From contig PMYM01000101.1 in assembly GCA_003171235.1 (NCBI GenBank), positions 1-39,004 on the forward strand: a stretch of DNA of 39,004 nt, read 5' to 3'. Origin of the DNA: Phycisphaerales bacterium. GTDB lineage: Bacteria; Planctomycetota; Phycisphaerae; SM23-33. Below are positions 1 to 39,004 of this stretch, in pieces; positions within the stretch are counted from its first letter, which is position 1; every line of letters starts with the position of its first letter. The notes beneath the pieces were generated by a model. That model was not told the origin of the DNA and ran no database searches. It was given only the letters and a program-made list of their open reading frames with translations. A program made the position numbers and the translations under genes.

Positions 1-80
1 GGCCTGCGGCAAAATCCGCTCCGTCGCGGCCCGTGTAGGTTCTGTTAGAGCCCCTAAGGCGGGGCAAGTTCCGGCCGGTG

Positions 81-1445
81 CTACTGCACCAGGAAGATGG
101 CGTGGGACATGGCCGGATTGCCGCCGGGATAGTTGATCGTGATGCTGCTGTTGCCTTGGACGCTCAGCGTGTCGGAGATGAGTTGAATGTTACTCCAGTC
201 GCCGGTGCCGCCGATATCCAGCAGGGCATCGGGAAGGTAGAGCGCCCCGGAGAGCGAGATTTGGCTAGTGCCGCGGATGATCGCGGGGTTATTGTTGTCG
301 CGAGCCTGGAAAATCGAGACCTTCTGGTAGGTTTCGGCTATGTCGGCCGGGACGGTCGTGTCGCGCGTGGGGTCGAGAGGCCGGATGTCGATAGTGCCGT
401 TGCCGCCAAGGTTCATACTGCCCTTGCCGACGATGTAGAAGAGCACGCCTCCGGGGTTGGGATTATTGAGCCCGGGCTGGCGCACCAGCAAGTTGCCGCC
501 GTTGACATCCAACCCGGCCCCGTCCAGGACATACACCCCCGGCGCCAGGATGGCCGTTCCGTTGGTCATGGTGATGCCGCCGGAGTAGTACCCCGGCGTC
601 AGATGTACGGTGGCGTTGCCGGTTATCTTGACTTTTCCCAGGTCATTGTGCGTGTTGTATTCCGGGGCGGGCAGCAATGCAAAGGGATCCTCCACCCGCG
701 GCTGGCCGGTCAGGGCCTCGCCCTGGAAAGGCCAATGTCCGGAACTGGAGGTGCCGCCGGTGATGTTGGCCAGGTCCACGTCGATGGTAGCCCCGCCCTT
801 GGTGTTCACGGCATTACCGGCGATGGAGTTCACCTGCAGCGTTCCGCCTTGGATAATCAAGCTGGCGTTGCCGTTCATGGAGTAGGCGGCGGGCTGGGTG
901 TAGTTCAACACGATGACGGCGGCGTCGATCAAATCGCCCGTCATGGCGATGGCGGTGCGGGTGGCCTGGTAGCCGGGGACGCGGAATATCGGGCCGAAGA
1001 AGGCGATGATGTTGGGATTGGACGAGCCGGCGGCCCGTGTGGCGTTAACCATGACGGCGTTGCGCCGCCCGTAGAGGAGGTCTTGGGGGGCGATGGTGAA
1101 TTGACCGGTCGCGCGCTCATAATGGCCTATGACCAGGTCCTTGCCCATGACGTTGTTATCGTTGCGATTAAGCACCAGCGGCTGGCCGGTGACCAGGTTC
1201 AGCCCGGCAGTATTGACCGCCAGTGTGCGCGCGGTGGCGATGGCGTTGGGGTCGTTGAAAAGCACCTGGGTGGCGCCGGCCAGGGCGGCCGCGTCGGCCC
1301 CGTCCTGCAGCTTCATGGTCGCCACGACATAAAAGCCCGTGTCCACCGCCAGGCCCGCGAAGGCGAGCATCAGGGGGAATAAACAGACAGCCACCCATAT
1401 GTTGACAATGCCCCGCGCTCTCGATTTAGAGACGTGTCTCTTCAT
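81..1445 (-). CDS. TadG-like Flp/Tad pilus-assembly family protein (paralog 1)
   Basis: ORF 81..1523(-). Start trimmed to the ATG at 1445 (MKRHVSKSRARGIVNIW...) by alignment with the paralog at 6338. The N-terminus RGIVNIWVAVCLFPLMLAFAGLAVDTGFYVVATMKLQDGADAAALAGA matches the TadE/TadG-like N-terminal membrane-anchor motif. The remainder is Gly/Asn/Thr-rich and looks beta-helical. Confidence 0.75.
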   Translation of the reverse strand: MKRHVSKSRARGIVNIWVAVCLFPLMLAFAGLAVDTGFYVVATMKLQDGADAAALAGATQVLFNDPNAIATARTLAVNTAGLNLVTGQPLVLNRNDNNVMGKDLVIGHYERATGQFTIAPQDLLYGRRNAVMVNATRAAGSSNPNIIAFFGPIFRVPGYQATRTAIAMTGDLIDAAVIVLNYTQPAAYSMNGNASLIIQGGTLQVNSIAGNAVNTKGGATIDVDLANITGGTSSSGHWPFQGEALTGQPRVEDPFALLPAPEYNTHNDLGKVKITGNATVHLTPGYYSGGITMTNGTAILAPGVYVLDGAGLDVNGGNLLVRQPGLNNPNPGGVLFYIVGKGSMNLGGNGTIDIRPLDPTRDTTVPADIAETYQKVSIFQARDNNNPAIIRGTSQISLSGALYLPDALLDIGGTGDWSNIQLISDTLSVQGNSSITINYPGGNPAMSHAIFLVQ

Positions 1446-1490
1446 CGCTCTACTCCCCGCCACGGGTTGTGTGGCGTCCTTTGCAGGATG

Positions 1491-1575
1491 GCCCCAAATA
1501 CGCCTGGAGTTGCGACTAGCCATTAGATAATAACCTCAATCCAATCCAAAAAATCAAGCAAAAAAAGCTAAAAAA
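1491..1575 (-). promoter_or_regulatory. Putative promoter/5' leader of TadG-like paralog 1 (phased T-tracts plus conserved motifs)
   Basis: Read in coding orientation: T6-agc-T7-gcttga-T6GGA, then GAGGTTATTATC about 85 nt from the ATG, then GTATTTGGGGC about 50 nt from the ATG. The same ordered motifs occur upstream of paralog 2 (6214..6299). Confidence 0.3.
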
Positions 1576-1645
1576 CAATCGGCCAACTTCGCTGATGAAT
1601 AATAGCCGCATCAAACGATCATGGCCATGCCGCATTCCTGCCGCC

Positions 1646-1697
1646 TGCGGCCGAGACGGCCATGCCGCCTGTTGGACTCACGGCCGAGACGGCCGTG
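1646..1697. repeat. Two tandem GAGA-loop palindromic hairpins (REP-like family 1)
   Basis: Perfect palindrome CACGGCCGAGACGGCCGTG at 1679..1697, preceded by a degenerate copy TGCGGCCGAGACGGCCATG at 1646..1664. Located 20-70 nt downstream of the stop (1717) of a minus-strand gene. Confidence 0.7.
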
Positions 1698-1716
1698 CCA
1701 CTTTTTGAAGGGGCTG

Positions 1717-2763
1717 CTACGGGAATTCTCCTACCAGCTCCTGTCCTTTGCGGTCGACCGTGGGCAATTGCGTCTGGGGCCAGGCGTACAGGCTATATGC
1801 ATCGTCGCGATACACGCATTTCCATTGGGGATCCTTGTCCAGCAGTCCGGCCAGCCGGCTGCGGCCCTCGGCCAACACCAGGTCGGGGCGGTACTTCTGG
1901 AGCGTCTCCCGCCAGGTCGGCTTGCCATCATACATTTCGCAGATGGCTTCCATCACCCCGCCCTGGTAAGCCACCTCGTAGCGGCTGTCCAGCCCCACCT
2001 TTACGGCGGGATAGAGCTTCCAGGATACGAAAGAGCCGGCCCCATAGGGAGTCATCACCTTGCCGGAGAATTGCTGCTGCTGGAGGTATTCCACCGCCCC
2101 GACGGGATACATCAGGCTGCCAAAACGCTCCTTTTCCATGGCCGGCACGCACAGATGCCAGGGCTTCTTGTAGATGGTCAGCCCCAGGCAGAATATCGCC
2201 AGCACGGCAAAGACGGCCGTCACCAGCCTGGCCCGCCGCCGCCAGAACTCGTCGATCTTGCCCCCCAGCGGCGTCTGCTGCATCCATCCGGGAACGTAGC
2301 TGATCCAGGCCACGGCAAAGAGATTGGAGTGGCGCATATGCCTGGCCGCCGCCGCCGCGCACACCAGCACGATCAGGAGGCCCCGGCTGTTTGTCCAGCC
2401 GTTTTTCCAGAGGGCATAGGCCGTCACCATGAGCGCGACCAGGAAACTCGCCAGCAGCATCGGGTCTTTCCAGAGCGGCACCCATTCCGCTATGAGCGGG
2501 CGCGGCATGAACAGGCCGCGCCATAGGTAGCGGGCGTAGTCGGCCCCATAGGGATTGACCAGCACCAGGCCGAGCATGGCGGCCAAACCCGCCAGCAGGC
2601 GCCACTGCATTCCTCGCCGGCGAATCACTCCCTCCAACCAGTGGATGCCCACCAGCCCCAAGCCGACGACAAAACCCGCGTGCAGGTTCAGCCACAGCAC
2701 GTAGGCCCCCAGCCAGGCGGGCAGCCACCCACGCCGACCCCGCCAGTCGGCATCCAGCAGCAC
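1717..2763 (-). CDS. Polytopic membrane protein with C-terminal soluble domain, probably 5'-truncated or disrupted
   Basis: 348-aa ORF with several hydrophobic helices (AWLGAYVLWLNLHAGFVVGLGLVG, LLAGLAAMLGLVLV, LLASFLVALMVTAYAL, LLIVLVCAAAAA, LVTAVFAVLAIFCLGL) and high GC3. It begins at a GTG directly below a palindromic element, and no TM-rich N-terminus lies upstream in this frame. Confidence 0.55.
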   Translation of the reverse strand: MLLDADWRGRRGWLPAWLGAYVLWLNLHAGFVVGLGLVGIHWLEGVIRRRGMQWRLLAGLAAMLGLVLVNPYGADYARYLWRGLFMPRPLIAEWVPLWKDPMLLASFLVALMVTAYALWKNGWTNSRGLLIVLVCAAAAARHMRHSNLFAVAWISYVPGWMQQTPLGGKIDEFWRRRARLVTAVFAVLAIFCLGLTIYKKPWHLCVPAMEKERFGSLMYPVGAVEYLQQQQFSGKVMTPYGAGSFVSWKLYPAVKVGLDSRYEVAYQGGVMEAICEMYDGKPTWRETLQKYRPDLVLAEGRSRLAGLLDKDPQWKCVYRDDAYSLYAWPQTQLPTVDRKGQELVGEFP

Positions 2764-2774
2764 CAGATAACATT

Positions 2775-2808
2775 CGGGGCTGCGCCTCCCGTGGGTGGCA
2801 CAGCCCCG
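2775..2808. repeat. Palindromic element, family 2 (GGGGCTGCGCC...GGCACAGCCCC)
   Basis: CGGGGCTGCGCC-tcccgtgggt-GGCACAGCCCCG. The same arms occur at 5993..6023. The stem has one C.A mismatch on the plus strand, which becomes a G.U pair in a minus-strand transcript. Confidence 0.65.
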
Positions 2809-3252
2809 TTTGATCGACGGGTGAATGTAAGGCGTTTACTCCGGCAAGGACGGCGGCGCTGGGACAAGAATAGAGGAAGTTCTGGCCTGTAGCGCACCCA
2901 ACAGACCCTAGACATCTTGCTTTCTCGGCGTTTCGGACCACTTCTGACGCCGAGCGATTCTTCTTCATGCACTCCTTAAGTCAATGCCATAAAGGTGGGT
3001 AGGAGTAATAGAGCGTTCACCTTGTATTCGCATGTTTAAAAATCTGGAAATCCACCTATTTTCGGCCTAGGCAGGATTTGAGAGACCAGATAGAATAATC
3101 GTTTGCACATGGAGGTTCGAACGAGTCTGAACTGCTCGCTCAGGCGGGTTGTGCGGCTCGCTCAGTTAATAAAAGAAATCGGTTCCAGGGAAGGGGCAAG
3201 ATTTCAACGCTTGACCGGCGCCTTTCCGGTCGCTCAAAAAAGGAAGAAGCAA

Positions 3253-3882
3253 ATGAGAGGATTTGCTATTTGTACGCTCCTGGTATTGGTCGCCAGTTCA
3301 ACGGTGTGGGCGTCTCCCTTAGGTCTGACAACAGGATATCCAGACGTGAACGCCAGCAGCAGCATTCAGACAACCTACGCCGCCTCCACCGACACATTCA
3401 CGGTGACGGGATTCCTGACGCAGTTCACCAAGACTTCCTTGCCGGCCGACAGTCACACCGCCAGCGGCAGCTACACCCTCACGGCGACCGTCAATGATTC
3501 GGGCGCATTGGTCACCGGAATACTGTTAGTTACCGGCTCAGTGAACGACCTGGGGTTTCATTCACCAAGCGATCCGGGGCTGCTCAAGGTAAACCTGACG
3601 CAGTTTGGCTTCTCGGGGAGCCAGAACAGCACTGTTTTTGAGTTCATCGGGAACGTGACAGGCGGGTCTCTGTCGAGCTATTACTCTACCGGTCAGGTTG
3701 GGATTGTACTTAATCCAGGAACGGGCACGAATTTCGGCGGTTCGTTCGCCTCTGATTTTCACGGGGGCTCGGCCGGAGCTGGCACCGTGGACAATTTTGG
3801 CGTTCCAGAGCCGGCTACGCTGGGTTTGCTTCTGGCGGGTGGAGTGGCCCTGCTTGCCCGCCGCCGGCGGAAGAGTTGCTGA
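3253..3882 (+). CDS. PEP-CTERM sorting-domain secreted protein
   Basis: ATG at 3253 preceded by aaaaggaagaagcaa. Signal peptide MRGFAICTLLVLVASSTVWA. C-terminus VPEPATLGLLLAGGVALLARRRRK is a canonical PEP-CTERM (PEP + TM + Arg cluster). Confidence 0.8.
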   Translation: MRGFAICTLLVLVASSTVWASPLGLTTGYPDVNASSSIQTTYAASTDTFTVTGFLTQFTKTSLPADSHTASGSYTLTATVNDSGALVTGILLVTGSVNDLGFHSPSDPGLLKVNLTQFGFSGSQNSTVFEFIGNVTGGSLSSYYSTGQVGIVLNPGTGTNFGGSFASDFHGGSAGAGTVDNFGVPEPATLGLLLAGGVALLARRRRKSC

Positions 3883-4048
3883 GTTTTCATGTCTTGTCAG
3901 TGGACAAGCTGGAGGCGCAATTGAGCCTTCAGACAAGACATCTAGCGTAACGTGGAGATGGATCTTCCCTAATTGACCAAGTGAGCAGCCGCTCTTGTTC
4001 TACAAACACGGAGACGGGCAGAGCGGTTATTACGAAAGCGAGGATGTG

Positions 4049-5833
4049 ATGGCACGGCACGGTATTCTGCGAAAAAAGGTTGATTCATTACGTAAGTGGT
4101 TCCAGCCGCGCGGCGCGGTCAGTTCACCAATGCTCGAAACAATGGAAGAGCGGCTGTTGCTGTCGACCACCCTGCTGGGGCTGCAACCGCAGGCGCCCTT
4201 CCTGGCATACGACCACAATGGGCAATTGAATTACACGGCGGCCACGCAGTCGTTGGCCATCACCGCCACGCCGCTTTCCTTTCAACTGGATTCTTCAACC
4301 CCGCCGGCTGTGGCCGTTGGGCCTGGCTCTCTTGCCATCAACATCCAGGTGGATAATGACGGCAACCTGATTGGCGGAGTGAGCGGCGACGACCTGGTGA
4401 TCCAGGGCGGCATTGACCTGAACGGCGACGGCGTCGCTGACGTATCCGGAACGCTGCTTACCGGCGAAATTGCCGCTTTCGGGGCCGAGGCGACCGGCAC
4501 GAACGTGGCCAAGTATGATTTCCTTTTCACGCCGACGGGCGGACAACTGGCGTCCTATTACAGCGGGCAGGAACTGGGAATCGTCATGACCAGCGAGCAT
4601 TCCACGTTCACTGGCGATTTCCACGTCGATTCTTCCGGCGGGGCCAAGGGCAACGTGGGCGGCGTCGGGTTTGTGGCCATGCCGGCATCGCTGGGCGATT
4701 TCGTCTGGCACGACATGTACCACGGGCCGACGCACCTGGTGGACGGCGTGCAGGATGCCGGCGAACCCGGTCTGACCGGCGTCACTGTCAACCTGCTGAA
4801 CGGCAGCGGGAACTTCCTCGAGTCGACCACGACAGACGCCAGCGGCTATTATTTCTTCGGCGGACTGTCGCCCGATACGTACATCGTGGAAGTCGCCCCC
4901 GCGAATTTCCAGGCAGGCGGCAGCCTGGAAGGCTGGTATGCCACGCTTCAAGACCAAGGCAATGACGCCACCGACAGCGACGGCAATCCCGTTACGCACC
5001 GTTCCGGCCCGGTCACGCTGGCTTCCGGCGAGAACAATCCGACCGTGGACTTCGGCTTCTTCACAACCGGTATCGAACTGACCAAGACCGGTTCCGCCAC
5101 CGTTTGTCCAGGCGGAACGATCACCTATCACTTCACCGTCACCAATACCGGAGACGTGGTGCTGCACGGCGGGGCGCACGTGTATGACGCCCTGCTGAAC
5201 CCCTGCGGCAGCCATGAAATCTGGAGCAGCGTAATGCAGCCGGGCGATGTGGTGACTTTCGACAAGACGTACAAACTCACCTGCAAGGACACCGGCAAGG
5301 TGGTGAACACTGCCCAGGCGGTAGGCCATCCCATCGGTCCGAACGGCACGGCCCTGGACCTGGTCTATGATGACGCCTCATGGACGACGCAAATTACCTC
5401 GAACAGCCAGAAGCTCTCCAGCATTGCCGGCAGCGTTTACGTCGATTCCGACAATGACGGCCGGCAGGACCGGGGCGAAAGAGGCATCAGCGGCGTCACA
5501 ATCGTTCTGACGGGTGTGGACATGTACGGCAACCAGGTGCATTGCACCACGCGATCCGACTGCGAGGGCAATTACTCCTTCAAGAACCTGCTGGCCGGAA
5601 CCTATACGGTCACCGAGGTTCAACCCGGGAGCTATGTTGACGGCAAGGACAGCCTCGGCAGCCTCGGCGGCGTGCTGGGCAACGACAAGTTCTCACAGAT
5701 CAAGTTGCCGGGAGGCACGCAGGCGGTCGATTATGATTTCGGCGAGCGCCTCAAGACATGCCATCGGCCAAGTTGGCATTTCAATTGCGGAAGCTTCATT
5801 TGCCTGGACTTCAGCAGGCTCTTCGGCTGCTGA
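4049..5833 (+). CDS. Large secreted adhesin-like protein (SdrD B-like / DUF11-like repeats)
   Basis: ATG at 4049 (gaaagcgaggatgtg ATG). LETMEERLLLS motif near the N-terminus. Two SdrD/Cna-B-like modules (GDFVWHD...DGVQDAGEPGLTGVTVNLL...DASGYYFFGGLSPDTYIVEV and IAGSVYVDSDNDGRQDRGERGISGVTIVLTGVD...GNYSFKNLLAGTYTVTEV). One DUF11-like module (LTKTGSATVCPGGTITYHFTVTNTGDVVL). Confidence 0.85.
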   Translation: MARHGILRKKVDSLRKWFQPRGAVSSPMLETMEERLLLSTTLLGLQPQAPFLAYDHNGQLNYTAATQSLAITATPLSFQLDSSTPPAVAVGPGSLAINIQVDNDGNLIGGVSGDDLVIQGGIDLNGDGVADVSGTLLTGEIAAFGAEATGTNVAKYDFLFTPTGGQLASYYSGQELGIVMTSEHSTFTGDFHVDSSGGAKGNVGGVGFVAMPASLGDFVWHDMYHGPTHLVDGVQDAGEPGLTGVTVNLLNGSGNFLESTTTDASGYYFFGGLSPDTYIVEVAPANFQAGGSLEGWYATLQDQGNDATDSDGNPVTHRSGPVTLASGENNPTVDFGFFTTGIELTKTGSATVCPGGTITYHFTVTNTGDVVLHGGAHVYDALLNPCGSHEIWSSVMQPGDVVTFDKTYKLTCKDTGKVVNTAQAVGHPIGPNGTALDLVYDDASWTTQITSNSQKLSSIAGSVYVDSDNDGRQDRGERGISGVTIVLTGVDMYGNQVHCTTRSDCEGNYSFKNLLAGTYTVTEVQPGSYVDGKDSLGSLGGVLGNDKFSQIKLPGGTQAVDYDFGERLKTCHRPSWHFNCGSFICLDFSRLFGC

Positions 5834-5992
5834 CCCAGAGATTGTTGCAGAATAGCAAGACGCCCTTTCCGGGGCCGGTCGCGGTTGACGAAACGGTGAT
5901 CGGCCCCGATGTTCATTTTAATCCCGGCAGTTTACCGCATAATCGGCCACCTTATGAGGACTTCGCGCGGGCGGCATGTGCGGACATGTAAA

Positions 5993-6023
5993 CGGGGCTG
6001 CGCCTCTGTCAGGCACAGCCCCG
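5993..6023. repeat. Palindromic element, family 2 (second copy)
   Basis: CGGGGCTGCGCC-tctgtca-GGCACAGCCCCG, in the same orientation as the copy at 2775..2808. Intergenic, 160 nt after the adhesin stop. Confidence 0.65.
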
Positions 6024-6041
6024 CTTTAACATCAACTTGAA

Positions 6042-6067
6042 TTGCCGCAGGCGAACCTGTGCGGCAA
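6042..6067. terminator. Stem-loop (8-bp stem TTGCCGCA/TGCGGCAA, 10-nt loop)
   Basis: Seen directly in the sequence. Lies between the adhesin gene and TadG-like paralog 2, and 5 nt past the stop of a possible small minus-strand ORF. No clear U-tract. Confidence 0.3.
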
Positions 6068-6213
6068 GGCGCTTATTCCGGAAGTTCCGGAGGTGCGGGG
6101 AATTCCACTTCCTGGCCGACGCCTTCCTGCGTATATTCGGCCCGGATGGAGTTACGCACGTCGTTGACCGCTCCGCCGGGCACGAACTCCACGCCCATAG
6201 CGGGGCCTTGTCG

Positions 6214-6299
6214 TTTTTTTGGAGAAAATCCTACCTTTTTTCCGAAAAAGAGGATTATGATTCTTGTGTACGGTGACATACCAAAATCTGTATTGGGGC
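6214..6299 (+). promoter_or_regulatory. Putative promoter/5' leader of TadG-like paralog 2
   Basis: T7GGA at 6214..6223, T6 at 6236..6241, GAGGATTATGATTC about 80 nt from the ATG, and GTATTGGGGC at 6290..6299. Same order and similar spacing as upstream of paralog 1. Confidence 0.3.
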
Positions 6300-6337
6300 T
6301 GCCATTAAGGCAGCGCAAGCCCTTGCGGGTGAGAGAC

Positions 6338-7648
6338 ATGAACATGTCTAGAGCGAGAGGCATTGTCAACATCTGGGTGGCTCTCTGTTTCCCGCTGTTT
6401 ATAGCCTTCGCAGGCTTGGCGGTGGACACCGGTTTCTGTGTCGTGTCCACGATGAAGCTGCAGGACGCGGCTGATGCCGCGGCCCTGGCGGGCGCTAGCC
6501 AGGTGTTGTTCAACACCGACACCGCCATCTCCGCCGCCCGCGACGCCACGGTCAACACAGGTAAAGCGAACTACGTGGGCGGGCTGGCCCTGCAACTGAA
6601 CCGGAACGATGGCAACTCCCTGACCGGCGAGGTTGTCGTGGGCCACTACGACCGCGCCACCAGCGCCTTCACTAACGCGCCTGGGGATCTGGCCTACGGG
6701 CGGCGCAATGCCGTCATGGTCAACGCCACACGGGCCGATGGTTCGTCCAATCCCAAACTGCCCGCTTTCTTCGGCCCGATCTTTGGCGTTTCCGGCTATT
6801 CCGCCACCCGCACCGCCATCGCCATGACCGGCAACCTGGAGGGGGATGGCGTCATCGTCCTCAACCCCCACGACCCCGGCGCCTTGCACATGAACGGCAA
6901 TCCGACCCTGACGATCAGTGGCGGGAACCTCCAGGTCAATTCCGACGCCAGCGATGCCGTGTCCACCAATGGGAAGCCTACCATAGACGTGGACCTGGCC
7001 GAGATCACCGGCGGTATCTCCAGTGTTGGTCCTTTCACGGGCGAGGTTCTAACCGGCCAGTCCCGCGTGGAGGACCCGCTGGCGGCCCTGCCGGCGCCGG
7101 CCATTGGGACAGACCTGGGAAAAATCAGGGTGACCGGCAACAAGACGGTCAACCTGCAGCCCGGGTACTATTCCGGCGGCATTACGATAACGAGCGGCTC
7201 GGCCGTCCTGGCCCCGGGCGTTTACGTCCTGGGCGGGGCCGGGTTGGACCTGGGCGGCAACGCCAACCTGGACGCCCAAGGCGTGATGTTCTATATCGTG
7301 GGCAGCGGTGCGGTGAACCTCAAGGGCAACGGCGCTGTCAATATCCGGGCCATGGACCCTAACATTGACCATACGGTCCCGGCCGATATAGCCGAAACCT
7401 ACCAGGGCGTTGCCTTCTTCCAGGCCCGCACCAACACAAATGCATCCTCAATCAGTGGCACCAAGGACACCGTTATCGACGGGACGGTTTACTTTCCCGC
7501 CACCAGCCTGGACCTGGGCGGTAATGCCAGTTGGAAATGCACGCAAGTCATCGCCGATACGGTCAGCGTCTCCGGCAACGGGGACATCATGGTAGATTAC
7601 GACGGCCGGTTCCCAGCCTTGTCTCACGCCATCTTCCTGGTGAAGTAA
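6338..7648 (+). CDS. TadG-like Flp/Tad pilus-assembly family protein (paralog 2)
   Basis: ORF 6059..7648, start trimmed to the ATG at 6338 (MNMSRARGIVNIWVALCFPLFIAFAGLAVDTGF...). Collinear with the 81..1445(-) protein along its whole length, roughly 60-65% identity by eye, down to the shared C-terminus ...SHAIFLV(Q/K). Confidence 0.8.
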   Translation: MNMSRARGIVNIWVALCFPLFIAFAGLAVDTGFCVVSTMKLQDAADAAALAGASQVLFNTDTAISAARDATVNTGKANYVGGLALQLNRNDGNSLTGEVVVGHYDRATSAFTNAPGDLAYGRRNAVMVNATRADGSSNPKLPAFFGPIFGVSGYSATRTAIAMTGNLEGDGVIVLNPHDPGALHMNGNPTLTISGGNLQVNSDASDAVSTNGKPTIDVDLAEITGGISSVGPFTGEVLTGQSRVEDPLAALPAPAIGTDLGKIRVTGNKTVNLQPGYYSGGITITSGSAVLAPGVYVLGGAGLDLGGNANLDAQGVMFYIVGSGAVNLKGNGAVNIRAMDPNIDHTVPADIAETYQGVAFFQARTNTNASSISGTKDTVIDGTVYFPATSLDLGGNASWKCTQVIADTVSVSGNGDIMVDYDGRFPALSHAIFLVK

Positions 7649-7798
7649 ACGGGCCTGTCCCAGGCTCTAACGCACCACTGATGCCACACCCCATAAGTAT
7701 CCTATCCCGATTGGCTTGGCCGCTGGGCAGAATGTATGTTGCTTGTGTGTGATCTGCGGTCGGGCAAGGCAAGGCCTGGCCGCACTGGAGAGTGGCAC

Positions 7799-9199
7799 AT
7801 GCGTAGAGCGGCGGACAATCGTGGCATTGCCTACATCCTGGCCTTGGCCCTACTGGCGACTTTTTCGGCCATGGCGGTGGCCTACGCCGCCCAGACAAAT
7901 TCCAGCATGGTGGTGGCCGACAACACGGTGCACATCCAGGACGCTCAGTTCCAGGCCGAAAGCGGCATGAGCTATCTCTCCAGGGTGCTTCAGTCCATAC
8001 CCATGCTGCCCGGAGCCACCAATCAGCAGGCGCTGACCACGCTGAACCAGAATCTTCCTTCCGCCATCGGCAGCGCCAACTTGAACGGGCAATCCATCGG
8101 CTTCGACGGCACGTCCACGATCACCGTGCCCTTCATCAAGACCGATTCGAGCGGCCATGGTTTTGGGGCGCAACTGGCCTTATCGGGGACCGACTTCGTG
8201 CTGACGGTCACCGGGCGGAATGCCGACCCGGCAAGCCAGGCCCGCGGCCCCAACGCCATCCGCAAGATCAGCCTCAGGTTCCAGGCCGCCCAGAAGACGC
8301 CGGGGGCCTTTAACTACGGCGTGGCCAGCAAGAGCCAGATCACCCTCACCGGCAACACGAGAATAGACAGCACGCTCAACCCCAAGCCCAAGATTTATTC
8401 GGGAACCTACACCCACATCGACGCCGTGGACATCACCGGCAACTGCGCCATCGGCAGCGACCTGGACATCGCCAATCCCGACGGCATGGTGTCTCTGACG
8501 GGCAATTGCTCCATCGGCGGGGCCACCGTCGCCAGCGGGCATATTCAGGATCACATTAACATCGGGGTGGGGCAGACCGACTTTCCCCAGCCCGACCCGT
8601 CGGTTTTCGCCCCCTTTGCCACCAACATCGTCGATTCCTCCACCAACACCAACGGCAACAAGACCTTCACCAACATACGCATACGGGCTAACACCAACCC
8701 GACATTCTCGGGCAACATAACCCTCCAGGGCGTGGTGTACATTGAAACGCCCAACGTGGTGAGTTTCTCCGGCAACCTGGCCATCACCGGCGTGGTGGTC
8801 ACCCAGGACGCCGGGGACGGCAACCTGGCCAATAACAGCGTCAACTTCACCGGCAACACCTCGGTCCTGCCGGTGACCAGCCTGCCCAACACGGCCCCAT
8901 TCGCCACCCTGCGGACCATGCCCGGCACCTTCCTGTTGGCACCGGGTTTTGCCGCCAGATTCACGGGCAACTTCGGCACCATCAGCGGCACCATGGCCGC
9001 CGACTCATTCCAGTTCACCGGCAACGCTGGCGGCACGGTCAACGGCTGGGTGATGAACTGGGGCGATACGGCCTTCAGCATGACCGGCAACAGCAACCTG
9101 GTCGTGAACCCGCCGGCCAACGGCAGCATGCCGCCGGGATTCGGGGCTTCCACCCAGTTCCTGCCTGAGCAGGGCACCTACAGCGAACCGGCGCCTTAA
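7799..9199 (+). CDS. Pseudopilin/PilX-N-like anchored protein with T/S-G-N beta-helix repeats
   Basis: ATG at 7799 (MRRAADNRGIAYILALALLATFSAMAVAYA, a PilX/TadG-type N-terminal hydrophobic segment). At least 9 recurrences of (L/F/I)(T/S)GN (ITLTGNTRID, DITGNCAIGS, SLTGNCSIGG, FSGNITLQG, FSGNLAITG, FTGNTSV, FTGNFGTISG, FTGNAGGTVNG, MTGNSNLV). Confidence 0.7.
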   Translation: MRRAADNRGIAYILALALLATFSAMAVAYAAQTNSSMVVADNTVHIQDAQFQAESGMSYLSRVLQSIPMLPGATNQQALTTLNQNLPSAIGSANLNGQSIGFDGTSTITVPFIKTDSSGHGFGAQLALSGTDFVLTVTGRNADPASQARGPNAIRKISLRFQAAQKTPGAFNYGVASKSQITLTGNTRIDSTLNPKPKIYSGTYTHIDAVDITGNCAIGSDLDIANPDGMVSLTGNCSIGGATVASGHIQDHINIGVGQTDFPQPDPSVFAPFATNIVDSSTNTNGNKTFTNIRIRANTNPTFSGNITLQGVVYIETPNVVSFSGNLAITGVVVTQDAGDGNLANNSVNFTGNTSVLPVTSLPNTAPFATLRTMPGTFLLAPGFAARFTGNFGTISGTMAADSFQFTGNAGGTVNGWVMNWGDTAFSMTGNSNLVVNPPANGSMPPGFGASTQFLPEQGTYSEPAP

Positions 9200-9292
9200 G
9201 AGCCCCTAACAGAATGTCGCGTGAGCCGCGTTGCGACCAATAGCCGCCTGCCTTCAAACCCGGCGCGCCGTCGGCCAGGGTGCCATGTTATT

Positions 9293-9311
9293 CACGGCCG
9301 AGACGGCCGTG
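9293..9311. repeat. GAGA-loop palindromic hairpin (REP-like family 1)
   Basis: CACGGCCGAGACGGCCGTG, part of a 22-nt exact match to the 1679 copy (tCACGGCCGAGACGGCCGTGcc). Lies 18 nt past the stop of the minus-strand GH20-like gene, in a convergent intergenic region. Confidence 0.7.
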
Positions 9312-9328
9312 CCGCTTGCAGCGACCTG

Positions 9329-10765
9329 CTACGGGGTCTTGAGGGGCAGTTCCGGGGCCACGGTGTTCCACGCTCCGGCCTGGCCGAACATGGCCGTGTA
9401 CGCATCCGGCTCCAGCACCCGCACCCGCGCATCCAGCGAGCCCAATTCCTCCCACAGCGGCTCCAGCCGTTCGCCCAGGTAGCGGTCGATCCAGATTTCG
9501 TCCAGCAGGCCGGCAAAGGCCCTACGGAACTTGGCCGCGGCCGTGTCACCGCCGGCCCGCATGTGCCGCCGCAGGTGCCGCAGGAACTCGCACGCCTGGC
9601 CGCTGCCGCGCCGCCGGCAGTCCATCGTCCCCACGTAGATCTGCTCGCGCAGGTTCTGGATCTCCCGCCAGCCGTAATGGCGCACGCCCGCCAGTTCTTT
9701 CATGGCGGCCACGCAGGTCTCCAGCCGCGGGCGCTCGCCCAACTCCTCCAGCAGGCCTTTGCACGCCTCCAGGCCGCCCTGGGGGGCCTGGCCATCGTGC
9801 AGGCAAACGCCCACCAGCACCAGGCAGTCCAAGGCGGCGTCGATGGGCACGCACTGCATCTGGTGGGTGTTGAAACGGCTCCAGGCCGTGGCGAACAGGC
9901 CCTTCAGGCCGAAGCGCGGCGTCACTTCCGCCCACGCCAGGGCGTTGATCTGCCGGGCTTGGGCATCGGGCAACTCGGCGGAATGCCCGCTACCGTTCTT
10001 GTAGCAGGTGGCCCCCCACAGCGGGATGCCGTGGTCCTTGAAGCGCTGGATGACTTCGCTGCGCGAGTGATAGTCCCACTGGTCGGGGTGGCCGTCGTAG
10101 CCCCACGGGCACAGGTCGGCCTTCTTGCCGATGGCTCGCAGCGCCTCGGGCGACTCCCAGTGCGACATCATGTCCGACCACAGGATGGGCCGGATGCCAA
10201 GGGCGCTTAGCTTGTCCAGGATCGGCTCGACGTGGTGCAGGTACAACGCCCCCTTGCCGTGCCGCTCGACGTAGGCCTTGGTGTCGGGATGCTGGCCGAA
10301 GCTCCAGGCCTCGTCGCCCCCCAGGTGGAAGCGTTTCACGTCAGGCAGCAGGCGCAGCACGTCATCGATCATCGCCTCGACCAGTTGGCGGGCGCCCGGG
10401 GCTAAGGGGTTCAGGCAGTTAGACAGGTGGGGGAGTTCCCGCAGGTGCTCGTAGCCGCGCACCGACAGCGGCGTCTCCATGTGGCCCAGGCACTGCACCA
10501 GCGGAATGATCTCCAGCCCCAGCCGCCCGGCCTGGTCGGCGAAGCTACGAACGTCGGCCTCGCAGTAGGCCGTCTCGCAGCGGAAACGCTCGTCCACCGT
10601 CCAGGGGAACATGTCTTCCCATTCCACCAGCAGGGCGTTGTAGCGGGCGGCTGCGGCGATCTTCAGCAGTTCCAACAGCCGCCTGGGTGTGGGCGGAACG
10701 CCCTTGAGGTCCAGGTGCAGGCCGCGAACGGGTACCACCGGTTGTGGGCTGCGGAAAAGACTCAT
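9329..10765 (-). CDS. Glycoside hydrolase family 20-like (beta-N-acetylhexosaminidase-type catalytic domain)
   Basis: ATG at 10765 preceded by gcagaAGGAGtcaggt. FHLGGDEAW matches the H-x-G-G-D-E catalytic motif of GH20. N-terminal RGLHLDLKG...LLVEWEDMFPW fits a TIM-barrel start. Confidence 0.7.
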   Translation of the reverse strand: MSLFRSPQPVVPVRGLHLDLKGVPPTPRRLLELLKIAAAARYNALLVEWEDMFPWTVDERFRCETAYCEADVRSFADQAGRLGLEIIPLVQCLGHMETPLSVRGYEHLRELPHLSNCLNPLAPGARQLVEAMIDDVLRLLPDVKRFHLGGDEAWSFGQHPDTKAYVERHGKGALYLHHVEPILDKLSALGIRPILWSDMMSHWESPEALRAIGKKADLCPWGYDGHPDQWDYHSRSEVIQRFKDHGIPLWGATCYKNGSGHSAELPDAQARQINALAWAEVTPRFGLKGLFATAWSRFNTHQMQCVPIDAALDCLVLVGVCLHDGQAPQGGLEACKGLLEELGERPRLETCVAAMKELAGVRHYGWREIQNLREQIYVGTMDCRRRGSGQACEFLRHLRRHMRAGGDTAAAKFRRAFAGLLDEIWIDRYLGERLEPLWEELGSLDARVRVLEPDAYTAMFGQAGAWNTVAPELPLKTP

Positions 10766-10966
10766 ACCTGACTCCTTCTGCTTTGCGTAAGCGCATTCTA
10801 CAGGGCGCACATCCTACTGGACCGGCGACCAAGTCCGAAACTGGAATCAAGAGATGCCGCGGACAAGAGGTCGGCTTTCGGGTGGGGGAGCCTCATCTGC
10901 TGGTGTACCCGCAAACAAGGTAGGCACACAGATTCAGCGCACATGCCGCTGCCATATCTTCTCCGA

Positions 10967-11692
10967 CTAGGCGGTCGGCGGCCTGCCTTCTCCGGAAGAT
11001 GCTGGCTGGCTTGGGGGAGGGCCATCTGACCCAGGCGGCAGAATCTCAGGCGCCGGTTGAGAAGCCTGCGAAGCGCCCCGCTTCATCCGTGAGGTGGAAA
11101 TGAAAAGGTGGATCAAAGGGACGAAAAAGATCGGAATCAGGAGCAAGGCCCATGTGCCAAGGTTGTAGTCAAACGGTCTTCCCCCGAGCATGCTGGCCGC
11201 CAGAATCAGGTAACAGGCTCCAATCGGAATGAGATATATGACAATGAAAAGGACGCGAGTGGTCCTCCAACTGTTTCCCGCTGATCCAAGTCCCGCCTTC
11301 AGGCAGAACTCCAGCATGCACCCGCAGAAGATCACAATGGCCACCAGGCTCAGCATGCTGATAAGCAGTAGTAACATCGAGATGGCGCGGGAAATCGCAC
11401 GGGCGTCAAACTGCATGATGACGCTCTTGACGAGTGACAACAACGCCATAACGAGGACGAATAGCATCAAGCTGCGGTAGCGGGCACTCACCGGGAAGCC
11501 TGACAATTTGCCCACGCCCCATGTTATCAGCAACATCCCCAGGACATCGTTGAGAAGGTCGAACCCATTGATTCGGAAATCCAGCACGATGAGCAACCCG
11601 CCCCAGAAGATCATCCGTAGCGGGCCGACGACCGTCTTAAGCTGGTTCAGTAGTGATGGCGACGCTGCTTCGATAGAACTGGGCGATTCCAT
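10967..11692 (-). CDS. Multi-pass membrane protein of unknown function (low-GC gene)
   Basis: ATG at 11692 (MESPSS...). At least 6 hydrophobic helices and a Pro/Ser-rich C-terminal tail. Two hand-counted 60-nt lines give 48% and 55% G+C, against about 70% in a neighbouring gene line. Confidence 0.6.
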   Translation of the reverse strand: MESPSSIEAASPSLLNQLKTVVGPLRMIFWGGLLIVLDFRINGFDLLNDVLGMLLITWGVGKLSGFPVSARYRSLMLFVLVMALLSLVKSVIMQFDARAISRAISMLLLLISMLSLVAIVIFCGCMLEFCLKAGLGSAGNSWRTTRVLFIVIYLIPIGACYLILAASMLGGRPFDYNLGTWALLLIPIFFVPLIHLFISTSRMKRGASQASQPAPEILPPGSDGPPPSQPASSGEGRPPTA

Positions 11693-11881
11693 GTCTTGAT
11701 CTCCCCATCGCCAATGTTGACGACCGCTTCTCAAAGGCGAATGCCATGTCGGCATTCTAACGACAAGAAAGTAGAAAGTGGAGAGAGGCCGCACAGAGCG
11801 TCTTGCCGCAAGTGGGCAACTGCCCATCTCTCGTGGCGTTGCCGCTTCTTCTACTCTCTCCTTTCTTCGCTCTCCGCTCCA

Positions 11882-11913
11882 GTGAAAAGGCCGCCCAAGG
11901 GCGGCCTTTTCAC
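11882..11913. terminator. Strong palindromic stem-loop abutting the tRNA 3' end (bidirectional terminator-like)
   Basis: GTGAAAAGGCCGCCC-aa-GGGCGGCCTTTTCAC. The GC-rich stem carries a T/A run on both sides and sits immediately downstream of the tRNA discriminator base. Confidence 0.6.
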
Positions 11914-11987
11914 TACGCCCGCCGCGACTCGAACGCGGAACCTGCGGTTTAGAAGACCGCTGCTCTGTCCACTTGAGCTACGGGCGC
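11914..11987 (-). tRNA. tRNA-Arg (anticodon UCU)
   Basis: Reverse complement GCGCCCG-TA-GCTC-AAGTGGACA-GAGC-A-GCGGT-CTTCTAA-ACCGC-AGGTT-CCGCG-TTCGAGT-CGCGG-CGGGCGT-A folds into a full cloverleaf by hand. It has a 7-bp acceptor with G1.U72, a T-loop TTCGAGT and anticodon loop C-T-TCT-A-A. CCA is not encoded. Confidence 0.9.
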
Positions 11988-12114
11988 AACATACTTCTAC
12001 AGAATAGCTTATACGTATAGCCTTCGAACCATGCTCTTCTTCTGACGACAACCGATGCTGGGGATAGGGTATCCTTACACTGACGCATGACATCGGCACA
12101 GTAGTGCCAAGGAC

Positions 12115-12400
12115 TTGCCCAGGGCAAGGCTCGCAAAACCCAGGAAGCCTCAGAAGCCTTGTCGGTCATTTCCGCTGACTGCCCACAACAACGGCCAGTG
12201 GTGCAAGAAGATCCAGGGCAAGGTACGCTTTTTCGGCGTTTGGGCTGATTCTCAAGCCGCTCTGGACAAGTACTTTCGGGTCGCGGCTGACCTTCATGCC
12301 GGACGGCAGCCACAACAGGCCACTCTATCCCCGGATACGATTGCGGTCAAGGCCGTCTGCAACCACTATCTGACCCATCAACAGCACAAGGTTGATTCCG
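12115..12400 (+). pseudogene. Tyrosine-recombinase (phage-type integrase) N-terminal fragment
   Basis: KPRKPQKPCRSFPLTAHNNGQWCKKIQGKVRFFGVWADSQAALDKYFRVAADLHAGRQP resembles the N-terminal arm of integrases common in planctomycetes. The ORF starts at a TTG, loses similarity after about 95 aa and stops at 114 aa. No catalytic domain follows. Confidence 0.5.
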
Positions 12401-12536
12401 GCTTGGCCTTGCCCAAAAAGGCCTGGGCGGGAAGAAAGGGCGTGGGGCCCATGCCCTGAACCGGGCTATCACCGTGATCCGAGGACAGTCTAAGTCGCGC
12501 GCTGTCAGATGTAGTTTTCGGGATGGACGCGGCCCC

Positions 12537-13619
12537 TTACTTCGCCGAGGGGACGGTGCTGGGCTTGGAAGCGGGCATTCCGGCCCCCTCTGCCGCGCCG
12601 ACCACCAGAAGTCCGAACTTGGGCGGGCCGCCGCCTTCGCCAGGAATGTTGCAGGGCAAGTAGAACCGGCGGGTCTTGGGGTCGCCCCAAACCGTCCTGG
12701 CGCCCTTGACCGTAGTGAGCGTCTGCACCACGGCAAACTGCCCAGCTGGCCCTTCCCGCACCGCCGTCAGGGTGCCGTCCCGGCCGTTGGCGGTCACCGC
12801 CAGCCCCAACGCCGGATCAAACGCGACGCCGTCAATGCCGGACCCCGCCGCCGGGCTGGCCAGCACCTTGCCGGTGCCCGCGTCTAATACGACCATCTTT
12901 TGGTTCCCGCAGCCGACGAACAGCCGCCCGTGGGCAACGTCCATCGCCAGCCCCGTGGGGCTCTCGCCCGGAGCAACGGGCCAGTACGCGGTCACCTTCT
13001 GCTGTTTGCTGTCGATGACGGCCACTTCGTTCTTGTCTTCCACGTTGACATACACGTGGCCGGCGCCGTCAGCCACCGCGAACTCCAGCGTCCCGCCGAC
13101 TGGCAGCGTGACAGGCTCCTTGTCCAAGGTCGCGGGGTCGATGATGGTAATGTCGCCGCTGGTGTGGTTGAAGGCGTAGACTTTCTGGCTGGCGGGATCG
13201 TACAGGATGGCATCGGGGTTCTGGCCGGCCTTGACCTTCTGCGAGACTTTGAGTGTCTTCAGGTCGAAGACGGCGACGGCGCCTTCCCGGCCGCAGGTCG
13301 CGAAGCCCAGGTTGTGATCCGGCACCAGGGCGATGCCATGAACGCCAGTTGTATCGGCCACCTCGCCAAGGAGCTTCCCCGCCTCGATGTCGAACACCAT
13401 GACACGCGTCGCCCGCGAGACGTACACCCGCTTGCCCTCCGGATCGACCGTCAGGTAGTCCCACCCGCCGGTACCGTCGCCGGGGATGGCCTTCAGCACC
13501 GCAAGCTCGCCGGCCGGGGCGCTGGCGGCAGGCGGGTCGGCTCGGGCAATCCACAATCCCGCCAACAGGGCAAAGAATCCGATCCCGACCGCCAGAGGCG
13601 CAAAAACGCGATGTGGCAT
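12537..13619 (-). CDS. YncE/YVTN-like beta-propeller repeat protein (secreted)
   Basis: Signal/anchor MPHRVFAPLAVGIGFFALLAGLWIARA. Repeated ...G..P.GIA.D.....VYV.N.....V.VID-type blades (RVYVSRATRVMVFDIEAGK, KVYAFNHTSGDITIIDPAT, HVYVNVEDKNEVAVIDSKQ, RLFVGCGNQKMVVLDAGTG). Confidence 0.75.
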   Translation of the reverse strand: MPHRVFAPLAVGIGFFALLAGLWIARADPPAASAPAGELAVLKAIPGDGTGGWDYLTVDPEGKRVYVSRATRVMVFDIEAGKLLGEVADTTGVHGIALVPDHNLGFATCGREGAVAVFDLKTLKVSQKVKAGQNPDAILYDPASQKVYAFNHTSGDITIIDPATLDKEPVTLPVGGTLEFAVADGAGHVYVNVEDKNEVAVIDSKQQKVTAYWPVAPGESPTGLAMDVAHGRLFVGCGNQKMVVLDAGTGKVLASPAAGSGIDGVAFDPALGLAVTANGRDGTLTAVREGPAGQFAVVQTLTTVKGARTVWGDPKTRRFYLPCNIPGEGGGPPKFGLLVVGAAEGAGMPASKPSTVPSAK

Positions 13620-13867
13620 GGCAATCTCCTTTTTCTATTTCATTGACGAAGCCGAATTCAAATTATAGCCAGGCAGGCCGGATGCCGTGGTCTCTGCCCG
13701 TGGCTCAGATCTGCCCGGCGGCTGGGCCTGCCGCGCCCGGCTGTGCGCCGCGACAGGGTCGATGCAACAAGTGAGCATGGCGGGCGTTTGTTACTTGTGT
13801 GTACCGCCAGCACCGACAAGCTGACGCTGGGGTGCGGCAACGTGTACACTGAGAGCCTCGGACACTT

Positions 13868-15457
13868 ATGAAACCAGAAGGAACGATGGCCCGACCGCTG
13901 CTGATGCTGGCGACTGTCCTGGTGGGATTTCTGGCCCTGGCGCCAGCCGCCGGGCCGACGTCGAGGCCTCTTGAGAGTAATGCCTCCCAGCCGGCCAGCC
14001 AGATCGACCTGTTGGTGTTCGCCCAGTTGAAGAAGTTGGGGGTTCAGCCGGGCGAGGTCTGCTCGGACGGCGTTTTTATGCGGCGCGTGTACCTGGACGC
14101 CATCGGCACGCTGCCCACGGAGGAGGAGACCCGCGAGTTCCTGGCCAGTAAAGACCTAGACAAGCGACAAGCGCTGGTCGGTCGCCTGCTCGAGCGGAAG
14201 GAATTCGCCGACTATTGGGCCATGAAGTGGAGCGACCTGTTGCGGGTCAAGGCCGAGTTCCCGATCAACCTTTGGCCTAACGCCGCTCAGGCGTATCACC
14301 ATTGGATTTGGGAGTCCATCAACCAGAACAAGCCTTACGACCGGTTCGTGCGGGAACTGCTGACGGCAAGCGGCAGCAATTTCCGCGTGCCGCCGGTCAA
14401 CTTCTACCGCGCCATTCAGAGCAAGCAGCCGCAGGCGATCGCCCAGGTCGTGGCCCTGACCTTTATGGGCGCGAGAGCGGAGGCCTGGCCGAAGGATCGG
14501 CTGGCGGGCATGGCGGCCTTTTTCGCCCAGGTCGGGTATAAGTCCACCCAGGAGTGGAAAGAGGAGATCGTCTTCCTCGATGTCAGCCAGGCCGCCGCCG
14601 CGGCCACTCAGCCGGCGCCGGTATTTCCCGACGGCACGGCCGCCAGGCTGGTTGCCGGCGGCGATCCGCGCGAGGCCTTCGCCGACTGGCTCATCGACCC
14701 CGGCAACCCGTGGTTTACCCGGAGCATCGTCAATCGCATCTGGTGCTGGTTGCTGGGTCGAGGCATTATTCACGAGCCCGACGACATTCGGCCGGACAAC
14801 CCCCCGAGCAATCCCCAACTGCTGGCCTACCTGGAGCGAGAACTGATCGCCTCGCACTATGATCTCAAGCACATCTATCGCTTGATCCTGACGTCCAGGA
14901 CTTACCAGCTCTCCTGCGCCGCCCCCACGTCCGGGCCGACCAGCGCGGCCAGCTTTGCCCGGTACCAACTGCGCCGGCTGGAGGCCGAGGTGCTCATCGA
15001 CGCCATCTGCCAGATTACCGGCACTACGGAAAAGTACTCCAGTCCGGTGCCGGAGCCCTTTACGTTCATACCTGAAGGCCAGCGGTCAGTCACGCTGCCC
15101 GACGGCAGCATCAGCAGTCCGTTCCTGGAGATGTTCGGCCGCCCACCGCGGGACACGGGCCTGGAGTCTGAGCGGAACAACCGCTCGACGGCCGACCAGC
15201 AACTGCACCTGCTCAACTCCAGCCACATTCAGCGAAAGATCGAGCAAGGCCCCAAACTGCGGGCTCTGATTCAGGGCCGGGCCACTCCGCGCGAAACGAC
15301 CACGCGGCTTTACCTGACGATATTGTCTCGATTCCCGACCGAGGACGAACTCAAGATCGTGGACGCATATTTCAAGGCCGCCGCCAATGGGCGCGACGCG
15401 GCCGTTGACCTGGCGTGGGCCCTGATCAACAGCGACGAGTTTCTGTATCGACATTGA
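13868..15457 (+). CDS. DUF1549/DUF1553 domain protein
   Basis: FMRRVYLDAIGTLPTEEETREFL (DUF1549-type) followed by a DUF1553-type C-terminal half (YQLRRLEAEVLIDAICQITG..., LHLLNSSHI, ALINSDEFLYRH). The alternative start ATG at 13886 has the better RBS (agaaggaacg). No cytochrome-c module. Confidence 0.8.
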   Translation: MKPEGTMARPLLMLATVLVGFLALAPAAGPTSRPLESNASQPASQIDLLVFAQLKKLGVQPGEVCSDGVFMRRVYLDAIGTLPTEEETREFLASKDLDKRQALVGRLLERKEFADYWAMKWSDLLRVKAEFPINLWPNAAQAYHHWIWESINQNKPYDRFVRELLTASGSNFRVPPVNFYRAIQSKQPQAIAQVVALTFMGARAEAWPKDRLAGMAAFFAQVGYKSTQEWKEEIVFLDVSQAAAAATQPAPVFPDGTAARLVAGGDPREAFADWLIDPGNPWFTRSIVNRIWCWLLGRGIIHEPDDIRPDNPPSNPQLLAYLERELIASHYDLKHIYRLILTSRTYQLSCAAPTSGPTSAASFARYQLRRLEAEVLIDAICQITGTTEKYSSPVPEPFTFIPEGQRSVTLPDGSISSPFLEMFGRPPRDTGLESERNNRSTADQQLHLLNSSHIQRKIEQGPKLRALIQGRATPRETTTRLYLTILSRFPTEDELKIVDAYFKAAANGRDAAVDLAWALINSDEFLYRH

Positions 15458-15500
15458 GTCTCCCGCAGGCGACTACGGGCGACGATATGAGCATGACCAT

Positions 15501-16895
15501 ATGAGCAACAAGAATCCTGCGAAATTCATCGCTGACCTGTGTCAGTTGCGAATCCCCCGGCGGGATATGCTGCGCCTGGGGCTGGCCGGGGCGGCGGGCT
15601 GGCTGTTGTCCAGGGGCGACTCTCTGCGCGCCCTGGCCGGCGCTGCCACGCAGGCTAGCACAGGCGTCTCGCCGGTGCTACCAAGAGCCAAGGCCAAGGC
15701 CGTCATCCAGATATGGCTGTGGGGCGGGCCGGCGCAGCTTGACACTTTTGACCCCAAGCCCGATGCCGGCAACGACTATTGCGGCCCGTTGAAAAGCCCA
15801 ATCGCCACCAATGTGGATGGGATTCGCATCTGCGAACTGCTGCCGCAACTGGCCAAGCAGGCCGACAAGTACTCCATAATCCGCAGCATGACTCACGGGG
15901 TGAACGCCCACGAGACGGCCTCCTACATGGTTCAGACCGGCCGGCCGGCGGGGGAGCGGCTGGTGTACCCGTGCGCCGGGGCGGTGGTGTCGGTGTTCAA
16001 AGGCTACGACGCCGGCTACAAGGGGCAGATTCCGCCGTATGTAGTGCTTACGGAACCGCAGGGGCGATTCTCCGAATCAGGCTTCCTGGGAATGCGCTAC
16101 AAGCCCTTTGCCACCGGCGGCGACCCGGCCCAGAGCCGCTTCAACGTCGAGGGCATTGTCGCCCAGGGCATATCAGACCAGCGGCAACTGGAGCGGCGAG
16201 ACCTGCTGGGCAAACTCAATACCCTGGGTCAGGTCATGCCGGGCGATCCCCAGTTGGCGGCCTCGGAGAATGCACGCAAACAGGCCTACGACCTGATGCT
16301 TGGAGAGTCTGCCAAGCTGTTCGACCTTTCGCAGGAGAAAAACGAGCTGCGCGACCTGTACGGCCGCACGACCTTCGGGCAGTCCTGCCTGATGGCCAGG
16401 CGGCTGGTCGAGTGCGGGGTGCCATACGTCACCATCAATTACAAGGGATGGGACACGCACAAGCAGCATTTCCAGGCCATGCGGCGGATGCTGCCCGACA
16501 TGGACAAGGGCTTTGCGACCTTGCTGCAGGATTTGTCAGACCGCGGCCTGCTGGACAGCACCATCGTCTGGTGGGGCGGCGAATTCGGCCGGACACCTAA
16601 GATCCAGTGGGAGGCGCCCTGGAACGGTGGGCGCGGCCACTGGGGCAACGCTTTTTCGGTCGTCGTTGCCGGCGGCGGGTTCAAAGGTGGGCGGGTCGTC
16701 GGCTCCACCGACGCCCGCGGCGAGGAAGTGAAAGACCGGCCGGTATACCCGGTTGATCTCATTGCCAGCATGTACGAGTTGCTGGGCATAGATCCCGACG
16801 GGCAACTGCCCAATGCCCAGGGCCTGTCCGTCCGGGTAACGCCCTCCAAGGCCGACGGGGTCAAGATGGGCGGGCGGCTGAAGGAGATCATGTGA
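15501..16895 (+). CDS. DUF1501 domain protein (sulfatase/phosphatase-like fold, Tat signal)
   Basis: Twin-arginine motif IPRRDMLRLGLAGAAG. WGGPAQLDTFDPKP and WWGGEFGRTPKI are typical DUF1501 signatures. It follows the DUF1549/1553 gene, as is usual for this pair. Confidence 0.8.
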   Translation: MSNKNPAKFIADLCQLRIPRRDMLRLGLAGAAGWLLSRGDSLRALAGAATQASTGVSPVLPRAKAKAVIQIWLWGGPAQLDTFDPKPDAGNDYCGPLKSPIATNVDGIRICELLPQLAKQADKYSIIRSMTHGVNAHETASYMVQTGRPAGERLVYPCAGAVVSVFKGYDAGYKGQIPPYVVLTEPQGRFSESGFLGMRYKPFATGGDPAQSRFNVEGIVAQGISDQRQLERRDLLGKLNTLGQVMPGDPQLAASENARKQAYDLMLGESAKLFDLSQEKNELRDLYGRTTFGQSCLMARRLVECGVPYVTINYKGWDTHKQHFQAMRRMLPDMDKGFATLLQDLSDRGLLDSTIVWWGGEFGRTPKIQWEAPWNGGRGHWGNAFSVVVAGGGFKGGRVVGSTDARGEEVKDRPVYPVDLIASMYELLGIDPDGQLPNAQGLSVRVTPSKADGVKMGGRLKEIM

Positions 16896-19192
16896 GCGCC
16901 GTGGCATTTGTGCGAACATGGCGATTGCCCGTTGTAGTGGCGGTTCTTCTGGCCGTTGTGGCGGGTGCCCGCGCCCAGGCGATCCCGCCGCGGATAGGCT
17001 ATGTCTATCCCGCCGGAGGCAGGCAGGGCGATACGTTTGAGGTCATGGTGGGGGGGCAGTCTCTGGACGCCGCAGGCGAGGCGTATGTTGACGGCGGCGG
17101 AATTCAAGCCACGATGCTGGAGTACATCAAGCCTTTGACGCCGGCCCAGGCCGGCCAGTTGCGGGAGCGGATTCAGGAGTTGCAGCAGAAGCCCCGGGAC
17201 GCCGCCGTGACCGATGAGATCGCCCAGATTCGGGCCAAGCTGTTTGCCTTTGCTAACCGCCCCGGCCCGGCCATTGCCGAAACCGTCAAGCTACGGATCG
17301 CCATAGCGGCCAACGCCTCGCTCAATCAGCATGAGTTGCGGCTGAAGACGCCGGCGGGGCTGTCCAATCCGCTGGTGTTCTGCGTGGGGCAACTGCCCGA
17401 GTTGTCCGCCAAGACCGCCGGGATCATCGATCCCAGCGACTTCAAGGGCCCGCGTTTGCTGGGCCAGCCAAGCACCACCCCGCAGCGCGAGATGGCCGTT
17501 ACGTTGCCGGCCGTTGTCAACGGCCAGATCATGCCCGGCGGCGTGGATCGCTACCGCTTCCAGGCGCGCAAGGGACAGCGGCTGGTCGCGGCCGTCAATG
17601 CCAGGGAGTTGATCCCGTACCTGGCCGACGCCGTTCCCGGCTGGTTTCAGGCCGCCCTGACGCTGTACGACGCCGACGGCAACGCGTTGGCCTACGCCGA
17701 CCATTTCCAGTTCCACCCCGACCCGGTGCTGTATTCTGAAATTCCCAAAGATGGCCAGTACGTGCTGGCCATCCAGGACTCGCTCTATCGGGGCCGCCAG
17801 GACTTCGTATACCGCATCACTCTGGGCGAGTTGCCGTACCTGGCCGGCATCTTCCCCCTGGGCGGGCAGGCCGGCCAACCCGCGACGGTCGAGCTGTCAG
17901 GCTGGAATCTCTTGCAAACGAAGCTCGAGCTGGACGCCAAAGACAACATCCTTGGCCTCCGGCTGCTGGGTACGCGAAACGGGGAATGGCTGTCCAACCT
18001 CACGCCTTTTGAGTCAGGCGACCTGCCGGAATGTGTGGCCAAGAAGACCGCCCACTCGGCGGAGACCGCCCAGGCGGTAACGCTTCCAGTGGTGGTAAAT
18101 GGGCGCATCGAACAGCCGGGGCAGTGGGACGTTTTCCGTTTCGATGGCCGCGCCGGACAGGAGATCGTCGCCCAGGTCGATGCACGACGGCTAGGCTCCG
18201 CCTTGGACTCGGTGTTGCGGCTGACCGACGCCAACGGGCGGGAACTGGCGTTCAACGACGATCACGAGGACAAGGAACTGGGGTTGGTTACGCACCAGGC
18301 GGATTCGTACATCCGCTGCCGGCTGCCTGCCGACGGGACATATTACCTCCACCTTGGCGATGCTCAGCGGCAGGGCGGCAGCCAATGCGCCTACCGGCTG
18401 CGCATCAGCACTCCCCGGCCGGATTTCGCCCTGCGGCTGGCGCCGTCCAGCCTTAATGTCCGTCCCGGCGCCAGCGTCGTCTGCACCGCGTATGTCCTGC
18501 GAAAGGACGGCTTCGCCGGGGCAATAGACTTATCCCTCAAAGACGCGCCAACCGGCTTCACGCTGGCCGGCGGACGGGTGCCGGAGAATCAGGACACGGT
18601 GCCTATCACGCTAACGGCCCCGACCTCGCCCACCCAGGAGCCGGTCAGCCTGACCATTCAGGGTCGGGCAAAGATCCAGGGAGTGGACGTCGTTCGCACG
18701 GCCGTGCCGGCCGAGGATATGATGCAGGCCTTTGCTTATCGACACCTGGTTGCGGCCAAGGGGCTGTACGTCGATGTGGCCGGTCGATACATGCCGCGGG
18801 CTACCGGAGGAATCATAAGTTCGCTGCCGGTTAAGCTCCCGGCCGGGGGCGCTGCACGAGTACAGACGGCAGTCTCCACCAGCACGCTGGCCGGCACAAT
18901 CGGGTTTGAGCTGGATCAGCCGCCGGAGGGAATCGCCATCCAGAGCGTGTCGTCGATTGCCCGGGGCACGGAGATCATGCTCAAAGCCGACGCGGCCAAG
19001 GTAAAGCCCGGCCTAAAGGGCAACCTGATTGTCAGCATGTTCCTGACGCCGCGACCCACCACGTCAGCGACCTCGCGGCCGCAGACGAACTCGCGGCGAA
19101 TGCTGGTGGGCGTGCTGCCGGCCATTCCGTTCGAGATCGCCAGCGAGGGGCAGGCGTCGAGCCGCCCCGCCGACGGCCCCGGTGCCAAGTGA
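16892..19192 (+). CDS. Secreted multi-domain protein with pre-peptidase C-terminal (PPC)-like modules
   Basis: GTG start at 16892 overlaps the upstream TGA (atGTGA), and AAGGAG lies 6 nt upstream. Signal peptide ...VVAVLLAVVAGARAQA. Two PPC-like modules (DRYRFQARKGQRLVAAV...LTLYDADGNALAYAD and DVFRFDGRAGQEIVAQV...LRLTDANGRELAFNDD...GTYYLHL). Confidence 0.7.
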   Translation: MSAVAFVRTWRLPVVVAVLLAVVAGARAQAIPPRIGYVYPAGGRQGDTFEVMVGGQSLDAAGEAYVDGGGIQATMLEYIKPLTPAQAGQLRERIQELQQKPRDAAVTDEIAQIRAKLFAFANRPGPAIAETVKLRIAIAANASLNQHELRLKTPAGLSNPLVFCVGQLPELSAKTAGIIDPSDFKGPRLLGQPSTTPQREMAVTLPAVVNGQIMPGGVDRYRFQARKGQRLVAAVNARELIPYLADAVPGWFQAALTLYDADGNALAYADHFQFHPDPVLYSEIPKDGQYVLAIQDSLYRGRQDFVYRITLGELPYLAGIFPLGGQAGQPATVELSGWNLLQTKLELDAKDNILGLRLLGTRNGEWLSNLTPFESGDLPECVAKKTAHSAETAQAVTLPVVVNGRIEQPGQWDVFRFDGRAGQEIVAQVDARRLGSALDSVLRLTDANGRELAFNDDHEDKELGLVTHQADSYIRCRLPADGTYYLHLGDAQRQGGSQCAYRLRISTPRPDFALRLAPSSLNVRPGASVVCTAYVLRKDGFAGAIDLSLKDAPTGFTLAGGRVPENQDTVPITLTAPTSPTQEPVSLTIQGRAKIQGVDVVRTAVPAEDMMQAFAYRHLVAAKGLYVDVAGRYMPRATGGIISSLPVKLPAGGAARVQTAVSTSTLAGTIGFELDQPPEGIAIQSVSSIARGTEIMLKADAAKVKPGLKGNLIVSMFLTPRPTTSATSRPQTNSRRMLVGVLPAIPFEIASEGQASSRPADGPGAK

Positions 19193-19288
19193 CCTGACAC
19201 GTAACTCGCGCAAACGCGAAACTCAGAAAAACGGATTACGCGGATCATGAAGATTGCAGCGAAATAGATAAGGCAGGCAAGAGAACTA

Positions 19289-20401
19289 ATGCAGTTGGAA
19301 TCTCGGAGTATTACCGGGTCGAAGGCAGTGGAACTCTACTTGACCGCCATCCCCGGCCCAGCCGTGGGGGCAGACGGCGAGGCTGAGCAGGTTTTTGGCG
19401 CGATCGTCGGCGAAGCCGCCCGATGCGGGGGCAGGGTGTGCCAACTGAGGGCCTTCGTGCCGGAGGGTCGGCTGGAAGCCTATCAACGGGCATGGCAAGC
19501 GGCTTTTGGGCAGGGGCAGGCCGAATGCCCCTGCAACTGGCTTCAGGCCGGTCCGTCTGTTCCCGGAGGCGTGCAGGCGCACGTGATTGCCGCGCCCGTC
19601 GAGTGGAAGCCCCTGCGCGATCGCCGGGGCGCCCAGGCGGGCTGGTTGTGCAGTAATGGCAAGACTAGTTGGGCCATCGTTGGCGGGCTATGCCTGCCAC
19701 GATCAGCGGATGACGCGGCTTCCACCCAGGAGGCGTTCGAGGCGGCCGAAGCCCTGCTGGCCCAGGCCGGTATGGGCCTGGGAGATGTGGCGCGAACATG
19801 GTTTTTCCTGGACGATATCCTTGGCTGGTATGACCGGTTCAACGTTGGCCGGAGTCAAGTCTTCCGCCGTCGCGGTTTGCTGGGGCCTGCCCAGGGCGGC
19901 GGCGTGAACGTTCCGGCCAGCACCGGCATCGGCGTTTCCCCGGCCGGTGGCGCCCGGCTGGCGATGGACTTGCTGGCTGTCCGCGGCGAGAAAGGGTGCG
20001 TTCTTCGCCATCCCGCGGCCGGCAAGCAGCGATGCGCGTATGAATACGGGTCCGCCTTCGCCCGCTCGGCCGAGGCTGCCACCCTCGGCGGGCGGACAGT
20101 GTATGTCTCCGGCACGGCCGCCATCGATGTCCAGGGCAAGTCGTGTTTTGCAGGCGACGCCGGCAGCCAGATCAGAATGACCCTGGAGAACGTGCTGGCG
20201 GTTCTGTCGGACATGCGCTGCGGCGCGGAAAACGTGGTGCAGGCCATGGCCTACTGCAAAACGCCGGCCGTCGCCGCCCGGTTCATAGAGAGCTTCCAGC
20301 GTACGCTTTCCTGGCCGTGGGTTGTGGTCGTCGGCGACGTCTGCCGAGCCGATCTTGTTTTCGAGGCGGAGGTGACGGCCTGCCAGCCGGCTAACGGCTA
20401 G
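19289..20401 (+). CDS. Chorismatase-like protein (FkbO/Hyg5/XanB2 family, tandem RidA/YjgF-like folds)
   Basis: VARTWFFLDDILGWYDRFNVGRSQVF...NVPASTGIG...CAYEYGSAFARSAEA...VYVSGTAAIDVQGKSCFAGDAGSQIRMTLENVLAVL follows the remembered family pattern R.WNY..DI....RY..FN.GR..(A)F...PA...G...Y.Y...F.R....(F/Y)(I/V)SGTA(S/A)I.G......D...Q...TL.N. Confidence 0.6.
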   Translation: MQLESRSITGSKAVELYLTAIPGPAVGADGEAEQVFGAIVGEAARCGGRVCQLRAFVPEGRLEAYQRAWQAAFGQGQAECPCNWLQAGPSVPGGVQAHVIAAPVEWKPLRDRRGAQAGWLCSNGKTSWAIVGGLCLPRSADDAASTQEAFEAAEALLAQAGMGLGDVARTWFFLDDILGWYDRFNVGRSQVFRRRGLLGPAQGGGVNVPASTGIGVSPAGGARLAMDLLAVRGEKGCVLRHPAAGKQRCAYEYGSAFARSAEAATLGGRTVYVSGTAAIDVQGKSCFAGDAGSQIRMTLENVLAVLSDMRCGAENVVQAMAYCKTPAVAARFIESFQRTLSWPWVVVVGDVCRADLVFEAEVTACQPANG

Positions 20402-20843
20402 GCCCGGCACGAACGGGTCCGAATACGGCATCGCAAGCCTCGGCGGCATATTCCCGGGAGTAGGGTCCAGACCCACGTGGTCGTGCGATGCTTACCAGGC
20501 TGGAATTCATGCTGTCAGCGATCATCCGGCCCGGCATGGCTGGCCGGACCGAAGGCCGTGACAGAAAGTTCAGTGCCGCCGGGGGGTATAGCAAACAAGG
20601 GCATTTGGGGATCGCTGGATTATGCCAGGCTCTTTAGTTATGAAGTTTTTCCAGTTGACTGCGTTAAGCTTACAGTGCTCGTGCAGCCTGATGCAGTGAT
20701 GGCGCGTAACGCCAGACCTTCGGTGTTTTAGTATGACGCTGTTGGCGGCTTTGTAGAAGCCAGTGGCAGCGACGCGTAAACGATGCAGCCACCAGGTGTG
20801 AAACGCTGGTTGTCCTCTGTTGTCGCACCTGTTGGCCTTTGGC

Positions 20844-23800
20844 ATGATGGATCGCAAGCTTGGTGAAAAGAGTATGAGCAGTTCCGGACAGGAGTGGGCC
20901 AGGGAAGGTACACGGCCGGTGCTGGCGTCCCATCTGGCAGCCTTTGCGGCTTTAGTGCATCGATATCGAGGGGAGGATGACCTGCGCCTGTGGGTTACCC
21001 ACCAGGCCGATCCCAGCCCGGATGGGCTATCCAGGCCTGCCCAACCATCGCTGCAGAGAATATCACTAGGCGACGATCCCACTGTTGAGGACCTGCTGAG
21101 CCGCGCGGGCTGCGTTCTGGCCGCGATTGGCGGCCCGGCCATTCATCTCGAACTGATGGGTCGTATCCATGTGACCTGGGAAGATGGGGATGGCCAGGTT
21201 GAACCGTCCGGGGCCACGCGGGGTTTCACCCTGTTGCTGGAACTGTCGCCCGCCGGCCAACTGTCAGCGAAGTTGTTCCATCATGATCGTCTTTGCCCGG
21301 GCACGACGCCGCTCCTGATGGACGGCCATTTTCGCACGCTTCTGGAAAGCTTGGCCGGCGACCGAACGGCCCAAGTCAGCCGGCTGCCCATGATTACTCC
21401 AGATGAGCGCCACACAATCCTGGAGCGCTGGAGCGGCCCCGCACATGATCCCGAGTTGTGCCGTGACGAACTGCTGCACGAGCTGTTCGAGGCACAGGTT
21501 GATGCCCGGCCGGGGCAAATTGCCCTGGAGTGTGCCGGCGAGCAAATGACTTATGCCCAGTTGGACGTGCGGTCCAATCAACTGGCCTGTCGCTTGCGTT
21601 CAGGTGGCATGCGGGCCGGGGACTTTGTGGGCATCCATCTGCCCCGTTCAGCGGACGTCGTTATCGCCATACTGGGGGTGCTCAAGGCCGGGGGGGCGTA
21701 CGTGCCGCTGGATAGCGACTATCCCGCCGACCGCGTGCAGTACATCTTGAACGACTGCAAGGTCCAATCGCTGATCACGGTGTCCAGCCTGGCGGCCCGG
21801 CTGGAGCCCGGGACGTGGTCCGTTGTGCTGATGGATAAGCAGCCGGACAAATCACCCAGCCAGCCGTCGCAACGTGTTGCTTGCCGCGCCGTTGGCGTCA
21901 TCCCTGACAACGCATGTTATGTCATTTATACCTCCGGGTCCACCGGCCGACCGAAGGGCGTGCTGATCACTCATCGCAACGCCTGCAACCTTGTTCGCGG
22001 CGAGGGGCGGATATTCGGCGTTGTGCCGGATGACCGGGTGTTCCAAGGCTTCTCTGTCGCCTTCGACGCATCGGTAGAGGAAATCTGGCTGGCGCTTTTT
22101 GCCGGGGCGACGCTGGTGGTAGGCACTGCCGATATGGTGCACGCCGGCCCAGCCTTGGCGGGTTTGCTGGCTCGAGCCAAGGTCACTGTGTTTTCCACAG
22201 TGCCCACGCTGCTCTCAACATTTGAGGAGGACATCCCTAGCCTGCGTCTGCTGATCCTGGGCGGCGAGGCCTGCACGCAGGACCTGGTCCGGCGCTGGTG
22301 CCGGCCGGGGCTGCGCGTGGTGAATACGTACGGGCCCACCGAAGCCACGGTAATTGCCACTTACGCGGATTGCGAACCGGACAAGCCGGTCACCATCGGA
22401 CGGGCTGCGCCTAACTATCGCACATATATCCTCGACCGCCATCTGCAGCCTGTGCCGGTGGGGGTATGCGGCGAGCTGCACATCGGCGGCGTGGGCGTTG
22501 CGGCCGGATACCTGGGCCGCCCGGAGCTCACGGCGGATAGATTCGTTCCCAATCCCTTCATGAACGGCCAGGGCGGCCGGCTGTACAAGACCGGCGACTT
22601 GGTGCGGTATTGCCTGGACGGGCAGATCGAGTTTGTCGGCCGGCTGGATACGCAGATCAAGCTGCGCGGTTTTCGCATCGAACTGTCGGAGATTGAGAGC
22701 GTGCTGCTGCGGTGTCCGGCTGTCCAGGCTGCCGTGACGGTCGTGCGCGAAGATTCTCCAGGTCTGCAGCAATTGGTCGGCTACGTCGTGCCCCGGCAGG
22801 GCCAGGACGTGGATGAGGATGCCATTAAGGTGATCCTCCGCGCCCAGTTGCCGGTGTTCATGGTGCCGGGGCGCCTTGAAATCGTGGACAAGTTGCCCAC
22901 GCTGCCTAGCGGCAAGGTGGACCGCAAGCGTCTGCCGGCGCCGCGCCCTCGGCAAGTCCAGCCAGCCGAGAACGGCGGGGCTTTCGTTGGCGACTTGGAG
23001 CCGCAACTGGGGGCGACTTGGCGGGAGCTGTTTGCGCCGACGGCGGTGGGGCCGCTGGACGATTTCTTCAAGGATCTGGGAGGACACTCCCTGCTGGCGG
23101 CACGCATGGTTTCCCGGATGCGGCAACGCCCCGAGTTCTGCGACCTGTCCGTCCTGGACGTTTACAACTTCCCGACCGTGCGAACTCTGGCAGCCGAACT
23201 GCGGAGCCGGCATGAAGCCGTCTCCCGAATTCCTGGCGCCGGCGCCAGTCCCCTCCCCGTGCGCCCGACCTCCCGAGCGGGCTATGGGCTGTGCGTCCTG
23301 GCCCAGACGGTGAGCTTGTGGGTTATCGCAGGCCTGTTCTCCATGCAATGGCTGACGCCATACTTGGCGTATTGTTGGCTCATCGAGCGCGGCATGGGGG
23401 TCATCGATGCCATCGCCGTCTCCCTGGCAGTGCTGCTGGCGTTTTATCCACTGCTGATGGCCGCGTCTATTGCAGTCAAGTGGGCGGTAATCGGCCGCTA
23501 TAAGGCCGGGGACTACCCCTTGTGGGGCTGGTACTACCTGCGTTGGTGGTTTGTCAATCAGGTTCTGTCGGTAGTCCCGATCGACTACCTGGCGGGCACG
23601 CCCCTGTTATCGTTGTATTACCGGCTCATGGGCGCTCGCATTGGGCACAACGTGTACTTCGGCGCAGATAACATCAGCGCTTTCGACCTGGTAAGCGTGG
23701 GCGACGACTCAAGTCTAGGCATCGAAACTATGCTGATGGGTTACTCACTAGAGGGGGGGCGCCTGCGGTTGGGACCGGTGACGGTGGGCCGCGGCTGCTT

Positions 23801-26222
23801 TATCGGCGCCCGGTCAGTGCTACGGCCCTATACCGTGATGGAGGATGGCGCCCGGCTGGAGGATCTGAGCCTGCTGCCCGAAGGCGGAAGGATTCCGCGC
23901 GGTCAGACGTGGATCGGTTCTCCGGCCAGGCCGATTTGGCAAACGAAGAGGCAGACTGAAGCCATTCCTCCAGCCGTTCGCCCGGGCCGGCTGCGGAGAG
24001 CGGCCTTTGCCATGCCGTATGTCCTGGGGGTGCTGCTCGTGCCGGCAGTGTGCCTGATCGCCCTGTTCCCCGGCTTGATCTGGATCAACTACGTCACGAG
24101 GGAGTACGGCGGCTATTGGTTCCTGTTATTGGCGCCGGCGGTAACCCTAGCCTTCGTGCTGCTCATGGCGTTAGAGATCGTGCTGGTCAAATGGTTGCTG
24201 CTGGGACGGGTTCGGCCTGGCACCTATGACGTGCACGGCTGGTTCTATTTTCGCAAGTGGTTTGTCGACCAGTTAATGGACCTGAGTCTGGACTTGCTTG
24301 GTCCGCTGTACGCGACACTGTACTTGGCCCCGTGGTATCGACTGTTGGGCGCCAAGCTGGGGCGCCGCGCCGAGGTCTCCACGGCAAGCGCCACTTCTCC
24401 CGACCTCTTGGCCATTGACGACGGCAGCTTCATAGCCGACGCGGTCTGCCTGGGCGCGTCGCGCGTGGAGGGCGGCCGGGTAACCCTTGCCCCAACTCGC
24501 ATAGGCAAACGGGCTTTCGTCGGAAATAGCGCGTTTGTGCCGGCTGGAGCGGTGATTGGCGACGATGTCCTGATTGGTTGCATGTCCGCCCCGCCACAGT
24601 CGCCAGACGATGCCGCCCGCGCCGGCACTTCCTGGCTGGGCTCGCCCGCGTTTTTCCTGCCCCAGCGACAGGAAAGCACTGCCTTTTCGGCCGAACAGAC
24701 ATTTCGCCCGTCGCGTCGATTGGTGCTGCTGCGGGCGTTCATAGAGTTCTTCCGCATCACTCTTCCTATCACGTGCTTTGTGGCCTTGACCAGCCTGCTT
24801 ATCACGGTCGTAATTGACTTGCGGCAGGTTTCGACGCCGTACCTGGTGCTGGCGTTTCCGGCCTTGTACCTGGGCTTCGGTGTAGCGGCGGCCTTGGTAG
24901 TGGTGGCCTGCAAGTGGCTGCTTATGGGCCGATATCGGCCGGCGGAGAAGCCCCTTTGGAGTTCGTTCGTCTGGCGGACGGAACTAGTCACGGCCATGCA
25001 CGAGCACCTGGCCGACCCGTTCCTGGTGATGCTGCTGCTGGGCACGCCGTGGGTGTGTTGGTTCTTCCGGCTGCTGGGGGCGAAGGTAGGCCGGCGCGTG
25101 GTCATGGAGACCACGTACCTGACTGAATTCGATCTGATAACAATTGGCGACCGGGCTGTATTGGGCAGCGAGTGCACGATTCAGACCCACTTGTTCGAGG
25201 ACCGGGTCATGAAGATGTCCACTATCGATATTGGCAATGATTGCACGGTTGGCGCCGGTTCGATTGTGCTGTATGACACGCGTATGGAGAGCCGCTCGGC
25301 TTTGGGAGACCTCTCGCTCCTAATGAAGGGCGAGGATTTGCCGGCGGACACGCAATGGGAGGGTACGCCGGCCCGTCTGCTGCCTGCAAGAGAAGTGGCA
25401 GGTGGCCGGCAGCCGATGCCAGATCCGGGTGATCATCGAGAACCCGCAAAGGCCGGCCCTGCTGCACCCGAGGTGAGTTTCCTGTTCTCACTTGACCAGT
25501 ACGACGCGCACCCAACAGGCCCCTGGGTATGGGTGCTCGACTGCAATCACGCGGGCGGCAATGTCGGCCTGCCGTTAGCTGATACATCCGGCGCATTGCT
25601 TCAGGGCGAAAAAGAGCCGCCATCGGAAGAAACTCATCTGTCTGGCAGGGATCGTGCGCTTGGGGTCGATCGACTGCCGGCCCGAGACCTATTGCGCCGC
25701 CTGATCGGCATGCACCTTGGGCTCCGGCCCGAAGAGGTTGCGCTGGACGTGAATCCGCAGGGAGGGCTGCTGCTGGCTGCCGAGCGCATGCCCGCTTGTT
25801 CCATGGCGGAGATGCTGCAGATAAACATTGCACATTCCCAAGACGTGCTGGTTGCCGGTGTGAGTCTTACCGGCCGGATCGGTGTGGACGTTGAGGTGAT
25901 GCGACCGGAAATCGACCTGACCACCCTGCCCGGCGAGTGCTTCACCGTGTGGGAACGCCAGCATCTGGAGACGCTGTCGGCCGACAAGCGAGTCATTGGC
26001 TTCTACACTCTCTGGACGGCAAAGGAGGCATTCGTTAAGGCGATTGGGCATGGCCTGTTCTTTGGCCTGAATCAGGTCGAGTTGACACTGGAGCCGGATG
26101 GCTCTGCCCGCCTGGCCCGCGTCAACGGCCGCAGCGATTTGGCCCGGGCCTGGCGAATTGTTCACCGGGTCGTGAACGTTGGCGGCCTGCCCGCGGTTGT
26201 TGCCGTGGCCTTGGGAGAGTGA
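20844..26222 (+). CDS. Membrane-embedded single-module NRPS of the Pls/PosA (poly-amino-acid synthetase) type with fused C-terminal PPTase
   Basis: 1800-aa ORF (20820..26222). The first ATGs are at 20844, 20847 and 20874, so the start is uncertain. See the domain sub-features: C-lobe remnant, A, PCP, 3x[TM pair + hexapeptide repeats], Sfp-type PPTase. Confidence 0.85.
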   Translation: MMDRKLGEKSMSSSGQEWAREGTRPVLASHLAAFAALVHRYRGEDDLRLWVTHQADPSPDGLSRPAQPSLQRISLGDDPTVEDLLSRAGCVLAAIGGPAIHLELMGRIHVTWEDGDGQVEPSGATRGFTLLLELSPAGQLSAKLFHHDRLCPGTTPLLMDGHFRTLLESLAGDRTAQVSRLPMITPDERHTILERWSGPAHDPELCRDELLHELFEAQVDARPGQIALECAGEQMTYAQLDVRSNQLACRLRSGGMRAGDFVGIHLPRSADVVIAILGVLKAGGAYVPLDSDYPADRVQYILNDCKVQSLITVSSLAARLEPGTWSVVLMDKQPDKSPSQPSQRVACRAVGVIPDNACYVIYTSGSTGRPKGVLITHRNACNLVRGEGRIFGVVPDDRVFQGFSVAFDASVEEIWLALFAGATLVVGTADMVHAGPALAGLLARAKVTVFSTVPTLLSTFEEDIPSLRLLILGGEACTQDLVRRWCRPGLRVVNTYGPTEATVIATYADCEPDKPVTIGRAAPNYRTYILDRHLQPVPVGVCGELHIGGVGVAAGYLGRPELTADRFVPNPFMNGQGGRLYKTGDLVRYCLDGQIEFVGRLDTQIKLRGFRIELSEIESVLLRCPAVQAAVTVVREDSPGLQQLVGYVVPRQGQDVDEDAIKVILRAQLPVFMVPGRLEIVDKLPTLPSGKVDRKRLPAPRPRQVQPAENGGAFVGDLEPQLGATWRELFAPTAVGPLDDFFKDLGGHSLLAARMVSRMRQRPEFCDLSVLDVYNFPTVRTLAAELRSRHEAVSRIPGAGASPLPVRPTSRAGYGLCVLAQTVSLWVIAGLFSMQWLTPYLAYCWLIERGMGVIDAIAVSLAVLLAFYPLLMAASIAVKWAVIGRYKAGDYPLWGWYYLRWWFVNQVLSVVPIDYLAGTPLLSLYYRLMGARIGHNVYFGADNISAFDLVSVGDDSSLGIETMLMGYSLEGGRLRLGPVTVGRGCFIGARSVLRPYTVMEDGARLEDLSLLPEGGRIPRGQTWIGSPARPIWQTKRQTEAIPPAVRPGRLRRAAFAMPYVLGVLLVPAVCLIALFPGLIWINYVTREYGGYWFLLLAPAVTLAFVLLMALEIVLVKWLLLGRVRPGTYDVHGWFYFRKWFVDQLMDLSLDLLGPLYATLYLAPWYRLLGAKLGRRAEVSTASATSPDLLAIDDGSFIADAVCLGASRVEGGRVTLAPTRIGKRAFVGNSAFVPAGAVIGDDVLIGCMSAPPQSPDDAARAGTSWLGSPAFFLPQRQESTAFSAEQTFRPSRRLVLLRAFIEFFRITLPITCFVALTSLLITVVIDLRQVSTPYLVLAFPALYLGFGVAAALVVVACKWLLMGRYRPAEKPLWSSFVWRTELVTAMHEHLADPFLVMLLLGTPWVCWFFRLLGAKVGRRVVMETTYLTEFDLITIGDRAVLGSECTIQTHLFEDRVMKMSTIDIGNDCTVGAGSIVLYDTRMESRSALGDLSLLMKGEDLPADTQWEGTPARLLPAREVAGGRQPMPDPGDHREPAKAGPAAPEVSFLFSLDQYDAHPTGPWVWVLDCNHAGGNVGLPLADTSGALLQGEKEPPSEETHLSGRDRALGVDRLPARDLLRRLIGMHLGLRPEEVALDVNPQGGLLLAAERMPACSMAEMLQINIAHSQDVLVAGVSLTGRIGVDVEVMRPEIDLTTLPGECFTVWERQHLETLSADKRVIGFYTLWTAKEAFVKAIGHGLFFGLNQVELTLEPDGSARLARVNGRSDLARAWRIVHRVVNVGGLPAVVAVALGE
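20907..21434 (+). other. Domain: C-terminal lobe of a condensation domain (remnant; no HHxxxDG region)
   Basis: aa ~30-205: SHLAAFAALVHRYRGEDDL..., DPTVEDLLSRAGCVLAAI..., FTLLLELSPAGQLSAKLFHHDRLCPGTTPLLMDGHFRTLLESLAGDRTAQVSRLPMITPDERHTILERWSG. This is the typical end of a C domain plus the C-A linker. The N-terminal lobe is absent. Confidence 0.5.
21462..22934 (+). other. Domain: adenylation (A) domain
   Basis: Core motifs are present in order: MTYAQLD, LKAGGAYVPLD, YVIYTSGSTGRPKG, FDASV, NTYGPTE, GELHIGGVGVAAGY, YKTGD, GRLDTQIKLRGFRIEL, LPSGKVDRK. Confidence 0.9.
22992..23204 (+). other. Domain: peptidyl carrier protein (thiolation) domain
   Basis: FFKDLGGHSLLAARM contains the phosphopantetheine-attachment Ser (aa 757, codon tcc at 23088..23090). 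Confidence 0.85.
23277..25385 (+). other. Domain block: three tandem [TM pair + left-handed beta-helix (hexapeptide)] repeats, Pls/PosA 'terminal domain' type
   Basis: Each repeat carries two hydrophobic helices, then VKWAVIGRYKAGDYPLWGWYYLRWW / VKWLLLGRVRPGTYDVHGWFYFRKW / CKWLLMGRYRPAEKPLWSSFVWRTE. Hexapeptide-like runs follow (e.g. VSVGDDSSLGIETML, VTVGRGCFIGARSVL). Each repeat closes with QTWIGSPARP / TSWLGSPAFF / TQWEGTPARL. Confidence 0.8.
25482..26219 (+). other. Domain: Sfp-type 4'-phosphopantetheinyl transferase fused in frame
   Basis: INIAHSQD (cf. FNISHS), RIGVDVEVM (cf. (V/I)G(V/I)D(I/L)E) and FYTLWTAKEAFVKAIGHG (cf. W(S/T)xKE(A/S)xxKxxG). Preceded by a Pro-rich linker, with no stop codon between it and the third repeat. 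Confidence 0.75.
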
Positions 26223-26225
26223 TTG

Positions 26226-27077
26226 ATGAGTGTGGTGTCTGGATGCGAAAAGAGCCCTTGGCGCCGCGCGGCTTGGTGCTTGTTGCTGGCGATTGCCATG
26301 GTCGGTACTGGTTGCCGCAAGACCAAGCCCGACGCCAAGGTTGAAGTACAGCAAAACCACCGGGAGATGGTCGTTCATCTGGGCCACAATGTCACTATGA
26401 GGCTGATGCTTCTTCCTGCCGGGCAGTTCAAGATGGGTTCGCCTGACGCCGAAGAAGGCCGCGGGGAGGACGAAGGGCCGGTGCGGCTCGTTACCCTCAG
26501 CAAACCTTTCTACATCGCCGTCACCGAGGTCACACAGGACCAGTACGAGGCGGTAATGAGCGACAATCCCAGCACCTTCGAGGGCGGCGCCAACCCGGTT
26601 GAGGAGGTTTCCTGGGAAAAGGCGGTCGCGTTCTGCGAGAAGCTGTCCTCCATATCGGGCAAGACCTTCCGTCTGCCCACTGAGGCCGAATGGGAGTACG
26701 CCTGCCGGGCGGGCACGCGGACGGCCTATTGCCGTGGCGACAGGCAAGAGGATCTCATGAAGGTCGGTTGGTTTTGCTTTGATGCGACGGTGGTCAAAAC
26801 AACGCGGCCGGCAGCCAGTCTGCAAGCCAATCCCTGGGGTCTATACGACATGCATGGCAATATCTGGGAGTGGTGTTCCGACTGGTATGCCGAGGACTAC
26901 TACGCCGCCCGTAACAATCAATTAGATCCAATAGGCCCAACTACAGGAACGGAACGGATCCTGCGCGGGGGCTCCTGGTCCGACGACCCCGAAGACTGCC
27001 GCTCTGCCTATCGCGAGAGCCAGCCGCCGGACTATGCGGACGACGATATCGGGTTCCGAATTGTCTGTCAGGATTAA
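26226..27077 (+). CDS. FGE/SUMF1-family (formylglycine-generating-enzyme-like) lipoprotein
   Basis: ATG 3 nt after the NRPS TGA (gagTGAttgATG). Signal with lipobox LLAIAMVGTGC. RLPTEAEWEYACRAG, GLYDMHGNIWEWCSDWY and RGGSW are classic FGE-sulfatase-domain motifs. Confidence 0.8.
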   Translation: MSVVSGCEKSPWRRAAWCLLLAIAMVGTGCRKTKPDAKVEVQQNHREMVVHLGHNVTMRLMLLPAGQFKMGSPDAEEGRGEDEGPVRLVTLSKPFYIAVTEVTQDQYEAVMSDNPSTFEGGANPVEEVSWEKAVAFCEKLSSISGKTFRLPTEAEWEYACRAGTRTAYCRGDRQEDLMKVGWFCFDATVVKTTRPAASLQANPWGLYDMHGNIWEWCSDWYAEDYYAARNNQLDPIGPTTGTERILRGGSWSDDPEDCRSAYRESQPPDYADDDIGFRIVCQD

Positions 27078-27213
27078 AGAGCTGGCTTGGCCTGTCCATC
27101 CCGAATATTCCGTCCTCCTTGATTCTACAGGACTTACGATTCTTGCTTGCGATAGGGTTCGATCATAGGATTCTAGCCTTGCGAACAAGGACGAAGGGCC
27201 GGCGATAGGCGTC

Positions 27214-27340
27214 TTGCGGATGATCTTGAGCTTCTTGAGGGCGTTCTCTACCAGCCGGCCCAACTTGGCCGCCGGGAACATGCCACTGAGGCATCAACTG
27301 GCCATCCTGCAGCGGTCGGTCAAGCGTCCCAAGGTGGGCA
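27214..27340 (+). mobile_element. Short N-terminal remnant of an rve-type (IS3/IS481-like) transposase gene
   Basis: ILSFLRAFSTSRPNLAAGNMPLRHQLAILQRSVKRPKV resembles the common transposase N-terminus L..LLR..F.SR..L..ENL.LRHQL.VL.R..KRP.L. Similarity is lost immediately after. No DDE domain and no terminal repeats were recognised. Confidence 0.45.
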
Positions 27341-27368
27341 ACCACGCTTCTCGACCCATCGAGCTGTC

Positions 27369-30155
27369 TCACTTGGTTGGAGCAGAGGCTGATGACGAGC
27401 CTGTTACGCGCAGTCCCTCCAGCATCTGGCGGGCCTTGCCTGCGGGCCCAATGAAATAGATGGGAGAACCCGACAGCCGCATGTCGGAGGCGGCCGGGAT
27501 CTGCCGGCCCATGATGTCCGTCACGCTGGAGGTCGGTTTGACGGCCTCTGGGGCCAAGCCGATGGAAACGGGCTTCTCCTCCGGTTGCCCCGACCACGCC
27601 ACCACCACCGCCTGTTTGCCCGTCTCGAAGGCGGCGGCGTAACCTGATTCGCCCAGTCTGCGGAACCCGGCGGAGGATGGCTTGGGTCCCACCAAGTTAG
27701 TGAAAACCGCCAGGGCGGGAACGAGTTTCCGCGGCGCACCGCCGTAGTCGAACAAGGCACACTCGAAGTTGGGGTCGTTGACCCGCCCGCTCGCGCCGGA
27801 ATGGAGGAAGATCTTCTCCACGCCATGCGAGAGCATGACGGCAAAATAGCGCACGGTGTAGTCGGCACACTGCCGTTCGCTCTCCAGCAACCGCTCCTCC
27901 GAGAAATTTGCCTGTGGAAAAAACGGCCGGCGGGGGAGGTCATCGGCGGCATAGTACGAGAACTCCGTGATCCAGACGGGCTTGCGGCCGCCGTGCTTAT
28001 CCATAATCTCGAGTAGCCGGTCCATCCCGTCGATGTAGTTTTCTGGCGGCCGCTGGCCGGGGTACATGTGCAGGTTGAAGATGTCCACCTGCGCCAGGCA
28101 CCCGGCCTCGATGACTTCCCTGGTCAATTCCTCCGGGTTGCCGGCGATGCCGCCCATGACCTTGCAGGTCGGATCGGCCTTGCGCATCGCCGTTGCCGCC
28201 ACCTTCAGTAGGGCAACATAGTCGGCCGGCGTGTAGCCCTTGCCGCCGTACTGGCGGGAGTAGCGGTCCGGGAGGGCGTAGCTGGTGTACACCGGCTCAT
28301 TGAGGAACTCCCAGAGGTGGATGCGGGCCTTGTACCGGGCAACGGCTTGTTCGATGAAGCGGCCCATCTCGTCGGGGTCTTTGGGCGGGAACGCCTGCCG
28401 CAACCGAACGCCGGGATAGCCTTCTGTGGGCAGACTGGCGGGGGCGTCAGCGGTCCAGTCGGCCGAGGGGAAGGGGGGCAACAGCGGCAAGATCTGCACA
28501 CCCTCCTCAAGCACGCGACCGAGCTGCTCGTCGCCGATCTCCCAGTGAAATTCGCCTTTGGCTGGCTCGATGTGTTGCCATTTAAGCGTCCAGTCGCGAT
28601 ACCACGTAATACCGGCCTGCCGAGCGAGACGGATCAGATATGGAGAATTGAAGGCGTGGTTGATTCCGCAGACCGAGTCCTTTTCCGATTGCCCGGGGAC
28701 GATGGCTAGCCGGAGCAGCGGAAGGTCCACGGCCTTGCCGCCGATCTCGACCGAAGGACGAATGCGGTAGAAGCCGCGCCAGTTGCCGGGCAGTTCAATA
28801 TTCTGCTTCTTGCCGGAGATGGATTCCAGGGTCATCGTGCAGGGGCGTAGTTGCGCGGCCCTGTCCTCGAAGTCGGTCACGCCGAATTTGAGCGCCACCT
28901 GCACTGGCGCCGCGCCGCCATTAAAAGCCCGCACGACCAACGAATTCGGGGCGCTACCGGTGACCTCGAGAATTGGCCCCTCGGTGGGCGCCACGCCCAC
29001 CTCGACGGGATTGGCCGGCGCAAAGTCCGTGGCTTTATCGCCCTTCTCCAACTGGATCGCGTCTATATCGACGTCCACTGATTCATCCTTGGGCAGATCC
29101 GGGCCGGCAAAGACGAACAAGAACTGGCTCTTGGGCCGGAAGGTCAGGGAGTATCGCGTCCAAGCGGTTGCCAGCGCGACGGGCCGCGTGGAGTCGTTCC
29201 AGCCGCGCGCGGCGGGATCCTTGACCCGCGCCCCCATGACCGCCGGCGTGCCCTCCACGCTAGCCCGCATGTCGCAGGAGAGGGTGTACACCGCGCCAGG
29301 CTCGACCTTGATCCAACCTCTGCTTGCAGCCAGCGGGCGCAGTTCCCGGCGGGTCACCGGCTCATAATAGTCAAAATGCAGCAGCGGCGCCTTGTCGCCG
29401 CCCATCGGAATTCGCAGGAAGCACCGGCCGTGCGTGCCGCCGGCCTCCTGGATCTGCCCGTGCAAGTGGTCGAGATTTCCCCATCCGATGTCCTTGCCTA
29501 GCGACGACCAGCCGGAAGGGCCGATCTCGAACGAGCCGTTGTAGAGCAGGTTCTTGCCGCTGGCAGGCGGAGCCAGGTCGGTGAACTCGATCTTCGCCGG
29601 GTCGATCTCGATGATCTGGACCTCGGCGATGTACAGCGTGCCTGGCTCCAGGAACCAGATCTGTAGCCGGCTGGTGGGGCCGATGTCGCGCGTGGCTTGG
29701 AAGAACCGCTGGTACGTCTTCCAGGCCGCCCCGACGGCGACCTGCTCCTGCAGGCCAGCGTTCGACCAGTCCTTTGTATCGCTGAGGGCGATGCTGACGA
29801 GGCGGCTCTGGATTCCCTCTTGCCGCAAGCGGCAGGAAAACCTGTACGTGCGGTCCTTGACCAGCCTGACCTGGCCGCCTTGCGCGAGCATGGCGTGACT
29901 CCCGGCGCTGCGTTTTTCGCACCGGGTGCAAGCCAGCTTGGCGCATAACCGGCCGTCGGTGTCAGGGACGACACTGAGCGTCTGGTCCACGTCTTTGGGA
30001 TTGCCCGCGGTCTGCCAGCCATCCGGTTTGCCATCGGCGGCCTTGGCGAAATCGCCGTTGGCAATAAGGTTGACCGGTTCAGCGGCAAGGCCCGGCAAGG
30101 GGATTACCGCCAGTAGACCTAGGAACATCATTGGAAGACTTGATACGCGCTTCAT
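27369..30155 (-). CDS. Secreted clan GH-A glycoside hydrolase with N-terminal CBM-like modules
   Basis: ATG at 30155 with AGGAG 7 nt upstream. Signal peptide MKRVSSLPMMFLGLLAVIPLPGLAA. Two CBM4/9-like starts (NLIANGDFAKAADGKPDGWQ, NLLYNGSFEIGPSGWSS). TIM-barrel part with WEFLNEP (acid/base) and VWITEF (nucleophile) about 115 aa apart. Confidence 0.75.
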   Translation of the reverse strand: MKRVSSLPMMFLGLLAVIPLPGLAAEPVNLIANGDFAKAADGKPDGWQTAGNPKDVDQTLSVVPDTDGRLCAKLACTRCEKRSAGSHAMLAQGGQVRLVKDRTYRFSCRLRQEGIQSRLVSIALSDTKDWSNAGLQEQVAVGAAWKTYQRFFQATRDIGPTSRLQIWFLEPGTLYIAEVQIIEIDPAKIEFTDLAPPASGKNLLYNGSFEIGPSGWSSLGKDIGWGNLDHLHGQIQEAGGTHGRCFLRIPMGGDKAPLLHFDYYEPVTRRELRPLAASRGWIKVEPGAVYTLSCDMRASVEGTPAVMGARVKDPAARGWNDSTRPVALATAWTRYSLTFRPKSQFLFVFAGPDLPKDESVDVDIDAIQLEKGDKATDFAPANPVEVGVAPTEGPILEVTGSAPNSLVVRAFNGGAAPVQVALKFGVTDFEDRAAQLRPCTMTLESISGKKQNIELPGNWRGFYRIRPSVEIGGKAVDLPLLRLAIVPGQSEKDSVCGINHAFNSPYLIRLARQAGITWYRDWTLKWQHIEPAKGEFHWEIGDEQLGRVLEEGVQILPLLPPFPSADWTADAPASLPTEGYPGVRLRQAFPPKDPDEMGRFIEQAVARYKARIHLWEFLNEPVYTSYALPDRYSRQYGGKGYTPADYVALLKVAATAMRKADPTCKVMGGIAGNPEELTREVIEAGCLAQVDIFNLHMYPGQRPPENYIDGMDRLLEIMDKHGGRKPVWITEFSYYAADDLPRRPFFPQANFSEERLLESERQCADYTVRYFAVMLSHGVEKIFLHSGASGRVNDPNFECALFDYGGAPRKLVPALAVFTNLVGPKPSSAGFRRLGESGYAAAFETGKQAVVVAWSGQPEEKPVSIGLAPEAVKPTSSVTDIMGRQIPAASDMRLSGSPIYFIGPAGKARQMLEGLRVTGSSSASAPTK

Positions 30156-30647
30156 GACTAGCTCCTGTGTGGACCAGGTGCATTATTCCCTGTCTGAGTT
30201 CGGGCGGCAAGGTTCCCGCGACCTTCTATGAGAACCGAAGGCCCGCCAAGCCGGGATTTTCGGAATGGCTTCCATCCCGGTATTAGCGGCGGCAGGTCCA
30301 CACCCTCGTCCGGGAGCCCCTGCCAAGCGGCCAGCAGGTCGTGCGTGAAGCACTTCTTGGATTGACCGTGCTTGCGAGTGTCGGCCAGCGGAGGCAGCTT
30401 CACAGCGTCGTGGCCGCGCTGCCGACGTTCTGATTCGCATCCACCTCTCGAAGTAGCCCGGGTTTCCCTTGTCAGGAAAGTCCTTGTTGAGGCCCGAAAA
30501 CAGGTTACGATCATGCACAGGCTGCCCAAGGCGGTCGTGGGCAGCCAGTCAAATGGGAAATCCCGGAGCATACCCAGACACGCTGGCAACGGCGGGTGTC
30601 GGGGCTTACCGCGGTGAGTTGGGCAATAGGCCCAGGAGTGTAGGGCG

Positions 30648-32003
30648 TTGAAGCTGCTCTTGATTCAGCCGAGGTCGGAATGGTCGATCATGGGCCAGAC
30701 TTCTCACGGCAAGGCAGGCATGCCAAGATTGACCTTGCCGGCTTTGGCTGCGCTTACCCCGGCGGGCATTGACGTCCAGATCGTGGACTGCCGAGTCCAA
30801 CCCATCGACTATGACGCCCCGGTGGACCTCGTGGGCATCACGGCCATGACCTGCGAAGCCCCTGCCGCCTACCAGATTGCCGACACATTCCGGGCCAGGA
30901 ATGTGCCGGTGGTCATGGGCGGGTATCATGCATCTTTCCTGCCGGAAGAGGCCGGCCTTCATGCCGACGCGGTCGTCATCGGTGAAGCAGAGTTGGTCTG
31001 GCGTGACCTCATCGAGGGCTTCCGCAGCGGTCGCCCCCGGAGTTTGTATGCGGCGGATCGCCTGTGCGACCTGAATTCGGAGCTGCCTGTTCCGCGCCGC
31101 GCTCTGCTGGACCGGACGAAGTACTTCACGTTCAACACGATCCAGGCTACGCGCGGATGCTCGAAAGGTTGCAGCTACTGTTCGATCGACGCCTTCTTTG
31201 GCCCGAGCTTTCGGAAACGTTCGCCGGAGGCCGTAGTCAGCGAGATCCGGGGGATGCTCTCGCCGCCGAATGCTGGCAGGGGGCGGATGGATCGTCATAT
31301 CGTCTTCATCGATGATAATCTCACGTTGGACCGCAGTTACGCAAGGCAGCTCTTCAAGGCGATGATTCCCCTGAGCATCAAGTGGGTCTGTCAGGCCACG
31401 ACGGAGCTGGCGGAGGATGCCGAGTTGCTGGGATTGGCCGCCCGGAGCGGGTGCATGCTCGTGTCGGTCGGGTTCGAGTCCTTCAACCCTCCGAACGTGG
31501 CGCGGCTGAGGAAGAATTGGGCAGCGGCCGGCGTGACGGGAGGCCAAGCCGCGGCCCAGCCGCTGGAGGCCGTCTGCGAGGCGTTCCGACACGCCGTCGG
31601 GCGGTTCCACAAGCAAGGCGTCTGTGTGCTGGGCAATTTCATGTTGGGTTTTGATGACGACGACCCCGACGTGATCGCCAAGACCATTCGGGCCTCGCTT
31701 GCGATCAACGTGGACGCCGCGTATTTCCATATCGTGACGCCTATGCCAGGGACCAAGTTGCACGATGATCTGGCCCGAGAGAATCGGATCACTACGCGCG
31801 ATTGGGCGCAATACGACAGCGGGCACGTGGTTTTCACCCCCAAGCTCCTGTCGCCCGCCGCACTCCAGGATGCCTTCCGGCAAGCATACCGGGAGTACTA
31901 CTCGATCGGCCGCATTGCGAGCCGAGTGTTTCGCAGTCCCCGGCAAGTCATCACCCGACTGGCCATAAACTGGAGCACTCGCCGGAAGGCGAAACGGCTT
32001 TAG
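30648..32003 (+). CDS. B12-binding-domain radical SAM protein
   Basis: TTG start at 30648 with AGGAG 9 nt upstream, giving the family-typical N-terminus (M)KLLLIQP. The N-terminal Rossmann-like part (VGITAMT...VVMGGYHAS) is followed by RGCSKGCSYCS (CxxxCxxC). Confidence 0.8.
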   Translation: MKLLLIQPRSEWSIMGQTSHGKAGMPRLTLPALAALTPAGIDVQIVDCRVQPIDYDAPVDLVGITAMTCEAPAAYQIADTFRARNVPVVMGGYHASFLPEEAGLHADAVVIGEAELVWRDLIEGFRSGRPRSLYAADRLCDLNSELPVPRRALLDRTKYFTFNTIQATRGCSKGCSYCSIDAFFGPSFRKRSPEAVVSEIRGMLSPPNAGRGRMDRHIVFIDDNLTLDRSYARQLFKAMIPLSIKWVCQATTELAEDAELLGLAARSGCMLVSVGFESFNPPNVARLRKNWAAAGVTGGQAAAQPLEAVCEAFRHAVGRFHKQGVCVLGNFMLGFDDDDPDVIAKTIRASLAINVDAAYFHIVTPMPGTKLHDDLARENRITTRDWAQYDSGHVVFTPKLLSPAALQDAFRQAYREYYSIGRIASRVFRSPRQVITRLAINWSTRRKAKRL

Positions 32004-32015
32004 AGCGCCAACCGG

Positions 32016-32080
32016 CCAGAAGAACGCTTGCAGAATCATGCAAACAAAAGATAATCAGGAAGAGCGGCCCGCGACGGTCG
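32016..32080 (+). repeat. 65-bp inverted repeat, left copy (contains sigma70-like TTGCAG-16 nt-GATAAT)
   Basis: ccagaagaacgcTTGCAGaatcatgcaaacaaaaGATAATcaggaagagcggcccgcgacggtcg. 57 of 65 positions match the reverse complement of 33603..33667. Confidence 0.8.
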
Positions 32081-32099
32081 CACGCCGCAGGCCCTTCGC

Positions 32100-33512
32100 T
32101 CAACGCAGGCGGATGGATACGTATCGCAGCGTGTTGTCCGCATCGCCCAGCATGTCGATGGTCATGGATGGGGCTGACCCTCCCCGCGGGCCGGCGACGA
32201 AGAAGCTGCTCAGCGGCTTCTTCAAGGGCAGCTCGACCGGCTGGCCGAGCGATCCGTCCTGGTTGATCTCCACCAGGCGGTTCCGCCCGCCGGCGTAATA
32301 GACGACCAACAGCCTCTGGTCGGGCGTCACGTGGAAGCGGCCGCCCCGCGACACGTCGGGGCCCTTGGTCCCCTCGTCCCACTTCTGGATGGATTTTCGC
32401 ATCAGCACCTGGCCGTCGCGCAAGACGGCGTAGTTCAGAGATCGGCTCTGCTTGGCGTCGGGGAAGAACTCCTTCCGCAGAGCTTCGTCGATGGCCTGCT
32501 GGAACCACAGGATGTGCACCCGGCCATCCGGCCCAACCCACAAGTCGCAAGGGACGAGCGACCCGCCGGTCTTGTCCACGTTGGCCAGTTCGACCCAACT
32601 GTGGAACTTCCCGGCGACGATATCGTCGCTCCAGGTGTAGTACAACCGCCGGAAGGCGTAGTCCCATTCTTTGCCGGTAAGCTGCTTCTTGTAGTCCTTC
32701 CATGCCTTGTAGGGCTCCACGATGTCCGAGACGCCGCAGTAGTGCACAGCCCTGTCCTTGAGCTGCACCACCGGATAGCAGACCCGCAACGGTTGGGGCT
32801 TGTCGTACTCGGCGCCCATGGGAAAGTCGATTTCGCCTTGGGAGGCCCAGGCGCCGCTCTTGTCGTAGAAGGTCCAGTAGGTCTTGTCATATGCGATGCT
32901 GTAGAACAAGACGAACTCCTGCCGCCCAGCGTCGGCCACAAAGCTGCGGTAGGTGTGAGCGTGAAAGGCGAGGTCCTTGTTCCACTTGGGGGTCAGGGTC
33001 TTGTAAGCCGGCTGCGAGGCGGAGGCGTCGAACTGGAGCACCTGCGGCTGGGCCGGGCCATCAGACTGGTCCGGCTTGCAAGAATTGGGGTTGGTCGAGA
33101 GGAGAATCCGACCGTCGCCCAGGCATATCAGCGGGCACGGTTCGCGCTCGTGGGTGTCGCCGCCGTTGGCGAGTTCTTTCCAGCCGTCGGCGCCGCCCTG
33201 CAGGAGCATCCAGCGGACGTTGTTGAGGGGCTTGTAGTCCGGGAGCGTCCGGACGCCGCTGGCGAAAACACCCCGCTCCGTGCGGACGATGCATGTGTTT
33301 CCGTAACACCACATGGGCGTGGACCCGTTTTCGGCGAACTTGTAGGTGTAGACTTCCTGCTCCAGTTCGACAATCGGGCTGAAGGGCTTGGCCGAGGTGG
33401 ACGCCGGACTGCCAGCCGGAGTGGACGAGGGGCCTGCCGTCACCGACGTTGACGAGCCAACGGCCCACAGGAACAATCCTGCCACGGCCAGGAAAATCGC
33501 GAGCTTGTTCAT
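32100..33512 (-). CDS. Secreted protein of unknown function (possibly beta-propeller-like)
   Basis: ATG at 33512 (alternative 33527, MKGNQMNK...). Signal peptide MNKLAIFLAVAGLFLWAVGSSTSVTA followed by an S/T/P-rich linker. High GC3 throughout. I recognise no family motif with confidence. Confidence 0.7.
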   Translation of the reverse strand: MNKLAIFLAVAGLFLWAVGSSTSVTAGPSSTPAGSPASTSAKPFSPIVELEQEVYTYKFAENGSTPMWCYGNTCIVRTERGVFASGVRTLPDYKPLNNVRWMLLQGGADGWKELANGGDTHEREPCPLICLGDGRILLSTNPNSCKPDQSDGPAQPQVLQFDASASQPAYKTLTPKWNKDLAFHAHTYRSFVADAGRQEFVLFYSIAYDKTYWTFYDKSGAWASQGEIDFPMGAEYDKPQPLRVCYPVVQLKDRAVHYCGVSDIVEPYKAWKDYKKQLTGKEWDYAFRRLYYTWSDDIVAGKFHSWVELANVDKTGGSLVPCDLWVGPDGRVHILWFQQAIDEALRKEFFPDAKQSRSLNYAVLRDGQVLMRKSIQKWDEGTKGPDVSRGGRFHVTPDQRLLVVYYAGGRNRLVEINQDGSLGQPVELPLKKPLSSFFVAGPRGGSAPSMTIDMLGDADNTLRYVSIRLR

Positions 33513-33602
33513 TTGGTTCCCTTTCATCACAGTTTTCACAATTCCCTCAGCCCGCGGCTTATTGCCTGACATCCACCGGGATTTCCCATATTGCCCTTGG
33601 CC

Positions 33603-33667
33603 CGACCGTCGCAAGCCGCTATTCCTGATTATTCCTTGCTTGCATGATTCTGCAAGCTTTCTTCTGG
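33603..33667 (-). repeat. 65-bp inverted repeat, right copy (TTGCAG-16 nt-AATAAT reading toward the 32100..33512 gene)
   Basis: Reverse complement: ccagaagaaagcTTGCAGaatcatgcaagcaaggAATAATcaggaatagcggcttgcgacggtcg. Lies about 95-150 nt upstream of the gene start, a plausible promoter position. Confidence 0.8.
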
Positions 33668-33670
33668 TAG

Positions 33671-33689
33671 CACAGGCGTCCCGCCTGTG
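33671..33689. repeat. Palindromic hairpin CACAGGCG-tcc-CGCCTGTG
   Basis: Perfect 8-bp stem between the esterase gene stop and the right inverted-repeat copy. Confidence 0.6.
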
Positions 33690-33714
33690 GTCCAACTTGA
33701 TCGCTTTCACCCGA

Positions 33715-33733
33715 CACAGCCGAGACGGCTGTG
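33715..33733. repeat. GAGA-loop palindromic hairpin (REP-like family 1, covarying variant)
   Basis: CACAGCCGAGACGGCTGTG differs from CACGGCCGAGACGGCCGTG by G>A in the left arm and the pairing C>T in the right arm. Lies 27 nt past the stop at 33760. Confidence 0.7.
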
Positions 33734-33759
33734 CTACCTGGCTGTCGCTGGGGCTGACT

Positions 33760-35313
33760 TTACTGCCGTCGGCGGCGCAGCCGGAACACGCCTATTGCCA
33801 GCAACGCAAACAGCAGGCCGGCGGCCGGCAGAATGATGTGGTAAGGAACCGTGGCCTCGCTCCGCGTCCCGCCCCCGGCCTGCCTGCGCAGGCAGGCGGG
33901 TGTTTCCGGCTGCTTGGGCAGATCGGCGGTGACGAGTTGTACGCCGCCCCAGTAGGCCGCCGCCGGCGACTTGTCGGCCGCCTCGTTGAGCAGTTCCACG
34001 CGAACGTCCTGCCCGGCATAGGGCGTAAGGTCGGCGATGACTGCCTGCCAGAGGTCCTGACTGGCCTGGCCAGGGCGGCTGACTTGGCTGGCGGCCTGGG
34101 TGGTGGTGCTCTCAAAACCGATGGTCTGCTGCAAGAGATTCTCGCCGTTGCCCCGGACGGTCAGCCGCCACCGCCCATTGGCCGGCCGGCCGACGGTCAG
34201 TTCCAGCGTGGTCTTCTTGTCTTTGGCGATGGAGAAGGTCGTCAGTAGTCGGCAGGGCGTGATCGCGTCCAGCGGGGCGGTGACAAAGACGTTCTTCCTG
34301 CCGAGCAGTTCATCCTTCAGCCCCGGCCCGCCTTCGGGGCCGCAATTGAGCAGGCGCCAATAGGGCTGGAACTTCTTGAACGGCTCGGCCAGCTTGGCGT
34401 CCATCGAGTTGGGCGGCGTATAGGCGATGGCCAGCAACTGCTCCTTGATGGGCCGGCTGGGCGGCGCGGGCTGCCCCCGGCGGTGCAGCATGAGGAACTC
34501 GTAGAACAGCTTGCTGGAGTAGAAATTGCCCCAGACGAAGTGGTCGCCGTTGGGAATCTCGGTGAGGATCACGTCGATGTTGTGCTCGCCCAGCAGCTTG
34601 GCCATCTTCCGCGAGCCGGCGGTGCAGTCCCCGTCGTTGGCGCCGCAGATCACCCATACGGTGACGCCGGAGACGGCCTTGACCATTTTGTCCGGCTGCA
34701 CTTCGACGCTGGAGATGGGGGCGATGCCGGCGAACACGCCCGGCCCGGCCAGGGCCACGTTCCAGGTGCCCGCCCCGCCCATGCTCAGCCCGGTGACGTA
34801 CACGCGATCGGCGTCTACCTGCCAGGTCCGCTTGGCGTGCTCGACCAGGCTGACCACGGCCTGGGGCAGGCCGGGGGCGTCCCATCGCAAACCCGGTGGT
34901 GACTGCGGGGCCAGCACTATGAACTCGGCCCAGTCGGCCAGGTCCTTGTTCCGCTTCAATTCGGCCGCCGGCCCGTGGACGTACAGGCCATCGTGATTGT
35001 CGCCGGCTTCGCCCGCCCCGTTGAGGAACACGACCATCGGGTAAGTCCGCCCGAGTTGGTAGCTCTTGGGCAGGTAAATGGCATAGGCCAGCCGGACGTT
35101 TCTGTTCTCCAGTCGGGTCTGGAAAAACAGGCGGTGATGGCCTGGTGCTTGCGGCTGGGCCGGCGCCGAGGCCGTGGCACTGGCGCCGGTTGTTCTCGTG
35201 GCAGTCTCGGCCGTCGCGGCCCCGGCGGCCGTGAGAACCGCCGCACACACTGCACACGCAGCGACGAGTGATCTTGTGACTGCTCTTGGCAAGTTCATTT
35301 CATTACGGTTCAC
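33760..35313 (-). CDS. Secreted alpha/beta-hydrolase (esterase/depolymerase-like) with extra C-terminal domain and TM + Arg-rich tail
   Basis: GTG at 35313 (or ATG at 35298), 10 nt after the upstream stop. YPMVVFLNGAGE, GLSMGG (GxSxG nucleophile elbow) and a later NGDH. C-terminus ...VPYHIILPAAGLLFALLAIGVFRLRRRRQ. Confidence 0.75.
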   Translation of the reverse strand: MNRNEMNLPRAVTRSLVAACAVCAAVLTAAGAATAETATRTTGASATASAPAQPQAPGHHRLFFQTRLENRNVRLAYAIYLPKSYQLGRTYPMVVFLNGAGEAGDNHDGLYVHGPAAELKRNKDLADWAEFIVLAPQSPPGLRWDAPGLPQAVVSLVEHAKRTWQVDADRVYVTGLSMGGAGTWNVALAGPGVFAGIAPISSVEVQPDKMVKAVSGVTVWVICGANDGDCTAGSRKMAKLLGEHNIDVILTEIPNGDHFVWGNFYSSKLFYEFLMLHRRGQPAPPSRPIKEQLLAIAYTPPNSMDAKLAEPFKKFQPYWRLLNCGPEGGPGLKDELLGRKNVFVTAPLDAITPCRLLTTFSIAKDKKTTLELTVGRPANGRWRLTVRGNGENLLQQTIGFESTTTQAASQVSRPGQASQDLWQAVIADLTPYAGQDVRVELLNEAADKSPAAAYWGGVQLVTADLPKQPETPACLRRQAGGGTRSEATVPYHIILPAAGLLFALLAIGVFRLRRRRQ

Positions 35314-35323
35314 AGGAGCACCC

Positions 35324-36475
35324 TCAGCCGACGATCTGGCGCAGGCCGGGAATGCGCCGAATAACGTAAGTCAGGGCTGTGCTGGCCAGGCCGATCAACA
35401 ATACCGTCGCCGGCAGGCCGATCCAGACGTTCGGCCGGTCGAAAACGCACTCTCGCAGAAGCGGAATATTGTAGTTGCTGTAGACATATATCCAGAGCGG
35501 CTCGCGGAACAGCGGGTGCACCAGGTAAATGCCCAGCGTCAGCGGGGCCAGCCACTTGAAAAGCCGCTGCATGCGGCTGGCCGGGGACATCCGCCCGAAC
35601 ACGTAAGCCAGGATGAACCAGGCGAAGATCGACATGCCCACCCGCAGCGGGCTGAGGAAGTCGTACAGCATCATGTCCAGAGAAGGATACGGCTGGGGCT
35701 TCACCTGCGACGATGGAATCAGCCAGCCCGTGCCTAAAGCCATTCCTGCCACGCAAAGAACAAATCCCGCGCAGCTCCAGGCCACTAGCTTCCTGGTCAC
35801 CGTGACCTCGCGCAGAACGTTGCCGGCCAGGTAGAACCCCAGGAACGGCCAGAGGATGACGAAGGCGCTGGGCTTGGTTCCCAGCCAGCAGGTGGCGATG
35901 GAGTTGGCCACGGCCAGGCCGAGGATGCCGATCACCATCTGCGCCCGCAGTCGCAGGCTGGCGTGGCGCACATAGACCCGCAGCATGGGCGTGATCAGGT
36001 ACAGCCCGCCCAAACGGATGACAAAGTGCAGGTGGACATAGGGTGCACCGGCCAAGAGGTCCTTCCAGATGCTGCCGGGCGTGTCCCAGCCGGTCGAGGC
36101 CCACTTGGTGTAGTAAACGGCGAAAAGCATGAAAAACGCCGACCAGAAGACCACGGCCACGCCCAGCCGGGACAGCCTGCGCCGGTAGAACTGCATGGGC
36201 GTCTGCTCGCGCGATGGGTCCAGGAGCAGCGCCCCGCTAAGCATGATGAAGATGGGCACGGCCCATCGGCCGGCAGCGTCGATGAAGTTGGCGATCCACC
36301 AATTCGGCCGGCCGACCGGGCCGGTGAACAGGAGCATGTCGCAGGTATGCACTACCAGCACTGCGGCCACGCCCAGCACGCGCATGGCGTCGCCGTAAGC
36401 CAGCCACCGGTCGGCCCTCGCTCGCGGCCCGCTGATCGCCGCGGCCGATGTGATTACCGATGGCTCGTTAGACAA
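35324..36475 (-). CDS. Acyltransferase family 3 (membrane O-acyltransferase)
   Basis: TTG start at 36475 with GAGGAGG 5 nt upstream. About 10 TM helices. The N-terminal RWLAYGDAMRVLGVAAVLVVHT is typical of acyltransferase_3 proteins. Confidence 0.75.
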   Translation of the reverse strand: MSNEPSVITSAAAISGPRARADRWLAYGDAMRVLGVAAVLVVHTCDMLLFTGPVGRPNWWIANFIDAAGRWAVPIFIMLSGALLLDPSREQTPMQFYRRRLSRLGVAVVFWSAFFMLFAVYYTKWASTGWDTPGSIWKDLLAGAPYVHLHFVIRLGGLYLITPMLRVYVRHASLRLRAQMVIGILGLAVANSIATCWLGTKPSAFVILWPFLGFYLAGNVLREVTVTRKLVAWSCAGFVLCVAGMALGTGWLIPSSQVKPQPYPSLDMMLYDFLSPLRVGMSIFAWFILAYVFGRMSPASRMQRLFKWLAPLTLGIYLVHPLFREPLWIYVYSNYNIPLLRECVFDRPNVWIGLPATVLLIGLASTALTYVIRRIPGLRQIVG

Positions 36476-36556
36476 GCTTCCTCCTCTTTGGCACTGGTTT
36501 GCAACCGGTGAATACGGCCCGCACGCACCGTGCTGCCCACGGAAACGGCTTTTCTC

Positions 36557-37648
36557 TCACCCGGCCGGTTTGGCGGTCGGACGCGTTGCAGGCTCGCTGC
36601 CCGGGGCCGGCCGCTTCTCGAACGTGCCGCGTATGCCGAGGGCATTATCGAGGGCCTTTCCGAACAGCATAGCCCTGGCCGAGGCGTCGTCTCGCAGGTA
36701 AGCCTCCCAAAAGGCTGTCGAACTGACCAGGATCAGCCGCTGGACCTCCCGATCGTGCTCGGCGGCCAGAAGCCGCACCTGGCCGGCGAAGGTCATGTGG
36801 TCGGCGCCGTCGAAAACCAGCAAGTAGTTGTCGGCCGCCGACATATGCTCGAATGGCCGACGGCGATCCTCGGGCTTGCTCATGCTGATGAGGCTGTAGT
36901 CTTGCGTGCCGGTCATGTGCAGGCAGGGAATCTTAATCGGGCCGTAAGTCTTGTCCAGTGCGGCCGAGTCGCCCTTGGCCAAGGGTGTGCTCATGGCGAT
37001 GGCGGCCTTGAGGCGCGAATCGCCCAGGCTGACCTGCCTGCCCAGCGGCCCGGTAAAGACCTGTCCGGCCGAGGCCAGGGCGGTGTATGCCCCGAAGGAA
37101 TGTCCGGCCACGCCGATCCTGTCCAGGTCAAGCCGCCCCTTGAGGCGCTGGTCGCTTTTGTTGAGCAGGGTCAGTTGGTCGATAGCGAAGCTGACATCCT
37201 TGGGACGGTTGATGGCGTTCTGCGGGTCGGCGACCATTTTGCGCAACTGTTCCAGGCGGTCGGGGCCGGCACGGAGGGCGTCGGCGTCGCTGCCCCGGTG
37301 GGTGATGTGCACCGAGACATAGCCGTGGCTGGCCCAGTGCCGGCCGAGGTAGCCGTAGCCCTCGCACGAGCTGCCCGCCCCATGTGAGAAGACGATCACC
37401 GGGAAGGGCCCCTGGCCGGTCTTTGGAAAGAAGACCCTGGCCGGCACGTCGCGGTCGCGGGCTTGGTCGCGCCAGTCGAAACTGACGCTATCGACGATAA
37501 ACGCCCCCGGCTGGCCGTATGCCCCTATGCCGCCCGGTTTGGTAGCAGGCTGACTGGCCGCGGCCGGCCCGACCGGCGACGCGGCAGCGGCACAGCCGGC
37601 ACACCCGGCAAGGCACGCCAGCACCGTCCTGATCATTCCGCTTCTCAT
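36557..37648 (-). CDS. Alpha/beta-hydrolase, PAF-acetylhydrolase/lipase-like lipoprotein
   Basis: Start uncertain (ATG at 37666, 37648 or 37636). MRSGMIRTVLACLAGCAGC looks like a lipoprotein signal. PVIVFSHGAGSS and VAGHSFGAYTAL (GxSxG). Confidence 0.7.
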   Translation of the reverse strand: MRSGMIRTVLACLAGCAGCAAAASPVGPAAASQPATKPGGIGAYGQPGAFIVDSVSFDWRDQARDRDVPARVFFPKTGQGPFPVIVFSHGAGSSCEGYGYLGRHWASHGYVSVHITHRGSDADALRAGPDRLEQLRKMVADPQNAINRPKDVSFAIDQLTLLNKSDQRLKGRLDLDRIGVAGHSFGAYTALASAGQVFTGPLGRQVSLGDSRLKAAIAMSTPLAKGDSAALDKTYGPIKIPCLHMTGTQDYSLISMSKPEDRRRPFEHMSAADNYLLVFDGADHMTFAGQVRLLAAEHDREVQRLILVSSTAFWEAYLRDDASARAMLFGKALDNALGIRGTFEKRPAPGSEPATRPTAKPAG

Positions 37649-37971
37649 AACGGCCGAATTGTACATTCGGACCGGGCTCTTGGCCAATGCCTGGAATGTA
37701 TGCCTTCCGTTAGCGGCTCAACAGACCGAACATGGCATCGGAGCCCGCGGCGCAAATTGGATGGGAGTAGACGCTCGATGCCCGGCCATGCGACCGGCTG
37801 CGCCGGCCGCAAGTTTTCTCTCCCGCCGTTGGCCCGCAAGCCGGGCGTATCTTAGGCTGCTCTTGAGAGCGGCGACAGCCCGACGGCTGAAGCCCTGGAT
37901 GTGCCCTCACTGACGCGGCCTGGCTCTAGGCCGCGCAGGCTTAGCCACGTGAGGCTAGGAGGAGGACATTA

Positions 37972-38661
37972 ATGGCGCGTTGCACTGTCGTGGCGCTGGG
38001 AGTGCTGTTGGCAGCCAACCTGGCGGCCGGAAGCATCATTAGTTATCAAGGTTCGCTCAGCGGAAGCGGCCTGGGCGGCAGCGGGACCTGGATAGCCGAA
38101 AATCCCCAGTTCAGTTGGACCGTCACCGAGGAAGACAGCGGCCTGTGGCATTACCAGTACACCTTGAGCGTCAGCCACGGCGACATCAGCCACCTGATCC
38201 TGGAGACGCCCGGCGATTTCACCTCGCCTGACGTTATGAACCTCTCCGGGCCGGTAAGCAGTTGGGAACTGGGCACCTATTCCGCCACATCCAACGGCAA
38301 CAGCAACCCCGGCATGCCGGCGCCCATTCATGGCGTCAAGTTCAACATCTCCTCCGGCACCAGCGTCACCCTGGCGTTCGATTCGCCGTGGATGCCGACC
38401 TGGGGCGACTTCTATTCCAAGGGCGGCCAGACCGGCGGTGCGTGGAATGCCCTGTGGAACGCCGGCGTTACTACGCCCGACCCCGTCGGCAACCGCGACC
38501 TGCCCGGCTACGTGCCCGCCAGCGACGGTTCCTACATGTTCAAGATCCTGGTGCCGGGCACCCTCGCCGAGGGCGTGCTGCCCGGGCCGGCCACCGTATC
38601 CCTGATGATCATAGGCATGGCGGCCATGGCGTTTCGCCGGGTCCGCCGCTGGCCATCATAG
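37972..38661 (+). CDS. Secreted protein with PEP-CTERM-like tail (PGP variant)
   Basis: ATG preceded by ctAGGAGGAGGacatta. Signal peptide MARCTVVALGVLLAANLAAG. C-terminus VLPGPATVSLMIIGMAAMAFRRVRR has the PEP-CTERM layout with Glu replaced by Gly. Confidence 0.75.
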   Translation: MARCTVVALGVLLAANLAAGSIISYQGSLSGSGLGGSGTWIAENPQFSWTVTEEDSGLWHYQYTLSVSHGDISHLILETPGDFTSPDVMNLSGPVSSWELGTYSATSNGNSNPGMPAPIHGVKFNISSGTSVTLAFDSPWMPTWGDFYSKGGQTGGAWNALWNAGVTTPDPVGNRDLPGYVPASDGSYMFKILVPGTLAEGVLPGPATVSLMIIGMAAMAFRRVRRWPS

Positions 38662-39004
38662 CTCTTGGCAGATCGGAATCAGGCGCCGCCCGGCTATGCC
38701 GCCTGGCATGGCGGAGCGGCGAGAGATCGCAGGAACCGCAAAGCCTGGTCCTGGCCCCAGGGGCTGCCTGGGCCGCGAAAACGACCCGGCTTTTCCATAT
38801 TCGCCCCGGCACATTTGCCATCCGGGGGAACTCGGAATTATCTGCTGTTTTCCTGCTCCGCTCGAACGCAAAACCTGCCCCCTAAGGCATGTCTATTACA
38901 GAAGATATAGGCCGTAAGACTAGGGATACCCTTTAATGGCCGTATTTTCAGGCCCGTATCATGCTGAGAAAAGGCATTTTGTAACTGTCGTGCCACAGCG
39001 ATTA

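Follow-up and report, generated by a model that had tools for sequence, protein, structure and literature searches.

The window analysed here, a 39,004-nt contig (PMYM01000101.1) of a Phycisphaerales bacterium, contains a gene for what we regard, with a probability of about 0.7, as a Pls/PosA-family homopoly(amino acid) synthetase that is anchored in the membrane, consists of one polypeptide and carries its own activating enzyme at its end. The enzyme is most likely a self-priming epsilon-poly-lysine synthetase, a reading in which we infer both the product and the self-priming. The protein is a variant within the known family and features two rare extras, a remnant of a condensation (C) domain at the front and a fused phosphopantetheinyl transferase (PPTase). 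The domains are arranged in the order vestigial C-lobe, adenylation (A) domain, thiolation (T) domain, membrane polymerisation domain and PPTase, and their coordinates are given in Table 1. Profile searches of the translation gave AMP-binding, PP-binding, TIGR02353 and ACPS matches in the expected order, and they recovered all five parts of the original prediction in the sequence it had proposed, with its coordinates and motifs correct. The 1792-aa product is encoded by an uninterrupted ORF, and the same frame on the + strand stays open from 20820 to 26222. An independent 25-kb JGI metagenome contig, Ga0334814_001697, encodes an identical 1792-aa protein, for which the public gene call uses the same ATG (20844).

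Table 1. Features of the synthetase gene and its downstream neighbour, in nucleotide positions of the window and residues (aa) of the product.
Feature	Positions (nt)	Strand	Basis
Whole gene, Pls/PosA-family synthetase	20844..26222	+	ORF, domain matches, identical JGI product
N-terminal extension, aa 1-210: truncated condensation C-terminal lobe and C-A linker	20844..21473	+	Profile, AF2, fold alignment
Adenylation domain, aa 211-700	21474..22943	+	AMP-binding, AMP-binding_C, TIGR01733
Thiolation (PCP) domain, aa 718-795	22995..23228	+	PP-binding PF00550, aa 732-785
Repeat 1, aa 810-1045: TM1 814-834, TM2 849-883, soluble left-handed beta-helix unit to WIGSPA	23271..23978	+	
Repeat 2, aa 1046-1295: TM3 1052-1085, TM4 1088-1123, beta-helix unit to WLGSPA	23979..24728	+	
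Repeat 3, aa 1296-1512: TM5 1302-1327, TM6 1332-1363, beta-helix unit to WEGTPA	24729..25379	+	
Pro/Ala/Gly-rich linker, aa 1513-1543, predicted disordered	25380..25472	+	AF2 pLDDT
Sfp-type 4'-phosphopantetheinyl transferase, aa 1544-1792, WxxKEAxxK subtype	25473..26219	+	PF01648, HetI, Sfp
FGE-sulfatase-domain protein gene, N-terminal signal/lipoprotein-like sequence	26226..27077	+	PF03781, 4.9e-53

The family assignment is carried by the terminal domain, which spans aa 810-1512 and in the Pfam searches is preceded by one A and one T domain. The T domain features the phosphopantetheine attachment residue, Ser749 (nt 23088-23090), within a DLGGHSL motif. The TIGR02353 profile, of which positions 2-695 of 695 are covered, aligns to aa 820-1510 with 692.3 bits, a wide margin over the curated cut-off of 423.1, which places the region predicted to be of this type (aa 820-1520) in the Pls/PosA terminal-domain family. 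Hydropathy revealed six hydrophobic helices in three pairs, in agreement with the expectation of about six or more, and the AF2 model (pLDDT 86.5) likewise features long helix pairs together with beta-helix units. The three repeats are 29-32% identical to each other and have the motifs KW..GR, YRLLGAK.G and W.G(S/T)PA in common; their boundaries are based on TIGR02353, hydropathy, the repeat alignment and the AF2 secondary structure. The PDB fold matches of the AF2 model are hexapeptide acyltransferases and Sfp, and searches of the PDB by sequence and by fold (fold library to April 2026) returned no experimental structure for the terminal domain of a Pls-type enzyme. It was ruled out that the repeats are ordinary hexapeptide transferases of the sugar or acyl kind, as the Pfam matches (Hexapep at aa 1218-1245 in repeat 2 and Hexapep_2 at aa 1432-1475 in repeat 3) are short and TIGR02353 spans all 700 aa. 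The triple repeat had been singled out as being internal rather than terminal. This is the case here, however, the terminal domain of the family is not always terminal, as other members have a C-terminal DUF418 or HGSNAT_cat domain. With six membrane helices, the terminal domain has its two ends on one side of the membrane, and therefore the PPTase would share a compartment with the A and T domains.

The A domain is predicted from its sequence to use L-lysine as substrate. It features one copy each of AMP-binding (aa 215-557, 1.7e-85) and AMP-binding_C (aa 616-691), and it matches TIGR01733 at 2e-137 and the A domain of Pls (PDB 7wew) at E 1.8e-90. The specificity code, DAESIGTVIK, is read from residues 408, 409, 412, 451, 471, 473, 495, 503, 504, and 691, and it differs at one position from the lysine code of Streptomyces albulus Pls, DAESIGTVVK (9/10 identical). 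DAESIGTVIK is common to 104 of 121 close relatives, the exact Pls code is found in 12, and the lysine code is almost uniform across the Planctomycetota/Verrucomicrobiota clade. The conserved cation-binding pair of these enzymes is formed by the Asp at position 1 of the code together with the Glu at position 3 (PMC10522769), and the present protein has both residues, Asp408 and Glu412. The ornithine code of PosA, DMEHNGTVSK, features Met at position 2, in contrast to the lysine-type Ala found here (PMC10522769). The Stachelhaus code speaks to the substrate; how the residues are linked and how long the chain becomes lie outside it.

As judged from sequence profile and predicted fold, the first 210 aa are what remains of a condensation domain's C-terminal lobe and are catalytically dead, which agrees with the earlier reading of the N-terminus as a C-terminal lobe only. 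A search with the extension as a single sequence gave a condensation-domain match at E 4e-6. A profile built from 12 homologous extensions matches condensation-domain structures, with residues 250-472 of Txo2 (6p1j) as the top match at E 5.9e-12. The extension thus covers only residues ~250-472 of a C domain, and the N-lobe with the HHxxxDG motif is missing. No Pfam Condensation or Thioesterase match was found in the protein, even at E 10 with the N-terminal piece. A PF00668 condensation domain has both lobes and HHxxxDG, a combination that this piece lacks, so it is a remnant and not a C domain. In the distant relative P0294, Pfam Condensation aligns over positions 241-455 of 456 with 26 bits, which is below the gathering cut-off of 30.6. 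The AF2 model has a pLDDT of 85-97 across aa 23-172 and shows the remnant packed on the A domain like the C-lobe of C-A-T modules. In the fold alignment C-A didomain structures span 730-756 columns, compared with ~500 for A-only structures. A search of a large protein database with the extension alone returned one 290-aa condensation-domain protein and no fused homologues, which is probably due to a limit of the word index.

The extension is present in ~8% of the family representatives, and this dead C-lobe ahead of the A domain suggests that the family originated from a normal NRPS elongation module. The remnant is most likely a structural platform and a relic of that descent. Kalb et al. reportedly described a similar arrangement, the N-terminal ADA (adenylation-activating) domain of fungal Lys2-type alpha-aminoadipate reductases. 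The ADA domain is, by description, also a truncated non-catalytic condensation-like piece before an A domain, and the Lys2 model TIGR03443 aligns to the present protein from aa 30. The regions downstream of the A domain are unrelated, being a reductase in Lys2 and a membrane polymerase here. A more far-reaching reading, which seems unlikely, is that this sub-lineage is a fully autonomous one-polypeptide polycation factory that works without a host PPTase, in which the remnant would serve the T domain or the PPTase as a platform for docking or regulation, and the product might differ from epsilon-poly-L-lysine in linkage, length, or acceptor. If this were true, the remnant would be direct evidence that Pls-type enzymes descend from an ordinary C-A-T elongation module.

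The PPTase is joined to the terminal domain by a linker that varies in sequence and length between the fused homologues and has a pLDDT below 50 at aa 1517-1538 (model residues 818-839). ACPS (PF01648) matches aa 1678-1771 at E 9e-16 with 58-62 bits against a cut-off of 25. Sequence searches matched HetI at 5.5e-26 and Sfp (1qr0) at E 3.7e-6. Foldseek aligned the domain to Sfp (4mrt_A) over 179 columns with E 8e-10, a TMt of 0.66, and an rmsd of 2.2 A, and to human AASDHPPT over 192-258 columns. The key residues are His1664 in NIAHS, Asp1682 and Glu1684 in GVDVE, and Glu1728 and Lys1732 in WTAKEAFVK (motif starts 1661, 1680, and 1724). In the Sfp alignment these motifs lie opposite NISHS, GIDIE, and WSMKESFIK, corresponding to H90, D107, E109, E151, and K155 of Sfp. 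The catalytic residues are kept in seven of the nine fused proteins that were aligned; the exceptions are P0003, in which Arg replaces the His, and P0072, which lacks the His and the Glu. A search of a large protein database with the PPTase piece alone returned stand-alone PPTases and no fused homologues, again probably as a result of the word-index limit.

The fused PPTase may not be a dedicated self-primer and may instead be the cell's general Sfp-type PPTase, fused by chance and mainly priming other carrier proteins in trans, or a decaying, inactive domain, in which case another PPTase would prime the T domain. The domain diverges in its N-terminal half, as Pfam and HMMER align the second half only and the HMMER alignment starts at Sfp residue 85, and AF2 shows a low-confidence, disordered insertion of 33 aa (1578-1610) in this half. 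At the presumed position of the Gly-Lys-Pro CoA-contact motif of Sfp-type enzymes, which lies ahead of the part aligned to Sfp, the fused proteins read GGL, GRL, or GRP. Together with the divergence and the insertion, this means that CoA binding is not assured. The loss of the His and Glu in P0072 indicates that the fused domain can decay, and most family members do without a fused or adjacent PPTase. However, the alignable catalytic residues are intact here and in most of the fused proteins, the fold agrees with that of Sfp, and in three unfused relatives the synthetase gene is followed directly by a PPTase gene, an arrangement that speaks for a dedicated partnership. A general or inactive PPTase is considered improbable.

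For a self-priming epsilon-poly-lysine synthetase the following cycle can be proposed. The C-terminal PPTase would take 4'-phosphopantetheine from CoA, attach it to Ser749 in the T domain and thereby convert the apo form to the holo form, and this priming may take place within one polypeptide or between neighbouring copies. The A domain would adenylate L-lysine and then load it on the T domain as a thioester. The terminal domain is modelled as a pseudo-trimer with three left-handed beta-helix units on six membrane helices, and by analogy it would catalyse the attack on this thioester by a side-chain amine, which belongs either to free lysine or to the growing chain in its free form. As homology to Pls and PosA suggests, repeated cycles would build up an isopeptide-linked poly-lysine and release it at the membrane. 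The terminal domains of PosA and Pls are only ~20% identical, so the chemistry cannot be read from homology alone. The enzyme might make no long epsilon-poly-lysine and instead transfer lysine to another acceptor in the membrane or envelope, make short oligomers, or use another linkage. The soluble units are left-handed beta-helix acyltransferase folds, the Planctomycetota/Verrucomicrobiota clade is without any characterised member, the product of PosA consists of only 7-12-mers (PMC10522769), and some family members are found in hybrid lipid clusters (PMC13291983). On the other hand, all characterised TIGR02353 proteins make homopolymers, and the TIGR02353 match is full-length and far over the cut-off. 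Additionally, the specificity code is one residue from that of Pls, and the gene stands alone with no conserved partner to supply an acceptor. A product other than long epsilon-poly-lysine is given a rather slim chance.

The fusion to a PPTase is rare but recurrent. It is found in one of 87 full-length representatives at 50% identity, and at least eight further proteins, taken from independent assemblies of ENA, NCBI, JGI, and Logan, have the same architecture. The fused relatives are P0001-P0007 and P0072, with the fragments P0185, P0229, and P0323. Two Holophagaceae MAGs, from another phylum, feature fused single ORFs of 1542 and 1536 aa. Species-representative genomes were also scanned for a peptide pattern of the PPTase; among the matches listed, most are generic Sfp-type PPTases and two loci are fused, both from Holophagaceae, and the scan is therefore no measure of taxonomic spread. 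A neighbour-joining tree of the A-T-terminal core groups the fused proteins together. In three of three examined relatives that have the N-terminal extension but are unfused, a stand-alone ACPS gene lies directly downstream on the same strand, at 154 nt in P0012, 456 nt in P0053, and with an 11-nt overlap in P0009. The downstream PPTase of P0012 is homologous to the fused domain (E 8e-20). The position of these PPTase genes points to gene fusion, and the most likely origin of the fused protein is that the synthetase gene became joined to the dedicated PPTase gene directly behind it. A single base error could produce an assembly chimera or read-through artefact from a normal Pls gene and a neighbouring PPTase gene where the two are adjacent or overlap, as in the relatives. 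Such an origin of the present ORF has next to no probability and was ruled out, as the identical protein lies on a second contig, the closest relative (P0001) is 65% identical through the fusion junction, and independent assemblies from four sources, as well as another phylum, show the fusion too. No PPTase-fused Pls-type enzyme was found in the literature search, which had most subscription journals outside its reach.

One of the closest known systems is the epsilon-poly-L-lysine synthetase Pls of S. albulus (Yamanaka et al. 2008). Like the present protein it features an A-T unit before a TIGR02353 domain, with three tandem units and six TM helices in the latter, and it is encoded by a stand-alone gene. 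In contrast to the present protein, Pls, with ~1,319 aa, has neither a C-lobe remnant nor a fused PPTase, it needs a separate PPTase, and its host belongs to another phylum. PosA from Acinetobacter baumannii, which makes delta-poly-L-ornithine (PDB 8G95-8G98), belongs to the same family and has the same domain logic (PMC10522769). The published AlphaFold model of PosA, with three beta-helices and six bent helices, agrees with the present AF2 model (PMC10522769), and the A-core of PosA matches the present model with a TMt of 0.92-0.93. No fused PPTase or N-terminal extension is described for PosA in its paper (PMC10522769). Integrated PPTases are found in the fungal FAS alpha subunit and in the bacterial type I PKSs SACE_2343 and SAV_7361, and the reports of bacterial cases are 'quite few' (PMC6042109). 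In these proteins the PPTase is likewise C-terminal on the synthase that it presumably primes, and the bacterial PKS ones are of the Sfp type, as here (PMC6042109). However, they are not Pls-type NRPS-like enzymes, and the PPTase of the present protein follows a membrane domain. The relatives show a gene-fusion series that runs from separate genes, through an 11-nt overlap, to one ORF, and it is a clean example of how an integrated PPTase may originate. Integrated PPTases are rarely reported in bacteria. Pls-type cationic polymers are used as food preservatives and carriers, and their heterologous production usually requires a compatible PPTase. A natural synthetase that brings its primer along would make a convenient single gene to move between hosts.

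The original prediction took the characterised members of the family not to come from planctomycete-like genomes and overstated the novelty of the protein. Pls/PosA homologues abound in Planctomycetota and Verrucomicrobiota, and the NCBI names of such proteins, including that of one PPTase-fused relative, are already Pls/PosA. [quoted passage not shown] What this phylum lacks is only characterised members, which are all from other phyla. The Planctomycetota/Verrucomicrobiota clade is large and uncharacterised, and no polymer from these phyla was reported in the literature searched.

The window contains no other NRPS genes, and no MbtH or transporter gene adjoins the ORF. The neighbours of P0005, P0006, P0002, P0008, and P0010 are unrelated and there is no conserved gene cluster. 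The absence of NRPS neighbours and of a conserved context fits the stand-alone pls and posA genes (PMC10522769). The 440-nt gap upstream of the gene gave no Rfam match at E up to 1, which covers the lysine riboswitch and other RNA elements, and the promoter and terminator scans were at chance level. The FGE-sulfatase gene begins 4 nt past the stop of the synthetase and is probably co-transcribed with it. A gene of this type is also found downstream in P0001, and not in P0005, P0006, and P0002.

The synthetase gene is one unbroken ORF on the plus strand that starts at 20820 (TTG) or 20844 (ATG), ends at 26222 and encodes 1792 aa from the ATG. An exact-sequence look-up returned an identical 1792-aa protein with the identical start on a JGI metagenome contig of 25 kb that is independent of the window (3300037087, Ga0334814_001697). 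The Pfam and NCBIfam profiles follow one another in the order that had been expected, AMP-binding, PP-binding, TIGR02353 and ACPS, and the carrier serine of the T domain is Ser749, located within DLGGHSL. The TIGR02353 model, "Pls/PosA family non-ribosomal peptide synthetase", is spanned entirely with 692 bits (cut-off 423), which places aa 820-1520 in the Pls/PosA terminal-domain family as proposed in the original prediction. A hydropathy scan gave three pairs of strongly hydrophobic helices, six in all, where about six or more had been anticipated, and alignment of the three repeats (29-32% pairwise identity) bore out the shared motifs KW..GR and W.G(S/T)PA and also showed YRLLGAK.G in common. 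PDB sequence and fold searches found no structure similar to the whole membrane domain, in agreement with the report that none had been solved as of 2023 (PMC10522769).

Features of the synthetase, of the window and of relatives' DNA stretches (aa, residues of the 1792-aa protein; others, nt)
Feature	Position	Strand	Remark
AMP-binding	aa 215-557		Pfam
AMP-binding_C	aa 616-691		Pfam
PP-binding	aa 732-785		Pfam
TIGR02353	aa 820-1510		NCBIfam
Hydrophobic helix pairs	aa 814-834/849-883, 1052-1085/1088-1123, 1302-1327/1332-1363
Hexapep, Hexapep_2			Pfam; short matches inside terminal-domain repeats
ACPS (PF01648)	aa 1678-1771		Pfam
Two TadE/G-like, one PEP-CTERM, one SdrD B-like/SpaA-fold repeat protein	81-1523 (-), 3103-3882 (+), 3995-5833 (+), 6059-7648 (+)	as given	surface/pilus-type group
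tRNA gene	11914-11987	-	no other Rfam match in the window exceeds the gathering score
PSCyt2/PSD1 (DUF1549/DUF1553) gene, DUF1501 gene, 766-aa ORF with PPC pre-peptidase domain	13868-19192	+	upstream
370-aa protein, weak FkbO/Hyg5 chorismatase-like N-terminal domain and RidA/L-PSP domain	19289-20401	+	440 nt upstream
FGE-sulfatase-domain protein, signal/lipoprotein-like N-terminus	26226-27077	+	starts 4 nt past synthetase stop
CBM/GH10-like gene		opposite	after FGE-sulfatase gene
PPTase gene of relative P0053	L087 9022-9801	same as synthetase
PPTase gene of relative P0012	L086 7058-7687	same as synthetase
PPTase gene of relative P0009	L088 4874-5611	same as synthetase

The first 215 aa have no Pfam match when searched alone. 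Their sequence is similar to the last part of the C domain and the adjoining C-A linker in Txo2, McyB and Txo1 (E 4e-6 to 7e-4), and a profile built from 12 homologous extensions finds condensation-domain structures, with Txo2 residues 250-472 on top (E 5.9e-12), followed by several free-standing C domains over their residues ~245-450. In a large protein database the extension has a single match, a protein of 290 aa that contains a Pfam Condensation domain, and the N-terminus of P0294, a distant family member, corresponds to Pfam Condensation positions 241-455/456 with 26 bits, under the 30.6-bit gathering cut-off. An AF2 model of aa 1-700 (mean pLDDT 90.4; 85-97 across aa 23-172) has C-A didomains as its top PDB matches over 730-756 aligned columns (EntF TMq 0.78-0.80), and structures of A domains only align over only ~500 columns. 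Based on the profile matches and the didomain matches of the model, the extension is a truncated C-terminal lobe of a condensation domain, predicted to occupy the same place on the A domain as this lobe does in an ordinary module. It cannot work as a condensation domain because the N-lobe that carries HHxxxDG is missing; the remnant probably supports the A domain.

The C-terminal 282 aa match HetI (5.5e-26), AcpT and AusB and, in the PDB, Sfp and human AASDHPPT. The query PPTase belongs to the WxxKEAxxK subtype of Sfp-type PPTases described in PMC6042109. By alignment, NIAHS corresponds to Sfp H90, GVDVE to D107/E109 and WTAKEAFVK to E151/K155, and these alignable catalytic residues are intact. 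At the spot that we take to be the Gly-Lys-Pro CoA contact of Sfp, placed independently of an Sfp alignment, the query reads GGL. An AF2 model of aa 700-1792 (pLDDT 86.5, pTM 0.77) has the Sfp-PCP complex 4mrt_A as its top PDB match (E 8e-10, TMt 0.66, rmsd 2.2 Å), with other Sfp-type PPTases and hexapeptide acyltransferases ranked behind it. The PPTase diverges in its N-terminal half, where the model shows a low-confidence insertion at aa 1578-1610.

Downstream contexts were examined for three relatives that have the N-extension and no fused PPTase. All three feature a stand-alone ACPS gene for an Sfp-type PPTase directly 3' of the synthetase on the same strand, and the one beside P0012 shows homology with the PPTase domain of the fusion (27% identity over 199 aa, E 8e-20). 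In P0008 and P0010, two relatives of the plain layout, that place is taken by a DUF386 gene. The spacing shrinks from a gap of 456 nt (P0053) to 154 nt (P0012) and to an 11-nt overlap with the synthetase stop (P0009), followed by the fusion, a series which supports the reading that, in the lineage to which the window belongs, a dedicated synthetase-PPTase pair became a single gene.

Thousands of relatives are present in the large protein database, most of them 1320-1350 aa long with ~73% query coverage and a plain A-T-terminal arrangement. NCBI names many of them, from Planctomycetaceae, Pirellulales, Gemmataceae and Verrucomicrobiota, Pls/PosA, and gives a fused relative the same name. Already known are the family itself, its occurrence in Planctomycetota and the integration of PPTases into other synthases, and the novelty that had been seen in a planctomycete-like host was overstated. 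In the literature that could be searched, no paper was found on a Pls-type enzyme that has a PPTase fused to it or a vestigial C-lobe. Among the 120 closest relatives both extras occur in P0002, P0003, P0004, P0006 and P0007; the PPTase only in P0005 (a Phycisphaerae MAG) and P0072; the PPTase in P0001, whose called protein lacks the front extension and may be under-called at the N-terminus; and the N-extension only in P0009, P0012, P0052, P0053, P0085 and P0092. When 1.84 billion 50%-identity representatives were searched exhaustively by HMMER with the last repeat plus PPTase, and local HMM checks followed, the best 150 representatives included one full-length fused protein (P0007) and, as fragments, three more fused ones (P0185, P0229, P0323); 87 of these 150 are full-length, and 7 of the 87 have a homologous N-extension. 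When the PPTase piece or the N-extension was the only query against the large database, the fused homologues P0001-P0007 (50-65% identical overall) were not among the results, therefore an empty result from such a search is weak evidence of absence. Two Holophagaceae (Acidobacteriota) MAGs encode A, T, terminal and ACPS domains, in this order, in one ORF each (1542 and 1536 aa). In a core-region neighbour-joining tree, built without support values, the query and P0001-P0007 form one group; the subtree that contains them includes neither P0072 nor the Holophagaceae proteins. In the fused PPTase of P0072 (C-terminal 210 aa) FSQSS replaces NIAHS and GVDLT replaces GVDVE; as the catalytic His and Glu are lost, the domain seems to be in decay, at least in this lineage.

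The FDxS, NxYGPTE and GK(V)DR motifs served as anchors for locating the ten Stachelhaus positions. The resulting code, DAESIGTVIK, describes a lysine-type pocket. According to PMC10522769 (Supplementary Table 2) the codes are DAESIGTVVK for S. albulus Pls (Lys) and DMEHNGTVSK for PosA (Orn), and those of DAP and DAB enzymes begin DFE; the same paper assigns Asp and Glu at positions 1 and 3 to a conserved cation-binding pair and position 2, Ala in lysine enzymes, to chain-length selection. DAESIGTVIK is found in 104 of 121 aligned proteins (120 relatives and the query) and the exact Pls code in 12 of the 121, therefore the clade as a whole is predicted to use L-lysine. By analogy with the biochemistry of Pls and PosA (PMC10522769, and Yamanaka 2008 as cited there), lysine would be adenylated and loaded onto the holo-T domain, the membrane domain would couple it by the side-chain amine to free lysine or a free growing chain, the cycle would repeat and the polymer would be released. 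From the topology we infer that the PPTase lies on the same membrane side as the A and T domains, because the number of TM helices is even, and it could therefore reach Ser749. The enzyme probably primes itself, in cis or in trans.

The triple repeat is internal here, with the PPTase after it, as had been noted. The terminal position is not strict in the family, since P0256 and P0316 carry further C-terminal domains, DUF418 (aa 1577-1738) and HGSNAT_cat (aa 1395-1596), respectively. Both are membrane domains and HGSNAT_cat is acyltransferase-like; these proteins hint at further uncharacterised variants, possibly polymer-modifying.

The synthetase gene stands alone in the window, and Rfam places no riboswitch or other element upstream of it. 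The DUF1549/DUF1553-DUF1501 pairing upstream is characteristic of Planctomycetota, and the PPC-domain ORF overlaps the DUF1501 gene by 4 nt. As a whole the genes of the window are consistent with a planctomycete, which agrees with P0005 coming from a Phycisphaerae MAG. The FkbO/Hyg5-RidA-like gene was not found beside relatives' synthetase genes in the contexts examined. The FGE-sulfatase-type gene is the only recurring neighbour, beside the closest relative P0001, and is missing at more distant fused relatives. Elsewhere in the window lie Tad-like, PEP-CTERM, SdrD-like, GH20 and hydrolase genes.

Follow-up and report, generated by a model that had tools for sequence, protein, structure and literature searches.

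Enzymes of the Pls/PosA type make antimicrobial cationic polymers, of which ε-polylysine is an industrial food preservative, and heterologous production of such polymers normally needs a compatible phosphopantetheinyl transferase (PPTase) to be supplied. Both Pls (the ε-poly-L-lysine synthetase of Streptomyces albulus) and PosA (the δ-poly-L-ornithine synthetase of Acinetobacter baumannii) consist of an adenylation and carrier (A-T) module and, behind it, three tandem hexapeptide-type domains interspersed with six membrane helices, an arrangement that they share with the protein described here. PosA, which is encoded in a single-gene operon, has been primed in vitro by added Sfp (PMC10522769). 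PPTase domains at the C-terminus of carrier-containing synthases, where they are thought to prime the host enzyme, are known from the fungal FAS alpha-subunit, from enediyne PKSE, from the bacterial type I PKSs SACE_2343 and SAV_7361, and from the PUFA-synthase-like pfaBC fusions (PMC6042109, PMC3909215, PMC13291983); those integrated in actinomycete PKSs are also of the Sfp type (PMC6042109). No description of a fusion between a PPTase and a Pls/PosA-type enzyme, or any NRPS, was found in the literature searched, which covered few subscription journals, making this weak evidence.

The window (that is, the whole stretch of DNA analysed, 39,004 nucleotides long) contains one gene in which these two functions are joined. 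A sequence-only reading had proposed that an Sfp-type PPTase is fused in frame to the C-terminus of an NRPS, and this is borne out by a stop-free ORF, by a Pfam ACPS match and by a predicted fold resembling that of Sfp. The frame runs uninterrupted from 20820 or 20844 to 26222 on the + strand (1800 codons from 20820, with no internal stop), and position 25482, where that reading had begun the PPTase, lies in frame with it, the last sense codon being that at 26219. The earliest possible start is TTG 20820; ATG 20844, from which the product is 1792 aa long, is the start used in a public record carrying the identical product, while the orthologue-like alternative, ATG 20874, aligns with the N-terminus (MSSPV...) of a homologue, P0122, discussed below. 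The domain order is a truncated condensation (C) domain remnant, A, T (GGHSL), the Pls/PosA terminal domain, a linker and, at the end, an Sfp-type PPTase of 248 aa; the individual features are as follows.

20844..26222, + strand: whole gene, Pls/PosA-type NRPS with C-terminal PPTase, in one stop-free ORF
20928..21419, + strand: C-domain remnant, C-terminal lobe alone, without HHxxxDG (read from the sequence)
21486..22934, + strand: adenylation domain (PF00501, 288 bits; PF13193; TIGR01733, 458 bits)
23037..23198, + strand: carrier (T/PCP) domain (PF00550, 30.6 bits, cut-off 20.8)
23088-23090, + strand: attachment serine Ser757, within the GGHSL motif located at aa 754-758
23301..25373, + strand: Pls/PosA terminal domain (TIGR02353, 692 bits, cut-off 423, aa 828-1518)
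25377..25472, + strand: Pro/Ala/Gly-rich interdomain linker (LLPAREVAGGRQPMPDPGDHREPAKAGPAAPE), from its composition
25476..26219, + strand: Sfp-type 4'-phosphopantetheinyl transferase, aa 1553-1800 (Pfam ACPS, Sfp alignment, AF2, Foldseek)
25566..25667, + strand: low-confidence, probably disordered insert in the PPTase N-lobe (pLDDT <50, model residues 39-72)
25833..25835, + strand: His1672 (INIAHS), equivalent to Sfp His90 by alignment, in a near-invariant column
25881..25895, + strand: GVDVE, with Asp1690/Glu1692 equivalent to the Sfp Mg ligands D107/E109, invariant in 55 sequences
26013..26039, + strand: WTAKEAFVK, with Glu1736/Lys1740 equivalent to Sfp E151/K155 (Sfp alignment and 55-sequence alignment)
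26226..27077, + strand: next gene, lipoprotein-like FGE-sulfatase/PvdO-like, 4 nt after the NRPS stop and behind GGGAGAG

The host is not a generic NRPS: judged by its sequence, it is a single-module, ε-polylysine-synthetase-like enzyme of the Pls/PosA (or CHPA/NAPAA) membrane synthetase family. TIGR02353 matches above its cut-off and is preceded by the A-T module, and Kyte-Doolittle hydropathy gives six TM segments in three pairs (822-842, 857-891, 1060-1093, 1096-1131, 1310-1335 and 1340-1371), so that the terminal domain comprises three tandem hexapeptide-repeat domains with a membrane-helix pair before each; the Pfam hexapeptide matches fall within its soluble parts. Towards the N-terminus, the Pfam search found no Condensation match in the protein, and alignments to NRPSs in the PDB and NCBIfam begin only at aa ~130-166, corresponding to the end of C domains; the same remnant is kept in P0122. 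Motif anchoring (FDASVEEIW, NTYGPTEATVIA and SGKVDRK were all located) yields the A-domain specificity code D-A-E-T-I-G-T-V-I-K, identical to that of P0122, and the pocket residues Asp235 and Glu239 match those of PosA and of enzymes that activate diamino acids (PMC10522769). The code, being Lys-like, suggests a basic diamino acid as substrate, and this pocket is the only pointer to the polymer that the synthetase would make.

The PPTase domain starts near 25476, about two codons ahead of the position given earlier. Pfam ACPS (PF01648) matches aa 1686-1779 with 58.3 bits (E 9e-16, cut-off 25), the NCBIfam HetI model matches with E 7e-26, and phmmer against Sfp (1QR0/4MRT) gives E 4e-6; nevertheless, the domain lies outside every named NCBIfam PPTase equivalog, the levels needed for HetI (91 vs 370), AcpT (53 vs 174) and AusB (44 vs 225) not being reached. 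A search of 1.84 billion library representatives gave 5457 matches to it at E<=1e-10, and among the 150 matches listed nearly all are 170-320 aa long, the size of a stand-alone PPTase. GC3 in the gene's frame is high (0.56-0.78) throughout linker and PPTase. All of the peptides originally quoted (RDLLRRLIGMHLGLRPEEVALDVNPQGG, INIAHSQD, IGVDVEV and WTAKEAFVKAIG) are recovered on translating 25482-26219 (+), and the Pro-rich linker said to precede them, AGGRQPMPDPGDHREPAKAGPAAPE, is indeed directly upstream of 25482 in the shared frame. On alignment the D and E of GVDVE and the E of KEA fall on Sfp D107, E109 and E151, as expected of the Mg-binding residues, and these acidic residues and Lys1740, within the signature motifs IGVDVE and WTAKEAFVK, are invariant in the 55-sequence alignment (the naming of the WxxKEAxxK subtype is from PMC6042109).

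The AF2 model of the domain (pLDDT 85, pTM 0.83) has Sfp as its top Foldseek match (4MRT, E 5e-13, TM 0.66 normalised to the target), with human AASDHPPT (2CG5, TM 0.65 normalised to the query; also 2C43) and PcpS (7BCZ) among the best too, and the best PDB matches include Sfp with CoA and PCP. Chains of the AcpS type cover just half of the model (TM ~0.33 normalised to the query), and as modelled the domain has the two-lobe, pseudo-dimeric fold of the Sfp type (around 230 residues), unlike the ~120-aa AcpS type. The fungal FAS PPT (2WAT) aligns to one lobe only (E 1.6e-4); being 248 aa long and Sfp-like, the window PPTase is not a member of the fungal-FAS integrated (type III) class, whose domains are AcpS-like and some 120-140 aa in size, although by analogy its in-cis mode of priming may resemble that of this class.

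It is in the N-lobe that the domain departs from its free relatives. The N-terminal half had been described as typical, which holds only in part: the helix cited in support is present, whereas neither the LSxDExxRAxRF helix ahead of it nor the GKP motif is conserved. The place of that helix, from which the ligands of the CoA 3'-phosphate come in Sfp (K28/K31), is taken by the insert listed above, an acidic, Pro-rich stretch without consensus residues. GKP is replaced by GGL in both the window PPTase and P0122, where adjacent-gene relatives have GRL or GRP; the equivalent of S89 is Ala; and the Pfam search found no match to PF22624 (AASDHPPT_N) in the window protein. Several nearby Arg residues might take over from these degenerate CoA-contact elements.

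When orthologues were examined, both of the states envisaged in the sequence-only reading, fusion and an adjacent stand-alone PPTase, were found. The closest fused example, P0122/L001, is a 1890-aa orthologue on another metagenome contig with the same architecture and 51% identity end to end (~1900 columns); a third example with this architecture, the contig-edge fragment P0121/L005 on a separate contig, is fused too, and the ORF of P0124 stays open past a Pro/Ala linker up to the contig edge. The linkers of P0122 and P0121 are similar in composition to that of the window but unrelated in sequence and length. In Holophagaceae/Acidobacteria, six GTDB species genomes carry a fusion with a shortened PPTase and a different linker, and four metagenome proteins of Holophagaceae/Geothrix are also fused; this fusion is apparently separate from that in the window's lineage. 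The Holophagaceae forms are without the His and without the long N-lobe helix, and AF2 models of the short form (pLDDT 54, five sequences) were too poor for interpretation. Stand-alone PPTase genes overlapping the Pls stop occur in the close relatives L002 (ATGCTTGA), L092 and the P0123 contig (a 4-nt overlap).

PPTases had been taken to be normally separate genes, with fusions rare in NRPSs; the fusion here is real, but within the Pls/PosA family it is common, not exceptional, for a PPTase to be linked. A PPTase gene lies immediately downstream in 20 of 80 Pls-family loci sampled, and Pls loci with an adjacent PPTase gene are known from Bacteroidota, Verrucomicrobiota, the Bacillus cereus group, Janthinobacterium, Myxococcales, Holophaga and Planctomycetota; the sample was ranked by a query that itself included the PPTase and favours PPTase carriers, because of which the frequency of 26/80 is inflated. 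In a rough tree without support values the window-type PPTase clade holds both adjacent and fused members, with those adjacent PPTases that come from Bacteroidota/Bacillus and from Verrucomicrobia placed in other clades; the pairing of Pls with a PPTase therefore seems to have arisen more than once. To judge from these sequences the link is a recurrent one, of which fusion is the end state, and such recurrence of adjacency and fusion suggests that the carrier domains of Pls-type enzymes are poorly served by housekeeping PPTases. As regards the searches themselves, the PPTase alone gave no relatives when used to scan the genome collection, whereas an alignment query did, and a metagenome scan with a single generic WTAKEA pattern returned mostly ordinary PPTases, only L092 and L120 being Pls-linked. 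An apparent second type of C-terminal extension (~235 aa, in ten Pls loci) was rejected as an artefact, because its matches already began within the second tandem domain of proteins whose ends are normal.

The FGE-sulfatase/PvdO-like gene also follows the end of the PPTase in L088, a fragment at least 90% identical to the window, and is not conserved beside P0122 or P0121. No other PPTase was found in the 39-kb window, the 440-nt upstream spacer contains no riboswitch or other Rfam element, and promoter and terminator scans stayed at background level. A functional tie to the upstream FkbO/RidA-like gene was considered and dismissed (a weak match, 47 bits vs a cut-off of 325, 440 nt off and absent beside orthologues).

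Taken together, the sequence evidence makes it probable, in our judgement, that this is a Pls/PosA-type synthetase fused to a dedicated PPTase and self-priming on its own T domain. A dedicated Sfp-type PPTase gene, such as is found downstream of and overlapping the Pls stop in relatives, would have been joined to it in frame by way of a flexible linker. The membrane helices, six in number, would form three hairpins, and this even number would therefore place the C-terminal PPTase on the cytoplasmic side, together with A and T, where it would most likely use CoA and Mg2+ to load 4'-phosphopantetheine onto its own Ser757, in the same chain or, in an oligomer, in a neighbouring one. Thus primed, the one-polypeptide synthetase would load a basic diamino acid and polymerise it. 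The architecture, the conservation of the catalytic residues, the fold and the recurrence of both fused and adjacent states come directly from the analysis; the activity of the PPTase, its in-cis target, the substrate and the product we infer, as we do the self-activation and the portability as a single unit that the sequence-only reading had foreseen.

Given how close the separate-gene state lies, it might be asked whether two overlapping genes for Pls and PPTase have simply been joined by a 1-2 nt indel error in assembly or sequencing. In close relatives with separate genes the PPTase gene and the Pls stop share 4-11 nt, which means that one indel would interconvert the two states, and the nearest of these relatives differ from the fused state by reading frame and stop alone. 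Moreover, an open 32-codon linker in 62% GC DNA is, by estimate, not improbable on its own, and the junction in the window's own lineage rests on a single contig: of three public fragments at least 90% identical to the window none crosses the Pls-PPTase junction, and they thus neither support nor refute fusion there. Against this, the fusion recurs in independent assemblies at 40-51% identity (L001, L005 and probably L006) and in the six Holophagaceae-type genomes; where relatives have two genes, Pls terminates within 26-60 residues beyond ...PAR and the PPTase begins at an ATG of its own, whereas the window has no stop and its linker no convincing internal start for a free PPTase. An artefact is therefore unlikely, and we would give it very little weight indeed.

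The degenerate CoA contacts of the N-lobe (GKP to GGL, the helix lost or disordered, Ser to Ala) raise a different question, namely whether the fused domain is weak or dead, a docking or structural module or a relic, with a stand-alone PPTase elsewhere priming the T domain. These contacts are more degenerate in the fused window protein and P0122 than in adjacent-gene relatives, and the Holophagaceae fused forms have gone further in losing the His and the long helix. Yet fused orthologues, although only ~45% identical elsewhere in the PPTase domain, show strict conservation of every metal-binding and catalytic residue and of the entire C-lobe, as purifying selection on catalysis would give, and the remainder of the AF2 model is very confident; we regard a loss of function as improbable, while allowing it some weight. 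Equally, Sfp-type PPTases are often promiscuous, and one member of the clade (P0127) has a KS and a free-standing ACP as its neighbours, not a Pls, which might suggest an active enzyme serving mainly other carriers in trans. A tether to a membrane protein would be an odd location for a general PPTase, however, no other carrier-protein genes were found in the 39-kb window, and the recurrent tight linkage to Pls genes across many phyla argues for a dedicated pairing, so that a chiefly in-trans role appears very improbable.

Returning to the self-priming reading, a natural single polypeptide of this kind would be a handy one-gene part for producing such polymers or for mining them from uncultured phyla, and the existence of full, trimmed and half-size fused PPTases constitutes a natural experiment in how far the Sfp fold can be reduced when the enzyme is tethered to its substrate. 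More tentatively, and with rather more doubt than belief, one might propose that Pls-type synthetases in many phyla rely on a dedicated co-located PPTase, that the two have been welded into one self-priming polypeptide at least twice (in a planctomycete-type lineage and in Holophagaceae), and that the tethered PPTase progressively sheds its N-lobe CoA-binding parts. If true, there would be a reduced class of integrated Sfp-derived PPTases that depends on tethering, and with it a one-gene route to cationic polymers that is portable by nature.

Set beside the known systems, then, the window protein differs from characterised Pls and PosA, which stop at the third tandem domain and rely on a PPTase supplied from outside, in adding a linker and a PPTase, and also in its N-terminal C-domain remnant. 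Pls loci with an adjacent PPTase encode both functions in this order as well, usually with the stop of one gene overlapping the start of the next, but on two polypeptides rather than one. With Sfp (of B. subtilis), AASDHPPT and PcpS the PPTase domain shares the two-lobe fold (TM 0.58-0.67), GxDxE, WxxKEAxxK and the equivalents of His90, Asp107, Glu109, Glu151 and Lys155; those are free proteins, however, whereas here the enzyme is fused, the first N-lobe helix is replaced and GKP is GGL. Finally, the megasynthases with an integrated PPTase that have been described are FAS or PKS hosts, the fungal FAS domain being AcpS-like, whereas the host here is a membrane-bound NRPS-type polymer synthetase.

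An Sfp-type phosphopantetheinyl transferase (PPTase) fused in frame to the C-terminus of an NRPS had been proposed at 25482-26219 by the sequence-only reading, and this finding proves correct, its interpretation being upheld by the reading frame, the catalytic residues and the existence of fused orthologues. On translation of 25482-26219 all the peptides then quoted fall in one frame, and the region belongs to a single stop-free ORF at 20820..26222 (+) of 1800 codons, in which GC3 is coding-like throughout the linker and the C-terminal domain. Amino acids are numbered here from codon 20820; public gene calls, on a 41.7-kb contig, start at ATG 20844 and give 1792 aa, and ATG 20874 is the position where the orthologue P0122 begins.

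Domains of the synthetase, and the genes beside it
19289-20401: FkbO/Hyg5-N plus RidA-like protein, about 440 nt upstream of the NRPS
20928-21419 (first ~200 residues): condensation-domain relic, C-terminal lobe only, without the HHxxxDG motif
adenylation (A) domain: TIGR01733 (NCBIfam), 458 bits; PF00501 (Pfam), 288 bits
carrier (T) domain: PF00550 (Pfam), GGHSL with Ser757
aa 828-1518: Pls/PosA terminal domain, TIGR02353 (NCBIfam), 692 bits, cut-off 423
aa 1686-1779: PPTase, Pfam ACPS PF01648, 58 bits, cut-off 25
26226-27077: lipoprotein-like FGE-sulfatase/PvdO-like gene, 4 nt past the NRPS stop, behind GGGAGAG

The host is indeed of NRPS type, but it is not a multimodular assembly line: this set of domains, together with six membrane segments that hydropathy places in three pairs between three hexapeptide-type soluble domains (the Pls layout), makes it a single-module enzyme resembling the epsilon-polylysine (Pls) and delta-polyornithine (PosA) synthetases. 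The condensation-domain relic is also kept in P0122; in the characterised Pls enzymes, to our knowledge, the first domain is the A domain. In PosA, Asp235 and Glu239 grip both amino groups of the diamino-acid substrate (PMC10522769). The A-domain pocket of the window protein, as read from its anchoring motifs, is D-A-E-T-I-G-T-V-I-K, and that of P0122 is identical. Given the Asp235/Glu239 positions of this pocket and its resemblance to the Lys code DAESIGSVCK, the substrate is likely to be a basic diamino acid.

As regards the PPTase itself, phmmer aligns aa ~1667-1765 with Sfp residues 85-180, and aa ~1620-1759 with human AASDHPPT. The acidic residues expected of an Sfp-type enzyme are all in place: when 55 sequences, stand-alone relatives among them, are aligned, D1690, E1692, E1736, K1740 and W1732 are among the invariant columns and H1672 is near-invariant; D1690, E1692, E1736, K1740 and H1672 correspond to Sfp D107, E109, E151, K155 and H90. 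Its motif belongs to the WxxKEAxxK subtype, as set out in PMC6042109. An AlphaFold2 model of aa 1545-1800 (mean pLDDT 85, pTM 0.83) has as its closest PDB structures Sfp with CoA and PCP (4MRT, E 4.7e-13), AASDHPPT and PcpS; the resemblance of AcpS-type and fungal-FAS PPT chains to it is confined to a single lobe. The N-lobe is not fully typical, however: an acidic, Pro-rich stretch with pLDDT <50 occupies the place of the family consensus LSxDExxRAxRF, GGL replaces the GKP loop (as it does in P0122), and the residue before the PPTase His is Ala instead of Ser; for the window protein, a Pfam search did not detect PF22624, and every NCBIfam PPTase equivalog falls far short of its cut-off. Such degeneracy of the N-lobe would be compatible with a weakened or dead enzyme; the strict retention of the catalytic residues in the fused orthologues, within a domain that is only ~45% identical, supports an active one.

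When the linker plus PPTase was searched against 1.84 billion representative proteins, the top two matches, P0122 and P0121, were both fused proteins carrying synthetase and PPTase in one frame. P0122 (1890 aa) lies whole on a 6.2-kb contig from a different metagenome and shares 51% identity with the window protein end to end, with the domain order unchanged, while P0121, a contig-edge fragment, comprises the third tandem domain, a distinct Pro/Ala linker and the PPTase; in a further relative, P0124, the ORF is open through a Pro/Ala linker up to the contig edge. A separate set of fused proteins, with a tail of ~200 aa, is found in a Geothrix/Holophagaceae group (P0020, P0067, P0074, P0100). 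In the fused forms from Holophagaceae, Geothrix and Acidobacteria (these four, and loci L013, L016, L020, L023, L027 and L031) the PPTase is short (~170-200 aa): GxDxE and WxAKEA are retained, whereas the long helix of the N-lobe and the histidine of SHS are missing; its AF2 model, at pLDDT 54, is too poor to show the fold of the reduced N-lobe.

The PPTases most closely related to the window's are found as separate genes too, directly 3' of a Pls gene, with starts that overlap the Pls stop. At locus L002 the Pls frame ends ...WEGTPARR...SPHA and its stop is overlapped by the PPTase ATG (ATGCTTGA); the overlap is 4 nt on the P0123 contig and 11 nt at L092. Fused and split states are thus a small step apart, the kind of step by which a fusion comes about, though a lone indel error could just as well mimic one; the window's own junction, moreover, is known from one contig, none of the near-identical public fragments crossing it. 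Nevertheless, an artefact of this kind is unlikely, because the fused orthologues are independent. At L007 a PPTase ORF (5950-7010) lies 3' of a complete Pls gene in a different frame, and starts with odd, collapsed Pls-like text (VVIGRFKRGRYPLW...WFVDH...IDIGSRCSVGSGSAVLYD) that has the look of either a leftover from a deleted tandem unit or a chimeric assembly.

A scan of one genome per GTDB species, queried with aligned sequences spanning the third tandem domain and the PPTase, yielded 575 Pls-family loci, and the best 80 of these were sorted by means of a PPTase HMM derived from 236 stand-alone relatives. Among these best 80 of 575, the short fused form is present in six (all Holophagaceae, Geothrix or Acidobacteria), a PPTase gene lies immediately downstream on the same strand in 20 (Bacteroidota, Verrucomicrobiota, the Bacillus cereus group, Janthinobacterium, Myxococcales, Holophaga, Planctomycetota and "delta proteobacteria") and within a few kb in four, and the fetched flanks of 50 hold no PPTase (the downstream flank covering 800 nt or more in 45 of the 50); these proportions are upper estimates, because the ranking query contained the PPTase. 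In a rough neighbour-joining tree, calculated without support values, the window PPTase clusters with those of P0121-P0126 and with two adjacent-gene PPTases of deltaproteobacteria, the fused forms of Holophagaceae cluster with the adjacent forms of Holophaga, and the Bacteroidota/Bacillus and Verrucomicrobia PPTases are placed elsewhere. This pattern hints that fusion took place separately two or more times and that a PPTase was recruited more than once. The fusion is the end of a recurrent series from adjacency to fusion, not a one-off. The clade of the window's PPTase is not exclusive to Pls, since it also includes P0127 (L089 / L169 / L170; 39% identity), which follows a ketosynthase and a stand-alone acyl carrier protein.

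The most likely function of the fused PPTase would be the CoA- and Mg-dependent addition of phosphopantetheine to Ser757 of its own enzyme. If the six helices form hairpins, as the inferred topology has it, the C-terminus would be cytoplasmic, on the same side as the A and T domains, and the 32-residue flexible linker, with ~15 more poorly ordered residues, could give the PPTase its reach to a T domain that would have to visit the tandem domains anyway. Priming of its own Ser757 would free the synthetase from reliance on a host PPTase. The domain may also act on other carrier proteins.

The absence from the 39-kb window of any further NRPS, PKS, carrier-protein gene or PPTase shows that the NRPS stands alone, outside any larger biosynthetic cluster. 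Neighbours of planctomycete kind (DUF1549/DUF1553 and DUF1501, within 13868-16895 and 78-9199) hint at Planctomycetota; the same stretches also encode Tad/Flp-pilus-like proteins, a PEP-CTERM protein and an SdrD-B-repeat protein. Its 4-nt gap and GGGAGAG make it probable that the FGE-sulfatase/PvdO-like gene is co-translated with the NRPS; it also comes after the PPTase in L088, a near-identical fragment, and is absent beside P0122 and P0121. Upstream, the FkbO-like protein matches chorismatase only weakly (47 bits, where the cut-off is 325), and a DAHP-synthase/chorismate-mutase gene (L005 1073-2215) adjoins P0121; these neighbours could reflect a shikimate-pathway link or coincidence.

Integrated PPTases have been reported in fungal FAS (AcpS-like), fungal PKS, enediyne PKSE, two actinomycete type I PKSs (Sfp-like) and PUFA-synthase-like proteins, the bacterial reports being "quite few" (PMC6042109, PMC3909215, PMC13291983). 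A text search of the literature found no description of a Pls/PosA-PPTase fusion. The domain has already been picked up by automatic annotation. The PosA study, which describes a single-gene operon and restricted its network to lengths of 1100-1800 aa, says nothing of PPTase fusions (PMC10522769). There PosA was primed with added Sfp, whereas the window protein carries its own Sfp-type PPTase at its C-terminus. Integrated PPTases as such are known; what distinguishes this one is its host, a membrane Pls-type synthetase, and, unlike the AcpS-like domain of fungal FAS, it is of Sfp type.
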